Below, in pieces: positions 1-64,000 of a stretch of 64,000 nt of DNA. The translations under genes and the position numbers were made by a program. The notes below the pieces were generated by a model. It searched no databases and had not been told where the DNA came from. It was given only the letters and a program-made list of their open reading frames with translations. Numbering within the stretch: position 1 is the stretch's first letter; every line of letters starts with the position of its first letter. The stretch lies in NCBI GenBank assembly GCA_043800555.1, contig JAZDMX010000023.1, positions 9,101 through 73,100 on the forward strand. Reading direction: 5' to 3'. Source of the stretch: Candidatus Omnitrophota bacterium. Its GTDB lineage: Bacteria; Omnitrophota; Gorgyraeia; Gygaellales; Profunditerraquicolaceae.

Positions 1-63
1 GGGGGACGTTTCTACTTCTCCAGCTTTAGGCTCTAGAAAAGTAGAAACGTCCCCCTTTTTTTT
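1..63. repeat. Palindromic hairpin repeat, copy 1 (left side truncated by window edge): GGGGGACGTTTCTACTT...AAGTAGAAACGTCCCCC followed by a T-run
   Basis: 17-bp inverted arms at 1-17 and 39-55, then a T8 run. The same arm sequence recurs at five other intergenic sites in the window. Confidence 0.8.
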
Positions 64-126
64 CGTCTCCTTTTTTTCCTTGACAAAACTCAAGTTAATG
101 ATATGCTCTCTAGGTAGAGAGCGGAT

Positions 127-357
127 ATGGATACCAACCAAAACATTTACCTAATTAAGGATCTGGCAAGATTAACCGGTTATTCAATTTATACTATCAA
201 ATATTACCTCAAAATCGGCCTAATCAAAGAAACCGGGCGCTTTCCCGAAACCCATTACAGGTATTTCAACGATACCACCATAAAAACACTCAAAGACATA
301 CATAATTTAAGAAAAGAGAATAAATCGATACGGGAAATCAAAAATGAGTTATTATAA
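127..357 (+). CDS. Small MerR-like HTH transcriptional regulator (76 aa)
   Basis: The N-terminal segment LIKDLARLTGYSIYTIKYYLKIGLI resembles a MerR-type helix-turn-helix. TTGACA at 81-86 lies upstream. An 18-bp palindrome at 105-122 sits just before the ATG. Confidence 0.45.
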   Translation: MDTNQNIYLIKDLARLTGYSIYTIKYYLKIGLIKETGRFPETHYRYFNDTTIKTLKDIHNLRKENKSIREIKNELL

Positions 358-1168
358 GGCCCTAAATCTGCAAAAAGAGCCGTTCTCAACCAGCCCCGAC
401 CCCGGGCTCCTATACCGCTCTGCCAGCCATGACACTGCCTTAAAACGCCTGGAGATAGCCATCAGGCTAAGGCGCGGCTTGAGCCTGGTTTTGGGCGACG
501 TGGGAACAGGCAAGACCACCCTCTCCCGGGCGCTCTTGCAGGCATTTAAAGAAGAGGATGATTTTATTTTTCATATGATCCTTGACCCCAACTATAAATC
601 CGAATTTCAGTTTCTCCTTAGCCTAGTGAAAATGTTCGGAATTACTCCTAATTTTAAGTCTACTCTCGATTTTAAAGAAGCGCTGGAAAAATACCTGTTT
701 CAAAAGGGCGTGGAAGAAAATAAAACCATAGTCTTATTGATTGATGAAAGCCAAAAAATCACGCCTGAAAACCTGGAAGTCCTAAGGACCCTTCTCAACT
801 ACGAAACCAACGAATATAAGTTACTGCAGCTGGTAATAGTCGGCCAGACCGAACTTCTGCCCAGGATACAACGTATCCGCAATTTTATGGACCGCATTGC
901 GTTAAAATATACGATTAACCCGCTTGATCAGAACGAAACCCGGGAAATGATCGAATTCAGGCTTAAACAGGCGGGGCTGGCCGACCCGGCAAAACTCTTT
1001 ACGGAGAAAGCAGTTTGGTCTATCTATGAACACACTCAAGGTTATCCGCGCAAGATTGCCATGCTTTGCCATGATTGCCTGGAAACCATAGTCATGAAAG
1101 AGCTACCGGCCGTTGACGCTGCAACAGTAAACGCCTTGATTCTTCAAGAAAAGAAGTATGAAAAATAA
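344..1168 (+). CDS. GspA/ExeA-like AAA ATPase (secretion/pilus assembly accessory), short form without a PG-binding domain
   Basis: Walker A motif LVLGDVGTGKTTL and Walker B motif LLIDESQ. Length and order match ExeA/MshM-type ATPases. It lies directly upstream of a secretin gene. Confidence 0.7.
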   Translation: MSYYKALNLQKEPFSTSPDPGLLYRSASHDTALKRLEIAIRLRRGLSLVLGDVGTGKTTLSRALLQAFKEEDDFIFHMILDPNYKSEFQFLLSLVKMFGITPNFKSTLDFKEALEKYLFQKGVEENKTIVLLIDESQKITPENLEVLRTLLNYETNEYKLLQLVIVGQTELLPRIQRIRNFMDRIALKYTINPLDQNETREMIEFRLKQAGLADPAKLFTEKAVWSIYEHTQGYPRKIAMLCHDCLETIVMKELPAVDAATVNALILQEKKYEK

Positions 1169-1724
1169 TATAAGCCCCGAAGAAAAACTTTTGCGCCTGA
1201 TACGCGGCCAAAAATGGGCTAAAGATACCGGTAAGCCGTCCCCTAAGAAAAAGGTTCATTTTCCTTCAATAAGCCTTAAAAAATGTTTTTTAATTATTTT
1301 TACAGCCTCGTGCGCTTATCTGGCCTTTTCACTGGCTTACGCTCTATTTATGCCAAAAGATACCGGCTCCTTAAAAATACCTGAAAAAGACCATCCGGCT
1401 GATAGTATCAACCCGGCTCAAGGCGTAAAGTCTTACGAATTCTATTCCGAAACAATAAAAGGCAGGAATATATTCAATAATCCGGGACCTCAAGGCGATA
1501 CGGAAAACGCTGCGGTCGTCATGGGAGATGACCTGCTAAAGGACATTAACCTTGTCGGCATCATTGCCGGAGACACCCCGCAGGCAGTTGTTGAAGACAA
1601 AAAGTCGCAAAAAACTTACTACGTGGTTAAAAACCAATTTATCGGCAGATTCCAGGTAGAAGATATTCAAAACGGGAAAATCATCCTTAGGTCTAACGGA
1701 CAAAAATATGAACTCTTTTTATAA
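1158..1724 (+). CDS. Hypothetical bitopic membrane protein (GspB-like topology: cytoplasmic N-terminus, one TM, periplasmic C-terminus)
   Basis: The ORF has one hydrophobic segment FLIIFTASCAYLAFSLAYALF. It sits between the GspA-like gene and the secretin gene, overlapping both. Confidence 0.4.
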   Translation: MKNNISPEEKLLRLIRGQKWAKDTGKPSPKKKVHFPSISLKKCFLIIFTASCAYLAFSLAYALFMPKDTGSLKIPEKDHPADSINPAQGVKSYEFYSETIKGRNIFNNPGPQGDTENAAVVMGDDLLKDINLVGIIAGDTPQAVVEDKKSQKTYYVVKNQFIGRFQVEDIQNGKIILRSNGQKYELFL

Positions 1725-1743
1725 TATTAAGGAGGGTTGGTCA

Positions 1744-3600
1744 ATGCACAAAGCTATCCTTTTAGTTGCGCTTGCTGCGTTATTTGCCTGCGGCATCCGG
1801 ATTGAAGGTTTTGCGGAAGAGGGCCTGCCACAGGAAGAGCAGGGTATCGCGGCCTCCGGCCATTCAAACAGAATTTCCCTCGATGTCAAAGATATGGATA
1901 TTGTGGACGTATTAAAAATCCTTACAAGCCATTCGGGGATGAATATAGTCATCGGAAAAAATGTCGCCGCCCGGGTTACCCTTTTTCTTAAAGACGTCGA
2001 CATCCGGGATGCCTTTGAGATAATCCTTCTGGCCAATGACCTGGCTTACGATAAGCAGGATGGCATAATCAACATTATGTCTGGCAGAGACTACGAGATG
2101 ATTTACGGCACCCCTTTCCGGGACAAAAAGCAAGCTAGGATAATCAAGCTGGAATACGCCAAAGCAGCCGATATTGTGCGCGCGCTGAACCAGTTTAAAA
2201 CCAATTCCGGGCGCATAATCGCGGACGAAGGGACCAACACTATCGCCATAATCGATGTCCCTGAAGTGACTAAGAGCATGGAGGACTTTATCGCCAAAGC
2301 CGACGCTCCCCTGCAAACAAAAGTATTTGATTTGAATTATGCCCAAGCGGAGAAGCTTAACGCCAGCCTGCAGGAAATACTGACAAAAAATATCGGCAGA
2401 ATAAAAATTGACGAACGCACAAATAAAATGGTTGTAACCGATTACCCGCAAATAATCAATGAAATAAGCAAAATAATCAAAGCGTTTGACGAAAAGAATA
2501 TGCAAGTCTTAATCAACGCTCAAATAATCAACCTGACCCCTTCGGATCAATTCCAAATGGGGGTAAACTGGGACTACTGGATAAAGAAATATATCGATGT
2601 CAAGCTATCCCTGCCCGTAAATACCGCTAATGCCCTGTTTGTGGGAACGAACAAAACCGGCGACCCTAATCACCCGGGCCAATTCAAGGCAATTGTCGAT
2701 ATTTTACGCACTATCGGAGACGCAAAGGTTTTATCAAGCCCCAGGATCATCTCTTTAAACAACCAGGAAGCAAAAATCCACGTGGGCACCCGGGACGCTT
2801 ATATCACCTCGACAACGTCCCAAAGCGGCAGCGGCACCGCCGTAACTTCGCAAGAAGTTAACTTTGTCGACTGGGGCATACAATTATATGTTACTCCCAC
2901 TATAAATAAGGAAGGCTTCATTACAATGAAAATCAAGCCCGAATTAAGCGATGCTACCCGCACCGATATTAAATCAGAAGGGCAAATTACACAGGTGCCT
3001 ATCATAACTACTTCCGAATCCGAAAGCACCGTAACGGTCAAAGACGGTGTAACAATAATCATCGGCGGTTTAAGGAAGGACAAGAGGATAAAAACCGTAA
3101 AGCAGATCCCTGTTTTGGGAGACATACCGGGGCTGGGAATGCTCTTTAGGTCTACGGACGATAAAACCGAAATAAATGAACTGATAATACTGCTTACCCC
3201 GCATATAATTACGGGCGAAAAGTCTTATTCGGATGTCTCCGAGCTTGCCCCCAAAGACGGCGTAGTGGCAAAAATGGAAGGCGGGAACATAGTTTTTTCT
3301 AAAACTTCCCCTGCTGCCGACAATACCTCTGCTTATTACCGCTCTATAGTCGATAAAGTAAAGGCTACAGCGTTGCTTATCCGGCCGAAAGGAGAAAAAG
3401 CAAGAGGAGAGGTCAGGCTGAACTTCGTGCTCTACAAAGACGGCACCATTATTGACGGGCCGTATATAGAAAAAACGAATAACCCCGAATTAAATTTGAA
3501 AGCAATTGAAGCAGTAAGGCTGGCTGCTCCATTTCAACCATTACCTCTTAAAGAAGATAAGGATAGGAAAAATTTCAGCATATGTTTGTCTTATGAGTAA
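1744..3600 (+). CDS. Secretin (GspD/PilQ family) with a C-terminal TonB_C-like domain
   Basis: AAGGAGG is 8 nt upstream of the ATG at 1744, and the signal peptide is MHKAILLVALAALFAC. The secretin C-domain motif is VPVLGDIPGLGMLFRSTDDKTEINELIILLTPHII. The last ~130 aa (GEVRLNFVLYKDGTIIDGPYIEKTNNPELNLKAIEAVRLAAPFQPLP) match the TonB C-terminal fold pattern. Confidence 0.8.
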   Translation: MHKAILLVALAALFACGIRIEGFAEEGLPQEEQGIAASGHSNRISLDVKDMDIVDVLKILTSHSGMNIVIGKNVAARVTLFLKDVDIRDAFEIILLANDLAYDKQDGIINIMSGRDYEMIYGTPFRDKKQARIIKLEYAKAADIVRALNQFKTNSGRIIADEGTNTIAIIDVPEVTKSMEDFIAKADAPLQTKVFDLNYAQAEKLNASLQEILTKNIGRIKIDERTNKMVVTDYPQIINEISKIIKAFDEKNMQVLINAQIINLTPSDQFQMGVNWDYWIKKYIDVKLSLPVNTANALFVGTNKTGDPNHPGQFKAIVDILRTIGDAKVLSSPRIISLNNQEAKIHVGTRDAYITSTTSQSGSGTAVTSQEVNFVDWGIQLYVTPTINKEGFITMKIKPELSDATRTDIKSEGQITQVPIITTSESESTVTVKDGVTIIIGGLRKDKRIKTVKQIPVLGDIPGLGMLFRSTDDKTEINELIILLTPHIITGEKSYSDVSELAPKDGVVAKMEGGNIVFSKTSPAADNTSAYYRSIVDKVKATALLIRPKGEKARGEVRLNFVLYKDGTIIDGPYIEKTNNPELNLKAIEAVRLAAPFQPLPLKEDKDRKNFSICLSYE

Positions 3601-3602
3601 AG

Positions 3603-3689
3603 AAAAGGGGGACGTTTCTACTTTTCCGGCAATCAGTCTCGAGAAAAGTAGAAACGTCCCCTATTTTCTGGCAACGTCCCTATTTTTTG
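3603..3689. repeat. Palindromic hairpin repeat, copy 2, with an extra partial arm
   Basis: AAAGGGGGACGTTTCTACTTTTC (3604-3626), loop CGGCAATCAGTCTC, GAGAAAAGTAGAAACGTCCCC (3641-3661). A partial arm AACGTCCCTATTTTTT follows at 3673-3688. Confidence 0.85.
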
Positions 3690-3707
3690 CGATCTTAAAC
3701 TTTGACC

Positions 3708-3736
3708 TTGACACCGTAACATTTTGCTGTTATTAT
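3708..3736 (+). promoter_or_regulatory. Sigma-70-type promoter for the HU gene (TTGACA-N17-TATTAT)
   Basis: TTGACA at 3708-3713, a 17-nt spacer, then TATTAT at 3731-3736. This lies about 70 nt upstream of the HU start. Confidence 0.45.
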
Positions 3737-3807
3737 ACTTAGCAAATAAGCCTTACCCTGCGGCAAGGCGGGGATGCTTGCTTAGACAGGCAACGGAGGA
3801 TAAAAAA

Positions 3808-4080
3808 ATGACTAAAAAAGATATTATTCTAAAAGTAGCTGATGAAACCGGAATAAAACAGATAGATGTCAAACTCGTAATCCAGAAAACCTTTGACTGT
3901 ATTATCGAAGCTTTGGTCAGGGGGGAAAAAATAGAATTGCGCAATTTCGGGGTTTTTAAGATCAAGCAGCGAAAAAGCCGCACGGGCAGAAATCCGCGCA
4001 CCAATCAGATCATACCTGTCCCTCCCAGAAAAGTGGTTGTCTTTAAATCCGGCTTGGAGATGAAACAAAAAGTAAAATAA
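3808..4080 (+). CDS. hup: DNA-binding protein HU/IHF family (90 aa)
   Basis: GGAGGA precedes the ATG at 3808. The sequence MTKKDIILKVADETGIK...ELRNFGVFKIKQRKSRTGRNPRT is the canonical HU fold signature. The track ORF starting at 3724 is an upstream extension. Confidence 0.85.
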   Translation: MTKKDIILKVADETGIKQIDVKLVIQKTFDCIIEALVRGEKIELRNFGVFKIKQRKSRTGRNPRTNQIIPVPPRKVVVFKSGLEMKQKVK

Positions 4081-4119
4081 CCTGCATACTACGCACTAAA
4101 CCTACATACTGGCATATTA

Positions 4120-5355
4120 ATGTTTAAAAGAGTATCCGGGACCAAAGATATCTTACCTGATGAAGCGATCCTATGGCAGCGCCTAGAAGAGATCAGCCGC
4201 GACACCTTCTCTTTATATAATTTCAAGGAAATCCGGACCCCCTTAATCGAAGAAGCGGCTTTATTCAACCGTTCCCTGGGGGAAACCGCTGAAATCGTCC
4301 AGAAACAGATGTTCCTCATCAACAATAAAGAGGAAACTTATGCCCTGCGGCCGGAAGGCACGGCTTCAATCGTGCGCGCCTATATCGAGAACAATCTCGA
4401 TAAAACAAGCGGGTTTGTCAAATTATTCTACACCGGCCCGATGTTCAGGCTGGAGCGGCCGCAGAAGGGGCGCTTAAGGCAGTTCCATCATATCGGCTGC
4501 GAGGCAATCGGCTCTTTCGACGCAAGGCTGGACGTTGAAATCATCGCCCTAGCCGATAACTTATTACGCAATTTTTCCATAGAAGGCTATAAAATAAAAT
4601 TGAACAGCCTCGGCTGCGCGCCCGACAAACAAAAGCTGGTAGAGGCCCTCAGGAAGGGCCTTAATGCCAAATCGGAAAAACTCTGCCCCGAATGCGTAAA
4701 CAGGCTTAAAAACAACCCTTTGCGGATCCTGGATTGCAAAAATGACGCCTGCAAAGAAACTGCCGCGGAATTAAATATTTCAGAAGGCTGCCTTTGCCCG
4801 GATTGTTCGGAGCATTTTAACAAAGTCAAAACCGGGCTGGACTTCTTGAACATAAAATATGAAATTGACCCGCGCCTTGTGCGGGGCCTGGATTATTACA
4901 CGGGGACAGTCTTTGAGATATCGCAAAAAAGCTTAGGCGCCCAGGACGCTATCGGAGCCGGAGGCAGGTATAATAATTTGACTCGGGAATTAGGCGGGCC
5001 GCAGGCCGGGGCTATGGGTTTTGCCTTTGGCGTAGAAAGGCTGCTGTTGGCCCAGGCAGAAACTGTCAAAATACAAAGCAAAAACCTGGTTTACCTGATA
5101 ACCCTGGGAGAGCCCGCAAAATTAGAAGGCTTCAGGATACTGGATGAATTACGCAAAAACGGGATCCCCTGCGATACCAATTTCGAGGACAAATCCTTAA
5201 AAGGGGCCATGCGCAAAGCAGATGATTTAAACGCGCGGCTGGTCCTGATCATCGGAGACAATGAAATCGAAAAAGGGGTCATTACCTTAAGGGATATGGG
5301 TTCCGGCAGGCAGGTTGAAGTAAAAACAAAAGAAATGCTAAAGGAAGTCAGATGA
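4120..5355 (+). CDS. hisS: Histidine--tRNA ligase
   Basis: Class II aaRS motifs and a HisRS-specific N-terminus (RVSGTKDILPDEA, LRPEGTASIVRAY, GGRYNNL). Confidence 0.9.
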   Translation: MFKRVSGTKDILPDEAILWQRLEEISRDTFSLYNFKEIRTPLIEEAALFNRSLGETAEIVQKQMFLINNKEETYALRPEGTASIVRAYIENNLDKTSGFVKLFYTGPMFRLERPQKGRLRQFHHIGCEAIGSFDARLDVEIIALADNLLRNFSIEGYKIKLNSLGCAPDKQKLVEALRKGLNAKSEKLCPECVNRLKNNPLRILDCKNDACKETAAELNISEGCLCPDCSEHFNKVKTGLDFLNIKYEIDPRLVRGLDYYTGTVFEISQKSLGAQDAIGAGGRYNNLTRELGGPQAGAMGFAFGVERLLLAQAETVKIQSKNLVYLITLGEPAKLEGFRILDELRKNGIPCDTNFEDKSLKGAMRKADDLNARLVLIIGDNEIEKGVITLRDMGSGRQVEVKTKEMLKEVR

Positions 5356-6752
5356 TACGGACGCACACTTGCTCCGAATTAACAACCAATGACCTGGATA
5401 AGGAAGTTATCTTATGCGGCTGGGTGGCCCGCAGGCGCGACCATGGCAAGCTTATTTTTATAGATATCCGGGACAGAAGCGGTTTTACCCAGGTTGTTTT
5501 CATCCCTAAGGAATCCGGGGAGGCTTATAATATCGCCCAAGGGCTAAGGGTTGAATTTGTGGTAAAACTCTTTGGCAAGGTAAATAAACGGCCGCAGGGG
5601 ACGATTAACGCTAAATTAAAAACAGGAGAAATCGAAGTTTTGGCAAAAGGCCTGGAAATCCTAAGCCCAAGCGCCAATCCACCGTTTGAAATTGCCGACG
5701 AAACAGGGGTCACCGAAGAAACCCGGCTCAAATACCGCTACCTTGACCTAAGAAGAAAAAAGCCGTTCGACAACCTTTTATTAAGGAGCAACCTCTACAA
5801 GATCATCCGTTCTTACCTTGATTCGCAAAAATTTATCGAATGCGAAACGCCGATACTGACCAAATCCACTCCGGAAGGCGCCCGCGACTACCTGGTCCCC
5901 TCAAGGCTTAATCCCGGGCAATTCTACGCGCTCCCGCAATCCCCCCAATTATTCAAACAGATACTGATGGTTGCCGGGATAGAGCGGTATTATCAAATCG
6001 CCAAATGCTTCCGCGACGAAGACTTAAGGGCCGACCGCCAGCCGGAATTTACCCAGCTGGATATGGAGATGTCTTTTATCGACGAAGAAGATACCTACGC
6101 CATAATCGAAGAATTAATGTTTAAGATATTCAAAGAGCTCAAAGGGGTGGAAATAAAAATACCTTTCCCGCGCCTAACATTCAGCCAGGCGCAGGAAAAA
6201 TACAAAACGGATAAGCCGGATTTACGCAAAGAGCTTAAGGCTGAATTCGCGTTTGCCTGGGTAGTGGAATTCCCTTTATTTAAATATAACGAACAGGAAA
6301 AACGCTGGGAGAGCGAACACCATCCTTTTACCGCTCCGGCAGAAGCCGATTTGGCAAACATAGAGGCCTCTCCCGATAAGGTAAAATCCCGCTCTTACGA
6401 CCTGGTCTTAAACGGCACGGAGCTGGGTTCAGGCTCAATAAGGATCCACAACCAAAATTTGCAAGAAAGGATATTCCGGATCATCGGCATCGACAAAGAG
6501 AATGCCTTGCTGCGTTTTGGCTTCCTGCTGGAGGCTTTTCAATTCGGCGCGCCTCCTCACGGCGGGTTTGCCTTTGGCACAGACAGGCTCTTAAGCATTT
6601 TAAGCGGCGAAAGCAGCATAAGGGAAGTGATCACCTTTCCCAAGACGAGCGCGGGAATTTGCCCGTTGACTAACGCGCCTTCGAATGTAGATGAAAAACA
6701 ACTCAAAGAATTGAATATCGCATTAAGGAGTAAAGCGGCCCATAATTTGTAA
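5352..6752 (+). CDS. aspS: Aspartate--tRNA ligase, compact form (466 aa, lacks the long bacterial insertion domain)
   Basis: OB-fold N-terminus, then class II motifs FRDEDLRADRQPEFTQLDME and GTDRL. The ATGA start overlaps the hisS stop. Confidence 0.85.
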   Translation: MIRTHTCSELTTNDLDKEVILCGWVARRRDHGKLIFIDIRDRSGFTQVVFIPKESGEAYNIAQGLRVEFVVKLFGKVNKRPQGTINAKLKTGEIEVLAKGLEILSPSANPPFEIADETGVTEETRLKYRYLDLRRKKPFDNLLLRSNLYKIIRSYLDSQKFIECETPILTKSTPEGARDYLVPSRLNPGQFYALPQSPQLFKQILMVAGIERYYQIAKCFRDEDLRADRQPEFTQLDMEMSFIDEEDTYAIIEELMFKIFKELKGVEIKIPFPRLTFSQAQEKYKTDKPDLRKELKAEFAFAWVVEFPLFKYNEQEKRWESEHHPFTAPAEADLANIEASPDKVKSRSYDLVLNGTELGSGSIRIHNQNLQERIFRIIGIDKENALLRFGFLLEAFQFGAPPHGGFAFGTDRLLSILSGESSIREVITFPKTSAGICPLTNAPSNVDEKQLKELNIALRSKAAHNL

Positions 6753-6801
6753 CAAGTTAAATAGTAACCGTAAACTTTAGGCTAAGAAAGAGGAGGAAAA
6801 G

Positions 6802-7371
6802 ATGTGCAGGAAAAATTTGTTTTATTTAACAGGCTTGTCTCTGGTTTTATTGCTCTCGGGTTGCGTCAGCCGGACATATTCTTTGACAAAAGACAGGGTT
6901 GACCAGAATTTGTCCGCCGGTAACCATGGTTATATCAGCGGAAAGTCCCCGGACGAAAAAACAGCCCCGAGGAAAACAGAGCGCACCATTAGAGTTTTTG
7001 AGTTTGAATTCGGCAAGCCTTATAGGGCCAAACAGGTAAATGCGCCGCTATTATCGCAGCAGCAAGGCTCAAATAACTTCGCCGGCATCAAGGAAAGCGA
7101 AATTAGCGAAGAGCCGGCCAGGGAAGAATCAAGCGCTTCCAAAAGCTCAACCGGCCGCCAATATGCCGTAGAGAAAAATGATACCCTGCAAAAAATATCC
7201 CAGAAATTCTACGGGACAACCAAGAAATGGACGAAAATTTACAATGCCAACAAGGACGTCTTAAAAGGGCCGGATAAGGTTTACCCCGGGCAAACGCTCA
7301 ACATACCGGATGCCGAAAAAGTTGAACAGGCCGCCGAGAAATTAGAAGAGCCGAAAGAAAACCTCAAATAG
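6802..7371 (+). CDS. LysM-domain lipoprotein
   Basis: Lipobox LLLSGC. The C-terminal LysM domain is YAVEKNDTLQKISQKFYG...YPGQTLNIP. Confidence 0.6.
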   Translation: MCRKNLFYLTGLSLVLLLSGCVSRTYSLTKDRVDQNLSAGNHGYISGKSPDEKTAPRKTERTIRVFEFEFGKPYRAKQVNAPLLSQQQGSNNFAGIKESEISEEPAREESSASKSSTGRQYAVEKNDTLQKISQKFYGTTKKWTKIYNANKDVLKGPDKVYPGQTLNIPDAEKVEQAAEKLEEPKENLK

Positions 7372-7422
7372 ATAAATCCGGCTTACGGGGCAACTAGGCC
7401 TAAGCCGGCCAAATCATAAGGC

Positions 7423-8385
7423 ATGGATAAAACAATTAAGCTGCAGACCCACCGGGAAGCGCAGGATTTCTTTGGCCTGCGCGACGACAAAGCCAGGCTG
7501 ATCGAAAAGGAATTTAAGGTAAAACTGGCCCTGCGCGGAGAATACCTGAAATTAAGCGGGACCTCGACAAACATAAAGAAGGCTGCCGGGCTTATTGAAC
7601 ATCTCCTGGGCGCCTACCGCCTGGGCAAAGAGGAAACGGGGAAATTAGAAGACCTGGCCTATCTTATTTCCTCTTTTAAAAACCCCCGGAAAACAAGCTC
7701 TTTAGAGATCCCTAAAAGCAACATTACCCGCGGCGCCAGCGGAAAACAAATCGGGCCCAAGACAAGCGGCCAAAGGGAATATGTAGAGGCAATAAATAAA
7801 CACGATATTGTTTTCGGTATCGGCCCGGCGGGAACGGGAAAAACTTACCTGGCGATGAGCTGCGCGGTCGAAGCCCTGAAAAAACAGGCCGTGCGCAGGA
7901 TTATCCTTACGCGCCCGGCAATCGAAGCGGGGGAATCGCTGGGATTCTTGCCGGGGGATATGCAGGAAAAGATATCGCCATATTTAAGGCCGATGTATGA
8001 CGCCCTCTACGATATGATGGAAGCCGAACGCATTGAAAAATACCTTGAAACCGGGATCATTGAAGTCGCTCCTTTAGCTTATATGAGAGGAAGGACGCTT
8101 AATGACGCCTTCATCATCCTGGATGAAGCGCAAAACTGCACCGCCGAGCAGATGAAGATGTTCCTGACGCGCCTGGGCTTTGATTCTAAAGCGGTAATAA
8201 CCGGGGATATAACCCAAAGCGACCTGCCTAACGGCAAGCCAGTCGGGCTTTTGCAGGCGCAGGAGATCCTGGATTCCACCCAAGGGATTAAATTTATCTA
8301 CTTCAGCGGTTCTGACGTAGTAAGGCACGCGTTGGTCCAAAGGATTATCGAAGCGTATAATGACAAAGCTAACCGGAAAAATTAG
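7423..8385 (+). CDS. ybeZ: PhoH-like ATPase (YbeZ)
   Basis: Walker A motif GIGPAGTGKTYLA. PhoH family, in the conserved phoH–7TMR-HD–ybeY order. Confidence 0.85.
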   Translation: MDKTIKLQTHREAQDFFGLRDDKARLIEKEFKVKLALRGEYLKLSGTSTNIKKAAGLIEHLLGAYRLGKEETGKLEDLAYLISSFKNPRKTSSLEIPKSNITRGASGKQIGPKTSGQREYVEAINKHDIVFGIGPAGTGKTYLAMSCAVEALKKQAVRRIILTRPAIEAGESLGFLPGDMQEKISPYLRPMYDALYDMMEAERIEKYLETGIIEVAPLAYMRGRTLNDAFIILDEAQNCTAEQMKMFLTRLGFDSKAVITGDITQSDLPNGKPVGLLQAQEILDSTQGIKFIYFSGSDVVRHALVQRIIEAYNDKANRKN

Positions 8386-9694
8386 CCTTAAACCAATCGC
8401 CTTAGCGGCTCTGGCGTTAATTTTGAGCTATATCTCCCAGTTCAACCTGGCCGTAACCTTATCTATCATAGTTTTATGCGTTTACCTGGAATCGAGGAAA
8501 CTGGGCCTGAAAAGCTGCAAATTGCTGAATCTCGCCCTGCTTTATCTTGCCGCCGTTGCCAGCGGCTACATCCTTATCAAGCATAATTTCCCGGCATATT
8601 ACATCCCTTTTTCCGTAGCCCCTATGCTGGCAACGTTATTATTCGGGGACTTGGAGATTTCCTTATTGATAGCCCTGGCTTCCTCGGTTTCGTTTGCTTC
8701 ATTTACGCCGGCTTATCCTTTGCAAACAATGATGCTTTCCTTAACCGGAGGCATAGCTTCCAGTATACTTGTGCTGGGGGCGCGTAAACGCAATACCATC
8801 ATCCGCGCCGGGTTCCTGATAGCGGTATTCCAGGTATTAACCCTGGTATTTGCGGAAAATTTACGGATAACCTCTGCCGAAAGATACGTGGTCCTTTTTA
8901 TAAACGGGATAGTCTCAAGTGTAATCGTCCTGGGGATTTTGCCGGTTTTCGAATACCTATTTAATACCGCAACCAATATCAGCCTGCTGGAACTGGCTGA
9001 TTTTCATCATCCGCTCCTTCAACGCCTGCTGCAGGAAGCTCCCGGCACCTACCACCACAGCCTGGTTGTCGGCAATCTTTCCGAAAGCGCCTGCCGCGCG
9101 GTAGGGGCCAATGCCCTGCTGGCAAGAATCGGCGCTTATTACCATGATATCGGTAAGCTCCAAAAACCGGAATATTTCAGCGAAAACCAAGCCAGCGAGA
9201 AAAATAAACACATAGACCTTTCCCCCTCGATGAGCAAGCTGGTAATCATGAACCATGTCAAAGAAGGAGTGGAGCTGGCAAAAAAATACCGGCTTAGCCC
9301 TTCTTTAACCGATTTCATCCAACAGCACCACGGGAACAGCTTAGTCTATTACTTTTACCGCCGGGCGCTGGAAAATATCGAAGAGGACCAAGACGTAAAA
9401 GAGGAGGGCTTCCGTTACCCCGGGCCAAAACCCGGGACCAAAGAAACCGCCATAGTATTATTGGCTGATTCTGTGGAAGCGGCTGCGCGGGCCCTAAAAG
9501 ACCCTAACCCCGGAAAAATCGAAGAACTGGTGCACAAAATAATCAACAATAAGTTTATTGACGGGCAGCTCGACGAATGCGAGTTGACCCTTAAAGACCT
9601 CGAGAAGATTTCAGCGGTCTTTATCCGCCTGCTTTGCGGCATATACCATAACCGGGCAAGCTATCCCGAAGAAAAAAACAATTTCGCCCCCTAA
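8360..9694 (+). CDS. 7TM receptor with intracellular HD hydrolase domain (YqfF-like)
   Basis: N-terminal multi-TM region plus an HD domain (HHSLVVGNL, YYHDIGK, LLADSVEAAAR). Confidence 0.8.
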   Translation: MTKLTGKISLKPIALAALALILSYISQFNLAVTLSIIVLCVYLESRKLGLKSCKLLNLALLYLAAVASGYILIKHNFPAYYIPFSVAPMLATLLFGDLEISLLIALASSVSFASFTPAYPLQTMMLSLTGGIASSILVLGARKRNTIIRAGFLIAVFQVLTLVFAENLRITSAERYVVLFINGIVSSVIVLGILPVFEYLFNTATNISLLELADFHHPLLQRLLQEAPGTYHHSLVVGNLSESACRAVGANALLARIGAYYHDIGKLQKPEYFSENQASEKNKHIDLSPSMSKLVIMNHVKEGVELAKKYRLSPSLTDFIQQHHGNSLVYYFYRRALENIEEDQDVKEEGFRYPGPKPGTKETAIVLLADSVEAAARALKDPNPGKIEELVHKIINNKFIDGQLDECELTLKDLEKISAVFIRLLCGIYHNRASYPEEKNNFAP

Positions 9695-9746
9695 CCCCCT
9701 GGATATTCATAATTCAATAAATCAAATTGCAAGATAAACGCGTAAA

Positions 9747-10232
9747 TTGCGCTTAGACAGTGAAAGAAGGCAAAAAGTGGAGATAACCGTAAGGAACCTG
9801 CAGAAGAAAATCCCCGTCTATCCAAAGAGGACAAAAGAATTGGTCCTTAGGCTCTTAAAGGGAGAGGGGGTAAAAAAAGGCGATATAAGCGTATCGTTTG
9901 TAAGCGATAGGGAAATCTCAAAGCTTAATTTGAAATATTTAAACGAAAACAGGCCTACCGATGTCCTGGCGTTTGGCTTGGCAGGCGGCAATAAAAAGAT
10001 ATCCGGGGACATAATCATATCCGCTGAAACAGCCGCCCGCAATTCCCGGATTTACAAGACCACCCCCATTTACGAATTGGATTTATACTCTGCCCACGGC
10101 TGCCTGCATTTATTGGGATATAACGACAACTCCCCGAAAAATACGAAAATAATGCGCGAGAAAGAATCCAAATACGCTAAATTTACGCCAACCGGATCCG
10201 TCAAATGCCAATCCATAAAACCGAAGCGATAA
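9747..10232 (+). CDS. ybeY: Endoribonuclease YbeY (rRNA maturation factor)
   Basis: The H-x-G-x-LHLLGY-D motif appears as HGCLHLLGYNDNSP. The start may lie downstream of 9747. Confidence 0.8.
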   Translation: MRLDSERRQKVEITVRNLQKKIPVYPKRTKELVLRLLKGEGVKKGDISVSFVSDREISKLNLKYLNENRPTDVLAFGLAGGNKKISGDIIISAETAARNSRIYKTTPIYELDLYSAHGCLHLLGYNDNSPKNTKIMREKESKYAKFTPTGSVKCQSIKPKR

Positions 10233-11002
10233 TCTTAAGGAGGATGGAGTTCCGCGAAACTTCGCTTATCGTGGACCTGTATACCCGCGATTTCGGCAAG
10301 CTAAGCGGCCTGCTTAAGGGGATCCGGGCCGAACCGAAGAAATTCGCCAGCACCGTTGAAGTATCTTCATACAATGAAGTTATATTTTACAAGAAAACGA
10401 ACACTTCCCTGCATTTAGTAAGCGCCTGCGACTTAAAAGACAATTTCTTTAATATCCGGAAAAGCATGGTCAAAGCGGGGATGATGGGGGTCATAATGGA
10501 ACTGATCGCCTTAGTCATGCAGCCGGAAGATAAAAATGAGGACGTTTTTAACCTTGCGCTGGAGTGCCTTAAGGAGCTGGAGGTTACCAGCGTTCCGGAA
10601 AAGGTCATAACGATCTTCAAAATAAAAATGCTTGCCCTTTCCGGGTTTAAGCCGCATTTCGATTCCTGCGTATCGTGCACAAGCAAGATTTTCGGGCAAT
10701 CCAAGTTCTCCTTGAGTTTGGGGGGCTTACTTTGCGAAAAATGTTTTCATAAAGACAACGCGACGCGGCAGATATTCCGGGGGACAATCGCTTCGATATT
10801 ATACATAGAAAGAAATAATTTCAAGAGCAACCTGAACCTCGGGCTTAACCCGCAGATTAAGAAAGAGCTGGAACTGGTCTTAAACGCCTTTTTGAATTTT
10901 CACCTGGAAAAAGAACTTAAGTCGCAAAAAGTGCTAAATAAACTGGCGCAACCCGCGCCAAATTCCAATGCGTATGTGGAGGGGGTAGAGGGGGAGGTGT
11001 GA
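10205..11002 (+). CDS. recO: DNA repair protein RecO
   Basis: OB-fold N-terminus and a C-terminal zinc-binding CxxC...CxxC (CVSCTSK...CEKC). It follows ybeY, as in many bacteria. Confidence 0.8.
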   Translation: MPIHKTEAIILRRMEFRETSLIVDLYTRDFGKLSGLLKGIRAEPKKFASTVEVSSYNEVIFYKKTNTSLHLVSACDLKDNFFNIRKSMVKAGMMGVIMELIALVMQPEDKNEDVFNLALECLKELEVTSVPEKVITIFKIKMLALSGFKPHFDSCVSCTSKIFGQSKFSLSLGGLLCEKCFHKDNATRQIFRGTIASILYIERNNFKSNLNLGLNPQIKKELELVLNAFLNFHLEKELKSQKVLNKLAQPAPNSNAYVEGVEGEV

Positions 11003-11003
11003 G

Positions 11004-11930
11004 ATGAAGATAGGGATTGTTGGGCCGGGGGCAATAGGGTGTTTATTGGCTGCTTATCTATCCAAAGCCAAAGAAGAGGTATGGGTCATTGATTATAAAA
11101 AGGAGCGGGCTGAAAACATCAACAAAACCGGGATAAGCCTGACAGGATTATCCGGAGAATGGCACTGCTCTCCCAAGGCAAGATCCGATGTAAAAGGCAT
11201 AGGGATCGCCGATTTGGCCATCCTTTGCGTTAAGTCTTACGACACAAGAGCCGCCATAGCGCATTCAAAGCCGCTAATCGGGGAAAATACTTCTGTTTTG
11301 ACCTTGCAAAACGGCATAGACAATATAGAAATAATCAGCGAGGCAATCGGAGGAAAGAACATAATCGCAGGAGTGACAAACATGGGGGCAACGCTCCTGG
11401 ATACCGGCAAAACCAAACACGCCGGTAAGGGCGAAACGATAATCGGCAGGGTAGACGGAAAAATCACCGCCGAGATGCGCTCCATCCGCGAGCTTTTTAA
11501 TAAAGTCGGCCTGGAAATGCGCATTTCCAAAGACATAAAACCCCTGCTCTGGTCAAAATTAATCATTAACTCCGGCATTAACGCCCTGACAGCCATAACA
11601 GGCCTTAAAAACGGAAGGTTGACGGAATTCGAGGGCTCCCGCCGGATCTTGCGCGAAGCAGTTACCGAAGCAACCCGCATAGTCAAAAGAAAAAGAATCA
11701 AGCTTATCTATGATGACCCGCTGGCTAAGGTCGAAGCCGTATGCGAGGCTACCGCCGAAAACACCTCTTCAATGCTGCAGGACGTCTTAGGCAAGAAACG
11801 CACGGAAATCGATTTCATAAACGGGGTGATTGTGCGGCTGGGGCAAGAATTGGGAATACCTACGCCCACAAATACAATGCTGGTAGATTTAGTTAAAACC
11901 ATTGAAGCCAGTTACAATCTATCCCTCTAA
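11004..11930 (+). CDS. panE: 2-dehydropantoate 2-reductase
   Basis: N-terminal Rossmann motif MKIGIVGPGAIGCLLA. Overall ApbA/PanE length and pattern. Confidence 0.7.
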   Translation: MKIGIVGPGAIGCLLAAYLSKAKEEVWVIDYKKERAENINKTGISLTGLSGEWHCSPKARSDVKGIGIADLAILCVKSYDTRAAIAHSKPLIGENTSVLTLQNGIDNIEIISEAIGGKNIIAGVTNMGATLLDTGKTKHAGKGETIIGRVDGKITAEMRSIRELFNKVGLEMRISKDIKPLLWSKLIINSGINALTAITGLKNGRLTEFEGSRRILREAVTEATRIVKRKRIKLIYDDPLAKVEAVCEATAENTSSMLQDVLGKKRTEIDFINGVIVRLGQELGIPTPTNTMLVDLVKTIEASYNLSL

Positions 11931-11984
11931 GCCGGGGAAATTCTCAAGCTGGCTAAAGAAACGCCGGCTATCAGATGAGCTTTT

Positions 11985-12968
11985 TTGCTGCCTGGCTTTA
12001 TTATAATGAACGGCAAAAAGATAAAAAGATACCTGGCGGTAGCGATGTTGGCCGCAGGGCTTGCGTTTATTTTCTTATACACCCGCGGCCATCAAAATAA
12101 CAAGCTCTATCGCCAAGAACATTTGATAATGGGCACGTTTGTGGAGGTCATCTCGCCTGAGCCCAAAGCCGCAAAGATAGTGTTTGACGAAATGCTCCGG
12201 ATCGAAAAACTTTTAAGCAAATACGACCCGCAAAGCGAGGTAGCGAAATTAAACGCCTCCGGCTGCCTGAAGGCAAGCCCGGAAACATTTTATGCCGTAA
12301 AACGATCCCGGGAATTTTGGCAGGCTTCAGACGGGGCGTTTGACATAACCGTGGCCGCGCTTATGGACCTTTGGGGCTTTAGCAACAGGCAGTACCGGGT
12401 CCCTAAAGAAGCGGAAATCAAAAAGGCCTTAAAACTGGTCGGCTCGGATAAAATTATTTTGCAGGAATTTGATAATGTGATACAATTTAAACTTTCCGGC
12501 ATGAAGATTGACCTTGGCGCTATCGCTAAAGGTTACGCGCTTGATTGCGCGTCCAAGAAATTAAAAGAGGCAAAAATCAACAGTTGCCTGATTAATGCCG
12601 GCGGCCAAGTCTTCTGCTTGGGAGAAAGATTCAAAAAGCCCTGGGTAATAGGAGTGGCGGGGCCAAAAAATACGAAGTTAGCCGCGTATTTGGCATTAAA
12701 AGACAAGGTAGTAGCTACTTCCGGAAGCGCCGAGCAGTATTTCATAAAAGGGAAAAAACGCTACTGCCATATATTAAACCCCAAGACCGGTTATCCGGCT
12801 TATTCAGGCATAAGCTCTGTGTCGGTTGTAGCTTGCGACGGCTTGACCGCCGATGCCCTGGCTACGGCAATATTTATACTCGGCAAGGATAAAGGGGAAA
12901 AGTTAGCGCGGAAGTTTAACGGCGCGCAAGTAAAGTTTATCCAGGAAGACAATGTTCAAAATAACTAA
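11985..12968 (+). CDS. apbE: FAD:protein FMN transferase (ApbE family) lipoprotein
   Basis: ApbE-family pattern (HLIMGTFVEV, DLGAIAKGYALD, SGSAEQYF). Confidence 0.75.
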   Translation: MLPGFIIMNGKKIKRYLAVAMLAAGLAFIFLYTRGHQNNKLYRQEHLIMGTFVEVISPEPKAAKIVFDEMLRIEKLLSKYDPQSEVAKLNASGCLKASPETFYAVKRSREFWQASDGAFDITVAALMDLWGFSNRQYRVPKEAEIKKALKLVGSDKIILQEFDNVIQFKLSGMKIDLGAIAKGYALDCASKKLKEAKINSCLINAGGQVFCLGERFKKPWVIGVAGPKNTKLAAYLALKDKVVATSGSAEQYFIKGKKRYCHILNPKTGYPAYSGISSVSVVACDGLTADALATAIFILGKDKGEKLARKFNGAQVKFIQEDNVQNN

Positions 12969-13818
12969 AAAAGAGAATTTAAACAGCGAAGTCATCCGGA
13001 TAAAAGTAGAAGCTCCTTTTATCGCCCGGAAAGCCCGGGCAGGGCAATTTGCGGCAGTCGTTATCGACCAAAACGGAGAACGCATACCGCTGACTTTATC
13101 CGACTGGGACAAAGAGACTGGAGAGATAACCCTGATATTCCAGAAAACGGGTTTTAGCACCAACAGGCTGGCCGGCTTAAATCCCGGAGACAGTATAGCC
13201 CATATCCTGGGCCCGCTGGGCCAGGCCACGGAAATCCGCCCTCAGCATACGCTCCAGGCCCAAGAAGGGCGTTTGAATAATTTTGGCACGGTTTATTGCG
13301 TATCCGGAGGAGTCGGTATCGCCGAAATATACCCGGTAACCAGGGCCTTTAAGGAATCCGGCAGCCGCGTCATCGCGATAATCGGAAGCAGGAATAAAGA
13401 CTTGCTGATACTGGAAAAGGAAATCCGGGAGACCAGCGACGAATTATTCATTACCACCGATGACGGCTCTTACGGGAAAAAGGGCCTGGTCATCGACACG
13501 CTTAAAGACCTGTTCGGAGCCATAGAGAAATCTACTCATACCCAATACCCGGATTTGGTATATTGCATCGGGCCGGTCCCCATGATGCAGGCTGTCGCAA
13601 ATTTTACCAAAGAATACCTGGTGAAAACAATCGCCAGCTTAAACCCGATAATGGTCGATGCAACCGGAATGTGCGGCGCCTGCCGCTGCCACGTAGGCAA
13701 TAAGGAAGTTTTCGCCTGCGTGGATGGCCCGGATTTCGACGCGCACCTGGTGGATTTTGACGAACTGAACCGGCGCTTAAAAACTTTCGCAAAAGAAGAA
13801 AAAAGGATAAAAACGTAA
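12952..13818 (+). CDS. NfnA/SudB/PyrK-like FAD/NAD(P)-binding oxidoreductase subunit with C-terminal [2Fe-2S] cluster
   Basis: Ferredoxin-NADP reductase-like fold. C-terminal cysteine cluster CGACRCHVGNKEVFACVDGPDF. Confidence 0.7.
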   Translation: MFKITKKENLNSEVIRIKVEAPFIARKARAGQFAAVVIDQNGERIPLTLSDWDKETGEITLIFQKTGFSTNRLAGLNPGDSIAHILGPLGQATEIRPQHTLQAQEGRLNNFGTVYCVSGGVGIAEIYPVTRAFKESGSRVIAIIGSRNKDLLILEKEIRETSDELFITTDDGSYGKKGLVIDTLKDLFGAIEKSTHTQYPDLVYCIGPVPMMQAVANFTKEYLVKTIASLNPIMVDATGMCGACRCHVGNKEVFACVDGPDFDAHLVDFDELNRRLKTFAKEEKRIKT

Positions 13819-13820
13819 AA

Positions 13821-15173
13821 ATGGCCGAAGAAAACCAAACGCCGATCAATAAAATGGCAAACAATAAAATGTTCATTTATTTCTCCGAAATGATTGATAA
13901 GCCCGTCTTTGACTCCGATAAGAAGATAATCGGGGAGGCCTATGACATAATACTCAAACCCAGCGCGGTATTCCCTCAATCGGTTTACCTGGTTATCCGC
14001 AAGGGTTTCCTTAACCGTAAATACGCTACAATCGCCTGGGACGATATTAAAGAAATTGATACGCAAAACTTTGAAATTAACCTCAATATCGAAAGGGCCA
14101 AAATCCAGTTCAAAGAAAAACACGACAATAAAGACGAGCTTACCCTCCGGCGAGATATTCTCGACCAACAGGTAGTGGACACCCATAACCATAAGGTAAT
14201 CAGGATTAACGATATCCACCTGCTTTTTGTGGAACGGGCGCTTATGGTCGCCCACGTCGACATAAGCACCCGCGGGCTCATCCGCAGGCTGGGTTTTGAA
14301 AGAATCGCGGACTTTATCATAGGCGCAATTTCCAAGGATTCCGCCTACCTTAAGGAAGAGCACCTCATTTCATGGAAATACATCCAACCGCTCTCGATTA
14401 ATCCGGCAAGCATGACAATTAAGGTAAATGCCCCGGAAAAACAATTCAGCGCCATACCGGCTGCCGACCTGGGAGAGATTTTCCTGGATTTGAACATCAA
14501 GCAGCAAATAACTTTCTTCAGGTCCCTGGATATCAAAACCCGAGCAAGGGTTTTTACGAATATCGACTTTAAAACTCAAAAATCCCTGGTTGAAGACCTG
14601 GAGCCTAAACAGGTGGGGGAATTACTAAACAATATCCCTTCCGATGAAGCTACGGATTTCCTGGAAAAACTTCCCAAATACATGACCGAGCATATTTTGA
14701 CCCTTATTGAAAGCAAGTACGCCAAAAAATTATCCCAGTTATTAGGCTACTCCAGCGATTCCGCCGGAGGGCTGATGACGGCCGAATACACGGTCTTTAC
14801 CAAAAATACCCCGGTTGAATCCGCGCTCAAACAAATCAAAGAGCGCACCTATAAGGCCGAGCCTACGCAATACGTTTACATCGTCGATGAGAATAACCGC
14901 CTCCTGGGAACGACTAATTTCCGCAGGCTGATACTGGCTGACCCCCAAGAAACGATCCAGAACGTCGCCTTTCCCAAAACCTATTTCGTGCATTTAGATT
15001 CAAGCGTAAAAGAAGTGGCTTACCTTATGGAAAAATATAAATATTACACCATCCCGGTAGTCGATGAGAACCACGCGCTGCAGGGGATAATAACGGTGGA
15101 TGATATATTAAGCCAACTAATCGCTTTTGCCTGGAGAAGGCTTAAAAAAATCAAGATATTTTCCAAGGAATAA
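13821..15173 (+). CDS. Soluble MgtE-N/CBS-pair protein with N-terminal PRC-barrel-like repeats (no membrane domain)
   Basis: MgtE_N-like helical region and two CBS domains (MTAEYTVFTKNTP, TIPVVDENHALQGIITVDDIL). The protein ends without any TM segment. The next gene is an Nramp-family transporter. Confidence 0.7.
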   Translation: MAEENQTPINKMANNKMFIYFSEMIDKPVFDSDKKIIGEAYDIILKPSAVFPQSVYLVIRKGFLNRKYATIAWDDIKEIDTQNFEINLNIERAKIQFKEKHDNKDELTLRRDILDQQVVDTHNHKVIRINDIHLLFVERALMVAHVDISTRGLIRRLGFERIADFIIGAISKDSAYLKEEHLISWKYIQPLSINPASMTIKVNAPEKQFSAIPAADLGEIFLDLNIKQQITFFRSLDIKTRARVFTNIDFKTQKSLVEDLEPKQVGELLNNIPSDEATDFLEKLPKYMTEHILTLIESKYAKKLSQLLGYSSDSAGGLMTAEYTVFTKNTPVESALKQIKERTYKAEPTQYVYIVDENNRLLGTTNFRRLILADPQETIQNVAFPKTYFVHLDSSVKEVAYLMEKYKYYTIPVVDENHALQGIITVDDILSQLIAFAWRRLKKIKIFSKE

Positions 15174-15182
15174 CCTTTTATA

Positions 15183-16412
15183 ATGAAAAACGCCTGGAGA
15201 AAAATAATCATATTCCTGTCGGTTATGGGCCCGGGGATCATTACGGCTAACGTCGATAACGATGCCGGCGGCATTACCACTTACTCGGTTGCGGGCGCGC
15301 ATTTCGGCTATTCCCTGGTCTGGTCTTTTGTCCCCATCATCATCGCTTTAGTCATAATCCAGGAGATGTGCTCGCGCATGGCGGTGGTAACCGGCAAAGG
15401 GCTGGCGGATTTAATCCGCGAAGAATTCGGCGTAAGGGTAACTTTTTACGCCATGGCAGTCCTGATACTATCAAACATCTTTAATACCATTTCCGAATTT
15501 GCCGGCATAGCCGCCAGCGCGGAATTATTCGGGATAAGCAAATACATCCTTGTCCCGCTGTGCGCGCTGTTTGTCTGGTGGCTCATCGTAAAGGGCACCT
15601 ATAAATCCGTGGAGAAAGTATTCCTGCTGGCTTGTTTATTCTATGTTTCCTATATTATCTCCGGGTTTTTGTCCAAGCCGGACTGGAACGCGGTAGTAAA
15701 TAACTCCATCAAGCCGGCCATTCATTTCGACAAAGCTTACCTGCTTATGCTTATAGGGGTAATCGGCACGACAATCGCGCCCTGGATGCAATTTTACCAA
15801 CAGTCATCGGTGGTAGAAAAAGACATAAAGATGGAAAACTATAAATACAGCCGGCTGGATGTCGTCATCGGGTCTTTTATAGTCAATATAATCGCGGTTT
15901 TTATCGTGATTGTCTGCGCCAACACGCTTTTTGCGCACGGCATAAGGATTGAAACCGCCAAAGACGCGGCGCTTGCCCTTAAGCCGCTGGCCGGGCAATA
16001 CTGCTTCTACCTTTTTGCCTTCGGGCTGCTTAACGCCTCGGTATTCTCGGCGTGCATACTGCCCTTATCAACCGCCTATTCGGTATGCGAAGGCATGGGC
16101 TGGGAAGTGGGGGTAAACCGCCGGTTTAAAGAAGCGCCTCAATTCTATAGCCTCTACACAGCCATTATCATTATCGGGGCAGCCATAATACTTTTACCGA
16201 ACGTAAAGCTCATCCCGATCATGCTTATATCGCAGGCGACTAACGGGATATTGCTTCCTTTTGTCCTGATATTCATGCTGATGCTGGTAAACAATAAAAG
16301 GCTTATGGGCAAATACACAAACTCGCGTATTTATAATTTAATAAGCATAACCGTCATCCTCGCCATGGTCGGGCTTTCTACGGCCTTATTGATAACCGCT
16401 TTCATGAATTAA
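15183..16412 (+). CDS. Nramp (SLC11)-family divalent cation transporter with NRMT-like (Mg2+) site substitutions
   Basis: GPGIITANVDNDAGG aligns to the Nramp TM1 IDPGN motif as D-A-G-G. TIAPWMQF aligns to the TM6 MPH motif with Met->Ala. Confidence 0.75.
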   Translation: MKNAWRKIIIFLSVMGPGIITANVDNDAGGITTYSVAGAHFGYSLVWSFVPIIIALVIIQEMCSRMAVVTGKGLADLIREEFGVRVTFYAMAVLILSNIFNTISEFAGIAASAELFGISKYILVPLCALFVWWLIVKGTYKSVEKVFLLACLFYVSYIISGFLSKPDWNAVVNNSIKPAIHFDKAYLLMLIGVIGTTIAPWMQFYQQSSVVEKDIKMENYKYSRLDVVIGSFIVNIIAVFIVIVCANTLFAHGIRIETAKDAALALKPLAGQYCFYLFAFGLLNASVFSACILPLSTAYSVCEGMGWEVGVNRRFKEAPQFYSLYTAIIIIGAAIILLPNVKLIPIMLISQATNGILLPFVLIFMLMLVNNKRLMGKYTNSRIYNLISITVILAMVGLSTALLITAFMN

Positions 16413-16413
16413 T

Positions 16414-17784
16414 ATGCGCAATAAAATACCTCAACAGAACCCTAAAGAACGCGTTAATAATTTCCTGGAAGTAGCTTTGGGTTTTTCCAGGATTGAGGCT
16501 GAAAAAGAAGCTTCTCGCTGCCTCCAGTGCCAGGAGCCTGCCTGCCTGAAAGGCTGCCCTGTCGGGATAGACATCCCGGGGTTCATAAAGTTGATCAAAG
16601 AAGGCAAACAAAAAAACGCTTTGGATAAAATCAAGGAAAGAAACAACCTCCCGGCGGTCTGCGGCCGCGTCTGCCCGCAAGAGAACCAATGCGAAGCAGC
16701 CTGCATCCTGAATAAGAAAAACGCGCCTATAAACATAGGGGCGCTGGAAAGATACGCCTCGGATTGCCAAACCGATTGCACCGGCCGGTTGCCCATAACG
16801 CCGGCGCTGGAAAAAATAGCGGTGGTCGGTTCCGGGCCTGCCGGCTTGACCTGCGCAGCCGATTTAGCCAAGCTCGGTTTTAAAGTTGCCTTATTCGAGT
16901 CTTTACATATTCCGGGAGGCGTTTTGGTTTACGGTATCCCGGAATTCAGGCTCCCCAAAAAAATAGTGCAAAATGAAGTGGATTACATAAAGGGGCTGGG
17001 GGTGGATATCCGAATTGACACGCTTATCGGCAATACTTTCAGCCTCGAGGACTTACGCCAAGAAGGCTTCAAGGCAATTTTTCTGGCGACAGGGGCCGGA
17101 TTACCGCAGTTCTTAGGCATTGAAGGGGAAAACCTCCCGGGGGTATATTCCGCTAATGAATTCCTGACCCGGCTAAACTTAATGAAAGCTTATAAATTTC
17201 CCGAATACGCCACCCCTTTAAATATCGGCGAGAAGACAGCGGTCATTGGCGGCGGTAACGTCGCCCTGGACTGCTCAAGAGCCGCCTTAAGGTTAGCCAG
17301 CCGGGTAAAAATTGTTTACCGCAGGGGCCAAAATGAAATGCCCGGCCGCCGGGAAGAAGTGGAAAACGCCAAAGAAGAAGGCGTAGAATTTCACCTGCTG
17401 ACGCAACCGGTTAAAGTTCTCGCTAATGGAGACGGGTCTGTTAAAGGCCTGGAATGCATTAAAATGGAATTGGGAGAGCCTGAGGCGACCGGAAGAAGAA
17501 GGCCGGTTCCGCTGAAAGATTCGGCCTTTTTCCTGGAGGCCGATACGGTTATCATAGCTATAGGCCAAAACCCAAACCCCCTTTTGCCTAAAGCAACCCA
17601 GGGGCTAGTAACAAATAACGATGGGACAATCAAGGTGGATGACAATTTCATGACATCCCTACCGGGCGTATTTGCCGGCGGAGACATCATAAGCGGCGCC
17701 GACACGGTAATCTCGGCAATGGGCGCCGGAAAGAAAGCGGCCCTGGCGATAGAAAAATACATAAAGGATAAAAATGGAAAATAA
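16414..17784 (+). CDS. Glutamate synthase small-chain-like NAD(P)H oxidoreductase (GltD/NfnB/SudA family)
   Basis: Two N-terminal Fe-S cysteine clusters (CLQCQEPACLKGCP; CGRVCPQENQCEAAC). FAD and NAD(P) Rossmann motifs (VVGSGPAGL; VIGGGNVALD). Confidence 0.8.
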   Translation: MRNKIPQQNPKERVNNFLEVALGFSRIEAEKEASRCLQCQEPACLKGCPVGIDIPGFIKLIKEGKQKNALDKIKERNNLPAVCGRVCPQENQCEAACILNKKNAPINIGALERYASDCQTDCTGRLPITPALEKIAVVGSGPAGLTCAADLAKLGFKVALFESLHIPGGVLVYGIPEFRLPKKIVQNEVDYIKGLGVDIRIDTLIGNTFSLEDLRQEGFKAIFLATGAGLPQFLGIEGENLPGVYSANEFLTRLNLMKAYKFPEYATPLNIGEKTAVIGGGNVALDCSRAALRLASRVKIVYRRGQNEMPGRREEVENAKEEGVEFHLLTQPVKVLANGDGSVKGLECIKMELGEPEATGRRRPVPLKDSAFFLEADTVIIAIGQNPNPLLPKATQGLVTNNDGTIKVDDNFMTSLPGVFAGGDIISGADTVISAMGAGKKAALAIEKYIKDKNGK

Positions 17785-18601
17785 AACCGGAGTTAAAGAT
17801 ATCCTTTCCCTGAAAAACAAACGCAAAATAACAATGCTTACCGCTTACGACTACCCGATAGCCGAACTAGTGGATAAAGCGGGCATCGATATGATTTTAG
17901 TAGGCGACTCTTTGGCAAATGTGGTATTGGGGCTTGACTCAACCACTAAAATAGGGATGGCGGAAATGCTCCACCACGCAAAAGCCGTGAAGCGCGCGGT
18001 AAAACAGGCGCTGGTTATCGCAGATATGCCTTATGAATCCTACCAGGTCAATACGCAAGAATCCGTAAAAAACGCAAAGAGGTTTATCGACGAAGCCGGT
18101 TGCGACGCGATAAAGCTGGAATGGTTTGATAAATGCCCCGCGGTCACCGAAGAAATTGTAAAATCCGGGATACCGGTAATGGGGCATATCGGGCTTACCC
18201 CTCAAACCGCGGATAAGTTAGGCGGTTTTAAGGTCCAGGGCAAGGACGCCAACGCTGCCCGCAAACTGATAGAAGAGGCGCAAATACTGGAGGGCTTGGG
18301 CTGCTTTTCGATCGTCCTGGAATGCGTCCCGGATAAATTAGCCGAAATTATTACTAAAAAAGTAAAAATACCGACCATAGGGATAGGGGCCGGCATAAAT
18401 TGCGACGGGCAAGTGCTGGTCATCAATGACATGCTCGGGCTCTTTGAACGCTACACTCCGAAATTCGTTAAAAAATATTTAAACCTTTCTACGTTGGTCC
18501 TTAAGGCCGTCCAAGATTATAAAAACGAGGTGCTCGAAGGAAAATTTCCCGCCAGAGAGCATTCTTTCAGCATCAAAGAAGAGGAATTGAAAAAAATATG
18601 A
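17774..18601 (+). CDS. panB: 3-methyl-2-oxobutanoate hydroxymethyltransferase
   Basis: PanB signature ITMLTAYDYP...ILVGDSLANVVLG...IADMPY. Confidence 0.9.
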   Translation: MENKTGVKDILSLKNKRKITMLTAYDYPIAELVDKAGIDMILVGDSLANVVLGLDSTTKIGMAEMLHHAKAVKRAVKQALVIADMPYESYQVNTQESVKNAKRFIDEAGCDAIKLEWFDKCPAVTEEIVKSGIPVMGHIGLTPQTADKLGGFKVQGKDANAARKLIEEAQILEGLGCFSIVLECVPDKLAEIITKKVKIPTIGIGAGINCDGQVLVINDMLGLFERYTPKFVKKYLNLSTLVLKAVQDYKNEVLEGKFPAREHSFSIKEEELKKI

Positions 18602-19311
18602 AGAAAAAAACCGTAAAGTTGTTTACGCCCATACTTTTGTTTTGCATAGCAATAGCTTTTGTGGTAAAATTCGGCCTCCCGCAGCTCTTACGCGCCTATA
18701 TAACAACCGGTATCGGCAGCTGCTCGGCCATCCCGATTTTATGCCTGCAGCCACAGGGTGCGACGGAAGCTTTTACGGTAGATAAGGCTTATATTCAAGA
18801 ACTCATTCCTTACGAATTCCCCAAAACAAAGCTGCTGGCGCCCAAGGGATTTAAAGTCGTCCAAGAGCTGATAGCCAAGCCCTATTACAAAAGGAAAAAA
18901 CCAAACAGCGCAGAACCCGTAATTTACGTGCTGCACGAACCGCCGGAATTCTTCATCAAGCTTTTCCCCCAGGTAAAAAACGCGGGGGTCAGGAATAACT
19001 ACGACTTTATGCGCCGCCTGATGCACGCGAATGAATCCGGCATAAATAGCGTAGATGAAGCTTTTTTTGTAATCCTGAAAAGCATTTTCACCCCGGATTT
19101 AGGGAACCAGCAAACGGTAAAAATGATCCAGTTTAAACTGGATGGCCGTAATTATTTCATAAACTACAATCTGGCCGGGCCCGCATACTTCTTTGACTGC
19201 ACAATACTGACAGAAGAAGGGGATTTCTTTAAGGTCTATATAAAAGACAGGTTGAAACAATTGGATTTAAACAAAGTAGTTTCGATTATATCTACAATTT
19301 GCCCTGCTTAG
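18598..19311 (+). CDS. Hypothetical membrane-anchored/secreted protein
   Basis: An N-terminal hydrophobic segment is present. I recognise no family. Confidence 0.35.
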   Translation: MKKKTVKLFTPILLFCIAIAFVVKFGLPQLLRAYITTGIGSCSAIPILCLQPQGATEAFTVDKAYIQELIPYEFPKTKLLAPKGFKVVQELIAKPYYKRKKPNSAEPVIYVLHEPPEFFIKLFPQVKNAGVRNNYDFMRRLMHANESGINSVDEAFFVILKSIFTPDLGNQQTVKMIQFKLDGRNYFINYNLAGPAYFFDCTILTEEGDFFKVYIKDRLKQLDLNKVVSIISTICPA

Positions 19312-19474
19312 GGAAAGCGGCCATTTTTTCATACGCTACCGGCTAAAAGAACGAATAACCCGGCGCCCCTAAAGTAATTTGCTTGATTTTTGCATCAAAC
19401 TGTGCTAAAAATAAAAGTCTTGTGGGCCCGTTAGGAAATAAATCCTGGCGGGGTAGGCAGGAGTTTCTGGCGAA

Positions 19475-20776
19475 ATGAGCGAAAACCTGATGGAAAAGAT
19501 AGTTTCCCTTTGCAAGCGCAGAGGTTTTATATTCCAGTCTTCGGATATCTACGGAGGCTTGAGCAATACCTGGGATTACGGCCCGTTCGGCGTGGAGCTT
19601 AAGAATAACCTTAAACGCGCCTGGTGGAAAGCCAATGTTTACGAGCGTAACGATATCTTCGGGATGGACGCGGCTATCCTTATGCATCCTAAAACATGGG
19701 AGGCTTCGGGGCACGTTCATAACTTTTTCGATTTAAAAAGCGATTGCAAGGGCTGCAAGAAGCGTTTTAAAAGCGAGGACCTTAAAGATAAAACCAAATG
19801 CCCCGAGTGCGGGGGAACGCTTACCGAGGCCAGGCCCTTTAACCTGATGTTCAAAACCTACCAGGGCCCGGTGGAAGAAAGCGGCAATGAAATATATATG
19901 CGGCCTGAAACAGCCCAGGGGATGTTCGTAAATTTCCCCAATATCCTGGACTCCAAACACCCTAAGCTGCCTTTTGGCCTGGCGCAGATCGGAAAATCTT
20001 TCCGCAATGAAATCACTCCGGGAAATTTTACTTTTCGCACCCGCGAATTCGAACAGATGGAAATTGAGTACTTCGTCCGGCCTCCTGAGGCAGACAGGGC
20101 GCTTGAGGAATGGATTAAATACCGCTTTGACTGGTACTTAAACCTTGGGTTAAAAAAGGATAACCTAAGGCAGCGGCAGCACGGCAAAGATGAACTGGCG
20201 CATTACGCGCACGCCTGCACCGATGTTGAGTATAATTTTCCCTTTGGATGGAGCGAACTGGAGGGCATTGCCAACCGGGCTGATTTTGATTTGAAGCAAC
20301 ATGCTCAATACAGTGGCAAAGACCTGCGGTATTTTGATGACGCGGCAAAAGAAAGATTTTACCCCTATATAATCGAGCCTTCAGGCGGAGTTGACCGGGC
20401 GGTATTGGCGTTTTTGGTGGATGCCTATCACGAAGAAAAAGTCAGAGAAGACATCCGCGTTGTTTTAAAAATCCACAAAGACCTTGCCCCCACAAAAGTG
20501 GCAGTGTTGCCGCTTTTAAGGAACAGGCCGGAGATAGTGGAGTTGGCCAGGAAAATAGCCCAGGAGCTGAAGAAAACTATTGTTACGGTTTATGATGACA
20601 CCGGGGCAATCGGTAAGCTTTACAGAAGGCAGGATGAAGTAGGGACGCTTTTTTGCGTTACGGTTGACGTGCAGAGCCTGGAGGATAAACTCGTTACTGT
20701 GCGCGAGCGCGACACTATGCAACAGGAGAGGATCCCGGCAGAGAAATTAAAAGAATATCTAACCAATAAAACCTGA
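19475..20776 (+). CDS. glyQS: Glycine--tRNA ligase (single-chain alpha2 type)
   Basis: GlyRS class II pattern (FQSSDIYGGL, MRPETAQG, PFGLAQIGKSFRNEITP) with a C-terminal anticodon-binding domain. Confidence 0.9.
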   Translation: MSENLMEKIVSLCKRRGFIFQSSDIYGGLSNTWDYGPFGVELKNNLKRAWWKANVYERNDIFGMDAAILMHPKTWEASGHVHNFFDLKSDCKGCKKRFKSEDLKDKTKCPECGGTLTEARPFNLMFKTYQGPVEESGNEIYMRPETAQGMFVNFPNILDSKHPKLPFGLAQIGKSFRNEITPGNFTFRTREFEQMEIEYFVRPPEADRALEEWIKYRFDWYLNLGLKKDNLRQRQHGKDELAHYAHACTDVEYNFPFGWSELEGIANRADFDLKQHAQYSGKDLRYFDDAAKERFYPYIIEPSGGVDRAVLAFLVDAYHEEKVREDIRVVLKIHKDLAPTKVAVLPLLRNRPEIVELARKIAQELKKTIVTVYDDTGAIGKLYRRQDEVGTLFCVTVDVQSLEDKLVTVRERDTMQQERIPAEKLKEYLTNKT

Positions 20777-20830
20777 TTCCAAACCCGCATTGGAATCAGG
20801 TTCGGTTAAATTCCAATGCGGGTTTGGAAT
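20776..20830 (+). promoter_or_regulatory. 21-bp perfect inverted repeat (each arm itself hairpin-capable) between glyQS and ppdK
   Basis: ATTCCAAACCCGCATTGGAAT (20776-20796) and its exact reverse complement ATTCCAATGCGGGTTTGGAAT (20810-20830). The repeat starts at the glyQS stop codon. Confidence 0.6.
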
Positions 20831-20857
20831 GATAAGAAAGGAAGGGTTTCAAAGACA

Positions 20858-23596
20858 ATGAAAGGCAAAAAATACGTTTACAGCTTCGGTGGCGGCAAGG
20901 CGGACGGCAATGAAAGCATGAAAAATCTTTTAGGCGGCAAAGGCGCTAATCTGGCGGAAATGGCCGGCCATAAAAATTTAAAGCTTCCTGTCCCACCGGG
21001 TTTCAGCATCACCACGGAAGTATGCACTTATTATTACGGACATAAAAAGTCTTATCCTAAAGAATTAAAAACGCAGGTTGAAAAAGCGTTGTCTTGCGTC
21101 GAGAAACTTATGGGCAGAAAGTTCGGCGACCCGGTAAATCCTCTTTTGGTTTCGGTGCGCTCCGGAGCCCGCAAATCCATGCCCGGAATGATGGAAACAG
21201 TTTTAAACGTCGGATTGACCGAAAAGACTATTCCCGGCCTGGCAAAACAGGCAGGGGGGAACGAGCGCTTTGTTTACGACGCCTACCGCAGGCTGATTAT
21301 GATGTACTCCGACGTAGTTATGGAAAAGGCGGCAGGCATCGAGCCAAAGGACGATATGGGGATCCGTAAGCAGTTAGAAAGGATTATGGATGAAGTAAAA
21401 CGCAAAAGAGGCTCTAAAGCGGATACGGATTTGACTACCGCGGATTTAAAAGAAATCTGCGCGAAGTTTAAAATAAGGATCAAAGAGGTTTTGGGCAAAG
21501 AGTTCCCGGATGAGCCAACCGCCCAGCTATGGGGAGGCATTAGCGCGGTATTTTCTTCCTGGAACGGCAAACGCGCCATAAGCTACCGCCGCATCGAAGG
21601 CATACCGGATGAATGGGGAACAGCGGTAAACGTGCAAACCATGGTCTTCGGGAACATGGGCGATGATTCGGCCACCGGAGTAGCTTTTACCCGCAACCCC
21701 GGAAACGGAGACGCGCATTTCTACGGCGAATACTTAATCAACGCGCAAGGCGAAGACGTAGTTGCCGGCATCCGGACCCCGGCGCCAATCAATACATTTT
21801 CCCAGTCAGCGCACAATAAAGACCTGGTGACCCTTGAAAAAGCAATGCCAAAAATTTACAAAGAGCTTTTCGCCATCCAGGAACGCCTGGAAAACCATTA
21901 CCGCGATATGCAGGATATTGAGTTTACTATCGAAAAGGGCAGGCTTTTTATGCTGCAATGCCGCGTTGGAAAACGCAACGGCCCGGCAGCAGTGCGTATG
22001 GCAATGGATATGATCAAAGAAAAACTGATTAAGAAAGAAGAAGCGGTTATGCGCGTAACGCCGGCCCAATTGGACGAATTACTGCACCCGATTATTGACC
22101 CTAAGGTAGAAGCGGTAAATAAACCATTGGTCAAAGGCTTGCCTGCCGGACCGGGAGGCGCCTGCGGGCAGATTGTTGTTAACGCCAAGGACGCGGTGGC
22201 CGGGAAATCAGAAGGGAAGAACGGAATACTTTTACGCGAAGAAACAAACCCGGAAGACGTTGAAGGCATGCGCGCGGCGGAAGCAATTCTTACTGCCCGC
22301 GGCGGCATGACCAGCCACGCGGCATTGGTTGCCCGCGGATGGGGCAAATGCTGCATCGTAGGCTGCAGCGCGCTGCATGTTGACTCGGAAAACAAGACAA
22401 TCACCGCAAGCGGAAAAACCTTAAAAGAAGGCGACTGGATCACCCTTAACGGGACCAAAGGCACGGTATATGAAGGAAAGCTGGCGATGATGGATGCCTC
22501 CGAAGAAAATACGATGCTGATGGATTTCTTGAAAATCTGCGGCACCATTAAAAAACTCGGTATCCGCACCAACGCCGAAACTCCGGAAGACGCCGCCAAA
22601 GCCCGCCAATTCGGGGCCGAAGGTATAGGCCTCTTCAGGACAGAGCATATGTTCTACGGAAAAGGCGCGGATGCGCCGTTATTTATCCTGCGCAAAATGA
22701 TTATTTCGAAAACTACGGAAGAAAGGAAGAAAGCGACAGAAGAACTCTTCCCCTACGTAAAGAAAGACATTAAAGGGACGCTTGAGGCAATGGACGGCTT
22801 TCCCGTAGTCATCCGCCTGCTTGATCCGCCCCTGCATGAGTTTGTGCCCCGCGAACAGGAGAAACTGGAAGAGCTCGCCCGGGAATTGAATATAAGCATG
22901 GAAGAGCTTTCCAAGCGCGCCGAAAACCTGCATGAATCTAACCCGATGATGGGCCACCGCGGCGTGCGTTTAGGCGTAACCTATCCGGAGATTAGCGAAA
23001 TGCAGATACGCGCCATATTCGAAGCTTCTGCCGAATTAATCAAGGAAGGCAAAAAGCCTTACCCGGAAATCATGATCCCGGTTGTCTGCGACGTTAAAGA
23101 GCTTGCCGATCAAATTGTAATAGCCAAGGCGGTTTACGCGCAAACTCTAAAAAAATACAATATCAAGGCCATCAAGCACATGTTTGGGACAATGATCGAG
23201 ATCCCGCGCGCGGCATTAGTGGCTGATAAGATCGCCACAGTGGCGCAATTCTTCTCATTCGGGACCAATGATTTGACCCAGATGGGCTTTGGATTTTCAC
23301 GCGACGATATCGGAGGGTTCTTGCCGGAGTACATTAAAAAAGGCATCCTGGCGGTAGACCCGTTTCAAAGCATAGACCAGGAAGGTATCGGCCAACTAAT
23401 CCAAATTGGCATCGAAAGAGGCAGGAAAACCAATAAAAAACTTGAGGTGGGAATTTGCGGCGAGCATGGAGGCGAGCCAAAATCAGTCGAATTCTGCCAT
23501 AAAGTAGGGATGAATTACGTGAGCTGTTCGCCGTTTCGCGTTCCAATCGCCAAGCTTGCGGCAGCCCAGGCAGTCTTGAAAGAAAAGAAAAAATAA
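20858..23596 (+). CDS. ppdK: Pyruvate, phosphate dikinase
   Basis: ATP-grasp N-terminus (GGKGANLAEM), phosphohistidine domain (GGMTSHAALVARGWGKCCIVG) and PEP-utilising C-terminus. The ATG at 20858 has an RBS; the track start at 20816 is an extension. Confidence 0.9.
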   Translation: MKGKKYVYSFGGGKADGNESMKNLLGGKGANLAEMAGHKNLKLPVPPGFSITTEVCTYYYGHKKSYPKELKTQVEKALSCVEKLMGRKFGDPVNPLLVSVRSGARKSMPGMMETVLNVGLTEKTIPGLAKQAGGNERFVYDAYRRLIMMYSDVVMEKAAGIEPKDDMGIRKQLERIMDEVKRKRGSKADTDLTTADLKEICAKFKIRIKEVLGKEFPDEPTAQLWGGISAVFSSWNGKRAISYRRIEGIPDEWGTAVNVQTMVFGNMGDDSATGVAFTRNPGNGDAHFYGEYLINAQGEDVVAGIRTPAPINTFSQSAHNKDLVTLEKAMPKIYKELFAIQERLENHYRDMQDIEFTIEKGRLFMLQCRVGKRNGPAAVRMAMDMIKEKLIKKEEAVMRVTPAQLDELLHPIIDPKVEAVNKPLVKGLPAGPGGACGQIVVNAKDAVAGKSEGKNGILLREETNPEDVEGMRAAEAILTARGGMTSHAALVARGWGKCCIVGCSALHVDSENKTITASGKTLKEGDWITLNGTKGTVYEGKLAMMDASEENTMLMDFLKICGTIKKLGIRTNAETPEDAAKARQFGAEGIGLFRTEHMFYGKGADAPLFILRKMIISKTTEERKKATEELFPYVKKDIKGTLEAMDGFPVVIRLLDPPLHEFVPREQEKLEELARELNISMEELSKRAENLHESNPMMGHRGVRLGVTYPEISEMQIRAIFEASAELIKEGKKPYPEIMIPVVCDVKELADQIVIAKAVYAQTLKKYNIKAIKHMFGTMIEIPRAALVADKIATVAQFFSFGTNDLTQMGFGFSRDDIGGFLPEYIKKGILAVDPFQSIDQEGIGQLIQIGIERGRKTNKKLEVGICGEHGGEPKSVEFCHKVGMNYVSCSPFRVPIAKLAAAQAVLKEKKK

Positions 23597-23603
23597 TCGG
23601 GCA

Positions 23604-23624
23604 GGGGCGGCGCAGAACCGCCCC
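23604..23624 (+). other. GC-rich hairpin between ppdK and the sigma factor gene (no T-tract)
   Basis: GGGGCGG cgcagaa CCGCCCC. There is no U-run after it, so it is not a canonical terminator. Confidence 0.35.
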
Positions 23625-23635
23625 TGAGTAAAATT

Positions 23636-24451
23636 ATGGAAGCGTTAAAAACATACCTTAAGGAAATCCGCGATATACCTTTGTTAACCGCTGAAGAAGA
23701 AATTTTCTTAAGCCGCAAGGTCCGAAAAGGGGATGAACAGGCGCGCAAGAAAATGATCCAAGCTAACCTGCGCCTGGTAATCAACATCGCCAAAAGATAC
23801 ATGCGCTTAGGCACGCCTTTTCTGGATTTGATCGAAGAGGGCAACCTGGGGTTAATGAAGGCGGTAGAAAGGTTTAACCCTAAAAAGGGTTTTCGTTTTT
23901 CGACATACGCTGCCTGGTGGATCAAGCAGGCGATTACGCGCTCTATTTCCGAACAAGGCAAGATGATCCGCATCCCGGTGTATATGAACGATATAATCAC
24001 CAAATGGCGCAAAACCAAAGAACGCCTGAGCCAAAAGCTAAAATACATCCCCACTGACGAAGAGATAGCCAAGAAATTGAAAATCCCCCGAGACAAGATA
24101 AGCCAGATAAATTTCTGGATGTCCACATCGACTTCTTCGCTGGAAGCCCCTATCGGCGAAGATAGCGAAGGCAAAGTTTCGGATTTAATCGAAGATACCG
24201 CCTCTTTGCAGCCGGATAACGAAATCGACCATATCCTGGACAAAGAAAGAGTGGAAAACCTGCTGGAGATAATGAATGAGCGGGAGCGCGAAATCCTGGA
24301 CATGCGCTTTGGCCTGGAAGACAAAGAGCCGCGGACTTTAGCGGAAGTTGCCAAAAAACTAGGAGTTTCCAGGGAAAGGATCCGCCAGATCGAAGAAACT
24401 GCTTTATTGAAAATAAGAAAATTCGTGGAGGGGACCAAAGGGGAACTCTAA
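23636..24451 (+). CDS. RNA polymerase sigma factor, sigma-70 family (compact RpoD/RpoS-like, 271 aa)
   Basis: Region 2 (DLIEEGNLGLMKAVERFNPKKGFRFSTYAAWWIKQAI), region 3 (IRIPVYM) and a region 4 HTH (LAEVAKKLGVSRERIRQIE). Confidence 0.8.
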   Translation: MEALKTYLKEIRDIPLLTAEEEIFLSRKVRKGDEQARKKMIQANLRLVINIAKRYMRLGTPFLDLIEEGNLGLMKAVERFNPKKGFRFSTYAAWWIKQAITRSISEQGKMIRIPVYMNDIITKWRKTKERLSQKLKYIPTDEEIAKKLKIPRDKISQINFWMSTSTSSLEAPIGEDSEGKVSDLIEDTASLQPDNEIDHILDKERVENLLEIMNEREREILDMRFGLEDKEPRTLAEVAKKLGVSRERIRQIEETALLKIRKFVEGTKGEL

Positions 24452-24485
24452 AAACATCCCCAGCTTAAACCGCAGGAGCCAAACA

Positions 24486-25019
24486 ATGAAAAACGATGCC
24501 ATGCTGGAGAAAGCAATAGTCAATATACTCGATTTTCCCAAACCGGGGATAATTTTCCGGGATATAACTTCTTTGATCCAGGACAAAAAGGCTTTCAAAA
24601 AATCCGTGGATTTGCTGGCCGCCAAATATAAAAATGAGAGAATAGATAAAGTAGTTGGGGTGGAGGCGCGCGGATTCATCTTTGGCGCGGCTATTGCCCG
24701 TAAAATAGGGGCCGGTTTTGTCCCTGTCCGCAAAAAAGGAAAGCTCCCCCGCAAAACAATTTCCGCAACTTATGAATTGGAATATGGGACAGATACCCTG
24801 GAGATCCACGAAGACGCGATAAGGCCGGGCGAAAGGATCCTGGTTATCGATGATCTTTTAGCTACCGGCGGCACGGTAAAGGCCGTAACCGGACTCATAA
24901 ATCAGCTGAAGGGCAAAATCCGGGGAATCGGTTTTGTAATAGAACTGGTTGACCTGAACGGCAGGGATAAACTAAAAGGTTACCCTGTTTTCTCCCTGGT
25001 AACCTTTAAAGGGCATTAA
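24486..25019 (+). CDS. apt: Adenine phosphoribosyltransferase
   Basis: PRTase motif ILVIDDLLATGGT. Size and N-terminal pattern are APRT-like. Confidence 0.85.
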   Translation: MKNDAMLEKAIVNILDFPKPGIIFRDITSLIQDKKAFKKSVDLLAAKYKNERIDKVVGVEARGFIFGAAIARKIGAGFVPVRKKGKLPRKTISATYELEYGTDTLEIHEDAIRPGERILVIDDLLATGGTVKAVTGLINQLKGKIRGIGFVIELVDLNGRDKLKGYPVFSLVTFKGH

Positions 25020-25024
25020 ATTTT

Positions 25025-25085
25025 GCCCCTGTAGCTCATAAGGATACCTGCCTGCCGGCAGGCAGGGAGCAACAGTTTCCTAAAC
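25025..25085 (+). pseudogene. 5' portion of a disrupted tRNA-Arg(CCU)-like gene (acceptor 5' strand, D-arm with a 20-bp palindrome inserted, anticodon arm 5' strand and loop)
   Basis: GCCCCTG TA GCTC ATAAGGATA [CCTGCCTGCCGGCAGGCAGG] GAGC A ACAGT TTCCTAA AC. About 85% identical to the 5' half of the intact tRNA at 25340-25413. It breaks right after the anticodon loop, where the GIY-YIG ORF starts. Confidence 0.6.
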
Positions 25086-25087
25086 AC

Positions 25088-25378
25088 ATGTATTACGTTT
25101 ATGCCCTAAAATCAGTTAAGTACGATAGAATATATATTGGCATAACTAAAGATTTAAAAAATAGAGTTAAAGAGCATAATTCGGGGAAAACGAAATCTAC
25201 AAAATTTTATAAACCTTGGATATTGTTTTATTCAGAAATAGTTGATTCTCGTATAAACGCGAGAAAACGGGAAAAACAACTTAAATCGGGTTACGGTAAA
25301 GAGTTTTTAAAGAACAGGCGTAATATTAAACTCTTTAATGCGCCTGTAGCTCACACGGATAGAGCAAGAGTTTCCTAA
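25088..25378 (+). CDS. Stand-alone GIY-YIG (URI-domain) nuclease, COG2827-like
   Basis: YVYALKSVKYDRIYIGITKDLKNRVKEHNSGK...KPWILFYSE...ARKREKQLK. The 3' end of the ORF reads into the following tRNA gene. Confidence 0.8.
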   Translation: MYYVYALKSVKYDRIYIGITKDLKNRVKEHNSGKTKSTKFYKPWILFYSEIVDSRINARKREKQLKSGYGKEFLKNRRNIKLFNAPVAHTDRARVS

Positions 25379-25413
25379 ACTCTGGGTAGCAGGTTCGACT
25401 CCTGCCAGGCGCA
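25340..25413 (+). tRNA. tRNA-Arg (anticodon CCT)
   Basis: Manual cloverleaf: GCGCCTG / TA / GCTC-ACACGGATA-GAGC / A / AGAGT-TTCCTAA-ACTCT / GGGTA / GCAGG-TTCGACT-CCTGC / CAGGCGC / A. Anticodon CCT at 25374-25376. No encoded CCA. Confidence 0.75.
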
Positions 25414-25436
25414 TATGATTCTTAGTTATCGGTGTG

Positions 25437-25481
25437 GCAGGTTCCTGCCTGCCGGCAGGCAGGCGATTCCTGCCAGGGGCA
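25437..25481 (+). pseudogene. 3' portion of the disrupted tRNA-Arg-like gene (T-arm with the same 20-bp palindrome inserted, acceptor 3' strand)
   Basis: GCAGG TTC[CTGCCTGCCGGCAGGCAGG]CGATT CCTGC CAGGGGC A. CAGGGGC pairs with GCCCCTG at 25025-25031. No 3' anticodon-stem strand is present. Confidence 0.55.
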
Positions 25482-25509
25482 TATAATTCTTAATCCATGA
25501 GCGTTTTTC

Positions 25510-26169
25510 ATGTATAACTGCAATCTCCACGCGCATACCTTATTAAGCGACGGCCAGCTGCTTCCTTCGGAAGTGGCTGTGCGCTATCTTGATAAAGGAT
25601 ATAAAGTAATCGCGCTTACCGACCACGCCGATTACAGCAATATAAAATCAATCTGCCAGGCGGTAATTAAATTCTGCCGTATGTGGCCTGCGGATTCAAA
25701 AATCAAGGTCCTGCCGGGGATAGAATTAACGCACCTGCCTCCGGGGCAATTCAAGCCTTTGGCAGCTTACGCCAGAAAACAAGGCATAAAGATAATCCTA
25801 GCCCACGGGGAAACTCCGATTGAGCCCGTAGTCAAAGACACCAACAGGCTGGCGCTTTTGGCGGATATCGATATCCTCGCCCATCCGGGGCTGATTACGG
25901 ATGAGGATACCCTGCTGGCTAAAGAAAGAGGGGTATTCCTGGAGATTACCAGCCGCCAGGGGCACTCCGATACGAATGCACACGTAATCAACCAGGCAAG
26001 AAAACTGGGGGCCAAGTTAATCCTTGATCATGATGCCCACGCGCCGGAAGATATTATTTCTCCCGGGCAACTGGTTGAGATAGGGATAACGGCAGGCTTA
26101 TCTAAGGATGAAATAGATAAAATTGACGCAGATGTAAATGATTTTCTAAAGAAGAGGGGGGCCATATGA
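25510..26169 (+). CDS. PHP-domain (polymerase/histidinol phosphatase-like) metal-dependent phosphoesterase
   Basis: N-terminal CNLHAHTLLSDG and DHADYSN motifs, typical of the PHP domain. Confidence 0.7.
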   Translation: MYNCNLHAHTLLSDGQLLPSEVAVRYLDKGYKVIALTDHADYSNIKSICQAVIKFCRMWPADSKIKVLPGIELTHLPPGQFKPLAAYARKQGIKIILAHGETPIEPVVKDTNRLALLADIDILAHPGLITDEDTLLAKERGVFLEITSRQGHSDTNAHVINQARKLGAKLILDHDAHAPEDIISPGQLVEIGITAGLSKDEIDKIDADVNDFLKKRGAI

Positions 26170-26621
26170 ACAAAGGCGTATTAATCATAGCAACCGTATG
26201 TTTTTCATTAACGGGAATGCTTGGCTGCGCTTCGCTTTCCGATAAAAACGCATCCTCCCAAACCCTGCAAGCCCAGCAATCATCATTAAAATTCTCGGAT
26301 TTACCTATCCCGGCGGGATTTAGGATTTTAGAAAAAGATTCTTATTCCTTTGAAAGTTCCGGCATGCGCGTCGGGTTATTAAGATATAGAGGAAAGGCGA
26401 CGATTGACCAGGTAGTAAGTTTCTACAAAGAACAGATGCCGATGTATAACTGGGCCCTGTTGAACATCACGGAATACGGCGAATGCATAATGAACTTCGA
26501 GAGAGAACAAGAAAGCTGCATTATAAATATTATTCCTAACGGAAGCTCTTCTGTAATAAGCATAGCTATGGGCCCGAAATCCCAGGCTATATCTAAAAAG
26601 GCCAAGAAGCCGGTAAAATAA
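26166..26621 (+). CDS. Hypothetical lipoprotein
   Basis: Signal peptide and lipobox (LTGMLGCAS). I recognise no family. Confidence 0.4.
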   Translation: MNKGVLIIATVCFSLTGMLGCASLSDKNASSQTLQAQQSSLKFSDLPIPAGFRILEKDSYSFESSGMRVGLLRYRGKATIDQVVSFYKEQMPMYNWALLNITEYGECIMNFEREQESCIINIIPNGSSSVISIAMGPKSQAISKKAKKPVK

Positions 26622-26650
26622 ATACGGCTTTTAACAAGAATAAAGCGGCT

Positions 26651-27016
26651 ATGAATAGAACTATATTCCTAATGATACTCCTTGCGTTTATTCTTTATTT
26701 TCCATTTATTCCCCGGGCCCAAGCCGACTCAATGGATAAACTCAGGATTCAACAACAGCTTGACCAGTTTAAAAACCAGCTCCAAACCAATGCCCAAAAT
26801 ACCAACGCCCGGGCCCAAAACCTTATCCAAGAAAAAGAAATAGAAGCAACGCAATATCAGGAAAGACAAGAAGTAACTTCCGATGTCTTTGATAAATTCG
26901 CCAAAAAAAGCCAGCAATCGAGTTTCCAGCATATGGCCCGCATATACGGGATGCCTCTTTTGATAATGGCGGCTGTCGGCGTTATCCTATTGGTAATTTG
27001 GCACCAAAACGTATAG
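26651..27016 (+). CDS. Hypothetical Gln-rich secreted/membrane protein
   Basis: N-terminal signal, a Gln-rich coiled region and a C-terminal hydrophobic segment. Confidence 0.35.
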   Translation: MNRTIFLMILLAFILYFPFIPRAQADSMDKLRIQQQLDQFKNQLQTNAQNTNARAQNLIQEKEIEATQYQERQEVTSDVFDKFAKKSQQSSFQHMARIYGMPLLIMAAVGVILLVIWHQNV

Positions 27017-27084
27017 TAAAAAGGGGGACGTTTCTACTTTTATCGAGTCTGATTGCCGGAAAAATAGAAACGTCCCCCTTTTAC
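27017..27084. repeat. Palindromic hairpin repeat, copy 3 (copy 2 in inverse orientation, loop included)
   Basis: AAAAAGGGGGACGTTTCTACTTTT ... AAAATAGAAACGTCCCCCTTTT. The loop ATCGAGTCTGATTGCCGG is the reverse complement of the copy 2 loop. Confidence 0.85.
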
Positions 27085-27245
27085 TCTTATACGGTGATTT
27101 TTCAAAAAACACTTGACAAATAACAGGTTATATGTTAAAAAAGTACAAATGGTATTAACTCAAAAATATCGCCTAGGCATATAAATCATTCGCGCCTAGT
27201 TTATATAACGCAAACAGGGTATCATAAAAAAGGAGGAGAAAGAAA

Positions 27246-28580
27246 ATGAGTAAACGCTTAAGTTTGGTGCTTGCGCTTCTATTTACGATAGGCACAACAT
27301 TCGCCTACGCTGAAGTGCAAAATATCAAGGTATCGGGCGATATCTTGGCAAGCGGAGTAACAAGAAGCCATTTTGGCCTCATTGCCGCAACATCAGGGGA
27401 TAAGAGCGCGTTGAAGCAAAGTTTTATTATGTCTCAAATCAGGCTTCGTGTTGACGCCGACCTTACCGACAATGTCATGGCAACCGTAAGGCTTATCAAC
27501 GAAAGAATCTGGAACGGCCAAAACGATACTACCTCTAGCGGAAATTCGAATATTGACCTTGACTTAGCCTACGTTACCTTAAAGGAATTCTTATACTCTC
27601 CTTTAAGCTTCACAGTCGGCCGTCAGGAAATCCGTTTTGGTAATGGATTGGTCATGGGCAACGCAAAGGCGGACATCAGCGGGACATCAACCATTCCTAC
27701 CGATTTAAGCGAAAGAAAGGCCTTTGACGCCATACGCGCTACTCTTAATTATGATCCTTTAGTGATTGATTTGGTCTATGCTAAGGTAAAGCAAGCTACT
27801 TCCGTGGATAGGAATACCATTGGCTTAGCCGGCGTTAATGCTACTTACGCGGTAAACAAAGATACCAATGTGTCTGCTTACTATTTCTTAAAAAGGGACA
27901 ACTATAAAGGCACTTCCCTGGGACGCGGCGAGCCCGATCAATTAAACACTATCGGCGGCTTGGTAACCAGCACCCCGATCGAGAACTTAACCGTATCCGG
28001 AGAGGCTGCTTATCAGTTCGGAAGAAACGATTCTTCCAACACAACCCAGAAAAAACATGATGCCTGGGCGTTTCAGGCTATGGCGGATTATATCTTTGCC
28101 AAGGTCAAAACAACTCCTAAAATCGGAGCTTCGTGGACCTATTTATCCGGGGGCAAGGCCAGCGGCACTGACGCTACCAGGAATCAAGGCTGGGACGCAA
28201 TGTTCTACGATCAGAAATTGAACAATATCGTCTACGCAATCCTGCCTTTTACGAATATGAATGCTTTCAACTTAAAGGCCAGTTGCAAACCGTTAGATGA
28301 CGTTACGGTGTCTGCTGTATATGGTTATTATAATGTAGCCAAGCAGAGCACCGCGGCTGTCATCAGCCCATTCTACTATGACGGGTCTGCTCAATATTTA
28401 AACACCAACTATACAGGCAAAACACATCTCGGCGACGCAATTGATTTAACCGCAACCTATGACTATACCGAAGATGTGCAGTTAGGTTTAACCTATGGAT
28501 GGTTTAAACCGGGCAATGCCCTGGCAACAAACGAGAAAGACGCCAATCAGTTAATTGGTTCTTTAAAGGTAATATTCTAA
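27246..28580 (+). CDS. Outer-membrane beta-barrel protein (porin-like)
   Basis: Signal peptide (LFTIGTTFAYA), alternating amphipathic beta-strand pattern and a C-terminal Phe (SLKVIF). Confidence 0.55.
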   Translation: MSKRLSLVLALLFTIGTTFAYAEVQNIKVSGDILASGVTRSHFGLIAATSGDKSALKQSFIMSQIRLRVDADLTDNVMATVRLINERIWNGQNDTTSSGNSNIDLDLAYVTLKEFLYSPLSFTVGRQEIRFGNGLVMGNAKADISGTSTIPTDLSERKAFDAIRATLNYDPLVIDLVYAKVKQATSVDRNTIGLAGVNATYAVNKDTNVSAYYFLKRDNYKGTSLGRGEPDQLNTIGGLVTSTPIENLTVSGEAAYQFGRNDSSNTTQKKHDAWAFQAMADYIFAKVKTTPKIGASWTYLSGGKASGTDATRNQGWDAMFYDQKLNNIVYAILPFTNMNAFNLKASCKPLDDVTVSAVYGYYNVAKQSTAAVISPFYYDGSAQYLNTNYTGKTHLGDAIDLTATYDYTEDVQLGLTYGWFKPGNALATNEKDANQLIGSLKVIF

Positions 28581-28601
28581 GGCTGTTTATGTAAATAAAG
28601 G

Positions 28602-28637
28602 AGCCCTTGGGGGCCAACACCTCCGAGGGCTTTTTTA
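28602..28637 (+). terminator. Rho-independent terminator after the OMP gene
   Basis: Imperfect stem GAGCCCTTGG...CCGAGGGCT (8/9) followed by TTTTTTA. Confidence 0.6.
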
Positions 28638-28835
28638 TTACTCTGATAGCTTTAGGCCAATAGCCTGTAAGTCAATGCCAAGCTTAGAACAAAAATATAT
28701 CAAACAATCTGAATTTGATGTATATTATAAAAGGTGCGAAGAACTTTCAGAATGCTCCATAGTTTTCGTAATTATTTAAAACTTTAAACCATAGGCTATA
28801 GGCTATCGACTATAGACCTGTATATTTTTTATCCT

Positions 28836-30395
28836 ATGTTACACTTGGCCTTCATCTTCCATATGCACCAACCCTATTACAAAGACCTGCTTACCGGCCA
28901 GGCGGACCTTCCCTGGGTCAGGCTTCACGGGGTAAAAGACTACCTCGATATGGTGCAGATACTGGAGAAATTCCCGAAAATCCATCAAACTTTCAATATT
29001 GTCCCGTCCTTATTTGAACAAATCGAGAATTACGCCGACGGCTCCATAAAAGAAAGGTTCCTTGAGCTTTCATATAAAGAAGCTGACCACCTCTCCGGAA
29101 ACGATAAAAATTTCATCCTGAACAATTTCTTCTCCATCAATAAAGACAGGGTCATCTCCAACTTTCCCCGCTACTATGAATTGTATTTCAAGAAACAGAG
29201 GAAAGAAGAATTCAGCACCCAGGATTACCTTGACCTTCAGCTATGGTTTAATTTAGCCTGGATCGACCCGTCATTGCGGGCCAAATCCCCGGAACTAAAA
29301 GCAGTTATAGCCAAGGGAAGGTTTTACAGCCAAGAGGATAAGCGGCTTGTCCTGGACAAACAGCTAAGCATCCTGAAAGAAATACTCCCGGCATACAAAA
29401 GGTTTTGCGGCTCCGTTCAGGGCGAGCTAAGCGTAACGCCTTATTATCACCCTATACTGCCGCTATTGTGCAGTTCAAATAGCGCCAAGGAGGCAAACAG
29501 GCAAAGCCTTTTGCCCAACAAGGAATTCCGGTACCCTCAAGACGCCAAGGCCCAAATTGACGGCGCTGTAAATTTCTACCGGGAGAGATTCGGGTCTATC
29601 CCCAACGGCATGTGGCCGTCGGAAGAATCGGTAAGCGAGAGCATCCTTCCCTTTATAATCGATTCGGGCATAAAATGGATAGTCGCGGATGAAGCCATAC
29701 TCTTTAAATCCCTGAAATCAAAGGAGAGGGCCACTAAATTGCTCTACCAGCCGCATTCATTGAAAAGAAAGCAGGGGAGCCTCAATATTGTCTTCCGCGA
29801 CCGCAATCTTTCGGATTTAATCGGATTTGTTTATCATTCCTGGAAGGCCCGGAATGCGGTGGAAGATTTTATGCGGCATTTGGGCAATATAAATAAAACC
29901 TTTGAGAACCAGGACATCCTGGTAACCATAGCCATGGACGGAGAAAACGCCTGGGAATATTACGCCAATGACGGCCATGACTTCCTGGAGCTGCTTTATC
30001 AAAGCCTTAGCGAATCCGATTTCATAAAAGTTACAACGGTATCGCAATACCTGGAGAAACATGCGGTTAGATCCGAAATAAGGCATTTGAGCGCCGGTTC
30101 CTGGATATACGGTAATTTTAACAAATGGATGGGTAATTTCTATAAGGCCAAGGCCTGGGATTGGCTGCTTTGCGCCCGGGCCCAGCTGGATAAAGCAATG
30201 CCCGGCTTATCAGAGCAGGACAAACAGCTTGCCTTAAAACAAATTTATGTTTTGGAGGGCAGCGATTGGTTCTGGTGGTACGGCGAAGATCCCGATGGCT
30301 CCTTTGACAGGTTATTCCGCCTGCATCTACGCAACTTCTACTCAATAATAAAAGTTCCGGCCCCGGATTATTTGTTAAACCCTCTAAGTGCTTGA
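28836..30395 (+). CDS. Glycoside hydrolase family 57 enzyme (glycogen branching/alpha-glucan processing type)
   Basis: GH57 N-terminal signature LAFIFHMHQPYY...LPWVRLHGVKDY. Confidence 0.85.
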   Translation: MLHLAFIFHMHQPYYKDLLTGQADLPWVRLHGVKDYLDMVQILEKFPKIHQTFNIVPSLFEQIENYADGSIKERFLELSYKEADHLSGNDKNFILNNFFSINKDRVISNFPRYYELYFKKQRKEEFSTQDYLDLQLWFNLAWIDPSLRAKSPELKAVIAKGRFYSQEDKRLVLDKQLSILKEILPAYKRFCGSVQGELSVTPYYHPILPLLCSSNSAKEANRQSLLPNKEFRYPQDAKAQIDGAVNFYRERFGSIPNGMWPSEESVSESILPFIIDSGIKWIVADEAILFKSLKSKERATKLLYQPHSLKRKQGSLNIVFRDRNLSDLIGFVYHSWKARNAVEDFMRHLGNINKTFENQDILVTIAMDGENAWEYYANDGHDFLELLYQSLSESDFIKVTTVSQYLEKHAVRSEIRHLSAGSWIYGNFNKWMGNFYKAKAWDWLLCARAQLDKAMPGLSEQDKQLALKQIYVLEGSDWFWWYGEDPDGSFDRLFRLHLRNFYSIIKVPAPDYLLNPLSA

Positions 30396-30433
30396 CATCT
30401 AATGAGTTTTATGTTATAAATGTTCAAGTTGAA

Positions 30434-31000
30434 ATGGATAAAAAAGACATATACGAACACTTAGCAAAGATCTACCTTGATGCTTCTTCGAAGAAGAAAA
30501 AAAGAAATAAGGCTTATCCAAAACTTTTCAAGAATCTTTTTATCGTAAGCATATTCCTAATGGCCGGCCTATCTACAACTTTATTATCTTCGGCGTTTAA
30601 GAAGCAAAATTTGAATTCCGAGACCGCTTTAGTCCTTCAAAACGGGCACGCGAAGATTAATTTTAATTTCAACCCCGCGAAAAAAGAATCCTATACCCTT
30701 GAGCTTAACCGCCTGAACCTGGCCCGCTTTAAAATGCTGGCTTTCTCCGTAAGAAGTATGGGCCCTAAGGACAAAATAACCCTGCGGGTTGAATTTACAA
30801 ACTCCTTCAAAGAAAAATCCGAGATTTATTTAAGGGGCCTGCCTTCCAACTGGCAGGATTTTAGGATCAATCTATCCGAATTCAAGAATATAAGCGACTG
30901 GTCGGAAATAGACAGCCTTTCTTTTTGCGTGGAAGAATGGAACGTATCCGGGAGTAAGGGGCTGATTTTCATCGATAATGTCCGGCTCCTTAAGACCTGA
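30434..31000 (+). CDS. Hypothetical bitopic membrane protein with beta-rich C-terminal domain (possible carbohydrate-binding)
   Basis: ATG at 30434 (the track start at 30392 is a TTG). One TM (LFIVSIFLMAGL). It sits between GH57 and the ParA-CBM48 gene. Confidence 0.4.
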   Translation: MDKKDIYEHLAKIYLDASSKKKKRNKAYPKLFKNLFIVSIFLMAGLSTTLLSSAFKKQNLNSETALVLQNGHAKINFNFNPAKKESYTLELNRLNLARFKMLAFSVRSMGPKDKITLRVEFTNSFKEKSEIYLRGLPSNWQDFRINLSEFKNISDWSEIDSLSFCVEEWNVSGSKGLIFIDNVRLLKT

Positions 31001-31061
31001 AACGCCTGGGCCAGGCATGCATAAGCTATCCTGAGTTGACGAAACAAAAGGAGGAAATATA

Positions 31062-32195
31062 ATGCGCATAATAGCCATCACTAACCAAAAGGGGGGTTGC
31101 GGCAAAACGACAACCTCGGTTAATTTAGCCGCTTCTTTGGCTACTAACGGTAAAAAAGTGCTGCTAATAGATATTGACCCGCAAGCGCACGCGACACTTG
31201 GATTAAATATCAAATCCTCGCTTAGTATTTATAATGTTTTGTCAAAGACCGCGCATCAAAAGGCGAAAATCGAAGATATCATCCAAAACATAAGCCCGGA
31301 TTTCGACATAGCGCCGTCCAGCATCATTTTGAGCACCCTTGAACAGGAGTTGGCCGGCGAAATAGGCAGGGAATCCCGGCTCTGGGACACCTTAAACAAT
31401 TTTAAAGGCCTTTACGATTATATACTGATAGATTGCCCTCCAAATTTAGGCATTCTGACCATAAACGCTATCCGGGCAGCCAATGAAATAATTATCCCGG
31501 TAGAAGCCAGCAGGTTCTCCCTGGAAGGCATGGGCCAGCTCATAAGCATAGTAAGTTTGGTCCGTGACCGCTTAAACCACGCTGTAAGCGTCAAAATACT
31601 GGTTACTAATTTCGATTCCCGCCTGGCGCATTCTTTCAAAATGCTTTTGAAGATCAAATCCGATTTTAATAATAAACTATTCTCCACCATTATCCACGTG
31701 AACGTAAGGTTAAAAGAAGCCCAGAACCAGGGAACCCACATATTCAATTTCGACAAGTATTCCCGCGGGGCAAAAGACTATTACAGCCTCTCAAGGGAAA
31801 TCATCACTCAAGAAGAACCCGGGGCTAATGCTGCCATCAAGGCGGAGAGCGCGCCCAAAGCGGCGGTTAAGCCGATCGTAAGCCTGGAAAAGAAAATGAA
31901 CGAGATACTTAAAGCAGAACTTCCGAAACTTACCGAAGTAATGTTCTCGGTTGTTGCGCCCGAAGCTAAAGAGGTTTACGTTACCGGAGAATTCAATAAC
32001 TGGAAACTGGAAGCGTCCGGCCGCATGCTCAAGAATAACGGGACCTGGAGCAAAAAACTAAACCTGACCAGCGGGAAATACCGCTACCGCTTTGTTATTG
32101 ACGGAAATTGGACGGAAGACTCATCCAACCCCTTAAAAGAAAAGAACCCCTACGGCTCGATTGATTCCCTGATCGAAATCGGAAAGAAACAATAA
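31062..32195 (+). CDS. ParA/MinD-family P-loop ATPase fused to a C-terminal CBM48/AMPK-beta-type glycogen-binding domain
   Basis: Deviant Walker A NQKGGCGKTTTSVNLA followed by a ParA fold. C-terminus EVYVTGEFNNWKLE...GTWSKKLNLTSGKYRYRFVIDGNWTEDSSNP matches the AMPK-beta GBD/CBM48 pattern. Confidence 0.8.
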   Translation: MRIIAITNQKGGCGKTTTSVNLAASLATNGKKVLLIDIDPQAHATLGLNIKSSLSIYNVLSKTAHQKAKIEDIIQNISPDFDIAPSSIILSTLEQELAGEIGRESRLWDTLNNFKGLYDYILIDCPPNLGILTINAIRAANEIIIPVEASRFSLEGMGQLISIVSLVRDRLNHAVSVKILVTNFDSRLAHSFKMLLKIKSDFNNKLFSTIIHVNVRLKEAQNQGTHIFNFDKYSRGAKDYYSLSREIITQEEPGANAAIKAESAPKAAVKPIVSLEKKMNEILKAELPKLTEVMFSVVAPEAKEVYVTGEFNNWKLEASGRMLKNNGTWSKKLNLTSGKYRYRFVIDGNWTEDSSNPLKEKNPYGSIDSLIEIGKKQ

Positions 32196-32206
32196 GGGAG
32201 GTGCGT

Positions 32207-32614
32207 ATGATTAAGAAAAAACCGGCAAAAAAGAAAATAATAAAGAAGGCAACAAAAAAGGCGGGCGTCAAGAAGCCTGCCAGGAAAATCGCCCCCAAGA
32301 AGAAAAAAACAGTTGGCAAGGTTAAAAAGGCGGGCGTCAAGATTAAAAAAACCAAAGAAAATTTAATTGGCGCCATAACGCATTATTTCCCGCACGTGCA
32401 GGCAGCAGTAATAAAATTAGAGTCCCCCTTATCAGCCGGGGAAACGATTAAGGTCAAGGGCCACACAACGGATTTTACGCAAAATATTACCTCTATGCAA
32501 ATTGACCATGTCAGCGTAAATTCAGCTAAAACCGGGCAAGAAATCGGCCTGCTGGTCACTTCCCGGGTAAGGCAAGGAGACCTAGTTTATAAAGTTAAAC
32601 AAAAAGGAGGCTAA
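32207..32614 (+). CDS. Lysine-rich (histone H1-like tail) protein with C-terminal small beta-barrel domain; candidate ParA partner
   Basis: GGGAGG is 5 nt upstream of the ATG at 32207. N-terminal KKKPAKKKIIKKATKKAGVKKPARKIAPKKKK... The ~90-aa C-terminus weakly resembles translation-factor domain 2. Confidence 0.6.
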   Translation: MIKKKPAKKKIIKKATKKAGVKKPARKIAPKKKKTVGKVKKAGVKIKKTKENLIGAITHYFPHVQAAVIKLESPLSAGETIKVKGHTTDFTQNITSMQIDHVSVNSAKTGQEIGLLVTSRVRQGDLVYKVKQKGG

Positions 32615-32615
32615 A

Positions 32616-32795
32616 GTGAGGCTTTCGGAAGTAGAAAAAAGAGCAAAGGCTTTAGGGATCAAAGATACCTGGAGGCTTTCTAAGAAAGAACTGATCAAGA
32701 CGATCCAGCAGGTTGAAGGGAATAACCAATGTTTCGGGACCATTCGCGCCTGCAGCCAATTAATCTGCTGCTGGAGGGGAGACTGCATAAGATGA
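32616..32795 (+). CDS. Small Rho_N/SAP-like domain protein with Cys-rich tail (GTG start, 59 aa)
   Basis: VRLSEVEKRAKALGIKDTWRLSKKELIKTIQQ resembles a Rho-N-terminal-like helix pair. The stop overlaps the next ATG as ATGA. It is absent from the ORF track (<60 aa). Confidence 0.35.
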   Translation: MRLSEVEKRAKALGIKDTWRLSKKELIKTIQQVEGNNQCFGTIRACSQLICCWRGDCIR

Positions 32796-32977
32796 AATAC
32801 CGCTGCCAAGTCTGTAACCGCGATATCGATGAATTTGCCAGCCTTGCCCATATTAAAGCAGAGGAATATTTATTAGAACTAATCAGGCGCGACCATCCTG
32901 AATGGCACGAGAACAAGAAAACCTGCCACAAATGCGTCGAATATTACCGCAAATTAGTAAAAGAAAACGAGGTCTGA
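32792..32977 (+). CDS. Small zinc-ribbon protein (CxxC...CxxC, 61 aa)
   Basis: MKYRCQVCNRD...KKTCHKCVEYY. The track ORF from 32729 is an upstream extension. Confidence 0.35.
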   Translation: MKYRCQVCNRDIDEFASLAHIKAEEYLLELIRRDHPEWHENKKTCHKCVEYYRKLVKENEV

Positions 32978-33074
32978 TTTAAGGGGGGCGCATAGGAGCG
33001 CCCCCTAAAAATATAACATTTTTGAGTACATACCCATAATAAATACGGCGTTAAAACCCGGTAAGTTCAAGTAA

Positions 33075-33413
33075 ATGCAACCTCGAGGAAGGCCTAAAAA
33101 ATACAGGATAGTGCACCTTGACCCTAAGATAAGCCAATTCAGCCCCCGGGGCAAACCCGGCAGGCCGAATGAAATAGACCTTAGCCTAGACCAGTTTGAA
33201 GCCATAAGGCTGGCTGATTATATGGGATTACCTCAAAAAGAAGCAGCCAAGTCAATGCGCATATCCCAACAGACCTTTAGCCGGATACTAAAAAAGGCGC
33301 GGAGAGGCTTAGCTAACGCTTTAGTCAAAGGCAACGCCATAAAGATACAAGGCGGAAACTACATAATCACTTCCCGCGAAGATCATGCTCCGACAAAGGG
33401 CCAAAACAGCTAA
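33075..33413 (+). CDS. DUF134/UPF0251-family predicted DNA-binding protein
   Basis: The conserved ...LDQFEAIRLADYMGLPQKEAAKSMRISQQTFSRILKKARRGLANAL... pattern of this family (sigma-70 region-4-like HTH). Confidence 0.6.
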   Translation: MQPRGRPKKYRIVHLDPKISQFSPRGKPGRPNEIDLSLDQFEAIRLADYMGLPQKEAAKSMRISQQTFSRILKKARRGLANALVKGNAIKIQGGNYIITSREDHAPTKGQNS

Positions 33414-33687
33414 AAGGCCCGCAATAAAACCCGCCAAAAAACCTTCATTTTACCGCTTTTTACCTACTTTTACCTTTGTGCTCAACTTCCTATAATATAT
33501 CTTATGTTAACTTGAGCATATTGCCTAAGTCAACTTAACCTCTTGTTAAATAAGGAGTTACGTTACCCTGGTATTTACCTGTGGAAAAGCAATTTTTTAG
33601 TTACTTAAACTTACCGCTTTCTTTTAAGGTTGACATTTACGGATGGATTCCTGAAGGAATTTACCGGGATTTTTTGCCTCTAATCGC

Positions 33688-34811
33688 CTATTTCATTCTC
33701 CGGGTTAAAATTACCTGGGCGGGAAAAATCGAATTATCTCCCAAGCGGCCATTGATCTTATCCAGCGCCTTAACCAAAGCCTCTCTGCGCCTTTGTTCGG
33801 GTAATAAAGGCAGGTAACTTTGCCACTCTAAACTGCTGGCAGTTACTCCCAGGGCCCTGATTTTTGGCCTTTTCCGGGCCTCCTGGGCCATTAATTTAAG
33901 GGCTCTCAAGTATATTTCATAGCTATCATTGGTAGCCATTGAAAAGGTTTTTTGGGCCAGAAAATCGCCTTTATCCGGCATATTCAGCCAGATATGGGTT
34001 GTCCGGGAGGCAAGCTCGTTCTGCCTTAAACGCTCGCCAACCATTTCAGATAATACCCTGATCCAGGCGTTGATAAACCGGGGGTTTTCCAAAGCTTTCG
34101 GCAAGGTGTAGGAATGGCTTATTGACTTAGGCCGTTCGCCGCTTTCCCGGTTTCCTTAAACTTACCGGAATTTTCATTAACCCCTGCTGCGCCAAAGAAT
34201 CCCGGTAAGTTCAGGTATAAATCCCAGCAGCTTCTTAACCCCTGGCGCATTAAAATCTGCCCGGTTTTGCCTGCCATGCCACAAGCCTTGGTAAGCGGAG
34301 TTAAAGCCAGGACATCCTTAAGGTTGGAATCGTCTATCCGGGTAACTCCGTCAGGCTTATTGACCTTAGAAGCCAGCTTGGCAAGAAGTTGGTTTTCGGC
34401 TATGCCAACTGAAGCGGTAATGTTAAAGTTTGCATATATCTGCTCCCGGATCTGTTTAGCTAATTTAAGCGGTTGGGGGTAATCCCGGATATCCAGCTGG
34501 AATTCATCAATTGAAACGTAATTCAGCGGGAACCCGAAACCTTTAAGCAGCTCAAGGATTTGCCCGGAAGTCCAGATATACTTGGCCTGGCTTGCCGGCA
34601 CAAACTCTAAATTTGGGCAGATGTTAAAGGCGTCTTTTGAGAGCATCCCGGAATGTATTCCCAGGCGCTTAGCTTCATAGCTGGCGGCGCAAACCACGGT
34701 GCGCGTTTTATTGGCGCGCGAGCCCACAATCAAAGGCTTGCCTTTAAGGCGCGGGTTTATGGCCTGCTCAATTGAAGCAAAAAACGCGTCCATATCGATG
34801 TGCAGGATCAT
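33688..34811 (-). pseudogene. dinB: DNA polymerase IV (dinB), interrupted by frame lesions
   Basis: N-terminal 2/3 (MILHIDMDAFFASIE...SIDE...) in one frame and little-finger domain (ERPKSISHSYTL...) in another. In-frame stops and frame switches cluster at 34156-34215. Confidence 0.6.
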
Positions 34812-34846
34812 ACGGGGATAAAAGCCATAAGCCAGGGGTTAAAGCA

Positions 34847-35155
34847 TCAGGTAATTATCTTGTCTATCTGCCAACGGAAGGTGGAATTATTGAATGATAT
34901 CTGGTAAAGCTGGCCGGCGCTAATCACGGAGAAATAATTAATCCGGGCCTGGCCCAGCCGCTCCTGCCAATTGTAGGTTATGGTCTCTATGCCATATTCT
35001 TTATTATTCCAAAGAAAAGTTTTAGGGTAAATCCTGGTATTCTTAAAATAAGCCAGGACTTCGATGCGCTCGCCTAAATCATCCGGGTCAAACCCGGATT
35101 TATCCGGCTCAAATTTGTCCCATCGCGCATTAGGATTAAAGCTATTTTGCCCCAT
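34847..35155 (-). CDS. Hypothetical protein (102 aa) between lexA and dinB; likely SOS-regulon member
   Basis: Same strand and tight spacing within the lexA–dinB unit. I recognise no family. Confidence 0.45.
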   Translation of the reverse strand: MGQNSFNPNARWDKFEPDKSGFDPDDLGERIEVLAYFKNTRIYPKTFLWNNKEYGIETITYNWQERLGQARINYFSVISAGQLYQISFNNSTFRWQIDKIIT

Positions 35156-35217
35156 ATCTTTCTGCCTTTGCTTTTTCCCGCATACTATATAATAAATATA
35201 CTAATACACTATAAGCC

Positions 35218-35829
35218 TTAATATTTCCTGATTACCGTCATCAGCTTCCCGATTACCTTGAATTCTTCAAAAATTGGCGGATAATCCGGGTTAGCCGCTT
35301 CCAAATGGTATTTATTGTTCTTACGCGCCAGCCTTTTTAAAGTAACTTCGTTATCATCCAAAAGCGCGGCCACAATCTCGTTATTTTCGGCATAGGGTTG
35401 TTTCTTAATAACCGCTACATCCCCATCAAGAATGCCGGCATCAACCATGCTATTGCCTTTGACCTTTAAGGCAAAAACGTCGTCAAAGCCTAAACGGCCC
35501 AGGAATAAATTATCCACATCCACATAACCTTGGATTTCTTCATAAGCCAGATTGGGCTTTCCGGCTAAAATTGACCCAAGAATAGGTATTTTATTGAAAC
35601 TGGCGCGTTCGGTTAATTCAATTGCCCGGGATTTGTTATTCATACGCCTGACCAATCCTTTCTGCTGTAAAGCCTTTAAATAGTCTCTTACTGTGCCGGT
35701 GGACTTGACCCCCAACTCCCCTGCTATCTCCCTGATCGTAGGAGGCAGCCCCTCCCCTATCCGTTTACGGATAAAATTGAGCGCCTTTTCCTGTTTGTGC
35801 GTTAAATACGGCTTCTTTTCCATAGCCAT
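35218..35829 (-). CDS. lexA: LexA repressor
   Basis: N-terminal wHTH (LTHKQEKALNFIRKRIGEGLPPTIREIAGELG) and a C-terminal S24 peptidase with the Ala-Gly cleavage site, Ser (GNSM) and Lys. Start taken at MAMEKK (35829). Confidence 0.85.
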   Translation of the reverse strand: MAMEKKPYLTHKQEKALNFIRKRIGEGLPPTIREIAGELGVKSTGTVRDYLKALQQKGLVRRMNNKSRAIELTERASFNKIPILGSILAGKPNLAYEEIQGYVDVDNLFLGRLGFDDVFALKVKGNSMVDAGILDGDVAVIKKQPYAENNEIVAALLDDNEVTLKRLARKNNKYHLEAANPDYPPIFEEFKVIGKLMTVIRKY

Positions 35830-35860
35830 AGATATACCACACAAATGTGTGGTTTGTCAA
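35830..35860 (-). promoter_or_regulatory. lexA promoter with 16-bp perfect palindromic operator CCACACAAATGTGTGG (candidate SOS box)
   Basis: On the minus strand: TTGACA - AACCACACATTTGTGTGG - TATATC, then ATG. The palindrome fills the -35/-10 spacer. Confidence 0.55.
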
Positions 35861-35871
35861 GAAAGAAAATG

Positions 35872-35980
35872 GAGGGGCGGGGAAATGGGGACGTTTCTAC
35901 TTTTCCGGCGTTAAGGGGAAATGGGGACGTTTCTACTTTTCCGGCGTTAGTCTCGAGAAAAGTAGAAACGTCCCCATTTC
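35872..35980. repeat. Palindromic hairpin repeat, copy 4, left arm tandemly duplicated
   Basis: GGGGAAATGGGGACGTTTCTACTTTTCCGGCGTTA(A)G x2, then TCTCGAGAAAAGTAGAAACGTCCCCATTTC. It ends 4 nt before the hflX stop. Track ORF 35845..36105 is just its translation. Confidence 0.85.
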
Positions 35981-35984
35981 ATAA

Positions 35985-37247
35985 TCAAATTTGCGTTATT
36001 TCGCGGTTATTTAACAACCTCAAGGAAAGGATTTTCGGCAGGTTAACTTTGACCCTTATGCCTCTTTGCAAGTATTCGATTTGTTCGACTTTGCCCTGCC
36101 GGTAAAATAAATCCACAATGTCCATCCGGCCAAAAGGGACCAAAACCTCGGCACGGACCATCCGGGAATTAAAACATTCTTCTATCTTCTCAAATAAACC
36201 GCTGATATTTGTTTTGAGCTTAGCCGAAATTGCCACAGGGTTAGAAAAATCCCTTTTTAATTTCTCAAGCCACATTTTATCATCTAACAGGTCCACCTTG
36301 TTTAAAACAGTTATCGCCGGCTTATCCCTTATCCCCAGTTCTTCTAAAAGCTCAAACACGGCTTTGCCGTGTTCATATACCTGGGGGTGGCTTGCGTCTA
36401 AAACATGGATTAAAAGATCAGCCTGCACTACTTCTTCAAGGGTCGCCTTGAAGGCTTCGATAAGATGATGCGGAAGCTGGCGCAGGAAACCTACCGTGTC
36501 GGAAATAACCACATTCTCGCCATTAGGCAATTGCAGGTTTTTGGATAAAGGATCAAGGGTAGTGAATAAGGCCCCTGATACGGTTTGGCCGGCATTAGTC
36601 AAAGAATTCAAAAGCGTGGATTTACCGGCGCTGGTATAACCGACTAAAGCAACCAGGGGAATGGCATTATCTTTACGCCTCTTACGCATGACTACGCGCC
36701 GCAGCATTAAGCCTTTTAAATCCTCCTTCAGGCGGTCGATCCTTTTACGTATGGCCCTTCTATCCACCTCCAGCTTTTGTTCTCCCGGGCCGCGCGTTCC
36801 AATCCCGCCGCCTAAGCGCGAAAGGATAATCCCCTTGCCGATTAACCGGGGCAGGATATACTGCAGCTGGGCAAGCTCAACCTGTATTTTGCCTTCCGGG
36901 CTCTTTGCCCGGCGGGCGAATATATCCAGGATAAGCTGGGAGCGGTCAATAGTCTTTCTCCCTATTATCTCTTCCAGGTTCCGCTGCTGGGTCCCGGAAA
37001 GGTCGCGGCCAAAGATTACCGTATCGATATTTTCTTCTTCGGCAACCAAGCTTATCTCTTCAGCCTTGCCCTTGCCGATAAGAAGATTGGGCGTAGGCTG
37101 CTGGCAAACACAACTAATGCTATCTACGGCCTCTACCCCGCAAGCTGCAACCAGCTCTTCCAGTTCCTGCGCAAAATCATCAACCCTTAATTTCTCTATC
37201 CCGCGCTTAAACTGAATGGTAACCAACAAAGCTCTTTCCATATTCAC
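35985..37247 (-). CDS. hflX: GTPase HflX
   Basis: HflX N-domain, then G motifs (GYTSAGKSTLLN, DTVGF, NKVD). GTG at 37247 or ATG at 37241, preceded by AAGGTG. Confidence 0.85.
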   Translation of the reverse strand: MNMERALLVTIQFKRGIEKLRVDDFAQELEELVAACGVEAVDSISCVCQQPTPNLLIGKGKAEEISLVAEEENIDTVIFGRDLSGTQQRNLEEIIGRKTIDRSQLILDIFARRAKSPEGKIQVELAQLQYILPRLIGKGIILSRLGGGIGTRGPGEQKLEVDRRAIRKRIDRLKEDLKGLMLRRVVMRKRRKDNAIPLVALVGYTSAGKSTLLNSLTNAGQTVSGALFTTLDPLSKNLQLPNGENVVISDTVGFLRQLPHHLIEAFKATLEEVVQADLLIHVLDASHPQVYEHGKAVFELLEELGIRDKPAITVLNKVDLLDDKMWLEKLKRDFSNPVAISAKLKTNISGLFEKIEECFNSRMVRAEVLVPFGRMDIVDLFYRQGKVEQIEYLQRGIRVKVNLPKILSLRLLNNREITQI

Positions 37248-37251
37248 CTTT

Positions 37252-37332
37252 CAGGAAATGGGGACGTTTCTACTTTTCTAGAGTTATCTTAAAGAAAAGT
37301 AGAAACGTCCCCGTTTCCTGCGTCCCCTTTTC
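37252..37332. repeat. Palindromic hairpin repeat, copy 5, abutting the hflX RBS
   Basis: GGAAATGGGGACGTTTCTACTTTTC ... GAAAAGTAGAAACGTCCCCGTTTCC, plus partial CGTCCCCTTTT. It begins 5–11 nt upstream of the hflX start. Confidence 0.85.
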
Positions 37333-37345
37333 TCCCCCATTTTCT

Positions 37346-38350
37346 CTAGCCTTGCAATAATTTAAGTATCCGTTGCGCGATTTTTTGGGGCTTGTCTTTG
37401 TCTTTGATATTAACCCACTTTACGCGCTTATCTTTCCTAAACCAGGAGAGTTGCCTCTTGGCGTAATGCCGGGTATTACGCTTAATCAAACGCAAGGCTT
37501 CTTCCAGGCCATGCCTACCTTCAAAATACCCAGCCGTTTCTTTTATGCCAATTGCTGCCGAGGCAGTCCGGCTTAACTGCTTAGCGAGCAATTTCTTGGC
37601 CTCTTTTAATAATCCGGCCTTAAGCATATTGTCAACCCGGGTATCAATTCTCCTGTAGAGAGCGGCTCTATCCATATTTAAACAAAATATCTTTACGGAA
37701 TAATCATTGCTTAAGCCTTTTCGCTCTTTTTGTAATGCCGATATGGGTTTCCCGCTGGCCTCAAAAACCTCTAAAGCCCGGATAACCCGCTTGAGGTCAT
37801 TAGGATGGATCCTGCCGGCTGCGCTTTTATCAACTTTTTTTAACCGGTTATATAGATAACCTTTTCCGTATTTACGCGCCTGACCGTAAAGCTTCTTGCG
37901 CAAGGCCGGGTCGCTTTTACCTTCCTTAAAAATACCGTCAATAAGCACGGAAACATACAAACCCGTGCCGCCGCAAAAAACCGGTATTTTCCCTTTTGCG
38001 GTTAACCTATCCACAATCTCCCCGGCTTCTTTCCGGTACCTGAAAACATCATATTCCTGTTGGCAGGAGACAGAGCTGATAAAATGGTGCTTTATCTTTT
38101 TTCTTAAGGCGCTGGCGGGTTTTGAAGCGATGATATCCATGCCTTTATAAACCTGCATGGAGTCGCAAGAGAGGACATGGCTCTTAAGCCTCTTGGCCAA
38201 TGCAGCCGCTACCGCGGATTTGCCTGCGGCGGTCGGGCCTACTATAAAGATTATCTTGCCTTGGGGTTTTAGATTATTGCAACCGGAAGATGTGCCGCCA
38301 AGCGGCCTGGATTGTAAAGCCCCGGGATTAAAACGCTTCTTTAAGGGCAT
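37346..38350 (-). CDS. miaA: tRNA dimethylallyltransferase
   Basis: P-loop IIFIVGPTAAGKS and the MiaA pattern. The start is uncertain; the N-terminal ~25 aa of the track ORF are probably an extension. Confidence 0.8.
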   Translation of the reverse strand: MPLKKRFNPGALQSRPLGGTSSGCNNLKPQGKIIFIVGPTAAGKSAVAAALAKRLKSHVLSCDSMQVYKGMDIIASKPASALRKKIKHHFISSVSCQQEYDVFRYRKEAGEIVDRLTAKGKIPVFCGGTGLYVSVLIDGIFKEGKSDPALRKKLYGQARKYGKGYLYNRLKKVDKSAAGRIHPNDLKRVIRALEVFEASGKPISALQKERKGLSNDYSVKIFCLNMDRAALYRRIDTRVDNMLKAGLLKEAKKLLAKQLSRTASAAIGIKETAGYFEGRHGLEEALRLIKRNTRHYAKRQLSWFRKDKRVKWVNIKDKDKPQKIAQRILKLLQG

Positions 38351-39192
38351 ATTTTGGTGGGATAGCCTTCTTCCCGAAGCCGCTTATTCAAGGCTTCGGA
38401 TTCCTGCCGGCTTTTTAATTTCCCGACTTTCACCCTATAGGCCTTGGCCCCTGAAGCGTTAACGCCTTCTTCAACGTAAGCAGGATAACCGCTATTTGAC
38501 AGTTTTCGCGTAAGATTACTGGCGTTATCGGGGTTGGAAAACGAACCTACCTGGACAGAATAATAAAAACCGGAGTTATCGCCCTCAACCGGGCAACTTT
38601 GCCGGATCTGGCCGGCTTCCGGAGCCAAAGGGTATTTTTCTCTTAGCCGGGATAAATAATCCCTCCCTGAATTTAAATCCCCTTTATTAAAGCCGACTTC
38701 GCTCAAACGGTAAAATATTTGCGTTTTTAGCTTCGTCCCGGGATTATTGTTAATTATGCCTTGATAGATTTCTCCGGCCTTTGTGAAATCATTCCGCAAG
38801 AAATACGTATCCCCCAAGCCCATCATCGCCTCTTCCTTGAACCTTGAGCCGCGGAATTCATGGATGATTATCTCAAAGATGTCCGAAGCGCGCAGGTAAT
38901 TACCGTCTTTTAAATAGCACAACCCCAGGATATAATAAAGTTCGTCGGAATGCGGGTCTTGGGCAATAAGCTTCTCTCCTTCGGTTATAGCAGCCCGGTA
39001 ATCTCCTTCTAAGAGGCTTACTTTCATATTATCCAAATTCAAGGCATAAGCGTAAGAGATAAAAACAAACGATAAACAACAGGCAGCTAAGAACCAACCG
39101 ATAACCGGTTGCCCTGGCTCCTTACATCCGGAGGCCGGGTTTTTGGCCTTTGGAATCATTTGGTAATCGGGATTTGGCGGCTGTTTATTCAT
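38341..39192 (-). CDS. TPR-repeat protein with C-terminal SPOR (septal peptidoglycan-binding) domain
   Basis: TPR-like repeats (YYILGLCYLKDGNY, GDTYFLRNDF). C-terminal SPOR pattern YYSVQVGSFSNPDNASNLTRKL...YRVKVGKLKSRQESEAL. Confidence 0.6.
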   Translation of the reverse strand: MNKQPPNPDYQMIPKAKNPASGCKEPGQPVIGWFLAACCLSFVFISYAYALNLDNMKVSLLEGDYRAAITEGEKLIAQDPHSDELYYILGLCYLKDGNYLRASDIFEIIIHEFRGSRFKEEAMMGLGDTYFLRNDFTKAGEIYQGIINNNPGTKLKTQIFYRLSEVGFNKGDLNSGRDYLSRLREKYPLAPEAGQIRQSCPVEGDNSGFYYSVQVGSFSNPDNASNLTRKLSNSGYPAYVEEGVNASGAKAYRVKVGKLKSRQESEALNKRLREEGYPTKICP

Positions 39193-40331
39193 TTCTTGGA
39201 TTTCGATATTCCTTTTTGCAAATCCAGCACTAGCTTATGCCTTCTCTCCTTCTCCTGCCTGGATACCGTATCCGCCATCTTAAAGGCTGCGGTATGAGGG
39301 CGGGGAGAATATTTGAATATAAAGGCGGCGTTAAACCGGACAGATTTTACCAGGCTAAGGGTATCTTTGAAATCAGCTTCATCCTCGGCCGGGAAACCAA
39401 CGATTATATCGGTTGTCAGCGCGCCCCCCTTTACAATTTTACGATAATTATCCGCTAAATCCAAATAGTATTTTCTGGAATACCCGCGGTTCATAAGCTT
39501 CAGGATCCGGTCCGAGCCGGATTGAGCCGGCAGATGCAGGTATTTCTTCAGTTTCCCGGCGCCTGCCATAGCCTGAAACAATTCTTTCCCGGCATCTTTC
39601 GGGTGAGAAGTGATAAACCCGAATTCCTTCAAGCCCTTAATAGCGTTAACCATTTCGATAAGCTTAACGAAATCAACTCCCTGGCTCCGGAAGGAATTCA
39701 CGTTCTGGCCCAATAAAGTAAATGCGGTAATGCCCTTATCTACGGCGCTCTCTATCTCCCTGATTATATCTTCGGGCTTGCGGTGGCGTAAATTCCCGCG
39801 GCTATAAGGAACAACACAGTAAGAGCAAAAGTTAGAGCAACCTTCGGAGATGACCACAAAAGAATGGTTTTTATCCCGGTAGAAACCGGTATGGTAAATT
39901 TCTTCCGGCCTGGCATCCCCGTCAGTCTCCCATATTTTACGCTCAAAGGCCTTTTGATCCCGGGAAAGTTTTTGGATAATATGGGGTATTTTAGCGATAT
40001 CCGCCGGGCCAACCACAAAATCAATGTTCGGCGAGCGTTCAAATGCCGTGTTCTGGTAATTCTGGGCCATGCAGCCTATAAGCCCGATAAGCGGCTTATT
40101 CTTACCGGCCTTGGCGGCAACCCTGCCGATCTCTGACCAGGCCTTATCTTCCGCGTGCTGGCGCACAGAACAGGTATTAATGATTATTATGCCAGCCTTA
40201 TCCGGATCATCGCAGATCTCATACCCTGATCCCTGTAATAACCCAGCCACTACCTCGGAATCCCGGATGTTCATCTGGCACCCGAAGGTGCGGACAAAAA
40301 CTTTCTTTTTTTGTATCTCTTTATTAATCAT
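39189..40331 (-). CDS. miaB: tRNA methylthiotransferase (MiaB/RimO-like radical SAM MTTase), short form without a clear TRAM domain
   Basis: MTTase N-domain (VFVRTFGCQMN...IIINTCSV). Radical SAM CxxxCxxC (CSNFCSYC). It lies next to miaA. Confidence 0.7.
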   Translation of the reverse strand: MINKEIQKKKVFVRTFGCQMNIRDSEVVAGLLQGSGYEICDDPDKAGIIIINTCSVRQHAEDKAWSEIGRVAAKAGKNKPLIGLIGCMAQNYQNTAFERSPNIDFVVGPADIAKIPHIIQKLSRDQKAFERKIWETDGDARPEEIYHTGFYRDKNHSFVVISEGCSNFCSYCVVPYSRGNLRHRKPEDIIREIESAVDKGITAFTLLGQNVNSFRSQGVDFVKLIEMVNAIKGLKEFGFITSHPKDAGKELFQAMAGAGKLKKYLHLPAQSGSDRILKLMNRGYSRKYYLDLADNYRKIVKGGALTTDIIVGFPAEDEADFKDTLSLVKSVRFNAAFIFKYSPRPHTAAFKMADTVSRQEKERRHKLVLDLQKGISKSKK

Positions 40332-40408
40332 GTTGTTGTAAAGATGCTAGCGTCTCGGGGCTTTGTCACGTACGTTCATTGGTTCCATTCAAAAATAAAA
40401 CAATATCT

Positions 40409-41692
40409 TTATTCTGCATTATTGCCAATTTTAATTTCTCTAAGCACTGCTTTTACTAATTCTTTTCCTTGTAATCCACCAATTTGATGTTTTTTGATAA
40501 TTTTTTCAAGATCATATTCGTCTTTATCAATTACTATAATATTTCTCGGTAGAATTACATAATCTGGATGGTTATCTATAGCATTTGAAATTATTAAACT
40601 ATCATTAGAATATCTTCCGATAAGATTATGAATTTTTGCAGCAATAACATATCCCTTATAAGGAAACAAAAAGTCAATTTCGCCAGCTAAAATATTCCCG
40701 CCACCTTTCGAGCAATCAAAGAATGCATCTGCCTTTTCCACAGTCCAAGTTCCAGAGCCCATTAGAAGCTTATTTGGCATTAATTCAGAGAAAACTTTTA
40801 ATGCTTTTATATAATCTTTTTCTATCATTAAAATTTTGAGCATGCTGTTTGATTTCTCATAATATCGTAGATCTAGATAAAGCTTATAACAAGCCGGCTG
40901 TTCTACGGCCATTTCAGCCAAAACCCTTCGTTCCTCTGGAGACAATACTCTATGAGCAAATAAATTAGCTAGGCCTTCAGCAAAGTTTATATCATTTATA
41001 TATTTTGAATCGCTTGTTATTGGCCAATTATCGGGCAAGAGATTTGATAATGAATAATGGTGCCCTAATTCGTGTATTAATGTTACACGAAATAAAGCTT
41101 TCTCTAAATCTGTAATTTTTTCATCTGCAAGCCTAGTTTTTAGCTTATTCGAAAGTTTTTCAATTAATTCAGGACGAATTACTACATAACAACCTCCTTT
41201 GACAAGTTTAATACCCATAAACTCCAAGTCTTGCGGTAGCATACTCCAATAAGCAAGAGGCGTTTCTAAAGTAACTCGCTTTTGTTTTAATAATAGCTGT
41301 CTTATGCCTTTGTCATCTAGCCCCTGAATTTTTTTAAAGTCATTAATTCCTAATTCTATATCTTCCTTTGAATTAGTCTTTTCGTCAGTGAACAAACTAT
41401 AATCTTTTTCGTCTAAGACTAAAATAGCATATAGTGGTTGCTTAACAATGCCTAGAACCTCATTAGCATCTTCAATCTTAGGACTCAAAGGTTTAATAAT
41501 TCCCTCAACTAAATCGGCGTACTCTTTAACATTTTCTGAGTAAAGAATTTGCTGGGTACATAGGCCGGGAGTTTCTTTCTTCTGCAATTTATTATCCGCC
41601 CTCATTTGATTCCTCTCCTTCCTATGATAACCACTAGCAAGACAGCCATTTAACATCAATAAACCAACTAAAAGGCAAATTAAACTTTTCAT
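40409..41692 (-). CDS. Predicted zinc-metallopeptidase-like lipoprotein (HExxH) in a low-GC island
   Basis: Lipobox LMLNGC. HELGHH, then a glutamate about 25 residues downstream (EGLANLFA), the zincin arrangement. Local GC is clearly lower than the flanks. Confidence 0.45.
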   Translation of the reverse strand: MKSLICLLVGLLMLNGCLASGYHRKERNQMRADNKLQKKETPGLCTQQILYSENVKEYADLVEGIIKPLSPKIEDANEVLGIVKQPLYAILVLDEKDYSLFTDEKTNSKEDIELGINDFKKIQGLDDKGIRQLLLKQKRVTLETPLAYWSMLPQDLEFMGIKLVKGGCYVVIRPELIEKLSNKLKTRLADEKITDLEKALFRVTLIHELGHHYSLSNLLPDNWPITSDSKYINDINFAEGLANLFAHRVLSPEERRVLAEMAVEQPACYKLYLDLRYYEKSNSMLKILMIEKDYIKALKVFSELMPNKLLMGSGTWTVEKADAFFDCSKGGGNILAGEIDFLFPYKGYVIAAKIHNLIGRYSNDSLIISNAIDNHPDYVILPRNIIVIDKDEYDLEKIIKKHQIGGLQGKELVKAVLREIKIGNNAE

Positions 41693-41769
41693 ATTCTTAA
41701 GTTTCTAATTCTTTAACTAACTCATTTATTCGTAGTTATTTAGCTTCTTCAATATCCCCAAAATCATCA

Positions 41770-41945
41770 CGCGGTACTTACACCAACGGTCAGCCGAAAG
41801 TCCGGATGAAAACTTTTTTCTTATCTTCTTTCATATTTATGCCTTATGGTATCGTGCAAAAGTGTCTAAAACTGTATAGTAGAAGCTGTTCTATACATCT
41901 TTTGTCTGCTTCAAATATTATCTCTAGGAATCTTTCAAATTGCGT
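41770..41945. repeat. Internally deleted partial copy of the element at 43120-43640 (segments R1, TGTCTAAAACTGT box, R2)
   Basis: 41800-41835 ~ 43170-43205 (35/36 nt). 41864-41900 ~ 43240-43278. 41902-41945 ~ 43577-43620. Confidence 0.7.
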
Positions 41946-42023
41946 TATTTCTTTACAAAATCTTGCCTCGAAACAAAAACCCAGGCACTTTAAAACGCCT
42001 GGGTTAATCGATCCTGATGCCTT

Positions 42024-42353
42024 TTAAATTCCAGCTTTCTTAAAAGTGCCTTTGACGAATTCGAGATACTCAAGGCCATCCTTCTCTCCTACAAAAAATC
42101 CGCCGTCATAAAGATTAACATTTCGCTCCTGCCTCATCTTATTGCCAAGCACGAGAATATCTTCATCCTTAAGTAATTGACTCAGCTTCTCCAAAATCTT
42201 CACATGATGGCCGGCTGTGCTTCTTACTTTATAGCCTTTCTTGGCAATCAGCATAATGCCCAGCTTAATAAGGGCGTCGTAGCAGAATTTGAAAACAACG
42301 CCGGGGATATCCGACTCTTTAGCGATTTTAAGATCGTGCAAAACAGAACGCAA
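42024..42353 (-). CDS. HEPN-domain protein (toxin-like partner of the adjacent nucleotidyltransferase)
   Basis: Small all-helical protein with an R-x4-HH motif (RSTAGHH), immediately downstream of an MNT gene. Confidence 0.5.
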   Translation of the reverse strand: MRSVLHDLKIAKESDIPGVVFKFCYDALIKLGIMLIAKKGYKVRSTAGHHVKILEKLSQLLKDEDILVLGNKMRQERNVNLYDGGFFVGEKDGLEYLEFVKGTFKKAGI

Positions 42354-42415
42354 AAACTGATCAATCTGCTTTTATTGAAATGTTAGCTTTTGAAAATATT
42401 GGCTCTCGAAATGAA

Positions 42416-43000
42416 TCATACAAGCCTTACAGTTTTAGTTTTGAAGACGCTGTTTATAAAATGGCTCTTATCTTTTTTCTTTGCCTCAAATTCCTTCGGG
42501 TTTAGATTCGTCACATTAAATTCCCGGCCTGCATCTTTTTGCAGCTTAGCAATAATCCTCTGCAATTCTAAAATGGAATGTGTGCCGATAGCCAGCAGGT
42601 CGATATCGCTTGACGATCCCATTTTGTTGCTTGCGTACGAACCGAACAAATAAGCTTCTTTAATCCCTTTGATACCGCTTAACGCATCTTTGAGTTTCTT
42701 TTCTATGCCATGAGTTTTTAAGAATATCTGACGGTAATGCTCCAAAACCGGGTTATCTTTTGCAAGAAAGAAATACCTTTGTTTCCCGCGAAATTCGCTC
42801 TTGAAAAGCCCCTCTTTTTCCAATTCCTTAAGCTTGGTTTCGGTATTCTTAGGATCAATTTCTAAAATCCTGGCCAGCTCATTAATATAGACTTGAGCCT
42901 CCGGATTAAGGAAATAGTAATCCAGTAATTTTATTGCCACTTTTGAACGTAAGGATATCATCTTTTCACCATGGTTATGGTAATAAATTACCATAACCAA
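42416..43000 (-). CDS. Minimal nucleotidyltransferase (MNT) with N-terminal winged-helix domain
   Basis: GSYASNKMGSSSDIDLLAI is the Pol-beta-type NTase GS...D.D motif. An N-terminal wHTH is present. Confidence 0.65.
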   Translation of the reverse strand: MVMVIYYHNHGEKMISLRSKVAIKLLDYYFLNPEAQVYINELARILEIDPKNTETKLKELEKEGLFKSEFRGKQRYFFLAKDNPVLEHYRQIFLKTHGIEKKLKDALSGIKGIKEAYLFGSYASNKMGSSSDIDLLAIGTHSILELQRIIAKLQKDAGREFNVTNLNPKEFEAKKKDKSHFINSVFKTKTVRLV

Positions 43001-43119
43001 TTATTTTGTCAAGTAAATTACGGTTCAAGGCATAATCCATCAAATCCTGCTTTGTCCTTATCAATCCCTATCGCCTTTCCTAACCTTCAACAATATCAAC
43101 GGGTTCTGTTTACCAGATG

Positions 43120-43205
43120 TTGCTCAAATACGTCAGAATAGTCGTATAATACTGCTTCCATCGGCCAGCCCAGAGTCCGAATGAAAACTTTTTTCTTATC
43201 TTCTT
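43120..43205. repeat. Repeat segment R3/R1 (TCCATCGGCCAGCC core, then ...GAATGAAAACTTTTTTCTTATCTTCTTTCATAT)
   Basis: Shares its core with 41775-41835, 44080-44140 and 47491-47548. Confidence 0.6.
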
Positions 43206-43285
43206 TCATATCAGTAGATTATAAATTCTTGCCTATGTGTCTAAAACTGTCAAAGTAGATGAATGTATACGACTATCACGCGTTT

Positions 43286-43639
43286 TTATTCAACTTTTAT
43301 CGAATTTCTCCATTCCATCAGGTTCTCGATGTCTAAAACTGTAAAAACAGGATAATTCCTGTAATCACGTCGTGGCTTACACCAGCCCTTTGCAATCCAA
43401 TAATAGATTGTCTGACGATGAACCCGTAAGATTCTCGCTGTTTGAGTTAGATTGTATCTTTTGCCCGACCGCCGTGTGAATTCTTGAAAAACTTTTGCAT
43501 CAGCTTGTTCTATCCGGTTATCAATCGCTTGTTCTTTGAGTCTTCGTTCCTCAATAAACTGGTCTAAACATTTTTTATCTGCTTCAAATATTATCTCCAG
43601 AAATCTTTCATATCGCCATTGCTCTTTGTTCCCGCTCAA
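43286..43639 (-). CDS. Excisionase/AlpA-like HTH protein (mobile-element associated)
   Basis: LTQTARILRVHRQTIYYWIAKGW resembles a MerR-superfamily excisionase HTH. Its 5' end is duplicated at 41902-41945. Confidence 0.4.
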   Translation of the reverse strand: MSGNKEQWRYERFLEIIFEADKKCLDQFIEERRLKEQAIDNRIEQADAKVFQEFTRRSGKRYNLTQTARILRVHRQTIYYWIAKGWCKPRRDYRNYPVFTVLDIENLMEWRNSIKVE

Positions 43640-43826
43640 ACCATTTTTTAAAACTGTTCATTAAGCACCCCCATTTATTTTGAACGTTTCGCTCTCTTAG
43701 GATTCTTACCTTTTGTTATTAACTTTCGCGAAGGCCCTTCCATCTTATTGATGCGCTCAGAAAGTATTTTTACCTCTTGTTTTAACGCTTTTATTTCGTT
43801 CTCAAGGTTTTGCGTCGCTGATATTA

Positions 43827-44042
43827 CTAAAATACTGGCCGATCCTGTATTAGTATAGGAAAAAACATAGAGAAAACACCCCGAAGTAGCCGCATAAATT
43901 CTTCCAATTCCTTATCATCTGCCTTATTAGCGGCATCTTGCCTCTGCCTGAACGAAGACAAAAAATCGATAAACTTCTTGCCCTGAACATCGGCAATAGC
44001 CTCCTTACAGGCACTTATCAATTTTTCGCTTAATTTTGACAT
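43827..44042 (-). CDS. Hypothetical small protein; a coiled-coil reading frame continues downstream in another frame (possible disrupted mobile-element gene)
   Basis: The minus strand at 43640-43826 translates in another frame to ...LENEIKALKQEVKILSERINKMEGPSRK. Confidence 0.25.
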   Translation of the reverse strand: MSKLSEKLISACKEAIADVQGKKFIDFLSSFRQRQDAANKADDKELEEFMRLLRGVFSMFFPILIQDRPVF

Positions 44043-44079
44043 CTTCTTTGTCTATCTACCAAATCTCGCTTAAATACTT

Positions 44080-44140
44080 TACGATAGCCGTATAATACTG
44101 CTTCCATTGGTCAACCAAAATTTTTTATGTATACTTTTTT
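44080..44140. repeat. ~60-bp direct repeat, copy A, downstream of the DUF502/Ca-ATPase pair
   Basis: CCGTATAATACTGCTTCCATTGGTCAACCAAAATTTTTTATGTATACTTTTTTGACAT is about 80% identical to 47491-47548. Confidence 0.7.
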
Positions 44141-44162
44141 GACATAATAAGGCCACAAATCT

Positions 44163-44756
44163 CTATGATGGTTTAAGTATCCCTCCCGATACTATTAGTT
44201 TTATGCCTTCCTCCGCTGACATTTGTAAAAACTTTACCGCATTTTTGGGCACTAAGATGAAAAAGCCGCTCCACGGACTAGGGGTTGAGCCAATAAGCAC
44301 ATGCACGAGTTCCTGCCCTGTTAATTCCTGCGCCTCCCTAAACCCATCATTAGTCATAAAACCTACTGACCAAATTCCTTTTGAAGGATATTCTACCAAA
44401 ACTACCTTTTTAAACACCTTTTTATCCTTGGAAAAAATAAAAACGACTATTTGTTTAATAGGCGGATATACCTGCCGGACGCCGGGAAGCTTAAGGAACC
44501 ATCTTTCTATTAAAGGAAGCGCCTTTTTTCCCAATAGGTGAGAAACAACAAATCCTGTTAATAGAATTATTAGGATTGCTATAATGAAACCTAACCCGGG
44601 AATTGAAAAACCAAACTCTGCCTTTAAATGGCTATTGATAATTCTGCCGATGATATTATCAATCAGTCTGAAAATAATAACAAGAAGATATAGGGTGAGA
44701 AAAATCGGCAGAATAGTAAGCAATCCGGCGATAAAATATCGTTTTAATTTACTCAT
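44163..44756 (-). CDS. DUF502-family membrane protein
   Basis: Two N-terminal TM helices (LLTILPIFLTLYLLVIIF; FIIAILIILLTGFVV) and a family-typical pattern (GFSIPGLGF...LGKK...VRQVYPPIKQI). ATGA-coupled to the ATPase stop. Confidence 0.65.
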   Translation of the reverse strand: MSKLKRYFIAGLLTILPIFLTLYLLVIIFRLIDNIIGRIINSHLKAEFGFSIPGLGFIIAILIILLTGFVVSHLLGKKALPLIERWFLKLPGVRQVYPPIKQIVVFIFSKDKKVFKKVVLVEYPSKGIWSVGFMTNDGFREAQELTGQELVHVLIGSTPSPWSGFFILVPKNAVKFLQMSAEEGIKLIVSGGILKPS

Positions 44757-47443
44757 GAAAAATCCTCCTTTTGTTTCCATTTCCAAGCCTCCATTGCCCA
44801 CAAAGGAAGCGAAGAGATCCCAAGCACAAGCCCCCAATCAAATAACCCCAGCGGCTCGGTCTTAAATACCTTCTGCAAAAAAGGCGTATACACTACCATC
44901 ATCTGCAAAAGAAACGACACGAAAGTCGCCAGAACTAGTTTTTTATTCGTAAACGCTCCTAATTTAAACAAGGATTCGGTCATGCTTCTGCAGTTAAAAG
45001 AATGGAATAACTGTGAGCATGCAAGCACAATAAAAGCCGCAGTCCTTGCCCGGGCAATGCCTTCTTTTTCGATGTAAAGGACAAATACAAATGCCAGTAA
45101 ACTGCAAAAGGCGATAAAAGAACCCTGCATCAACATTAACATCGCCCGTTCTTTTGTGACCACCGCTTCCGTGGATTTACGCGGAGGCCGCTTCATGATA
45201 TTGGGGTCAACAGGATCAACTCCCAAAGCGAGCGCAGGCAGCCCGTCGGTTACAAGATTAACCCATAAGATATGTATCGGCAATAACGGCGCGGGAAGCC
45301 CAATCAAAGATGATACAAACATAACCAGTATCTCACCGACGTTGCATGAAAGAAGATAGTGGATAAATTTTTTTATATTATCGTAAATACCCCTTCCCTC
45401 TTCTACTGCCGCGACAATCGAAGCAAAATTATCGTCAGTTACAACCATGTCTGATACTTCTTTAGTAACATCTGTCCCGGTAATGCCCATGGCAACACCG
45501 ATATCGGCCTCTTTGACCGCCGGAGCATCGTTAACACCGTCTCCGGTCATAGCTACGACTTCGCCATGCCTGCGCCAAGCACGCACAACCTTTAATTTAT
45601 GCTCTGGAGAAACCCTGGCATACACCGAGATATTCCTAACTTCTTTATAAAGCTCATCGTCGCTTAATTTATCCAGTTCTTCACCGCTTAATGCTAAAGA
45701 ATCATCATTAAAGAATCCAAGTGCTCGCGCAATAGCGACTGCCGTATTCTTATGATCACCGGTAATCATTACCGTTTTTATGCCAGCGGCCTTACATTCC
45801 TGTATAGCTTTTTTTACTTCCTCGCGGGGCGGGTCTATCATCGCAACTAAACCCACAAATGTAAGCTCCCTTTCGATAATCTTTGCGTCGTGCTTTTCAT
45901 GACTTTTATCCAACTCTCTATAAGCAACTGCCAGCACCCGCATCGCCTCGCCTGCCAATTCGTTATTAATCTTTCGGATACTTGCTCTATCCTGCTCGGT
46001 TAGCTTTCTAACAGCACCATTTTCTTCAATGTTGATACAATCATCTAAGAGTATATCAGGCGCACCTTTGACAAAAGCGAATGCCTGCTCGCCATGTTCC
46101 CGAATAACCGACATCTTCTTTCGGTCTGAATCAAACGGTATTTCGTCAATCAATAAAAATTCTTTCTCTAATTTCTCTTTGGTTATGCCGGTCTTACCGG
46201 CAACGGTCAAAAGAGACCCTTCGGTCGGATCCCCAATAATTTTATAGACGCCAGAATTATTAACCAACTGCGCCCCATTACACAGCACGCCATAACGTAA
46301 CGTATTCTGCAAATCAGGATAATCAGCGATCAAAATTTGGTTTTTGCTAAACAAAAACGCACCTATAGGTGCGTACCCAATGCCGGTTACTTCAAAGAGC
46401 TTGCCTCCTGTAAATATCTTTTGCACAGTCATTTCATTTTTAGTCAGGGTGCCTGTTTTATCTGAACAGATAACCGTAGCACAACCTAAGGTTTCAACAG
46501 AAGGGAGTTTACGGATAAGCGCTTGACGCCTGACCATCCGGTGGACGCCCAAGGCAAGCGCAATAGTGACTACCGCAGGCATACCTTCCGGGATAGCAGC
46601 GACCGCTAAACTTACCGACGTTAAAAACACATCCACAATCTTACCGCCCCGCAGCCATCCTAGCAGGAATACCATTCCCACCATGACAAAACATAAATAC
46701 ACAATCCACTTACCGAACTCTTCTAATTTCTTCTGTAAAGGTGTAGCCTCATGTACGATTGCCTGTACTAACCCTGCGATTTTCCCCAGCTCTGTCTGCA
46801 TTCCGGTATAAACAACGAGCGCTTTCGCTTTGCCGGATGCAACCGAAGTCCCCATATAAACCATATTTGCCCGATCAGCAAGCGGGATATCTTTTTCTTC
46901 TAAAGCGCGGGCAGTCTTTGCAACAGGCGTCGATTCCCCGGTGAGACTGGCTTCCTGCACGCCAAAATTTGCGCTAATCCAAACAAGGCGACTATCCGCA
47001 GGGACGCTGTCACCGGCTTCAATCTCAATCACATCTCCGGGAACTAACCCTGACGAAGGAACGGCTTTATGCTGACCGTCGCGGATAACTTTTGAAGAGG
47101 GGCTTGATAAACTTTTTAGAGCCGCAAGGGACTTTTCTGCGCGGTATTCCTGGATAAATCCTAAAATCGCGTTTACTATAACAATCGCAATTATGGCGAG
47201 CGAGTCTATCCATTCCTGCAGGAACCCGGAAACAAATGCCGCACCGATAAGAACCCAGACAATAAAATTATGAAATTGTTCTAAGAAAATACTTGCGGGT
47301 GAACGCCCCTTCGCTTCCCTTAATTGATTTGGACCGTACTTATCCAATCTGGTCTTTACTTCCTGGACAGAAAGACCCTGGCTTAGGTTCGCCCCTAGCA
47401 TCTCAATCGCTTCCTGAATATCCAAATGCCACCAATCGTTCAT
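44753..47443 (-). CDS. Calcium-translocating P-type ATPase (P2A/P2B type)
   Basis: Phosphorylation site DKTGTLT, TGES, and the hinge motif [10 protein letters not shown]. Ten predicted TMs. Cation-transporter N-terminal domain. Confidence 0.9.
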
Positions 47444-47490
47444 TTCTCTTCACCTTCCAAACTCACCAATGCCCCTGCTATCTTCTCCAT

Positions 47491-47548
47491 AGTCCGTCTA
47501 TAGTACATCCATCGGCCAGCCAAAATTTTTAATATATACTTTTTTGAC
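47491..47548. repeat. ~60-bp direct repeat, copy B, upstream of the Ca-ATPase gene
   Basis: CCGTCTATAGTACATCCATCGGCCAGCCAAAATTTTTAATATATACTTTTTTGACAT. The TTGACA it carries could serve as the ATPase -35 element. Confidence 0.7.
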
Positions 47549-47647
47549 ATGACTTATTGCTTTATAAAATGTTACAAATGTTTTTGGCTATATATAAGGG
47601 GTGGTGTCAAAAACTGTAAGGCTAAAAAATACTTTTCTCATATCTTC

Positions 47648-47758
47648 TTAAACAGGGATAACAATCCAAACCGCAGACGCTGTAATCAAATACAGCGACG
47701 CTATCGCGATGGCAGATACCATAACCGCTTTCGGCACATCGCGCGCGGGGTTCTTCAT
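47648..47758 (-). pseudogene. 36-codon remnant resembling the N-terminal region of an APC-family amino-acid permease
   Basis: MKNPARDVPKAVMVSAIAIASLYLITASAVWIVIPV* matches the pattern of amino-acid/polyamine transporter helices. No downstream continuation. Confidence 0.35.
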
Positions 47759-47785
47759 TTCTCCGGAGGCGGCAAATAACAATAT

Positions 47786-48574
47786 CTATTGCCGGCTAAC
47801 CCTGCCGTTTTCGTTTAGAAAACGGATAAACCTTCCGGCGGATTTATCGAATACCGCAAAATTCTTTCCCTTGGCATCCAAACGAAAGTAATTCTTTATC
47901 TCCGGAGAGAAATTATTCCCGATTTTCTTTTGCCATAATATAGCGCCTCTTGCGTCTAAAAGGACAAAGAGCATGCCGGCCGTATCGTAATCAAAGGTAG
48001 CGGCTAATATTACTCCGGGCCCAGAGGAAACCTTTATCTGCGCCGATTCAGCAAAACCGCATTCTTTTACCCATAATAAATTTGCGGATGCAAAATCATA
48101 TAAATACAACCTTGCCTTATCTCTTCCGTTTTCGGTAAAAATATAGCGCGCTCCATCGGGCGAAATTGCCGCTTGGCTGATCCAAATCATACTACTTTTA
48201 CCCGAGTTGCCAAAACTGATTTCTTTGGCTACTTTGCCTTTATTATCATAAAAAGACAGCCCCTTAAACCCTCCTTCGTCATACATACCCCAGTTTGCCA
48301 ACGCGATACACTTGCCGTTATCGGAAATACTGGCTTTACCCGGGGTAAAGGGAATTTCTTTACTCCAGATCAGCCTGTTTCCTTCTTTAAAGGCGCACCG
48401 GGACGGGCTATTATCCGGATAGCCTAAGTTTTCTATTTCCACGCTGTAACGGCCGTTTTCAGACGAGAAAAACTCAACCGAGCCTGGTTTAGGGGGCATT
48501 CTCTTTGCCAGCGAGTAATCAGGCAAAGTTACGACGCAGCTAACCGCCATGAGAGATAAAATAATCCTGTTCAT
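47786..48574 (-). CDS. Hypothetical secreted beta-rich protein
   Basis: Signal peptide (LSLMAVSCVVTLPDYSLA). I recognise no family. Confidence 0.4.
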   Translation of the reverse strand: MNRIILSLMAVSCVVTLPDYSLAKRMPPKPGSVEFFSSENGRYSVEIENLGYPDNSPSRCAFKEGNRLIWSKEIPFTPGKASISDNGKCIALANWGMYDEGGFKGLSFYDNKGKVAKEISFGNSGKSSMIWISQAAISPDGARYIFTENGRDKARLYLYDFASANLLWVKECGFAESAQIKVSSGPGVILAATFDYDTAGMLFVLLDARGAILWQKKIGNNFSPEIKNYFRLDAKGKNFAVFDKSAGRFIRFLNENGRVSRQ

Positions 48575-48654
48575 TTATTGGCCCTCCGGTTATTCCCGGT
48601 TTTTGCGTTTATGCCGCCAAGACGTGCCACCGCAAGAAAAAAACGGCCGCCAGC

Positions 48655-50388
48655 CTATTTAACTTTCAAATAAACGTCCAAACGCTCATCATCATTTTCA
48701 GCAAGCCGGGTTTTATACAAATGCGGCGGAAGCGCAACGTTAAGTTCCGGGATATTATTGACGGGGTAATCAAAACACGGAAAGGAAATCTTCTTGTATT
48801 TATCTTTTTGCAGAAACCCGTTAAAGATATACGCGTTATCCGGATAGGCCTTCCTGAATACTATTATATCGGGGCGCATCTCTAAATCATTATAAATGTC
48901 GCTATTCCCATAGCCGATAATCGTCTTGCTGCCCAAATAATACATATAGGAATACTCTTCATAATTAGTGGCGATGACCAGTTTTTCCGGTTTTTCATAA
49001 TTAGATTTGATATAGGGGATAACAAAATCTAAAGGCCCCCGGTATCGGTGGGAAATCTCATAAATATGGCTTTTGAGAGCCCCTAGCTTGCCTGATCCGT
49101 CCAATATGAACGTAACGCTTATTAAAGACAGAAGAACTGCCTTAAGCCGCGCTTTCATGGCGGCAGGGTAATTGGCCCCGGATATATAATCGAATGCCAA
49201 AGAAGCATCTAACAAGAGAATGATCACTAAAACCGGCTGCAATATTATGTAATACCGCTCATAAATAATGAACACCGGCAACCTGGCAATAGCAAGAACA
49301 TAAACGGCAAAAAACAGGCTCAAGAAATTGGAGGCCTGCGCCTTCACATTCATCCGGAGCATATTCTCCTGGCCGGGCCCCTCCAGTGCGCCGGAACGCC
49401 GCAGGTAAAGCTTTACGAAGGCCAGGACTATCTTAACGATTAAAACCAGGGCTAAAAACTCGTATTTCAGGAAGAAATTCAGGACGCTGGCTATTTTCAT
49501 CCAGTAGACCGCCGGGCTTATATGAAAGGTTTTCGTAAAGTCCCCCCTGCCGGATGAGAAAATCTTAAAAAACGCAAGTATGGGGATTGACGCGACAAAA
49601 GAAACAAGCAAAGGAGAAATATTGGCTATGAAATTCTTTACGCCCCGGGCTCTAAATAAGCCCGGGAACTCGGATAATCCGATAACGGCTAAAAATATGA
49701 AGTAGGTGGGAGGGAAAACGTTAAAAAGAAGGAACAAGAACGCGGCCATAAGGAAAAAATAGGAAGCGAGGCTTATTTTCCTGGCAAAACGGTAGTTAAT
49801 ATAAAGATAAAGAATAGCCGCTGATAAGAAAACTGCCAGCGAATAATGCCTGACTTCCCTTAAATGCAAAACCAGCGATACCGACAATAACTCAAAAAAG
49901 GCAAAAATGACAGAAAATAGCAGTTTATCGGACAATCTCTTACCGAAGAGATTAATGACCGACAAAGCCATAAGGACCACCCCCATAAAACCAATGGCGG
50001 CAAAAGGGATCCTTACGGCGGCGGTCTTTACGTAGATATCGCTTATTTTCCGGGCGAAGAATTCTCCCGCGGCGCAGAAATAATATTGCCCCCAAACATG
50101 CCCCAGGTAGGCGTCAGTTTTCTCATCCACCCCGATTCCAGCAGGCAGGTTAGATATGTTGACCGTATTCTTACCGTCATGCACCTTGGGGTAACCGTAA
50201 TCTAAAACCCTTCCGGCATGCATGGCGGCTTCGGCTTCATCGTTCCACAAAAGCGGGTATTGAATATTCTTGAATAAACTAAACGCAAACAGGATAACCA
50301 GCGCAAAAAGCGCTCCGGAAAGTATTTTATTCTTGAAGCCTAACGAAGCATTCTCCATAGTGAATTCTTTAATTCCGCCTTGCGGCAA
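48655..50388 (-). CDS. Polytopic membrane protein, putative GT-C-fold glycosyltransferase (ArnT/PMT/YfhO-like)
   Basis: More than 10 predicted TMs. An acidic loop motif (WNDEAEAA) after TM1 resembles the GT-C DE motif. C-terminal soluble domain. Confidence 0.4.
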   Translation of the reverse strand: MPQGGIKEFTMENASLGFKNKILSGALFALVILFAFSLFKNIQYPLLWNDEAEAAMHAGRVLDYGYPKVHDGKNTVNISNLPAGIGVDEKTDAYLGHVWGQYYFCAAGEFFARKISDIYVKTAAVRIPFAAIGFMGVVLMALSVINLFGKRLSDKLLFSVIFAFFELLSVSLVLHLREVRHYSLAVFLSAAILYLYINYRFARKISLASYFFLMAAFLFLLFNVFPPTYFIFLAVIGLSEFPGLFRARGVKNFIANISPLLVSFVASIPILAFFKIFSSGRGDFTKTFHISPAVYWMKIASVLNFFLKYEFLALVLIVKIVLAFVKLYLRRSGALEGPGQENMLRMNVKAQASNFLSLFFAVYVLAIARLPVFIIYERYYIILQPVLVIILLLDASLAFDYISGANYPAAMKARLKAVLLSLISVTFILDGSGKLGALKSHIYEISHRYRGPLDFVIPYIKSNYEKPEKLVIATNYEEYSYMYYLGSKTIIGYGNSDIYNDLEMRPDIIVFRKAYPDNAYIFNGFLQKDKYKKISFPCFDYPVNNIPELNVALPPHLYKTRLAENDDERLDVYLKVK

Positions 50389-50399
50389 CTAACAAAATA

Positions 50400-50777
50400 T
50401 TATGCTTTGCCGTATTTTTTTATGCAATCGATAAGTTTTTTCGTGCTAACCGGTTTTGCCAATATCGGATGCCCGCCGATGACATTGCCGCTTTCGCCTG
50501 TTTCCTCATCAGTAGCCATGGCGGTCAGGAAAACAACCGGGATGTTTTTAGTCTCCTTGTTTTCGGCGAGGCAATTATAAACGCTTCCCCCGTCAATATC
50601 CGGCATAACGAAATCCAGGAAAATAAGGTCCGGCTTAAATTCTGCCGCTTCCGTTACCGCGCGTAATCCCGAAGTCAAAACCCGGACAGTATATTCGCCC
50701 GTCTCCTCAAGGTTAAGCTTCACCAGCTTGCCGATAGCCTCATCATCATCAACTACCAGTATCTTCGTCTTTTCCAT
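50400..50777 (-). CDS. Single-domain response regulator (CheY-like receiver)
   Basis: Receiver motifs: DD (VVDDDE), phospho-Asp (IFLDFVMPDIDG), T (VVFLTA), K (LAKP). Confidence 0.8.
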   Translation of the reverse strand: MEKTKILVVDDDEAIGKLVKLNLEETGEYTVRVLTSGLRAVTEAAEFKPDLIFLDFVMPDIDGGSVYNCLAENKETKNIPVVFLTAMATDEETGESGNVIGGHPILAKPVSTKKLIDCIKKYGKA

Positions 50778-50789
50778 GGCTCCTCCTTT

Positions 50790-52376
50790 TTATTTCTTAA
50801 AGGTTAAAACCGCGATTGCCCCGCTGCCGGAGTTATTCTTTATCTCAATTTTCCCTTTATGCATTTCCACGATGTTCTTGACCACAGACAGGCCTAAACC
50901 GGTCCCGCCGCTGGAGCGCTTCGTTGTAAAGAAAGGGTCAAATATCCTGCCTAAGGCCTCCTGCGGGATCCCCGGCCCGTTATCTTCAACCTCAAGAGAC
51001 ACCTCCCCTCCGGCGCCCCGGCAATAGGTCCTTAGCCTAATCTTTCCGCCTTTAGGAACCGCCTGTACCGCGTTCATAAGCAAGTTTATTACTACCTGCT
51101 CGATTTTATTCTTATCCAGCATGATCGCCGGAATCCCCGGCTGCATTTCCTTGATAACCTGGATGCCGTTTCTCTCAAATTGATGGCTTAATAAAGAAAG
51201 CGCCCTTTCACAGACTGAATTTATATCCTCCAAGCGGGTATCCAGCTTGGAAACCCGGGAAAAATCCAACAACCCCCGGATGATGTTATCCGCTTTTTCT
51301 ACCGCAATCTTTACGTTATTAAGCACCGGATAAATATCCTGGTTTTCGGAAGACACCTTCTTTTCCAGGTATTCAACCCCTTGCAATATTACGGTAAGAG
51401 GGTTCTTTACTTCATGGGCCACGCCGCTGGCCAACCCGCCGATAACCTGCATCTTGGCCGCCTGGATTAACTGCTCCTGGGTTTCCTTTAACTTAGCATA
51501 AGCTGCCGTCAAATCTTTAGTGCGCCTGGCCACCTGGGCTTTTAATATCGCGCTTAGCAGCATAAACAGCAACAACAGCCCCAGGGCCGATACCGAAAAC
51601 CAGGTCAAAAACTGCGAAATCCGGCGCGCCTTGGCATTGCCAAGCCATTTCTCAAGAGTTTTATAATAAAAAGAATTGCTCTCTTTCTTTAAGCCCGCTA
51701 TATTCCTATCGATAGCCTCAAGCAACGCCCGGTTCTTGCCTTTGGGGCTTGCCAGGCGCGCATCCTCGGGAGAAAATACAATCGCGGTTTTATTAATGTT
51801 ACCGGGGCTGGCGCGTTGGGCCCCGTATAAACGGCTCACGATGCCGGCATCAGCCCTTTTTTCCTCTAAAAGCCTGAATACCCCGGAATAGTCTCCGGCT
51901 TCAATAAAGTTGCAGTTAATCTTAAAGGCCTTGGCGAGTTTCTTGAATTCCAGGTAATATATATCGTTATTGACTCCCGCGATTACCTTGTTTCTTACGT
52001 CAAGAATCGATTGTATACCCGAGCCTTTCCTGGCGTAAGCCTCCCCCCAGTCGGATATGATAGATTCAAAGGTAAAATCGTAAATTTCACTTCGCGCTTG
52101 CGTATAAACGATATCCGCCAGAAGGTCTATCTCTCCTGCCTTAAGGCGCTCCAGGCACTGGGGCCATGAGCCGGGGACGTATTCAATTGTCCATCCTTCT
52201 TTGGAAGCGATTTTTCCCAGGATATCGACGCAGATGCCCTTGGGCTTACCGCCGTCGCCGATAAATAGAAGCGGCGCATCTTCATAGATCCCGACCTTGA
52301 CAGGGGCCCTGGCATCTGCCGCGTAAAGGTCAAACGCAAGCAACGCCGCAACCAAGAAAAGAACTGCCTTTTTCAT
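50790..52376 (-). CDS. Sensor histidine kinase with periplasmic solute-binding (SBP_bac_3-like) sensor domain
   Basis: Signal peptide, a family-3 SBP-like domain, a TM, HisKA (GVAHEVKNPL) and HATPase_c (DNGPGIP, GGTGLGLS). Confidence 0.8.
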   Translation of the reverse strand: MKKAVLFLVAALLAFDLYAADARAPVKVGIYEDAPLLFIGDGGKPKGICVDILGKIASKEGWTIEYVPGSWPQCLERLKAGEIDLLADIVYTQARSEIYDFTFESIISDWGEAYARKGSGIQSILDVRNKVIAGVNNDIYYLEFKKLAKAFKINCNFIEAGDYSGVFRLLEEKRADAGIVSRLYGAQRASPGNINKTAIVFSPEDARLASPKGKNRALLEAIDRNIAGLKKESNSFYYKTLEKWLGNAKARRISQFLTWFSVSALGLLLLFMLLSAILKAQVARRTKDLTAAYAKLKETQEQLIQAAKMQVIGGLASGVAHEVKNPLTVILQGVEYLEKKVSSENQDIYPVLNNVKIAVEKADNIIRGLLDFSRVSKLDTRLEDINSVCERALSLLSHQFERNGIQVIKEMQPGIPAIMLDKNKIEQVVINLLMNAVQAVPKGGKIRLRTYCRGAGGEVSLEVEDNGPGIPQEALGRIFDPFFTTKRSSGGTGLGLSVVKNIVEMHKGKIEIKNNSGSGAIAVLTFKK

Positions 52377-52393
52377 AATATTATTCCCCCGGG

Positions 52394-52783
52394 CTATTGC
52401 GGCCCGTGTTTAAGCTCAAGGGCTTTTTGTATCCTGCCGATAAGCTCATTCTTTTCTACCGGCTTTACTATATAATCCACTATCCCTTCTTTATAAGCGT
52501 TATATTTATCGGCGTTTTTATCCAAAGCCGATACGACAATAATAGGCACGGTTTGCCCAATCGGGTCTTCGTTCAATATCTTGCACACCTCCACCCCTCC
52601 TATGCCGGGCATAAGCAAATCAAGCAAAATTAAATCCGGCTTGAAATTGTAAAGGTGCGCTATCAGGTCTTTTGCGCTTTCTAATGTCGCAACCTCGAAC
52701 ATCCCGGTGTCTTCCAGATTCGCCTTCGTAAGCTTAAGAAATTCCTCCTCGTCGTCAATAATCATTATCCTTGTTCTAGCCAT
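52394..52783 (-). CDS. Single-domain response regulator (CheY-like receiver)
   Basis: Receiver motifs: IIDDEE, LDLLMPGIGG, IIVVSA, VKP. Confidence 0.8.
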   Translation of the reverse strand: MARTRIMIIDDEEEFLKLTKANLEDTGMFEVATLESAKDLIAHLYNFKPDLILLDLLMPGIGGVEVCKILNEDPIGQTVPIIVVSALDKNADKYNAYKEGIVDYIVKPVEKNELIGRIQKALELKHGPQ

Positions 52784-54350
52784 TATTATCCCCTCCTCCC
52801 GTCCTTAAAGTAACTCTGACCCTGGTCCCCTCTTTCTGCCTGCTCCTTAGCTCTATGCGCCCTCCATGCATGGTTATTATATTTTTAGTTACCGATAAGC
52901 CCAACCCTGCTCCTTCGCGCGGGCCCTTAGTAGTAAAAAACGGATCGAAAACCTTTTCCAGGTTCTCCGCGGGTATCCCTATGCCCGTATCTTCAATCTC
53001 GACTATAACGGCATTTTCTCCGGCAAAAGAACGCCTTCCCTTTTCTTTAGCTTGCGCCCCGGCCTCTGGCTCAAGCGCCTTCTCGCCATAGCTGCGTATG
53101 ATAATCCTTCCTCCGTCAGGCATAGCTTGTATCGCGTTTAAGAGTAAGTTGATAAATACCTGCTCCAGTTTATTTTTGTCCGCCATTACCGAGGGCAGCC
53201 CTTTTTTCATTTGCCTATCCAGCTCTATGCCGCCAAATTTCAGTTCATTTTTCAACAGGCTTAGCGAAACCTCAAGAATAGAATTTATGTCCTGTGGCTT
53301 AAGCTCGATACTTGAGGCCCGGGAAAAATCATACAAGGAATCAATGATTTTATCCGCTCTTTTGATGTTATCTTTAACCATCTTCACGGCCTCAAGGACC
53401 CCGGAGTCATCAGGGGGCATGCGGGTTTCCAGGTAGTTAATCCCCTGCAGTATTATTCCCAAAGGATTTCTTACCTCGTGCGCTACTCCGCTGGCTAATT
53501 GCCCTATGGCATGCAATTTCTCCGCGTGGATAAGCTGGTCCTGCGTTTCCTTTAATTTTGCATAGGCGTTTTTCAGCTCGTTTTCCGATTCCTTAAGCTC
53601 TGCTATATAATTCAACGTGCTTTCCGCCATCCTGTTAAACGAACTGGCAAGCTCCCCGATTTCATCATCCCTGCCAAGCTCCACCCGGGTGTTAAGGTCC
53701 CCTTTGCCGAATCCGGCTATCCCCTGCATCAGTTTGCTTAGCGGCTTTAACACGACATAGCGGGATAGCAAGAAAATCATTCCGATAGCCAGCAATATGA
53801 AGAAAAACCCCGTGATTACAGCGCGCCTGGCCAAACGGAAGATTTCTACATCAACGATTTCCGATAAGACTCCAAGCTTGATCAAACCGGCCTGTTCGCC
53901 TGAAGGCTTGTAAATAGGCAGCGTAAAATCATAGATTCTTTCCCTGGAGGCCGTAGTATAAAAGCGCAGTTGCCTCCATTCCAATTTCATTCCGGCTTGA
54001 GCTATCGAGTCTTTATAAACTAAACCCGGAATGCCGGAGTAGCTGTGGTAGATGAGTTTCCCGCGGTTATCCATGACAAAGCAGTATTTGGCAAAAGGGG
54101 TATTATAAACCATGTTCTGGCACTCTCTATCTATGCCTTCCAGCTCATCGAGCCCAAGGCCCAATTCCATAAGATCACCGATGACCCTCTGTAAAGTTTG
54201 AAAGCGGGAAAATACTTTTTCAACGACAGCTTCTTTGTAAGTGCGTGAGAAATCCCTGATATTCAGATAAGAATCCAGGGTTACCGTCAATAAGATGGTA
54301 ACTGCCGTAATTAATATCAGCTTTTCTTTTAATCTAAAACTTTTTTTCAC
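52776..54350 (-). CDS. Sensor histidine kinase with Cache-like periplasmic domain and HAMP
   Basis: N-terminal TM, a periplasmic domain of about 150 aa, a second TM, HAMP, HisKA (GVAHEVRNPL) and HATPase_c (DTGIGIP, GAGLGLS). Confidence 0.8.
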   Translation of the reverse strand: MKKSFRLKEKLILITAVTILLTVTLDSYLNIRDFSRTYKEAVVEKVFSRFQTLQRVIGDLMELGLGLDELEGIDRECQNMVYNTPFAKYCFVMDNRGKLIYHSYSGIPGLVYKDSIAQAGMKLEWRQLRFYTTASRERIYDFTLPIYKPSGEQAGLIKLGVLSEIVDVEIFRLARRAVITGFFFILLAIGMIFLLSRYVVLKPLSKLMQGIAGFGKGDLNTRVELGRDDEIGELASSFNRMAESTLNYIAELKESENELKNAYAKLKETQDQLIHAEKLHAIGQLASGVAHEVRNPLGIILQGINYLETRMPPDDSGVLEAVKMVKDNIKRADKIIDSLYDFSRASSIELKPQDINSILEVSLSLLKNELKFGGIELDRQMKKGLPSVMADKNKLEQVFINLLLNAIQAMPDGGRIIIRSYGEKALEPEAGAQAKEKGRRSFAGENAVIVEIEDTGIGIPAENLEKVFDPFFTTKGPREGAGLGLSVTKNIITMHGGRIELRSRQKEGTRVRVTLRTGGGDNNG

Positions 54351-54370
54351 CGCTTATTTCCCGCCTTAAA

Positions 54371-55717
54371 TTAGTTTTCACCAAACACCGCTACCGAAGC
54401 GCTAAAGCTCATCATCCTGTTTCCTCCCTGGGGCGAATGGCCGATTTCTCCTCCGGCAAAAAAACCGCTAAAGGGAGCGCCTTTTAAGCTTTTACTTAAG
54501 AGCGAAAATGCCGGATTGATATCGTAATTATACTCCTTAACAACGTAAAGCTGCGCGTAACAATAGAGGAAAAGGGCGCCAGCGATATTCCCTTTGGGGA
54601 TATTGCCTCTGTTGCGGGCAATAGTCGCTATAATAGCGGGCTTATTCAGCAGGTCTCTTTTATCGGAAAATTCGCTTAAGCTAAGCTCGGTCCCTTCCTC
54701 CACGCCTTCATGGGTAACAAAAACAGATTTATCGGGGTAAACTACCGGAAACCCTACCAATACGTAATCCGATGAGCCTTTCTTTACCGGCTTTTTCAAC
54801 CCATACCTTCCATTTACCGACAAGGGGACATTGCCTCCGCCGGCTTTTATAATTCCGGTAATTTTACCTCCGGTCCATTCGTTATAAACGTCAGCGGCAG
54901 GCCGGTGGTCTATCTCGTAGATAATCCGTTTCTTGGGGTCAGCCTTATTAACCAAGCCCTTGAACTCCGTCTTGCCGGAATAACCATAGCCATAGGCCAC
55001 GCCAACCTTACTATCTATCCAAATCGCAGCCACGCTGATAAAACCTGTGCTCACCCGGCTATTGGAGTAGCACCAACCATCCCCGGCCGGAGCATCTTTT
55101 ACTTCTTGTCCGGCATTACCTCCCCAAATAGGGACCACACCGGTTATTTCTTCAATCCCGCGGCAAATTTCAGTATCCGTTACAAGGTTAAGCCCGGCAA
55201 ACAGGATAATGTTCGGGGGCCCTTTAGCCGTTTTTCCGGCATTTTTTATCGCTTCCAGTATCGCTTCCCTCCCTACCCTGCGGTAGCTATTTAAATCCTG
55301 CCATTTAAGCTTAGCGCCTCCTACTCCCACCGTCATAGACGGAGAATAAAATCCCGCCACGGTTAAACCGGAATGTATGCCTTCCGGAACGGCTATCCCC
55401 GCAAGGTCGCTGTTAAGGCCCCATATCCGGGTCTGCGAAGCCAATTTGGCCCTTAAAAGGGCCAAGACCTTCCTTTCGTTATACTTGCCTCCCGTCGTAA
55501 ACACGGCAACAAATTTTGGAGGCTCCGGGACAAGCCCCTGCTTCATCATCTTCACCGCTTCATCTACCGCCGCCGCTTCATTCGGATTAACGCTCCAGCC
55601 ATAAGATATTTTCATCGGCCCTGCGGCTAAAGCGGCCTTAGGAAGGAATAAAAACGGGATTAGCAAGATAAAAACCGGAAACGGAGCGGCCCTGGATTTA
55701 TTCTTTCGCGTATTCAT
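54371..55717 (-). CDS. Secreted FIST-domain sensory protein
   Basis: Signal peptide and FIST N/C-like architecture. It is the first gene of the HK/RR operon. Confidence 0.55.
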   Translation of the reverse strand: MNTRKNKSRAAPFPVFILLIPFLFLPKAALAAGPMKISYGWSVNPNEAAAVDEAVKMMKQGLVPEPPKFVAVFTTGGKYNERKVLALLRAKLASQTRIWGLNSDLAGIAVPEGIHSGLTVAGFYSPSMTVGVGGAKLKWQDLNSYRRVGREAILEAIKNAGKTAKGPPNIILFAGLNLVTDTEICRGIEEITGVVPIWGGNAGQEVKDAPAGDGWCYSNSRVSTGFISVAAIWIDSKVGVAYGYGYSGKTEFKGLVNKADPKKRIIYEIDHRPAADVYNEWTGGKITGIIKAGGGNVPLSVNGRYGLKKPVKKGSSDYVLVGFPVVYPDKSVFVTHEGVEEGTELSLSEFSDKRDLLNKPAIIATIARNRGNIPKGNIAGALFLYCYAQLYVVKEYNYDINPAFSLLSKSLKGAPFSGFFAGGEIGHSPQGGNRMMSFSASVAVFGEN

Positions 55718-55772
55718 TATTCAAGCTTTCGCATACTCGCCCTGCAATGTCCTTAAACCATATAAAATGTTC

Positions 55773-56273
55773 CTAGAAAAACGGGTTATCCTTATCGATG
55801 CGCTTGAGCTTGAGCCCTTCAGGGCACCTTTTGAATTGTAATTGCGATTTCCCTTGCGATTTAATAACTACGCCCGAACCGGTTACGCCCCTTCTTTGCC
55901 AGTGGACCCTTACGCTTACCTCGTTTTTATCGGCAACGATCATATCAATGGAAAAATGTATAAACGGCTTGCTTATAAGACGAAGATAGGCCTCTAATAC
56001 AGGTTTAAATCTTTGCCCGCCTTCAAACCCTTTATCCAATAAAGCGAAAAAATCATTCAGGTCCTTGGATGCGTAGGCGTATTCAATATCCTCAAGGGTA
56101 TCTTCTACTACAACCTGAAGGAATATCCGCTGGGTTTGCCGGTTCATCTTCTTTTTAGGGGCAAGAGACATCCCGAAGAGAAAAATAAGCACAGAAAACA
56201 GCATCAATACGGGTAAGTATTTTTTGATTGCCATCGGAGATTTCTCATAAAAAACCCCGCACCTTGATATCAA
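55773..56273 (-). CDS. Hypothetical membrane-anchored protein
   Basis: One N-terminal TM (LPVLMLFSVLIFLFGMSLA). I recognise no family. Confidence 0.35.
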   Translation of the reverse strand: MISRCGVFYEKSPMAIKKYLPVLMLFSVLIFLFGMSLAPKKKMNRQTQRIFLQVVVEDTLEDIEYAYASKDLNDFFALLDKGFEGGQRFKPVLEAYLRLISKPFIHFSIDMIVADKNEVSVRVHWQRRGVTGSGVVIKSQGKSQLQFKRCPEGLKLKRIDKDNPFF

Positions 56274-56289
56274 AGTGCGGGGTTTTTAT
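56251..56289. terminator. Bidirectional-type intrinsic terminator (A-run, 13-bp stem, T-run)
   Basis: AAAAACCCCGCACCTTGA TA TCAAAGTGCGGGGTTTTTA. 12 of 13 stem pairs. Confidence 0.65.
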
Positions 56290-56306
56290 AGTTAACTACT
56301 TCACAG

Positions 56307-56984
56307 CTACTTTTTCTTCAGTTTTTCAATAAAATCAGCTACAAATTTGCCTGCGATGTCCTTGCAGCCCAAGCCAAATGCCAGAGCCAGGCCCAGACCT
56401 AAACTGCCCAAAATAACCGATAAGGTCATCTGGGTCACAAGTATACCTATATTTAACTGCTCTAAAGCCACAAAGATGGAAAAAATAATTATGATCACCT
56501 CGACAACCTTAGCCAGAAGTTTCCCCTGGTTAAGCCCGGCGTTATTAGCGGCAGTCAACACTATATTCCTTAATATAGTTGCCGTAAACATACCCAAGAT
56601 AAGGATAAACACGGCCGCGATAACATGAGGTATGTAAAGGACTACCTTGTTTAATAAATCCGCCGCAACGGTCAGGCCTACGGAATTAATCGCTACCATA
56701 AAAGTAACCAGTAAAGCAAGCCAATAGCAGATAACCCCGGCTAACTCGGAGAAAGAATAGCTTATGCCGCCTTTTTCCAACAAGGCTTCCAACTCGATCC
56801 GGTCAGAAAGCTCATCCATCTTAATCGCCCTTAAGCCCTTTGTGACAACTGTCCTGATCAGCTTAGAAATCAACCAGCCAATAATGAGTATAATGAGCAC
56901 CAACAAAATATTCACTACGAACTGCCCGATCTGGGATAGAACGGTCCTGGCTGGCTCTAATAAAACTATCTGCCAACTACTCAT
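56307..56984 (-). CDS. Conserved-TM-helix repeat protein (MscS-like N-terminal module)
   Basis: Two internally repeated TM-helix units with GL-rich helices (LGSLGLGLALAFGLG). Confidence 0.45.
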   Translation of the reverse strand: MSSWQIVLLEPARTVLSQIGQFVVNILLVLIILIIGWLISKLIRTVVTKGLRAIKMDELSDRIELEALLEKGGISYSFSELAGVICYWLALLVTFMVAINSVGLTVAADLLNKVVLYIPHVIAAVFILILGMFTATILRNIVLTAANNAGLNQGKLLAKVVEVIIIIFSIFVALEQLNIGILVTQMTLSVILGSLGLGLALAFGLGCKDIAGKFVADFIEKLKKK

Positions 56985-57120
56985 CCTCCACCTCCTTAGG
57001 TTAGCCCCGTCAAAAGCCCTGGCTTTAAACTACAGCATCTTTAAGGCCTTACTCTTTCCGGGGTTAGCGTTACATAATTCGCTTAACTTTATCATGAGTA
57101 TGGGTTTATGTCAAGAAATA

Positions 57121-57201
57121 ATTCTCTGAAAAAGGGGGACGTTTCTACTTTTCTAAGAGTAAACCCGGAAAAGTAGAAACGTCCCCCTTTTTCAGAGAAT
57201 T
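57121..57201. repeat. Palindromic hairpin repeat, copy 6 (33-bp perfect arms)
   Basis: ATTCTCTGAAAAAGGGGGACGTTTCTACTTTTC taagagtaaaccc GGAAAAGTAGAAACGTCCCCCTTTTTCAGAGAAT. Confidence 0.9.
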
Positions 57202-57204
57202 CAG

Positions 57205-57960
57205 TTATAAGCCTAACGTCATTCCGTCATAAGCCGCTTCTACTTCCACGCCTAAACGCCCGGCCAATGCCTTTGCCTGGATATGCGGCTTAGCCATAAG
57301 CATAGTCCTGCCGAAATGGGTAAGTATGGCCTTTTTAGGCTTGCAGGCCTTAATTATTCTTTCGGCGTCCGCCAAACAAAGATGCTCTATGCCGGGATGG
57401 GGCTCAAAGAAAACCACCGGGATTATCAATATGTCTGTTTTATAAAAATTGCCCAATTCTTTGAAGAATTTCGTATCGGCAAGTAAACCAACGCTTGTGC
57501 CTCCCAGATTAAATTTTAAACCATAGGTCTCAACCGGATGGATATGCCGCATCGAAACTTTAAATTTGAAATCACCGGCTTGGTAATTTGCGTTTGGCTT
57601 TAAAATACTGATCTTTTCAGGAAGCTTAGCGGCATATTTCAAGATTACGGAATCCTCTCCTATGGCGTCCCGGGGGCAAAAGACAACCCCTCTTTTCTTA
57701 AAACCTCCCTCGGTCATCGCTTCAATCATTACATTTATATCATTGGAATGGTCCAGATGCTTATGGGTGAGGATAATGGCGCTTAATTCCGAAGGATGCA
57801 ACCTTGGGCGGCTGGCAGAACATCTCACTATGCTCCCGGGCCCGGGGTCTATTAAAACATCGGCATCTTTATATGAAACCCAAATCCCTCCCGAAGACCT
57901 AAGCTGCTCGATCATCACAAACCGCGCGCCTGCGGTACCTAAGAACTTTAGGAAAGCCAT
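57205..57960 (-). CDS. MBL-fold metallo-hydrolase
   Basis: HxHxDH motif (ILTHKHLDHSND) and overall beta-lactamase-fold pattern. Confidence 0.7.
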   Translation of the reverse strand: MAFLKFLGTAGARFVMIEQLRSSGGIWVSYKDADVLIDPGPGSIVRCSASRPRLHPSELSAIILTHKHLDHSNDINVMIEAMTEGGFKKRGVVFCPRDAIGEDSVILKYAAKLPEKISILKPNANYQAGDFKFKVSMRHIHPVETYGLKFNLGGTSVGLLADTKFFKELGNFYKTDILIIPVVFFEPHPGIEHLCLADAERIIKACKPKKAILTHFGRTMLMAKPHIQAKALAGRLGVEVEAAYDGMTLGL

Positions 57961-58433
57961 AATTTCCTCAATTCCTCGTTTATCTTATGCATCTGGGCGT
58001 AGGTAATCTCCGGCTCCGGAGGCTCATTTCTTGGGCGCATCAGCTTATCCGGGGACAAAAGGAAATCTTCCACGCTCTCCTGCCTGGCCCTGGAAAATCT
58101 GGCGAATAGCCCTATTTCTTTATCATCCGAAACAACAACTACATTCCCGGGGTTAGGGATCAATTCCACCAGCTTCTTTATTCTTTCGTCAGCGCTCTCT
58201 GCCCTCGAGAATATAACCATGATATTGCCTTTATCGGAGTTATCTAAACCCGGCGCAGGGTATCCGTCAAATACAACCCAAAACTTATTATTCGGGCTAG
58301 AGGCCGATTTTTTAGCCCTAATCAGCCGGATTAATTCCTCGCGGGGGCCTAAATTATTTTTCCGGGGGATTTGCTTTGCGAACTTGGGATGGTTGGTTAC
58401 ATTGTAACCGTCGATTATGTACTGTAAGGACAT
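57948..58433 (-). CDS. NYN-domain protein (YacP-like)
   Basis: MSLQYIIDGYNV...KFWVVFDG resembles the YacP/NYN N-terminal pattern. The 80-nt overlap with the next gene means one start is probably mis-set. Confidence 0.5.
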   Translation of the reverse strand: MSLQYIIDGYNVTNHPKFAKQIPRKNNLGPREELIRLIRAKKSASSPNNKFWVVFDGYPAPGLDNSDKGNIMVIFSRAESADERIKKLVELIPNPGNVVVVSDDKEIGLFARFSRARQESVEDFLLSPDKLMRPRNEPPEPEITYAQMHKINEELRKLWLS

Positions 58434-59358
58434 AAATTAAGCCTCCTATCGCGCCATAGAACAAGATAAAAGAAAAACTCAAGAGCGACATGGCAAAAGC
58501 CAGGTTTTTCTCGACTCCGGCTTTGGCGAAAAAGAAAATCGTGGAAGCATCCCTTAAGCCTAACCCTCCGATAGATATAGGCAAAAGAGTTATCGCCCCG
58601 ATTATGGGAAGGAAGATAAAGAAATAGGCCAGGCTTATCTTTAAGCCTAAAGAGAGCGCGACAATATAAAAGGTAAACGACGGGACTGCCTGCACCGCGA
58701 TGGAAATAAGTATATTTTTCACTACGACCTTTGGCTTATCCCTGAACAGGTATATCTCCTCATGCAAATCGGTGATTAAGTCCCGGATTTTTCCGGCGTT
58801 AGGGCTTTTGAGAAGGCGGCTGATTTTGGAATATAAAAAACTGTTGAACAACAATAATAAAACGACAGCCAGCATACCGATGATTATCCCTAAAGCTATT
58901 ACAACGCTCCTGTCTTCAAGGATTTTCCAGCCCAAAAACATCGCAATCAAAGCTAAAATAACCAAGCCGATATAGCCGCTTAAGCGGTCCAGGAATATCG
59001 TGGCAATAACCTCTTTGGGTTTCTTGGTATATACAGCCAAATCAACGCTGCGCAGGAAATCCCCTCCTATTGTCGAAGGAAGAAATAAACTGAAAAATAC
59101 TCCCCCGGAAAAAGAAGTTACCACCCGCTTAAGAGGTATATTGATTTTTACCGCCTTAAGCAGCATTACCCAGCGGCAAAGGCCCAGGATATAGGTCAAG
59201 AAGAAAAACAAAAAGGCCAAAAGCAAAAGCGGTTTATTTATGCCCTTTATGACCTCTAAGATGCTTCTGCCATCCACCTGCCTGAATAAAAATACCAGGA
59301 GAATAACGCTTATAGCAACTCTTAGCAATATTGAAAATATCTTTTTGATGACTGCCAT
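58354..59358 (-). CDS. Flippase-like (lysylphosphatidylglycerol synthase TM-region/UPF0104) membrane protein
   Basis: 8 predicted TMs. The N-terminal pattern ILLRVAISVILLVFLFRQVD is family-typical. Confidence 0.55.
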   Translation of the reverse strand: MAVIKKIFSILLRVAISVILLVFLFRQVDGRSILEVIKGINKPLLLLAFLFFFLTYILGLCRWVMLLKAVKINIPLKRVVTSFSGGVFFSLFLPSTIGGDFLRSVDLAVYTKKPKEVIATIFLDRLSGYIGLVILALIAMFLGWKILEDRSVVIALGIIIGMLAVVLLLLFNSFLYSKISRLLKSPNAGKIRDLITDLHEEIYLFRDKPKVVVKNILISIAVQAVPSFTFYIVALSLGLKISLAYFFIFLPIIGAITLLPISIGGLGLRDASTIFFFAKAGVEKNLAFAMSLLSFSFILFYGAIGGLIYVLTVHNRRLQCNQPSQVRKANPPEK

Positions 59359-59360
59359 GA

Positions 59361-60251
59361 TTATATCCCTTTACCGGTTATCGCCTGGTAAGCCTCCAGG
59401 TATTTCCGGCTTGTCCTGGCAATAATATCCTCCGGCAAAGAAGGCGCCGGAGGCGTTTTATCCCAGCCTAACGCCTCCAGGTAATCGCGCACGAATTGCT
59501 TATCGAAACTGGCCTGGGCCCTGCCCGGCCCATACGCATCCCGGGGCCAAAACCGGCTGGAATCAGGCGTCAATACCTCATCTATCAAAATAACCTCGTT
59601 ATTAAATATGCCGAATTCGAATTTTGTATCGGCTATAATTATGCCCTTATTTAAAGCGAACTTGGCCGCCTTCTCATAGATAGCGATGCTTGCCCGTAGG
59701 ATTTTGTCGAAAGCGTCCTTGCCGATTAATTTCTCGACATCTTCCGCAGTGACATTGCGGTCATGGCCGGAATCCTCCTTGGTAGAAGGCGTGAAAACAG
59801 GCTCCGCAAGCACAGCCGATTCTTTTAAACCCGGGGGCAATTTTATCCCGCATACCGACTGCCCTTTTTGATACTCTTTCCAGCCTGAACCCGATAAATA
59901 GCCCCTCACGATGCATTCTACGGGAAGCGGCCTGCATTTTAGAGCCAGCATCGAACGGCCGGCCAATTGTTTTTCAAATTGCCTTAACTCCTTGGGGTAT
60001 TTATTTACATCGGCGGTGATAAAATGGCTGGGTATAATATCTTTCAGGAAATCAAACCAAAAACAGGACAAAGCGGTTAATACCTCCCCTTTATAAGGTA
60101 TGCCGCAAGGCAAAACCGCGTCAAAGCAGGAAATCCTGTCAGTAGAGACTATCAAGAGCTTATCTCCCAAATCGTAAACATCCCTGACCTTGCCCTTGCG
60201 GAATAATTTCAGGCCCTTAAAATCGGTACCCAGCAATACTTCTTTATTCAT
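59361..60251 (-). CDS. purC: Phosphoribosylaminoimidazole-succinocarboxamide synthase
   Basis: SAICAR synthetase pattern (LFRKGKVRDVYDLGDKLLIVSTDRISCFD, IIADTKFEFG). Start taken at MNKEV; the track extends to 60326. Confidence 0.8.
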   Translation of the reverse strand: MNKEVLLGTDFKGLKLFRKGKVRDVYDLGDKLLIVSTDRISCFDAVLPCGIPYKGEVLTALSCFWFDFLKDIIPSHFITADVNKYPKELRQFEKQLAGRSMLALKCRPLPVECIVRGYLSGSGWKEYQKGQSVCGIKLPPGLKESAVLAEPVFTPSTKEDSGHDRNVTAEDVEKLIGKDAFDKILRASIAIYEKAAKFALNKGIIIADTKFEFGIFNNEVILIDEVLTPDSSRFWPRDAYGPGRAQASFDKQFVRDYLEALGWDKTPPAPSLPEDIIARTSRKYLEAYQAITGKGI

Positions 60252-62037
60252 AATATTTGAGGCGCTCACAAAGGCAGTTATACTCCTGCCATAATTCAGG
60301 AGGCAAATCCCTCTTGAATTGGGCAAAGAATTTCTTAATGCCTTTTAATTCTTCCTGCCAGTCTTTTTTACGCACTTCCAGCAACTTCTCCAAAGCTCCT
60401 TCGGAATGATTTAGCCCGGTCATATCAATATCCGTTTGATACGGCACATATCCTATCGGGGTCTTGAACGCCTCTACTTTATTGTTGCAACGGTCAAGCA
60501 CCCACTCTAAAACCCTTAAGTTTTCGGTAAAACCCGGCCATAAGAATTTACCGTTTTTATCCGTCTTGAACCAATTGACATGGAAAATCTTCGGGGCCTT
60601 GGCCATACGCTTGCCCATATCCAGCCAATGCCTGAAATAATACGCCATATTATAACCGCAGAACGGCAACATAGCCATGGGGTCCCGGCGCACTTGCCCC
60701 ACTTCCCCCACCTGGGCTGCGGTGCGTTCGGAAGCCATAGCCGCGCCGACAAACACGCCATGCTGCCAGTCAAACGACTCATAAACCAATGGGGCCAAAT
60801 GCTGCCTGCGGCCGCCAAAGACTATCGCCGATATCGGGACCCCGTGATGCTGCTCCAGCCTAAAGGACACCGAAGGGCAATTGGCAATCGGCGCGGTAAA
60901 CCTGCTGTTTGGATGAGCGCCCAAAACAAGCTTGCCAGTGGCATCTTTTAAACCGGGTTTCCAGGGACGGCCCTGCCAATCGATCCCGGATGCAGGCACC
61001 GGGCCATCGGCGCCCTCCCACCAGACTGTCTTATCCGGCTTTAGCAAAACATTGGTAAAAATAGTGTCCTTATTTATTGCCTCTACCATATTGGGGTTAG
61101 TCTTGGAATTGGTGCCCGGGGCAACGCCGAAAAACCCGGTTTCCGGATTAATCGCCCAAAGAGAACCGTCAGAATCCACGCGCATCCAGGCAAGATCATC
61201 GCCAACCGTCCAAATACGGTAACCCTTTACTTTTAACCCTTCCGGAGGGACAAGCATGGCAAGATTAGTCTTGCCGCAAGCGCTTGGAAAAGCCGCGGCA
61301 ATATATTCGATGTGGCCGTTAGGCTCTTCAATCCCCATAATCAGCATATGCTCGGCCAACCAGCATTCCTTGCGCGCCAGGAAACTTGCGATACGCAAAG
61401 ATAAGCATTTTTTACCGAGCAACACGTTCCCGCCGTAACCGGAACCAACGCTCCAGATAGTATTATCTTCCGGAAAATGCAAAATCAGCCTCTTTTTAAT
61501 ATCCAACTTGGCCTTAGAATGCAGGCATTTGGTAAAATTATTTTCTTTTTCAAGCTGCCTTAACACCGGTTCTCCCGAACGCGTCATAATCAGCATATTC
61601 AACACGACATAACGCGAATCCGTCAACTCAACCCCGATCTTGCTGAACCTTGAGCCAACCGGGCCCATAGAAAAAGGGATGACATACATAACCCTCCCCT
61701 TCATCGCTCCTTTAAATATGGACCTTGCCTTTTTATAGGCGGCAAACGGCGGCATCCAATTATTATTCGGCCCGGCGTCATGTTTTTTCCTGGTGCAGAT
61801 ATAAGTAAGGTGCTCGGTGCGGGCGACATCATCTATAGCAGTCCGGTGCAGGAAAGAACCGGGGTGTTTTTCCTGGCTTAACCGGATTAATTCACCGGTT
61901 TCAACTGCTTCTTTTTCCAGGATATTTTTCTGGGCCTCTGTGCCATCTATCCAAACAATATCCAGGGGTTGGCAAAGATTGGCCATTTCCGTTACCCAGT
62001 CTTTCAATTTTTTGTTGTTTGTAGGAAACCTCGTCAT
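60244..62037 (-). CDS. pckG: Phosphoenolpyruvate carboxykinase (GTP)
   Basis: GTP-PEPCK signatures (kinase-1a GSGYGGN, FPSACGKTNLAM, WVGDDLAW). Confidence 0.9.
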   Translation of the reverse strand: MTRFPTNNKKLKDWVTEMANLCQPLDIVWIDGTEAQKNILEKEAVETGELIRLSQEKHPGSFLHRTAIDDVARTEHLTYICTRKKHDAGPNNNWMPPFAAYKKARSIFKGAMKGRVMYVIPFSMGPVGSRFSKIGVELTDSRYVVLNMLIMTRSGEPVLRQLEKENNFTKCLHSKAKLDIKKRLILHFPEDNTIWSVGSGYGGNVLLGKKCLSLRIASFLARKECWLAEHMLIMGIEEPNGHIEYIAAAFPSACGKTNLAMLVPPEGLKVKGYRIWTVGDDLAWMRVDSDGSLWAINPETGFFGVAPGTNSKTNPNMVEAINKDTIFTNVLLKPDKTVWWEGADGPVPASGIDWQGRPWKPGLKDATGKLVLGAHPNSRFTAPIANCPSVSFRLEQHHGVPISAIVFGGRRQHLAPLVYESFDWQHGVFVGAAMASERTAAQVGEVGQVRRDPMAMLPFCGYNMAYYFRHWLDMGKRMAKAPKIFHVNWFKTDKNGKFLWPGFTENLRVLEWVLDRCNNKVEAFKTPIGYVPYQTDIDMTGLNHSEGALEKLLEVRKKDWQEELKGIKKFFAQFKRDLPPELWQEYNCLCERLKYYE

Positions 62038-62094
62038 TAGTTAACTCCCTCCCCGGGCTTTAGCCCCCCCCTCTAAAACAAGCCCGGCCGCTTG

Positions 62095-63006
62095 TCAAAT
62101 CCTGGCTAAGTATTTATAGGCTGAATCGGCGGCAAGAGCTCCTTCTCCGCAGGCATTCACCACCTGATACAGGCTTTTGCTCACGCAATCCCCGCAGGCA
62201 AATACCCCATCCCTGGAAGCGCGCATTGTTTTATCGGTAATTATAAACCCGGATTCATCGGTTTCCAATATATTCTTTACGAAAGCCGTATCCGGAAGTA
62301 TGCCTACAAATATAAACACCCCGTCACATTTAATTTCCGAGCGTCCCAGCGTCTTTACATTCTTAAGCTTGGCTGACTCTACCTTATTTTCACCGCAAAG
62401 CTCTTCTACAACGCTATCCATAACAAATTTTACCCGGGAGTTCTTTCTTAGCTTATCTACCAATATCTCCGCGGCGCGGAATTCGTCGCGCCGGTGCACC
62501 AGGTGGACGGATTTAGCATAGCCGGCCAAAAATATAGCATCTTCGATTGCGCGGTCCCCTCCTCCGACTATTACTATGCCCTTATCCCTAAAAAGCGGCC
62601 CATCGCAAGTCCCGCAATAAGAAACCCCTCTGCCGGTAAACTTATCTTCGCCCTTAACCCCGAGCCTTTTCGGTTTGGCCCCCGCAGCTATAATTACCGC
62701 CTTTGTTTCAAAATTTTCCCCCGGTGTTTTAACCTGGTAGAATTTTCCTTGCGGCAGGACCTCTAATGCCTCTTTGTCCTCTATGCGCAAACCCAAAGAC
62801 TCCACCTGCTTCTTGAATTTATCCATCAATTCAAAAGTAGGTATGCCTTCCGGGAACCCGGGGTAATTTTCAATTGAAGGCGATAGGAGTATCTGTCCGC
62901 CGGGGGCCATCTTCTCAAGAACCAAAGCGTTTAACCTGAACCTTCCGGCATAGATAGCGGCGGTAAGGCCTGACGGCCCTGCGCCGATTATAATCAAATC
63001 ATGCAT
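62095..63006 (-). CDS. trxB: Thioredoxin-disulfide reductase
   Basis: FAD motif IIGAGPSGLTAAIYA. Redox-active CGTC in YCGTCDG. NADPH motif VIVGGGDRAIEDA. Confidence 0.85.
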   Translation of the reverse strand: MHDLIIIGAGPSGLTAAIYAGRFRLNALVLEKMAPGGQILLSPSIENYPGFPEGIPTFELMDKFKKQVESLGLRIEDKEALEVLPQGKFYQVKTPGENFETKAVIIAAGAKPKRLGVKGEDKFTGRGVSYCGTCDGPLFRDKGIVIVGGGDRAIEDAIFLAGYAKSVHLVHRRDEFRAAEILVDKLRKNSRVKFVMDSVVEELCGENKVESAKLKNVKTLGRSEIKCDGVFIFVGILPDTAFVKNILETDESGFIITDKTMRASRDGVFACGDCVSKSLYQVVNACGEGALAADSAYKYLARI

Positions 63007-63324
63007 AGACCTATCTCCAAATACCCTCTCCTAAAAAAAGGGGGCGGGCGATCTCATTGCTTTGTCCTTAAAAGAACCTGGCGTAACGCGGCTTATTCTG
63101 CTCTTGGCGGCAAAAAACAACCGGGGAGCTCCTTCTTCCTGCGGTGATAGGCAACGCATTCGCAACATACGCCTTTTCTCGGGCAAAGGTCATGCTGGCA
63201 ACTGCAATTTAGAATATTATCTTTTTTATTCCGGCAGGCTTGCATACCCGGCTTTGCCCCTTATCCAGCATTATGCTTAATATTTACCCGTAAGCCCGTA
63301 TACCTTAAGCAAGCCTTGGGTTAT

Positions 63325-63843
63325 TTATAAAGTAAGCGACTCGTTTTTACCCTTCTTCTGCAATTCCCTAAGCTCCTTGGCTATTTTTATCTTCTCCAGG
63401 ATAGCCGCATAATCCACTATCAGCTTGCCGTTTAAGTGGTCGATTTCATGCTGAAAAACGCAGGCAAGCAGGCCTTCGGCTTCGATATGCAAAGCCTTTC
63501 CGTTTTCATCCAGCGCTTCCAATTTGACCTTTTTAGCGCGCTTTACTTTTACAGAAATGCCCGGGACGCTAAGGCAGCCTTCCCTGTTGGTTTGCCAACC
63601 AAGGCATTTTATAATCCTGGGGTTAATTAATTTATAAAGCCCGCATCCGGTATCTGCGACAATCAAAGCCTGGCTTAATCCCACCTGGGGAGCGGCCAGG
63701 CCTATGCCCTGGCCATCATACATAACCCGGGCCATCCGGCTTAAAAGCTCTTTATGCCCGGCAGTGATCTTCTTGACCGCGGCCGACTTCTTTCTTAAAA
63801 CCGGGTCGCCAATTTTTCTAATTCTTAATCCGGTTTTTTCCAT
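63325..63843 (-). CDS. def: Peptide deformylase
   Basis: Motifs GIGLAAPQVG, EGCLSVPG and HEIDHLNG. ATG at 63843; the track start at 63846 is a TTG. Confidence 0.85.
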   Translation of the reverse strand: MEKTGLRIRKIGDPVLRKKSAAVKKITAGHKELLSRMARVMYDGQGIGLAAPQVGLSQALIVADTGCGLYKLINPRIIKCLGWQTNREGCLSVPGISVKVKRAKKVKLEALDENGKALHIEAEGLLACVFQHEIDHLNGKLIVDYAAILEKIKIAKELRELQKKGKNESLTL

Positions 63844-64000
63844 CAACCTTGACTATTTTTGGGTTAATTTTTCCTGCTTCTTCATCCGTAGCGTTAACAT
63901 AAGCGAGTATAACCACCGCATCCCCGCTGCAGGCACCGCGAGCGGCCGGGCCATTCAAGCAGATTATGCCGCTATTTGCCTTTCCGCAGATAGCGTAAGT
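63809..64000 (-). CDS. panD: Aspartate 1-decarboxylase, C-terminal part (gene continues beyond the window)
   Basis: The minus-strand translation ...TYAICGKANSGIICLNGPAARGACSGDAVVILAYVNATDEEAGKINPKIVKVD matches the PanD C-terminal pattern. It overlaps the def start. Confidence 0.55.

What the first reader, a model, noticed from the sequence alone, without database searches (positions are those of the whole stretch)
344..3600. Secretin with a fused C-terminal TonB_C-like domain, downstream of a GspA/ExeA-like AAA ATPase and a GspB-topology protein
In Aeromonas and Vibrio the ExeA/ExeB (GspA/GspB) pair assists secretin assembly. ExeB is a TonB-like protein that contacts the secretin. Here a TonB C-terminal-type domain of about 130 aa (…RGEVRLNFVLYKDGTIIDGPYIEKTNN…LKAIEAVRLAAPFQPLP) is fused to the C-terminus of the secretin itself, after the canonical secretin C-motif. 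The short GspA-like ATPase and a bitopic protein are encoded just upstream. This fusion is an unusual architecture for a T2SS or T4P secretin.
Basis: partly seen in the sequence, partly recalled or inferred. Interest (0 to 1): 0.55.

Follow-up and report, generated by a model that had tools for sequence, protein, structure and literature searches.

The report
Omnitrophota secretin carrying a TonB-type tail
The outer-membrane channel of a secretion/pilus machine found across the uncultivated phylum Omnitrophota ends in an extra domain copied from the TonB energy-coupling protein; the fusion is real and conserved, I found no paper describing it, and its function is unknown.

Summary
Window 1744-3600 (true start; RBS AAGGAGG upstream) encodes one uninterrupted 618-aa secretin: signal peptide, N0/STN, two Secretin_N domains, secretin barrel, a conserved hairpin motif, a short spacer, and a 93-aa C-terminal domain.

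The window opens at the end of a conserved T2SS-like operon: GspE-F-pseudopilins-K-L-like-M-like-MerR-ATPase-HR protein-secretin. The ATPase is a short, soluble GspA/MshM-type protein. The bitopic protein carries a GspC/GspB-type HR domain.

ExeB/GspB's secretin-binding domain is an HR fold, not TonB_C, and an HR protein is still encoded separately. The fused domain is instead a paralogue of the phylum's own TonB.

Most likely it is a tethered periplasmic docking or anchoring module. This is inferred, not shown. No paper found describes it. New variant of a known kind; interest moderate.

The parts
80..107 (+). Promoter-like site (TTGACA-16-TATGCT, TG-extended) upstream of the MerR gene; possible internal promoter of a MerR-ATPase-HR-secretin sub-operon
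   Evidence: The number of such sites in the region is not above the shuffle expectation, so this is weak.
127..357 (+). 76-aa MerR-type HTH protein; its end overlaps the ATPase start by 14 nt
   Evidence: Pfam MerR_1 50.2 bits; found directly upstream of the ATPase in 55 loci.
344..1168 (+). 274-aa soluble P-loop ATPase of the GspA/ExeA-MshM-PEP-CTERM ATPase type (Walker A GDVGTGKTT, DESQ box); no TM segment and no periplasmic peptidoglycan-binding region
   Evidence: AAA_22 71.5 bits. TIGR03015 176 bits over 3-264/269, below its cutoff of 324. No hydrophobic window reaches 1.6. Present in 64 loci.
1158..1724 (+). 188-aa bitopic inner-membrane protein: conserved cytoplasmic SPEEKLLRLIRG motif, one TM helix (aa ~42-65), C-terminal HR domain (aa ~125-188) of the GspC/GspB/PilP type; no PDZ domain and no C-terminal extension
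   Evidence: Pfam T2SSC 31.9 bits, cutoff 27. Family: 29/30 members hit T2SSC and 22/30 hit T2SSB. Best PDB profile hit is 3oss_C, the GspC HR domain, E=0.013. TM segment. Present in 79 loci.
1731..1737 (+). Shine-Dalgarno AAGGAGG, 6 nt before ATG 1744
1744..3600 (+). Secretin-TonB_C fusion gene (618 aa plus stop)
1744..1815 (+). Sec signal peptide (approximate)
   Evidence: Hydrophobic maximum at residues 5-23; helix 2-17 in the model.
1870..2106 (+). N0 / STN domain
   Evidence: Pfam STN 25.8 bits and GspD N0; model elements 43-121.
2131..2487 (+). Two Secretin_N (N1/N3-type) ring domains
   Evidence: Pfam Secretin_N, 2 stretches, 90.8 bits; model residues 130-248.
2503..3210 (+). Secretin beta-barrel/gate domain
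   Evidence: Pfam Secretin 156 bits; model residues 254-489; Foldseek hits to GspD/ExeD/PulD/InvG/PilQ at E~1e-21.
3214..3297 (+). Conserved post-barrel motif GE-S--DFSEI-PKDGAVAKM-KG-IV, predicted as a beta-hairpin at low confidence; retained even in some relatives that lack the C-domain
3319..3597 (+). TonB/TolA-type C-terminal domain (alpha-beta-beta-alpha-beta, 93 aa)

Best explanation
SHOWN. Window 127-3600 is the distal end of a T2SS-like (type IV filament superfamily) operon conserved across Candidatus Omnitrophota. The order is GspE(MshEN)-GspF-minor pseudopilins-GspK-PilM/N fusion (GspL-like)-GspM-like-MerR-short GspA-like ATPase-HR-domain protein-secretin. The secretin is an ordinary N0 + 2x Secretin_N + barrel protein. 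It continues, in the same ORF, into a conserved hairpin motif, a variable disordered spacer (barrel end to domain 18-126 aa in relatives, mostly 37-56) and a 93-aa domain with the TonB/TolA C-terminal fold. That domain is a paralogue of the phylum's own TonB C-terminal domain. It is ancestral to this secretin family and under purifying selection, but has been lost repeatedly.

INFERRED. In solved secretins the C-terminus (S-domain) lies on the periplasmic outside of the barrel just under the outer membrane. Each of the 12-15 subunits would therefore dangle one TonB-type domain on a flexible tether around the channel. The domain has no TM anchor, no proline-rich rod and no ExbBD coupling, so it cannot transduce proton-motive force by itself.

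All characterised TonB/TolA C-domains work by capturing a short beta-strand of a partner. The most likely role is therefore a passive docking/anchoring module. It would tie the secretin ring to an envelope partner, either a cell-wall-associated or an outer-membrane protein. This would stabilise or position the channel.

[quoted passage not shown] All of these are absent from this operon's GspA-like, HR and secretin proteins. The soluble ATPase and the HR protein (which should bind N0) supply the inner-membrane side of secretin assembly.
For: - Architecture.
- Conservation: 120/120 top homologues have the region. About 62/80 GTDB-species loci have it in-frame. It is present on the deepest branches of the NJ tree, with one loss clade plus about eight scattered losses.
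- Operon: the syntenic relative L001, 80 loci and NCBIfam best hits GspE/F/I/J/K/M.
- Origin: stand-alone 227-aa TonB proteins (S..H TM motif, P/K-rich spacer) sit next to a TBDT with the canonical TonB box ILVTPSR. Their CTD scores 59-68 bits on the secretin C-domain HMM.
- Missing anchors: the ATPase has no TM or periplasmic part, and the HR protein ends at the HR domain.
- Precedent: anchoring modules of T2SS secretins vary and swap between components (PMC9239104).
Against: - No partner was identified and no binding was tested. The anchoring role is an argument by elimination and analogy.
- The domain has been lost at least eight times while the rest of the operon persists, so it is dispensable in some lineages.
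- Its presence does not anticorrelate with the ATPase or any other operon gene I could score, so no compensation pattern supports the 'replacement anchor' idea.
- The sequence scores to TonB_C/TonB_2/TIGR01352 sit close to their cutoffs.
- The periplasmic location of the C-terminus is assumed from solved secretins, not shown for this protein.
Confidence: 0.45

Rival explanations
1. Intramolecular or inter-subunit TonB-N0 interaction. The TonB-type domain binds the secretin's own N0/STN domain or an adjacent strand, mimicking TonB binding next to the STN domain of TonB-dependent transducers. It would act as a built-in chaperone or 'self-pilotin' during transit and assembly, or as a latch on the periplasmic gate.
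For: N0 scores as the STN domain shared with TonB-dependent receptors. A TonB-like interaction with N0 strand beta2 was proposed long ago for ExeB/GspC (PMC4098917). No pilotin-type gene is seen in the operon.
Against: In the assembled ring, N0 is far from the barrel's C-terminus and the typical tether is only ~40 residues. The HR protein already occupies the N0-binding role (PMC9239104). No free TonB-box-like strand is conserved before N0. The full-length monomer model has low pTM, and the tool output gave no coordinates or inter-domain error estimates to judge docking.
Confidence: 0.15
2. TonB-box capture of other proteins. The ring of TonB-type domains binds TonB boxes of TonB-dependent transporters or TonB-box-like strands on secreted cargo (for example the giant adhesin-like proteins encoded near T2SS-like loci). 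This would cluster the uptake and secretion machines or recruit substrates.
For: The domain is a close paralogue of a genuine TonB CTD whose neighbouring TBDT carries a canonical TonB box. The C-terminal edge strand is conserved. T2SS-like loci flank giant genes in Omnitrophota (10.1101/2023.11.21.568195). A variant with three tandem domains exists, which suggests avidity-type binding.
Against: No TBDT or giant gene lies in this window. T2SS substrates are normally recognised by the inner-membrane platform/pseudopilus and the secretin vestibule, not outside the barrel. No candidate motif was found.
Confidence: 0.15
3. Energised secretin. The secretin-borne domain pairs with the C-terminal domain of the real TonB (TonB C-domains can dimerise), so the ExbBD-TonB motor pulls on the secretin to open its gate or drive its insertion.
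For: The phylum has a bona fide TonB. The fused domain is homologous to its CTD. TonB CTD dimerisation is from my own knowledge of crystal structures, not tested here.
Against: There is no precedent. ExbB/ExbD are not linked to the operon in any of 80 loci. The frequent loss of the domain argues against an essential energy coupling.
Confidence: 0.06
4. Artefact: two genes merged by a sequencing or assembly error, or a chance TonB_C match.
For: The Pfam/NCBIfam scores are near threshold. Three relatives have a single in-frame stop and one a frameshift between core and domain.
Against: The fusion is in-frame in 120/120 database homologues and about 62/80 independent assemblies. The fold match is unambiguous. 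The stray stops are TAA/TAA/TAG at different positions, as expected of sporadic errors or pseudogenes.
Confidence: 0.01

Closest known systems
T2SS secretins GspD/PulD/ExeD with C-terminal S-domain and pilotin (GspS/AspS/PulS)
   Same: N0 + Secretin_N ring domains + secretin barrel. It is encoded in an operon with GspE/F/pseudopilins/K/L/M-like genes and an HR-domain partner. It has a C-terminal appendage after the barrel.
   Different: Scores below the GspD equivalog cutoff (231.5 vs 351). It has only two Secretin_N domains. The C-terminal appendage is a TonB/TolA-fold domain on a flexible tether rather than a helical S-domain. No pilotin gene was seen in the operon.
GspA-GspB (ExeA-ExeB) secretin assembly factors
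   Same: An AAA_22/GspA-type ATPase gene sits immediately next to a bitopic HR-domain protein gene and the secretin gene. GspA variants lacking the periplasmic region exist in Alteromonas (PMC9239104).
   Different: The ATPase is fully soluble (no TM, no peptidoglycan-binding domain). Its best match, TIGR03015, is below cutoff. There is no BLAST similarity to E. coli K-12 GspA beyond Walker A. The HR protein is the only one in the operon and persists where the ATPase is absent, so it is as much GspC/PilP as GspB. A MerR-type HTH gene is inserted upstream.
TonB and TolA C-terminal domains (Pfam clan TolA-TonB-Cterm: TonB_C PF03544, TonB_2 PF13103)
   Different: Attached to the C-terminus of an outer-membrane channel instead of an inner-membrane anchor with a proline-rich rod. 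It is not linked to ExbBD/TolQR. It therefore cannot be an energy transducer in the TonB/TolA sense.
Secretins with built-in cell-wall anchoring domains: PilQ (AMIN domains), Legionella LspD (N-terminal SPOR-like domain), plus the PilQ-TsaP (LysM) ring
   Same: An accessory periplasmic domain is fused to, or ringed around, a secretin and is thought to fix it in the envelope (PMC9239104; PMC2572700 listed; PilQ-TsaP structure 6ve2).
   Different: Those domains are N-terminal or separate proteins with known peptidoglycan-binding folds. Here the domain is C-terminal, of the TonB type, and peptidoglycan binding is untested.
MSHA pilus MshL secretin with MshM ATPase
   Same: A short soluble GspA-like ATPase is encoded next to a secretin. 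GspE carries an MshEN c-di-GMP-binding N-domain.
   Different: The MshL model scores 181.7, below its cutoff of 250. The rest of the operon scores as Gsp I/J/K/M rather than Msh. No TonB-type domain is known on MshL.

Membership tests
Secretin superfamily (Pfam PF00263) | Secretin C-domain HMM above gathering score | tested here: met
   156.2 bits vs 27.5; Foldseek E~1e-21 to ExeD/PulD/GspD/InvG/PilQ.
Secretin superfamily (Pfam PF00263) | N-terminal N0 plus Secretin_N ring-building domains and a Sec signal peptide | tested here: met
   STN/N0 and 2x Secretin_N; model; signal peptide.
T2SS secretin GspD (TIGR02517 equivalog) | Score at or above the curated cutoff of 351.35 | tested here: not met
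   231.5 bits.
T4aP secretin PilQ (TIGR02515) | Score at or above the cutoff of 284.35; AMIN domains | tested here: not met
   251.8 bits, best of all secretin models but below cutoff; no AMIN hit.
MSHA secretin MshL (TIGR02519) | Score at or above the cutoff of 250.2 | tested here: not met
   181.7 bits.
T2SS operon | GspE, F, minor pseudopilins I/J/K, L, M, C and D encoded together | tested here: inconclusive
   In the syntenic relative L001 the best NCBIfam hits are GspE 615 (cutoff 630), GspF 390 (424), GspI, GspJ, GspK and GspM. All are below cutoff, and the L-like protein scores as PilM. The upstream part lies outside the window. No major pseudopilin was identified in L001.
TonB_C / TolA-TonB C-terminal domain clan | Pfam TonB_C or TonB_2 HMM at or above gathering score | tested here: met
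   TonB_C 26.1 vs 24.6 on the full protein. TonB_2 24.4 vs 22 on the isolated region (21.0 on the full protein). NCBIfam TIGR01352 at 26.3 is just under 27.1.
TonB_C / TolA-TonB C-terminal domain clan | alpha-beta-beta-alpha-beta fold superposable on solved TonB/TolA C-domains | tested here: met
TonB protein (energy transducer) | N-terminal TM helix with S..H motif, proline-rich spacer, functional coupling to ExbB/ExbD | tested here: not met
   The domain follows a secretin barrel. The only N-terminal hydrophobic segment is the signal peptide. Genuine Omnitrophota TonB proteins with these features exist separately.
TonB protein (energy transducer) | Binding of a TonB box by beta-strand augmentation | not testable with these tools
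   The C-terminal edge strand is conserved, but no complex prediction or binding assay was available.
GspA/ExeA | Cytoplasmic AAA+ (AAA_22) ATPase domain with Walker A and a DEAQ-like box | tested here: met
   AAA_22 71.5 bits. TIGR03015 aligned over 3-264/269 at E=8e-52, but 176 bits is below the cutoff of 324. The motifs GDVGTGKTT and DESQ are read from the sequence.
GspA/ExeA | TM segment plus periplasmic peptidoglycan-binding region | tested here: not met
   274 aa, no hydrophobic window at or above 1.6, no PG_binding hit. Such short forms are reported for Alteromonas (PMC9239104).
GspB / GspC (HR-domain proteins) | Bitopic topology with a periplasmic HR domain | tested here: met
   One TM at aa 42-65. 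T2SSC 31.9 bits, cutoff 27. 29/30 family members hit T2SSC and 22/30 hit T2SSB. 3oss_C GspC-HR at E=0.013.
GspC | C-terminal PDZ or coiled-coil domain after the HR domain; TIGR01713 at or above 101.6 | tested here: not met
   The protein ends at the HR domain; TIGR01713 scores 15.2 bits.
GspB | Pfam T2SSB at or above the gathering score of 28.4 | tested here: not met
   Window copy 12 bits, E=0.17. Relatives reach E=6.5e-06.

The most novel reading that the evidence does not exclude
The ring of TonB-type domains is not a passive anchor but a functional TonB mimic at the outer membrane. It would engage TonB boxes, the secretin's own STN-type N0 domain, or the real ExbBD-TonB motor. That would couple a secretin channel mechanically or energetically to the TonB system. 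It would be a proton-motive-force- or ligand-gated secretin, and would vindicate the 1990s idea of a TonB-like step in type II secretion.
Probability: 0.1. Interest if true: 0.8.

Novelty: new variant of a known kind. Interest (0 to 1): 0.45.

Why it matters
Secretins are the outer-membrane gates of T2SS, T3SS, type IV pili and filamentous phage. How they are targeted, anchored and gated differs between lineages and is still debated.

A phylum-wide secretin carrying a genuine TonB-fold domain adds a new kind of accessory module to that list. It occurs in a group of ultra-small, probably predatory or parasitic bacteria whose pilus/secretion machinery is thought central to their lifestyle (PMC10066038; 10.1101/2023.11.21.568195).

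It also has an annotation consequence. These proteins are variously named 'TonB family protein', 'TonB C-terminal domain-containing protein' or 'secretin N-terminal domain-containing protein'. As a result, genome surveys may count them as TonB content (possibly in 10.64898/2026.06.07.730766) and miss that they are the T2SS-like secretin.

The domain gives an experimentally tractable handle for finding the secretin's envelope partner: a 93-aa soluble module.

Tried and rejected
- The look-up of encoding contigs on the window's own protein P0001 found nothing on record, so the upstream operon was inferred from the 72%-identical syntenic relative L001.
- The AFDB50 fold search, which would have given organisms for similar domains, was unavailable. 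Independent secretin-TonB_C fusions in other phyla could therefore not be surveyed.
- The exhaustive representative search with the C-domain returned only members of this secretin family, TonB-like proteins and tandem-repeat proteins.
- BLASTP and hhalign of the ATPase and HR protein against E. coli K-12 GspA/GspB/GspC gave nothing beyond Walker A. This is uninformative, because K-12 GspB lacks an HR domain (PMC9239104).
- Foldseek with the full-length model does not discriminate T2SS, T3SS and T4P secretins.
- I looked for a TonB-box-like motif in operon proteins. The only resemblance ('NKMVVTDYP') is the standard buried strand of a Secretin_N domain, so I dropped it.
- I considered stop-codon recoding for the in-frame stops in L034/L044/L069. 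I rejected it because the stops are TAA/TAA/TAG at different positions.
- I tested whether C-domain loss correlates with ATPase/MerR loss. It does not.
- Literature searches for any description of a secretin-TonB fusion found none.
- A few loci are labelled Planctomycetales/Planctomycetia, Patescibacteria, Deltaproteobacteria or Cyanobacteriota. They share the same operon and 40-57% identity. I treat them as probable mislabelled or mis-binned Omnitrophota, but did not verify this.


Full report
OBSERVATION

The ORF scan confirms four co-directional, tightly packed genes at the start of the window:
- a 76-aa MerR-type HTH protein (127-357);
- a 274-aa ATPase (344-1168, overlapping the previous gene by 14 nt);
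- a 188-aa protein (1158-1724, overlapping the ATPase by 11 nt);
- a long ORF, 1708-3600.

There is no stop codon anywhere in the long ORF. Its real start is ATG 1744. A perfect AAGGAGG lies just upstream, the NCBI model of the identical protein (P0001) is 618 aa, and homologues align from that methionine.

Pfam and NCBIfam give these hits:

| Model | Score (bits) | Cutoff |
|---|---|---|
| STN/N0 | 25.8 | 28.4 |
| Secretin_N (2 copies) | 90.8 | 28.2 |
| Secretin | 156 | 27.5 |
| TonB_C (C-terminal end) | 26.1 | 24.6 |
| TonB_2 | 21-24 | 22 |
| TIGR01352 tonB_Cterm | 24.5-26.3 | 27.1 |

The sequence evidence for the C-terminal domain is therefore real but borderline.

IS THE C-TERMINAL DOMAIN REALLY TonB-LIKE?

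I predicted residues 501-630 of the 630-aa ORF (numbered from 1708) with a 64-sequence alignment. The first 36 residues are predicted disordered (pLDDT ~40). Residues 37-130 of the segment fold confidently (pLDDT 85-95) as alpha-beta-beta-alpha-beta.

IS THE FUSION REAL?

The protein comes from a Candidatus Omnitrophota MAG. All 120 best database homologues (54-72% identity, 604-696 aa) contain the C-terminal region with no gaps. The region is less conserved than the core: the most common residue accounts for about 0.5 of each column, against about 0.85 in the core.

A scan of one genome per GTDB species found 343 relatives. The best 80 are almost all labelled Omnitrophota. Using HMMs built from the family, about 62 of these 80 have the C-domain in the same ORF as the secretin core. 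The exceptions are as follows:
- Three loci have one in-frame stop (TAA, TAA, TAG, at different positions) and one has a frameshift. These look like sporadic errors or pseudogenes.
- About a dozen genuinely end soon after the barrel.

On a neighbour-joining tree of the cores, the fusion occupies all deep branches. The losses fall in one small clade plus about eight scattered tips. The fusion is therefore ancestral to the family, maintained by selection, and dispensable in some lineages. The second refutation criterion (two genes merged by error) is not met either.

CONTEXT

The window starts in the middle of an operon. In a 72%-identical relative that is syntenic on both sides (L001), the genes run in this order:
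- upstream: GspE with an MshEN domain, GspF, two or three prepilin-type minor pseudopilins, GspK, a 456-aa PilM-PilN fusion (GspL-like) and a 174-aa GspM-like protein;
- then MerR, the ATPase, the bitopic protein and the secretin;
- downstream: HU, HisRS, AspRS, a LysM protein, PhoH and so on, exactly as in the window.

This order is conserved in nearly every locus with enough sequence. NCBIfam best hits for the upstream proteins are the T2SS models: GspE 615 bits (cutoff 630), GspF 390 (cutoff 424), GspI, GspJ, GspK and GspM. All are below the equivalog cutoffs.

The secretin itself scores below cutoff on all three specific models: PilQ 251.8 (cutoff 284), GspD 231.5 (cutoff 351) and MshL 181.7 (cutoff 250). 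Its predicted structure matches T2SS, T3SS and T4P secretins equally well. It is best described as a divergent T2SS-like member of the type IV filament superfamily.

This is probably what Omnitrophota surveys score as 'type-4a pilus' (PMC10066038) or 'T2SS-like locus' (10.1101/2023.11.21.568195). The rest of the window is housekeeping and signalling genes, with no Tol, TonB or TBDT genes.

THE TWO UPSTREAM PROTEINS

The ATPase has an AAA_22 domain (71.5 bits). It aligns end to end with TIGR03015, the PEP-CTERM-associated ATPase family, which from my own knowledge is described as homologous to MshM and GspA. The E-value is 8e-52, but the score of 176 bits is below the cutoff of 324. It has no transmembrane or periplasmic part. 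It is therefore a short, soluble GspA/MshM-type ATPase, unlike Aeromonas ExeA.

The 188-aa protein has one TM helix and a conserved C-terminal domain. Across 30 family members, 29 hit Pfam T2SSC and 22 hit T2SSB in the same region. The best PDB hit of the family profile is the GspC HR domain crystallised with GspD N0-N1 (3oss_C, E=0.013). It lacks the PDZ/coiled-coil of GspC and any C-terminal extension.

According to PMC9239104:
- the periplasmic domain of GspB/OutB has the same HR fold as GspC and PilP, and binds the secretin N0 domain;
- gspB usually sits beside gspA;
- some GspA proteins lack the periplasmic region.

This HR protein is, however, the only one in the operon, and it persists in a clade that has lost the ATPase. 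It may therefore serve as both GspC and GspB. Comparisons with E. coli K-12 GspA/B/C were uninformative, because K-12 GspB has no HR domain.

WHERE DID THE DOMAIN COME FROM?

Two loci (L016, L018) encode, a few kilobases downstream, a 227-aa protein with three features:
- a TonB-type TM helix (S..H motif);
- a Pro/Lys-rich spacer;
- a C-terminal domain scoring 59-68 bits on my secretin-C-domain HMM.

In L016 it sits directly after a TonB-dependent receptor (Plug plus barrel) and near BtuR. The preceding large ORFs in both loci carry canonical TonB boxes, ERILVTPSR in L016 and EKIVVTPLR in L018.

The window's C-domain is 29% identical (E=1e-07) to this TonB C-domain over its whole length, sharing the signature YY--V--KI ... 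G-V-l-F ... G-l ... AAPF-P-P ... F-i-l-Y/FE.

An exhaustive search of 1.8 billion representatives with the C-domain alone found only 117 hits. They sort into four groups:
- fragments and full-length members of this secretin family;
- ~220-aa TonB-like proteins;
- secreted proteins with 2-5 tandem TonB_C repeats, at least one of them from Omnitrophota;
- one secretin with three tandem C-domains (P0122).

The domain is thus a paralogue of the phylum's own TonB C-terminal domain, recruited onto the secretin.

ExeB was called 'TonB-like' on 39% similarity and a proline-rich region. On that basis a TonB-like interaction with the N0 domain was proposed (PMC4098917). The later OutB structure shows that the secretin-binding domain is an HR fold (PMC9239104).

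The Omnitrophota fusion is therefore not 'ExeB fused to the secretin'. An HR protein is still present as a separate gene, and the fused domain is a true TonB_C fold. Hence my verdict of partly supported.

MECHANISM (INFERRED)

- Location. In solved secretins the C-terminal S-domain lies on the periplasmic outer face of the barrel under the outer membrane (my knowledge of the structures listed). By analogy, each subunit would present one TonB-type domain on a tether. The tether comprises a conserved hairpin-forming motif (GE-S--DFSEI-PKDGAVAKM-KG-IV), which is retained even in some relatives lacking the domain, followed by a variable spacer. The distance from barrel end to domain is 18-126 residues across relatives, mostly 37-56.
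- What it cannot do. Without a TM anchor or ExbBD coupling, the domain cannot transduce energy itself.
- What such domains do. Every characterised TonB/TolA C-domain acts by capturing a partner's beta-strand (established knowledge of TonB-TBDT, TolA-TolB and TolA-g3p complexes, several of which appear).
- Most likely role. The domain is a docking/anchoring module that ties the secretin ring to an envelope partner. In other systems the same job is done by the GspA peptidoglycan-binding domain, the OutB C-terminal extension, the LspD SPOR domain or the PilQ AMIN domains. All are missing from the short ATPase, the HR protein and the secretin N-terminus here.

I give this about 45%. The rivals are binding to the secretin's own STN-type N0 (about 15%), capture of TBDT or cargo TonB boxes (about 15%), and coupling to the real TonB motor (about 6%). 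None could be tested, because no complex prediction was available.

Two facts count against any essential role. The domain has been lost repeatedly, and no compensating pattern appears among the operon genes.

NOVELTY

Automated annotation already shows the architecture (names such as 'TonB family protein' and precomputed PF03544+PF00263 hits). No paper in the searchable library describes a secretin-TonB_C fusion:
- Two main Omnitrophota papers do not contain the words 'secretin' or 'TonB'.
- A 2026 preprint lists two 'TonB C-terminal domain' flanking genes without further interpretation. These may be this secretin.

I could not test whether similar fusions exist outside Omnitrophota, because AFDB50 was unavailable. 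I rate the finding a new variant of a known kind, of moderate interest. The architecture is secure and phylum-wide. The function is open.

Noticed in passing
P0122 (851 aa, 3.3-kb Logan contig); also P0182 (762 aa): A member of the same secretin family carries three tandem TonB_C-like C-domains (residues 516-601, 631-716, 766-851). Another has a ~90-aa spacer before a single domain. Copy number and tether length of the module therefore vary.
   Followed up: partly
P0123 / P0238 (NCBI MBN2119841.1, Ca. Omnitrophota); P0124, P0127 (Melainabacteria) and others: Signal-peptide proteins built of 2-5 tandem TonB_C-like repeats, up to 1183 aa, with no TM anchor or secretin. This is an unexplained expansion of the TonB C-domain as a repeat module.
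   Followed up: partly
window 127-357 (+); 55 related loci: A 76-aa MerR-type HTH gene is conserved inside the secretion operon, immediately before the GspA-like ATPase and overlapping it by 14 nt. A DNA-binding protein translationally coupled to a secretin-assembly ATPase is odd and unexplained.
   Followed up: partly
L016 11288-14040; L018 18544-21272: A conventional TBDT-TonB pair (TonB boxes ERILVTPSR / EKIVVTPLR; in L016 close to BtuR, suggesting corrinoid uptake) lies a few kb downstream of the secretin in two Omnitrophota genomes.
   Followed up: yes
L034 3263-3265, L044 11567-11569, L069 7353-7355; L067 ~11668-11743: Single in-frame stops (TAA, TAA, TAG) or a frameshift separate the secretin core from the C-domain in four genomes. 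These are probably assembly errors or recent pseudogenisation. Alternatively they could be natural 'split' versions.
   Followed up: partly
window 6802-7371 (+): A 189-aa predicted lipoprotein (lipobox LLSGC) with a C-terminal LysM peptidoglycan-binding domain lies three genes downstream of the secretin and is syntenic in L001. It may be unrelated, but LysM proteins (TsaP) ring some secretins.
   Followed up: no
window 38341-39192 (-): A TPR (TPR_6, CpoB/YbgF-like) plus SPOR peptidoglycan-binding protein lies between the MiaA-like and MiaB-like genes.
   Followed up: no
window 27246-28580 (+): An AlgE-type 'Alginate export' outer-membrane barrel (117 bits) lies next to a GH57 glycosidase and a ParA/CBM48 protein. 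This is a possible polysaccharide export/glycogen cluster.
   Followed up: no
window 33688-35844 (-): The Y-family polymerase (IMS) is split into two adjacent ORFs (230 aa IMS + 138 aa IMS_C) next to LexA. This is a possible frameshift or pseudogene.
   Followed up: no
window 40000-44000: A low-GC stretch (36-39% vs ~46% elsewhere) contains a 427-aa ORF with no Pfam hit, a nucleotidyltransferase (NTP_transf_2/Polbeta) and a weak HTH_17 hit (26.8 bits, just under its cutoff of 27). It may be a small mobile or defence island.
   Followed up: no
L058 and L064 (downstream/opposite strand of the secretin): Extra clusters of three GspE-like and one GspF-like genes lie adjacent to the operon in the clade that lacks MerR and the ATPase.
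   Followed up: no

Follow-up and report, generated by a model that had tools for sequence, protein, structure and literature searches.

The sequence analyzed here, a 64-kb stretch of a contig from an uncultivated Omnitrophota bacterium (referred to as the window), contains six intergenic copies of a hairpin of ∼60 bases. HflX homologs, one of them an NCBI protein of 100% identity encoded on a 79.7-kb contig, assign the window to a Candidatus Omnitrophota MAG. Both strands of the window were scanned for the 23-nt arm AAAGGGGGACGTTTCTACTTTTC with up to three mismatches, which yielded 12 matches, compared to 0 in 100 shuffled sequences. The 12 arm matches pair up into exactly six hairpins, located at all six of the sites where an initial annotation of the DNA had proposed an intergenic repeat family. 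Five window copies and two metagenomic relatives were aligned (alignment A3) to build a covariance model (R1), which, run with filters off, recovered the same six sites only, at E values of 1e-10 to 1e-19. The next matches of the model in the window, at 56248-56288 and 20778-20829 (E values of 0.03 and 0.18), were rejected as family members, as each is an unrelated hairpin of unique sequence, the former an ordinary terminator-like AAAAAACCCCGCAC...GTGCGGGGTTTTT. The arms of the family, given in short form as GAAAAGGGGGACGTTTCTACTTTTC, lie 13 to 17 nt apart and form stems of 23 to 34 bp. In total, the 64 kb contain six head-to-head arm dimers and one extra solo arm, and the family fills 6/30 of the intergenic spacers of at least 40 nt. 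The predicted RNA folds of the copies range from -35 to -60 kcal/mol (z-scores relative to shuffled sequences, -5.6 to -12.7). At the gathering threshold, no Rfam family matched any copy and the window gave a tRNA-Arg only; a known structured RNA, raised earlier as a competing explanation, accounts for none of the six.

Copy 1 (1-63, + orientation) is truncated by the start of the window. Its arms occupy 2-20 and 36-54 and are followed by T8, the model match covers 1-55 (E value of 2e-10), a decayed partial arm, CGTCTCCTTTTTTT, lies at 62-75, and a TTGACA hexamer is present at 80, 16 nt downstream. Copy 2 (3601-3669, +) is located immediately past the TAA stop codon (3598-3600) of a PilQ-type secretin gene, with arms at 3604-3626 and 3643-3665, the loop CGGCAATCAGTCTCGA, a model score of 82.5 bits, and a fold of -41.6 kcal/mol; a partial duplicate of the outer arm, GGCAACGTCCCTATTTTTT, adjoins it at 3670-3689 (+; compare ACGTCCCCTATTTTCT at 3656-3669). 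Copy 3 (27015-27085, -), which overlaps the TAG stop codon (27014-27016) of a 121-aa ORF, is the copy 2 element reversed and scores 80 bits on the - strand. The two had been described as sharing a loop in opposite orientation, and their 92% complementarity over 65 nt, loop included, identifies them as one element in two orientations. Copy 4 (35915-35983, +; 88.5 bits) lies between the hflX stop codon (35985-35987, - strand) and the lexA promoter, with TTGACA at 35855-35860 (- strand). Beside it, at 35866-35913 (+), are a decayed partial arm, AAAATGGAGGGGCG, and a solo extra arm in direct orientation (35883-35905) with its spacer; positions 35879-35913 are 100% identical to 35915-35949, so that the left arm of copy 4, with its spacer, is present twice as a direct 35-nt repeat. 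Copy 5 (37252-37320, +; 87.9 bits) lies between miaA and hflX, with the hflX ribosome-binding site directly after it and two decayed partial arms (37321-37345, +; AGAAAATGGGGGAG and AAAAGGGGACGC in gene direction) filling the gap to the miaA stop codon. Copies 4 and 5 both carry GGAAATGGGGACG, as expected for the subfamily to which they had been assigned. Copy 6 (57120-57201, -) begins 3 nt past the stop codon of a metallo-beta-lactamase-fold gene, with TTGACA at 57109-57114 (- strand) and a fold of -59.7 kcal/mol; its arms are perfect, as annotated, with a corrected length of 34 rather than 33 nt, and their outer 9 nt (AATTCTCTG/CAGAGAATT) are specific to this copy. The decayed partial outer arms that adjoin copies 1, 2, 4, and 5 are CGTCCCCnTTTTC-like.

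The copies neighbor housekeeping genes that are functionally unrelated to one another, encoding a PilQ-type secretin and HisS, a small ORF and an alginate-export porin, LexA, HflX, and MiaA, and an MscS-like protein and a metallo-beta-lactamase-fold protein. Their annotated position at gene ends was borne out, since four of the five copies for which the upstream gene is visible begin 0 to 4 nt past its stop codon. The fifth, copy 5, lies 25 nt from the stop, and arm remnants occupy the gap. A same-strand TTGACA hexamer is present 5 to 38 nt downstream of 5/6 copies, compared to a background frequency of 1.1% of all positions and ∼5.8% of intergenic positions, and the copies are the sole hairpin in their spacers. 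With a stop codon just before and TTGACA just after, the copies thus occupy inter-operon spacers, extending from a gene end to the next promoter, with the exception of copy 5 inside the miaA-hflX operon.

The window has further features of note. In the lexA promoter region (35838-35860, - strand), TTGACA-N18-TATATC, the palindrome ACCACACATTTGTGTGGT between the promoter hexamers is a candidate LexA operator (SOS box). Downstream of lexA, a translesion polymerase gene of the IMS/DinB family (33688-34811, -) is present as two adjacent ORFs, one (230 aa) containing the IMS domain and the other (138 aa) the IMS_C domain, and the split could represent a frameshift, a pseudogene, or an assembly error. 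Gene direction switches from + (up to 33413) to - (from 33688) across a 274-nt spacer (33414-33687), and the GC skew changes sign at ∼26 to 34 kb; the window may span the replication terminus (∼26000-34000). At 25024-25482, a tRNA-Arg(CCU)-like gene is interrupted by an insert with a GIY-YIG nuclease ORF (25088-25378, PF01541) and an intact tRNA-Arg(CCU) (25339-25414). Within the split copy, the 20-nt palindrome CCTGCCTGCCGGCAGGCAGG occurs twice, in the D-loop (25047-25066) and again in the T-loop (25444-25463), ARAGORN calls tRNA-Arg(cct) once the three inserts are removed in silico, and Rfam detected no group I intron at this gene. A low-GC island (41730-47550; 36 to 42% GC) encodes a nucleotidyltransferase and an HTH protein and contains direct repeats of 50 to 90 nt (at 41730, 43105, 44051, and 47500) in spacers upstream of minus-strand genes; it may be a defense or toxin-antitoxin-like island.

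Among the window copies, identity is 97.9% in the arm cores and 51.6% in the loops. Eighteen core base pairs are invariant, two-sided pair changes are confined to the outer flank pairs, and the pair adjoining the G-run is G-C, U-A, G-U, or U-G. Conserved arms with compensatory changes in the outer pairs only are what recognition of the arm sequence by a protein would produce, and, judged from these alignments, the sequence of the arm cores is itself constrained, not their pairing alone. The loops are homologous (CCGGCnnTnAGTCTCGAG-like), giving every element an orientation, + in copies 1, 2, 4, and 5 but - in copies 3 and 6, that is independent of the direction of transcription. The A-run and T-run had initially been taken for flanks outside the arm, a view that we revise: both belong to the inverted arms and are kept in the copies that flank transposase genes in other phyla. 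As the two runs lie within the arms in every phylum, the terminator shape is a property of the element and not of its insertion sites.

The family extends beyond the window, as the initial annotation had anticipated. A metagenome scan matched seven loci, two of which, L002 and L004, each carry a real hairpin; the other five have one exact arm with no inverted partner and are probable chance matches. The 96 single 14-mer matches in viral contigs, none with a paired arm, are also consistent with chance. L002 derives from a close relative, in which LexA and an adjacent 102-aa ORF are 84% and 76% identical to those of the window. A copy is present downstream of the 102-aa ORF in L002 and none is found there in the window; conversely, window copy 4 is present upstream of lexA, where L002 has none. 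L004 is a contig of 65% GC with an AT-rich copy between unrelated genes. These differences in presence and absence were scored against relatives only ∼80% identical in protein, a divergence at which base-by-base reconstruction of the empty sites is impossible. The exact 19-mer arm core is absent from 185,579 species-representative genomes, so no cognate transposase was identified for the window family among them. Two Omnitrophota relatives have hairpins with a GGGGAC...GTCCCC foot and other inner stems (L144:3648-3726 and L002:1264-1295; GGGGACACTTTCC...GGAAAGTGTCCCC and AGGGGACGGTTCTCT/AGAGAACCGTCCCCT). At L150:2959-2978, a lone window-like arm, AAAGGGACCGTTTCTATTTTTG, is located directly past a stop codon; its significance is uncertain.

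The miaA-hflX junction could be compared among several relatives. In the relatives L008 and L011, miaA and hflX overlap (AGGAGATTATGGAAAGAGCT...TAG). Both the window and L010 carry two copies of the overlap segment, one forming the 3′ end of miaA and one the 5′ end of hflX, and a hairpin element separates them. The L010 element is of a different subtype, GGAAAATGGGGTCAGACCCC...GGGGTCTGACCCCATTTTCC, and the bases past the miaA stop codon are alike in the two genomes, the first decayed arm beside copy 5 (AGAAAATGGGGGAG) resembling AGGAAAATGGGGTCAG at the same place in L010. MiaA, too, shows its highest similarity between the window and L010 (70.6%, versus 62 to 65% otherwise). The junction is consistent with a single old insertion, after which elements turned over or became nested; such a history would also account for the decayed partial arms beside several copies. 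Because the architecture is common to the window and L010, copy 5 is perhaps old and not recently mobile. The L010 sequence GGGGTCTGAC equals the start of the Tn3 inverted repeat. Tn3-family ends were rejected as an identity for the arms, which are too short for this, lack 5-bp target duplications, and are associated with Y1 transposase genes.

The initial annotation had suggested looking for an associated transposase, and the expectation held in other phyla but not within the window. No Y1 transposase was detected in the 64 kb (hmmsearch at E ≤ 1; Pfam on candidate ORFs), and no DDE transposase was found among the candidate ORFs. The 420-aa ORF between copies 4 and 5, considered as a transposase such as TnpB, is HflX, and the ORFs of the low-GC island (40-48 kb) are not transposases. 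No Omnitrophota-labeled RAYT was present among the best 120 protein matches. On Nitrospirota, Xanthomonadales, and Planctomycetota contigs, arms near-identical to those of the window (GGGGACATTCTACTTTTT, GGGGACATTCCTATTTTTC) bracket IS200-like Y1 genes. The RAYT homolog loci were selected by protein homology alone, and some of the retrieved homologs are named “REP element-mobilizing transposase RayT” by JGI. In the Nitrospirota locus L229, GAAAAGGGGACATTCCTATTTTTC and its exact complement lie on either side of the Y1 gene (100% complementary to each other; 16/19 to the window core), and the arms AAAAGGGGACATTCTACTTTTTC / GAAAAGTAGAATGTCCCCTTTTC flank the Y1 gene of a Logan assembly (L234). The Xanthomonadales loci L231/L232 carry complete hairpins, GGGGACATTCTACTTTTTGGCCC...GGGCCAAAAAGTAGAATGTCCCC, that the window-derived model detects with an E value of 2e-6, and related arms lie by the Y1 genes of a Thermoguttaceae locus (L236; GAAAAGGGGACATTCTACTTT) and a gammaproteobacterial one (L235; GGGACATTCCTGATT...AATCAGGAATGTCCCC). 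In total, an arm (≤4 edits of 19) lies 1 to 39 nt from the PF01797 gene at 5/6 independent loci, compared to ∼1.2 such arms per 100 kb in background loci, and the genes bracketed by homologous arms are all PF01797 Y1 transposases. Homologs of the RAYT/TIRYT clade are mostly found on contigs of about 1 to 2 kb, as would be expected of genes whose flanking repeats interrupt assembly from short reads; copy 1, too, is found at the very start of the window.

A shorter palindrome with the same type of neighbor is far more widespread. Relative L008 contains short palindromes of the form AAAAATGGGGACAGTCCCC-N7-GGGGACAGTCCCCATTTTT, and the doublet GGGGACAGTCCCC-N5-9-GGGGACAGTCCCC was found in >120 stretches from many phyla (L109-L228), compared to ∼1e-3 by chance. 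The hosts include Planctomycetota (among them Kuenenia), Actinomycetes, Coriobacteriales, Omnitrophota, Kiritimatiellae, Aminicenantes, Halomonas, Pseudoduganella, and others, and the spacers and flanks of the doublets are lineage-specific. The ORFs of all doublet loci were clustered to find recurrent neighbors. One recurrent family by the GGGGAC[AT]GTCCCC units is again PF01797 (IS200-like Y1), directly flanked by them in three phyla: in a Planctomycetota MAG (L160), the gene lies between three units and a pair of inverted ones, and short-form units also directly flank the gene in L176, from a Halomonas isolate, and in L185, from an Actinomycetes MAG. The RAYT homologs described above were retrieved as homologs of these proteins. 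The short-form units are a sister family of the window hairpins; the GGGGACAGTCCCC motif was not found in the searchable literature. In L008 (Omnitrophota MAG GCA_030650425.1, JAUSED010000009.1), three short-form palindromes lie at 4303-4873 inside a radical-SAM (UPF0004/MiaB-like) gene whose frame remains open. They add 12 to 19 aa each (e.g., KMGTVPKRRGQSPFF) relative to the uninterrupted orthologs in L011 and in the window (39189-40331, -) and are in-frame insertions resembling those of Rickettsia palindromic elements (RPEs).

RPEs, reportedly described by Ogata and colleagues in 2000, are 100 to 150 bp long. The likeness to RPEs resides in the in-frame short-form GGGGACAGTCCCC doublets of L008, whereas 0/6 window copies are intragenic. 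RPEs are, moreover, CGTC-tagged (Di Nocera et al., PMC3733652). Elements of the IS200/IS605 group share with the window family a transposase superfamily (PF01797, HUH/Y1) and hairpin DNA as the recognized substrate. Their ends, however, carry different subterminal hairpins that are not mutual inverted repeats, and they are multicopy together with their gene, whereas the window arms are perfect inverted repeats and the copies are abundant without the gene. CRISPR arrays, DNA-uptake sequences, and operators were excluded by spacing, arm length, and gene context.

REP/REPIN-RAYT systems are closer (Nunvar et al. 2010, PMC2817692; Bertels and Rainey 2011, PMC3116915; Bertels et al. 2017, PMC5581495). 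A REPIN consists of two inverted arms and a spacer, replicating as one hairpin that is mobilized in trans by a Y1 transposase (PMC3116915, PMC5581495), and its architecture of two inverted arms with a short spacer is present in all six window copies. As in the window, these systems comprise many short extragenic palindromes at the 3′ ends of genes with a two-inverted-arm hairpin as the unit; their IS200-like Y1 transposase is usually single copy, its gene flanked by the same repeats, and the best-characterized REPIN-associated RAYT groups are those of Gammaproteobacteria. Classical REPs differ in being self-palindromic units of 20 to 40 nt with an unpaired 5′ GTAG (or CGTC) tag, whereas the window arms are not self-complementary. 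Because GTAG and CGTC both lie within the paired stem (GAAAAGTAGAAACGTCCCC), the window copies fall outside the classical REP definition.

The closest match in the literature is the TIRtron, a RAYT-like gene (TIRYT transposase) flanked by long TIRs (Di Nocera, De Gregorio, and Rocco 2013, BMC Genomics 14:522, PMC3733652). TIRtrons and the related TIR repeats share with the window family long inverted repeats beginning with GGGG(W)(S), an arrangement as head-to-head dimers (hairpins) or clusters, a location mostly downstream of genes, and the lack of target duplications, and the window arms are nearly the same in sequence as those by the Y1 genes of L229, L231, L234, and L236. Unlike in a TIRtron, the cognate gene of the window family is absent from the 64-kb window. 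The motif GGGGWSAS, which only “some” TIRs have (PMC3733652), is matched at 6/8 positions by the window arm (GGGGACGT), at 7/8 by the gene-flanking GGGGACAT, and at 8/8 by GGGGACAG (L008 type) and GGGGTCAG (L010). The same study describes “moderately abundant families of TIRs” in dimers or clusters, reports REPs inside genes as well, and notes that TIRtrons and TIR families often do not coexist; Omnitrophota are not among its phyla with TIRtrons (PMC3733652). Our literature search found no paper on such repeats in Omnitrophota. The TIRtron/TIR-repeat class is a sister of the REP/REPIN-RAYT systems.

The preference of the initial annotation for a dispersed REP/MITE-like family over independent terminators is upheld by the homologous loops, by the presence/absence differences among relatives, and by the near-identical arms that bracket IS200-like Y1 genes elsewhere. 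We consider it probable that the six hairpins are nonautonomous copies of a TIRtron-type mobile element, spread by a RAYT/TIRYT Y1 transposase. A full element of this type would comprise a RAYT-like IS200-family Y1 (HUH) transposase gene between inverted arms of ∼24 nt, of the form GAAAAGGGGAC(R)TT(T)CTAYTTTTC. On single-stranded DNA, the arms would fold into a hairpin, and a TIRYT encoded elsewhere in the genome, now or formerly, would recognize it, cut it, and rejoin it at new sites without generating target duplications. Copies would survive only where they are tolerated, i.e., in the short stretches that separate a stop codon from the promoter that follows. The combination of A-run, G-rich stem foot, and T-run suggests that the element probably doubles as a transcript-end hairpin, serving as a terminator or 3′ stabilizer. 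Both mobilization in this genome and any function at the RNA level are inferred. Several points speak against the TIRtron reading: no Y1 transposase is present within the 64-kb window, the representative genomes yielded no cognate transposase and the best protein matches no Omnitrophota-labeled RAYT, the window arm matches GGGGWSAS at only 6/8 positions, the presence/absence differences come from relatives only ∼80% identical in protein, copy 5 may be old, and conserved arms with diverged loops could instead mirror a selected host function.

With respect to that function, the initial suggestion that the hairpins act as terminators or RNA stabilizers fits the positions of the copies and is plausible, with differences between copies. 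The U-tract after the stem is 4 to 8 nt long in copies 1, 2, 3, and 6, which, if transcribed, might act as terminators or 3′-end protectors. In copies 4 and 5 it is 3 nt long (CCCCAUUUCC). Such a role appears unlikely for these two on account of the three U residues and, for copy 5, its place within the miaA-hflX operon, where transcription would presumably read through; termination at copy 4 is doubtful as predicted from its three U residues, although this copy lies at an operon end. Rho-independent (bidirectional) terminators have in common with the window hairpins an A-run, a G/C-rich stem foot, a T-run, a stop-to-promoter location, and a very stable predicted hairpin. Intrinsic terminators, however, have GC-rich stems of 5 to 14 bp and loops of 3 to 8 nt followed by a U-tract, compared to 23 to 34 bp and 13 to 17 nt in the window copies, and an intrinsic-terminator consensus scan of the window did not call the copies. 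The shared sequence and transposase association of the window hairpins also set them apart from terminators and indicate a common origin by copying.

The terminator-like features allow explanations in which the host, and not a transposase, maintains the hairpins. One of these, the main alternative, which we nonetheless regard as unlikely, accepts a TIRYT-type origin and supposes that the transposase has been lost, leaving immobile copies selected as inter-operon terminators or protectors of mRNA 3′ ends. Loops 52% identical beside arms 98% identical suggest old copies under purifying selection, copy 5 seems older than the split from L010, and TIRtrons and TIR families often occur apart (Di Nocera et al., PMC3733652). 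The setting of the copies agrees as well, with no transposase within 64 kb, four of five copies 0 to 4 nt past a stop codon, 5/6 just upstream of TTGACA, and no second hairpin in those spacers. The absence of a transposase rests on 64 kb of the genome, however, and several copies look recent or unselected: the 34-nt arms of copy 6 match perfectly, copies 2 and 3 reach 92% identity with the loop counted in, copy 4 is accompanied by an exact 35-nt duplication, and copies 4 and 5, with their poor U-tracts, are not obviously selected as terminators. That the hairpins are host-evolved intrinsic terminators, never mobile and with stems made identical by gene conversion or convergent selection, is highly improbable. 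Their A-run, GC-rich foot, and T-run, their very stable folds, and their stop-to-promoter position would fit, but the loops are homologous, copies 2 and 3 are one 65-nt sequence in opposite orientations, and the arms also bracket transposase genes in other phyla. The genome has ordinary terminators of unique sequence too (e.g., 56248-56288), against which stems of 23 to 34 bp and loops of 13 to 17 nt, undetected by the consensus scan, are atypical, and copy 5 lies within an operon.

Two further explanations concern the kind of protein that reads the arms. A classical MITE, i.e., a deletion derivative of a DDE-transposase insertion sequence mobilized through its terminal inverted repeats, would be small and intergenic with a very short interior, as are these elements with their 23-nt terminal inverted repeats. 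Direct target-site duplications, however, are present in 0/6 copies, whose left flank is rich in A and right flank in T, the two being complementary to each other; this lack excludes a DDE-type MITE. No DDE transposase was found in the window, and the homologous arms bracket PF01797 Y1 genes throughout, so that we rate this origin as slightly less credible again than that of host terminators. Least probable of all, in our assessment, is a set of operators or nucleoid sites bound by a host protein and forming a regulon. Conservation of the arm sequence beyond mere pairing and the proximity of 5/6 copies to promoters could be read in this way, but TTGACA lies at no fixed distance (5 to 38 nt), the adjoining genes have unrelated housekeeping functions, half-sites of 19 to 24 nt far exceed those of operators, and the orientation relative to transcription is mixed.

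The TIRtron/REPIN class itself is known (PMC3733652), and the window family is its extension to Omnitrophota. A bolder proposal, which we consider rather unlikely, is that all GGGGAC-footed hairpins, both the long-arm form and the short GGGGAC[AT]GTCCCC form, belong to one superfamily that has moved horizontally with a single TIRYT clade through at least eight phyla, with arms nearly unchanged and in-frame insertion into essential genes, and that here has become the standard bidirectional terminator module between operons. If this were so, the Omnitrophota lineage would use a mobile, ready-made bidirectional terminator. The arms and the Y1 clade offer a concrete DNA-protein recognition pair for in vitro work, as the arms of one Y1-transposase clade are alike nearly base for base in Omnitrophota, Nitrospirota, Planctomycetota, and Gammaproteobacteria. 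Hairpins of this kind break metagenomic assemblies, and they are open to misannotation as terminators or to the splitting of operons, as miaA-hflX illustrates. REPIN/RAYT and TIRtron/TIRYT repeats now reach Omnitrophota, uncultivated bacteria with very small cells and compact genomes, and if the hairpins do terminate transcription, they would be a case of selfish DNA providing a host function.

Follow-up and report, generated by a model that had tools for sequence, protein, structure and literature searches.

The window, by which we mean the whole stretch of 64,000 nucleotides analysed here, comes from a Candidatus Omnitrophota MAG and carries, between an nfnA-like and an nfnB-like gene, a gene for a soluble MgtE-like protein directly upstream of a gene for an Nramp-related transporter. 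Both open reading frames were confirmed; they lie on the plus strand, in one frame, and are separated by 9 nucleotides. The features of the pair are as follows.

13821..15173, plus strand: gene encoding a soluble MgtE-like protein of 450 aa, the sensor or ancillary protein (NCBI: 'CBS domain-containing protein', Candidatus Omnitrophota MAG)
13863..14120, plus strand: PRC-barrel domain 1, residues 15-100
14121..14435, plus strand: PRC-like domain 2 with helical insert, residues 101-205 (the two domains aligned by hhalign with probability 82%, E 1e-5)
14436..14759, plus strand: MgtE N domain, residues 206-313, with D275 and D279 (PF03448, E 1.7e-22; residue map)
14760..15095, plus strand: CBS pair, residues 314-425 (PF00571, E 2.5e-16; aligned to the TtMgtE CBS pair)
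15096..15170, plus strand: C-terminal helix, residues 426-450, placed where MgtE has its plug helix (modelled as helical over 426-449; residue map)
15183..16412, plus strand: gene for the NRMT-type (Nramp-related Mg2+/Mn2+) transporter, 409 aa (PF01566, E 3.9e-106; PDB 7QIA, E 1.8e-116, 45.7% identity over 398 residues)
15261..15272, plus strand: TM1 site D27-A28-G29-G30 (EleNRMT D55...G58; canonical Nramps DPGN)
15768..15785, plus strand: TM6 site T196-T-I-A199-P-W201 (EleNRMT T224, A227, W229; canonical Nramps A..M.H)

Promoter and terminator scans between 8 and 22 kb gave counts that were not above those of shuffled sequence (21 versus 17.9 and 21 versus 22.7), so our statements on the transcription unit are limited to the tight spacing of the genes.

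The preliminary description of this locus had read the 450-aa protein, hereafter the sensor, as a set of PRC-barrel repeats followed by an MgtE N domain and a CBS pair, and this reading was borne out. The Pfam match to MgtE_N spans residues 213-313 and that to CBS falls in two stretches. The PRC match (PF05239, residues 18-79) lies just below the cut-off, with 20.7 against 21.2 bits, a threshold that homologues of the sensor do exceed (P0125, 37.9 bits). Support for a second half repeat of PRC type, at about residues 105-150, comes from the hhalign comparison of residues 15-100 with residues 101-205. This second domain contains the best-conserved stretch of the entire sensor family, residues 114-133 (LDQQVVDTHNHKVIRINDIH), as seen from the conservation profile and from invariant columns. 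The structure model, built from a diverse alignment of 60 sequences, reached a pLDDT of 91.3 and replaced an earlier one based on 36 close homologues (pLDDT 66), in which the second PRC domain was unresolved. In the C-terminal helix, D428 precedes a basic motif, AWRRLKKIK, and the last 25 residues carry a net charge of +3.

As first proposed, the protein has no membrane domain, and none was missed at its C-terminus: Kyte-Doolittle means over 19 residues peak at 1.36, no segment exceeding 1.6, and there is no match to the pore domain PF01769. The TIGR00400 (mgtE) profile aligns over positions 24-252 of 450 only, scoring 166 bits where the cut-off asks for 232.75. On these three grounds the sensor is not an MgtE channel; its homology to MgtE does not extend beyond the N and CBS part, which is cytoplasmic. 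We also considered and rejected the idea of a truncated or frameshifted mgtE pseudogene, as hundreds of homologues share the same end point, the next open reading frame encodes a transporter and mean column identity among close homologues is 74%.

Compared with the MgtE channel of Thermus thermophilus (PDB 2YVX/2ZY9; cytoplasmic domains 2YVY, 2OUX, 8GPS and 8GPV), the sensor thus lacks the pore and has about 200 additional N-terminal residues, which form the PRC barrels. Full-length PRC-MgtE channels of about 600 aa (for example P0153, P0164 and P0211) are homologous over sensor residues 19-433, PRC barrels included, at about 30% identity. These differ in having a C-terminal MgtE membrane domain and are stand-alone channels: the three gene neighbourhoods sampled contain no Nramp gene. 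Channel-type and soluble forms are interleaved in a clustering by pairwise identity, which is not a proper phylogeny. The sensor corresponds to the entire regulatory part that an MgtE channel with PRC barrels has on its cytoplasmic side, minus the pore.

The second gene encodes a full-length Nramp protein (profile positions 1-357 of 357) with multiple hydrophobic segments. Among PDB entries it matches EleNRMT from Eggerthella lenta best (7QIA; other structures 7QIC, 7QJI and 7QJJ), with which it has the NDAGGI and IGTTIAPWM motifs in common. In a HMMER alignment of the two proteins, D27, G30, E105, T196, A199, W201 and Q351 correspond to EleNRMT D55, G58, E133, T224, A227, W229 and Q379. The canonical Ala of the TM6 site is thereby changed to Thr and the Met to Ala, and the proton-pathway histidines of helix 6b are replaced by W201 and Q206 (W229 and N234 in EleNRMT), while the TM3 Glu (E105) and the TM10 Gln (Q351) are retained. 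The site is therefore not a canonical DPGN/MPH site after alignment, in agreement with the initial assignment, and by these residues the transporter belongs to the NRMT clade of the SLC11/Nramp family. NRMTs constitute a fourth class of bacterial Mg2+ importers.

EleNRMT carries Mg2+ as well as Mn2+ (Ramanadane et al. 2022, eLife 11:e74589, PMC8806188). It is not coupled to H+, and its T224 is needed for Mg2+, where it matters much more than for Mn2+. With 46% identity and identical site residues, the transporter of the window would be expected to carry Mg2+, and also Mn2+, in the same H+-uncoupled manner. The view put forward at first, that NRMTs cannot coordinate Mn2+ or Fe2+, is wrong as regards Mn2+, since EleNRMT transports this ion; moreover, according to Shin et al. 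2014 (PLoS Genet 10:e1004429, PMC4072509), a sensor-linked homologue from A. capsulatum rescued a defect in Mn2+ uptake, and an Mg2+ defect only partly.

The Mg2+ ligands of MgtE are kept selectively in the sensor. D275 corresponds to TtMgtE D91 (Mg4), D279 to D95 (Mg6) and D428 to D247 (Mg4); D275 is kept in 54 and D279 in 59 of 60 distant homologues, and the Mg4 (D275/D428) and Mg6 (D279) ligands as a set are retained in 53-59 of the 60. These residues are the all-oxygen carboxylates of millimolar-type MgtE sites. By contrast with MgtE, the ligands of the inter-subunit sites are altered: the Mg5 ligands D226/D250 (K407/S431 in the sensor) and the Mg7 ligand E59 (R243) are not kept in the clade of the window sensor, and the acidic plug-helix residues E255/E258/D259 are lost, the basic AWRRLKKIK motif standing there; several of these replacements are thus to basic residues. 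The loss of the plug-helix residues implies that the mechanism of MgtE cannot carry over unchanged.

Could the CBS pair bind adenine nucleotides instead, so that the partner would sense ATP or Mg-ATP rather than free Mg2+ and couple the NRMT to the energy state of the cell? Two of the nucleotide-binding positions are kept (R368 for R187 and Y408 for F227). However, the ribose ligand D188 is replaced by R369, an Arg that is invariant across the Omnitrophota clade, the adenine ligand N203 by F384, and the F227 position is mostly Leu among distant homologues. Conservation of the acidic Mg4 and Mg6 ligands far exceeds that of the ATP ligands. We consider nucleotide sensing improbable.

The preliminary description knew of no earlier report of such a pairing. 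This is contradicted by Shin et al. (PMC4072509), who state that most NrmT genes adjoin a gene with homology to MgtE's cytoplasmic domain. In their operons (for example A. capsulatum Acp2976-Acp2977 and the C. acetobutylicum Ca_c0685 operon), the sensor lies directly upstream of the NRMT, in the same order as here. The pairing is thus already known, and our locus is an Omnitrophota example of a gene pair on record since 2014; it differs from the operons of that study by its host, an Omnitrophota MAG, and by its position between nfnA- and nfnB-like genes.

We extended this observation with a survey of related loci, seeded with a 12-sequence alignment, which gave 76 informative genome loci from about ten phyla, including Omnitrophota, Elusimicrobiota, Peregrinibacteria, NC10, Bacillota, Desulfobacterota, Acidobacteriota and Actinomycetota. 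The expected co-occurrence is very strong: an Nramp gene lies directly downstream of the sensor gene at 68 of the 76 loci, often with start and stop codons overlapping by 4 nucleotides. Every sensor-linked partner carries the NRMT motif (DAGG in all of 69 partners except one with DAAG), and a non-linked paralogue reads DPGN. Conversely, the sensor gene is found upstream at 64 of 66 informative EleNRMT-type loci, and EleNRMT-type genes from gut metagenomes share the same upstream gene. The sensor gene in front of EleNRMT-type genes is of full length. EleNRMT was characterized without this partner.

The sensor itself occurs in several forms. Eggerthella-type sensors, with 28% identity to ours, end in a hydrophobic tail anchor, as do a few others, whereas the window sensor ends in a basic amphipathic helix. 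At one locus (L071), the sensor is split in two, a PRC-only open reading frame of 137 aa and, after it, an MgtE_N/CBS frame of 254 aa; this is the counterpart of the split form of C. acetobutylicum. Shin et al. (PMC4072509) describe the partner as a small MgtE N-terminal homologue and, in the sections drawn on, do not mention PRC barrels; the literature we searched contains no description of the PRC barrels of the sensor module. These barrels, the full-length stand-alone PRC-MgtE channels, the tail-anchored sensors and the nfnA/nfnB-like flanks are the smaller additions of the present analysis.

An M-box riboswitch precedes the sensor gene at 5 of 11 distant loci. M-boxes are also present in many NrmT operons, though not in all, and Shin et al. 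do not make them a requirement for membership (PMC4072509). The window has none: RF00380 gave no match, whether the gathering threshold or E<=1 was applied, and searching the surroundings against Rfam with permissive settings returned chance-level matches only. The absence of an M-box, together with Mn2+ transport by EleNRMT (PMC8806188) and the A. capsulatum rescue of Mn2+ rather than, fully, Mg2+ uptake (PMC4072509), would suit a pair devoted here mainly to Mn2+ or to mixed divalent cations, with a partner responding to Mn2+. We think this unlikely, however, given that T196, the equivalent of the EleNRMT residue that matters much more for Mg2+ than for Mn2+ transport, is kept, that related operons are under Mg2+ riboswitches and that the retained sensor ligands are of the millimolar, all-carboxylate kind.

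On balance, we favour the view that the two genes form one unit, a divalent-cation uptake transporter (for Mg2+, and also Mn2+) with a dedicated cytoplasmic partner, and, jointly with this, that the sensor is an Mg2+-responsive partner that probably reduces uptake by the NRMT through negative feedback in trans. Mg2+ would bind the partner at the conserved sites bridging the N domain and the CBS pair, and would clamp the two together as in MgtE. The clamped partner could then dock on the cytoplasmic face of the NRMT, through the highly conserved second PRC domain, the basic C-terminal helix or both, with less uptake when Mg2+ is plentiful. Transport by the NRMT would itself be independent of the partner. 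Cytoplasmic feedback regulation by the adjacent MgtE-like protein was a speculation of Shin et al. (PMC4072509).

Trans-gating is made plausible by the retained Mg4 and Mg6 ligands, by the absence of H+ coupling in NRMT and by the M-boxes of related operons. The membrane potential drives an uncoupled carrier of divalent cations, as it does the channels CorA and MgtE, both of which carry cytoplasmic Mg2+-sensing gates. The fusion of the PRC, N and CBS unit to an MgtE pore in channels that stand alone speaks for its modularity. The tail anchors of the Eggerthella-type and a few other sensors support a location of the sensor close to the membrane.

Several observations count against feedback: the loss of the Mg5, Mg7 and plug-helix ligands, the lack of an M-box in the window, the unpaired sensors and the activity of NRMTs on their own. 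The latter was seen in B. subtilis complementation (PMC4072509) and in proteoliposomes (PMC8806188), which means that the partner is not an obligatory subunit. No sensor-NRMT interaction is reported in the literature searched, and in the one pair tested, Acp2976/Acp2977, co-expression left rescue unchanged (PMC4072509). This is weak counter-evidence, because an inhibitor is not expected to help under Mg2+ limitation.

Is the partner a gate at all? It might instead hand over ions as a chaperone, act as a positive factor in NRMT assembly or regulate other targets. 'Metal chaperone activity' is the alternative role offered by Shin et al. (PMC4072509), and the seven sensor genes of the 76 that have no transporter, all sited among housekeeping genes, would fit a broader function. 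PRC barrels serve generally as modules for protein-protein interaction, CdpB (8qzo) being an example. On the other hand, strict adjacency at about 90% of loci, the translational overlap and a pairing exclusive to transporters with the NRMT motif argue for a transporter-specific function. Free cellular Mg2+ is millimolar, which makes a chaperone role hard to justify. We give these non-gating roles the smallest chance of the readings considered, and retain feedback in trans as our preferred explanation.

More tentatively, at somewhat less than even chances, the PRC-PRC-N-CBS unit may be a portable Mg2+-responsive gate that became joined in evolution to two unrelated membrane machines, acting in cis on the MgtE pore and in trans, free or tail-anchored, on the LeuT-fold NRMT, with the PRC barrels as the docking element. 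The locus itself adds nothing new in kind, but the survey sharpens the question of the role of the partner, which adjoins nearly every NRMT sampled, the structurally characterized EleNRMT included, and which retains precisely the intra-subunit ligands for Mg2+ known from MgtE and carries conserved PRC barrels. With the module now known as a fusion in channels, as a free protein and with a tail anchor, these features point to mutants and constructs for asking whether the sensor domain of a channel regulates an unrelated carrier in trans. If the portable-gate reading is true, the biochemistry of EleNRMT and CabNRMT would so far have dealt with the transporter minus its physiological regulator.

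The sensor and NRMT genes lie in the same frame, 9 nucleotides apart, at exactly the coordinates first reported, between two genes for NfnAB/SudBA-type oxidoreductase subunits:

12952-13818, + strand, PRK06222 FAD/NAD-binding subunit gene, 2 nucleotides upstream of the pair
13821-15173, + strand, sensor ORF, 450 amino acids
15183-16412, + strand, NRMT ORF (PF01566), 409 amino acids
16414-17784, + strand, TIGR01316 gltA/NfnB-like subunit gene, 1 nucleotide downstream of the pair

Such subunit genes are usually neighbours. The same nesting recurs in the nearest relatives, on the contigs of homologues P0003, P0005 and P0008; in the Omnitrophota encoding P0006 (82% identity) and P0069, the pair is present within the same apbE ... 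panB synteny and the nfn genes are absent.

The sensor is 100% identical to an NCBI 'CBS domain-containing protein' from a 79.7-kb contig of a Candidatus Omnitrophota MAG. Pfam locates an MgtE N domain at residues 213-313 (E 1.7e-22) and CBS in two stretches (E 2.5e-16); its PRC-barrel match, to residues 18-79, is borderline at 20.7 bits versus a cut-off of 21.2 bits. The NCBIfam mgtE equivalog matches through profile positions 24-252 of 450 only, below its cut-off. Profile-profile comparison relates residues 15-100 to residues 101-205 as a PRC-like repeat (probability 82%, E 1e-5), and hydropathy reveals no membrane domain, all 19-residue Kyte-Doolittle means lying below 1.6 (maximum 1.36). 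These analyses bear out the domain reading of the preliminary description: PRC repeats, MgtE N domain, CBS pair and no membrane domain. AlphaFold2, given an alignment of 60 diverse homologues, yields a confident model (pLDDT 91.3, pTM 0.77). Given that its roughly 200 additional N-terminal residues are PRC barrels, conserved family-wide, the partner is more than an MgtE N-terminal fragment; conservation in the whole sensor family peaks at residues 114-133, in the second PRC domain and outside the MgtE-like part.

The transporter covers PF01566 over its full length (E 3.9e-106). Its closest solved relative by far is EleNRMT from Eggerthella lenta (7QIA; E 1.8e-116, 45.7% identity over 398 residues), followed by classical Nramps at E 1e-25 or worse. 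All residues defining the EleNRMT site and the absence of proton coupling are kept: D55, G58, E133, T224, A227, W229 and Q379 of EleNRMT correspond to D27, G30, E105, T196, A199, W201 and Q351. The site is of NRMT type, as first proposed. The accompanying idea that these substitutions abolish Mn2+ handling is wrong, since EleNRMT transports both Mg2+ and Mn2+, but not Ca2+, and without H+ co-transport (PMC8806188).

The pairing is very strongly conserved. A 12-sequence sensor alignment, run against a single genome for each species, returned 80 loci, comprising 3 ordinary MgtE channels and 77 pore-less homologues, 76 of which had enough downstream sequence for judgement. An Nramp-family gene follows immediately on the same strand in 68 of these 76, often with a 4-nucleotide start/stop overlap, and lies one gene apart in another (L080). 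The hosts include Omnitrophota, Elusimicrobiota, Peregrinibacteria, NC10/Methylomirabilota, Geobacteraceae, Acidobacteriota, Bacillota (Desulfosporosinus, Sporomusa, Pelotomaculum, Desulfitobacterium) and Actinomycetota (Solirubrobacteraceae, Gaiellaceae, Kitasatospora). Among the 69 alignable linked Nramps, L080 included, TM1 reads DAGG in all except one DAAG, and TM6 always reads T..A/T/S.(W/Y/F); an unlinked paralogue within one sensor locus has the canonical DPGN and ATVMPH. Conversely, when metagenomes were searched with EleNRMT (matches 72-97% identical, human gut), a full-length sensor gene stood immediately upstream in 64 of 66 informative loci, the other two being ORF-calling artefacts. 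The structurally characterised NRMT thus shares the partner.

The seven remaining forward loci (L019, L023, L024, L025, L033, L039, L068) carry orphan full-length sensors: the flanks retrieved contain no Nramp gene, and the sensors are surrounded by housekeeping genes, among them D-Ala-D-Ala ligase, radical SAM aminomutase, PEPCK and HhH-GPD glycosylase.

We mapped functional residues of the Thermus thermophilus channel TtMgtE onto the sensor by HMMER alignment, with 12 of 12 check residues at one numbering offset. The carboxylates of Mg4 (D91/D247, here D275/D428) and Mg6 (D95, here D279), sites linking the N domain to the CBS pair inside one subunit, are kept, and are conserved in 53-59 of 60 homologues only 27-60% identical. 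The inter-subunit sites are lost in this clade, both Mg5 (D226/D250 to K407/S431) and Mg7 (E59 to R243). The ATP ligands (TtMgtE numbering) are kept in part: R187 is present and the F227 position is still aromatic, but the ribose ligand D188 and adenine ligand N203 are lost. Whereas the pore-facing side of the TtMgtE plug helix is acidic (E255/E258/D259), the sensor has F436/R439/R440 within a basic helix, AWRRLKKIK.

The module also occurs in other arrangements. In L071 it is split in two, the first ORF coding for PRC alone and the next for N/CBS. Elsewhere, proteins of about 600 residues join the PRC, N and CBS domains to an MgtE pore; three that we looked up were solitary, with no Nramp nearby, and fused and free forms are interleaved by pairwise identity. 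In Eggerthella-type sensors, and in a few more, the C-terminus is a hydrophobic tail anchor, a feature that fits a role at the membrane. At locus L089 (2506-3900, + strand) and the similar EleNRMT-type loci L090-L168, the sensor has 464 residues and about 25 hydrophobic C-terminal ones (LLKVLGGLVASILFLALYTLVLLQII), which suggests a tail-anchored membrane protein; the window sensor, in contrast, ends in a basic amphipathic segment. Similar hydrophobic tails occur in homologues P0251 and P0262.

Elsewhere in the window, positions 40001-44000 have a G+C content of 0.36-0.39, against about 0.46 in the rest, and may be foreign DNA. Genes within and beyond this stretch are:

40409-41692, - strand, 427-amino-acid ORF without Pfam match, in the low-G+C region
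42416-43000, - strand, nucleotidyltransferase-domain ORF, in the low-G+C region
44753-47443, - strand, P-type ATPase of the Ca2+-transporting PMR1/SERCA type

This ATPase matches TIGR01522 (827 bits, above cut-off) and is no MgtA-type Mg2+ pump.

An M-box Mg2+ riboswitch lies just 5' of the sensor gene in 5 of 11 related loci (Bacillota, Desulfobacterota) and is absent from the window. A ZMP/ZTP riboswitch (RF01750, 61.8 bits) at L044 of Sporomusa aerivorans (4033-4116, - strand) is about 1.8 kb upstream of the pair on the opposite strand and is probably unrelated to it.

How could a soluble sensor act on this transporter? The identities of both proteins and the linkage of their genes are firm. 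MgtE and CorA channels are driven by membrane potential, each with cytoplasmic Mg2+ sensors, and an NRMT without proton coupling would be driven likewise. Mg2+ would close the N/CBS clamp, and the clamped sensor would dock on the NRMT and inhibit uptake, a negative feedback in trans; we infer Mg2+ binding, contact between the two proteins and inhibition as the direction, and lean slightly towards this scheme. The pairing itself, thought undescribed in the preliminary description, was known before this work: Shin et al. 2014 (PMC4072509) already report it, note a split partner in C. acetobutylicum, and state that co-expressing A. capsulatum Acp2976/Acp2977 did not improve rescue further. Scored as rescue at limiting Mg2+, that result does not argue against an inhibitor. 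In the literature searched we found no follow-up tests of the partner and no mention of PRC barrels together with MgtE; the 2022 eLife study of EleNRMT (PMC8806188) does not discuss the partner. The present locus provides a further well-defined instance of a question posed earlier.
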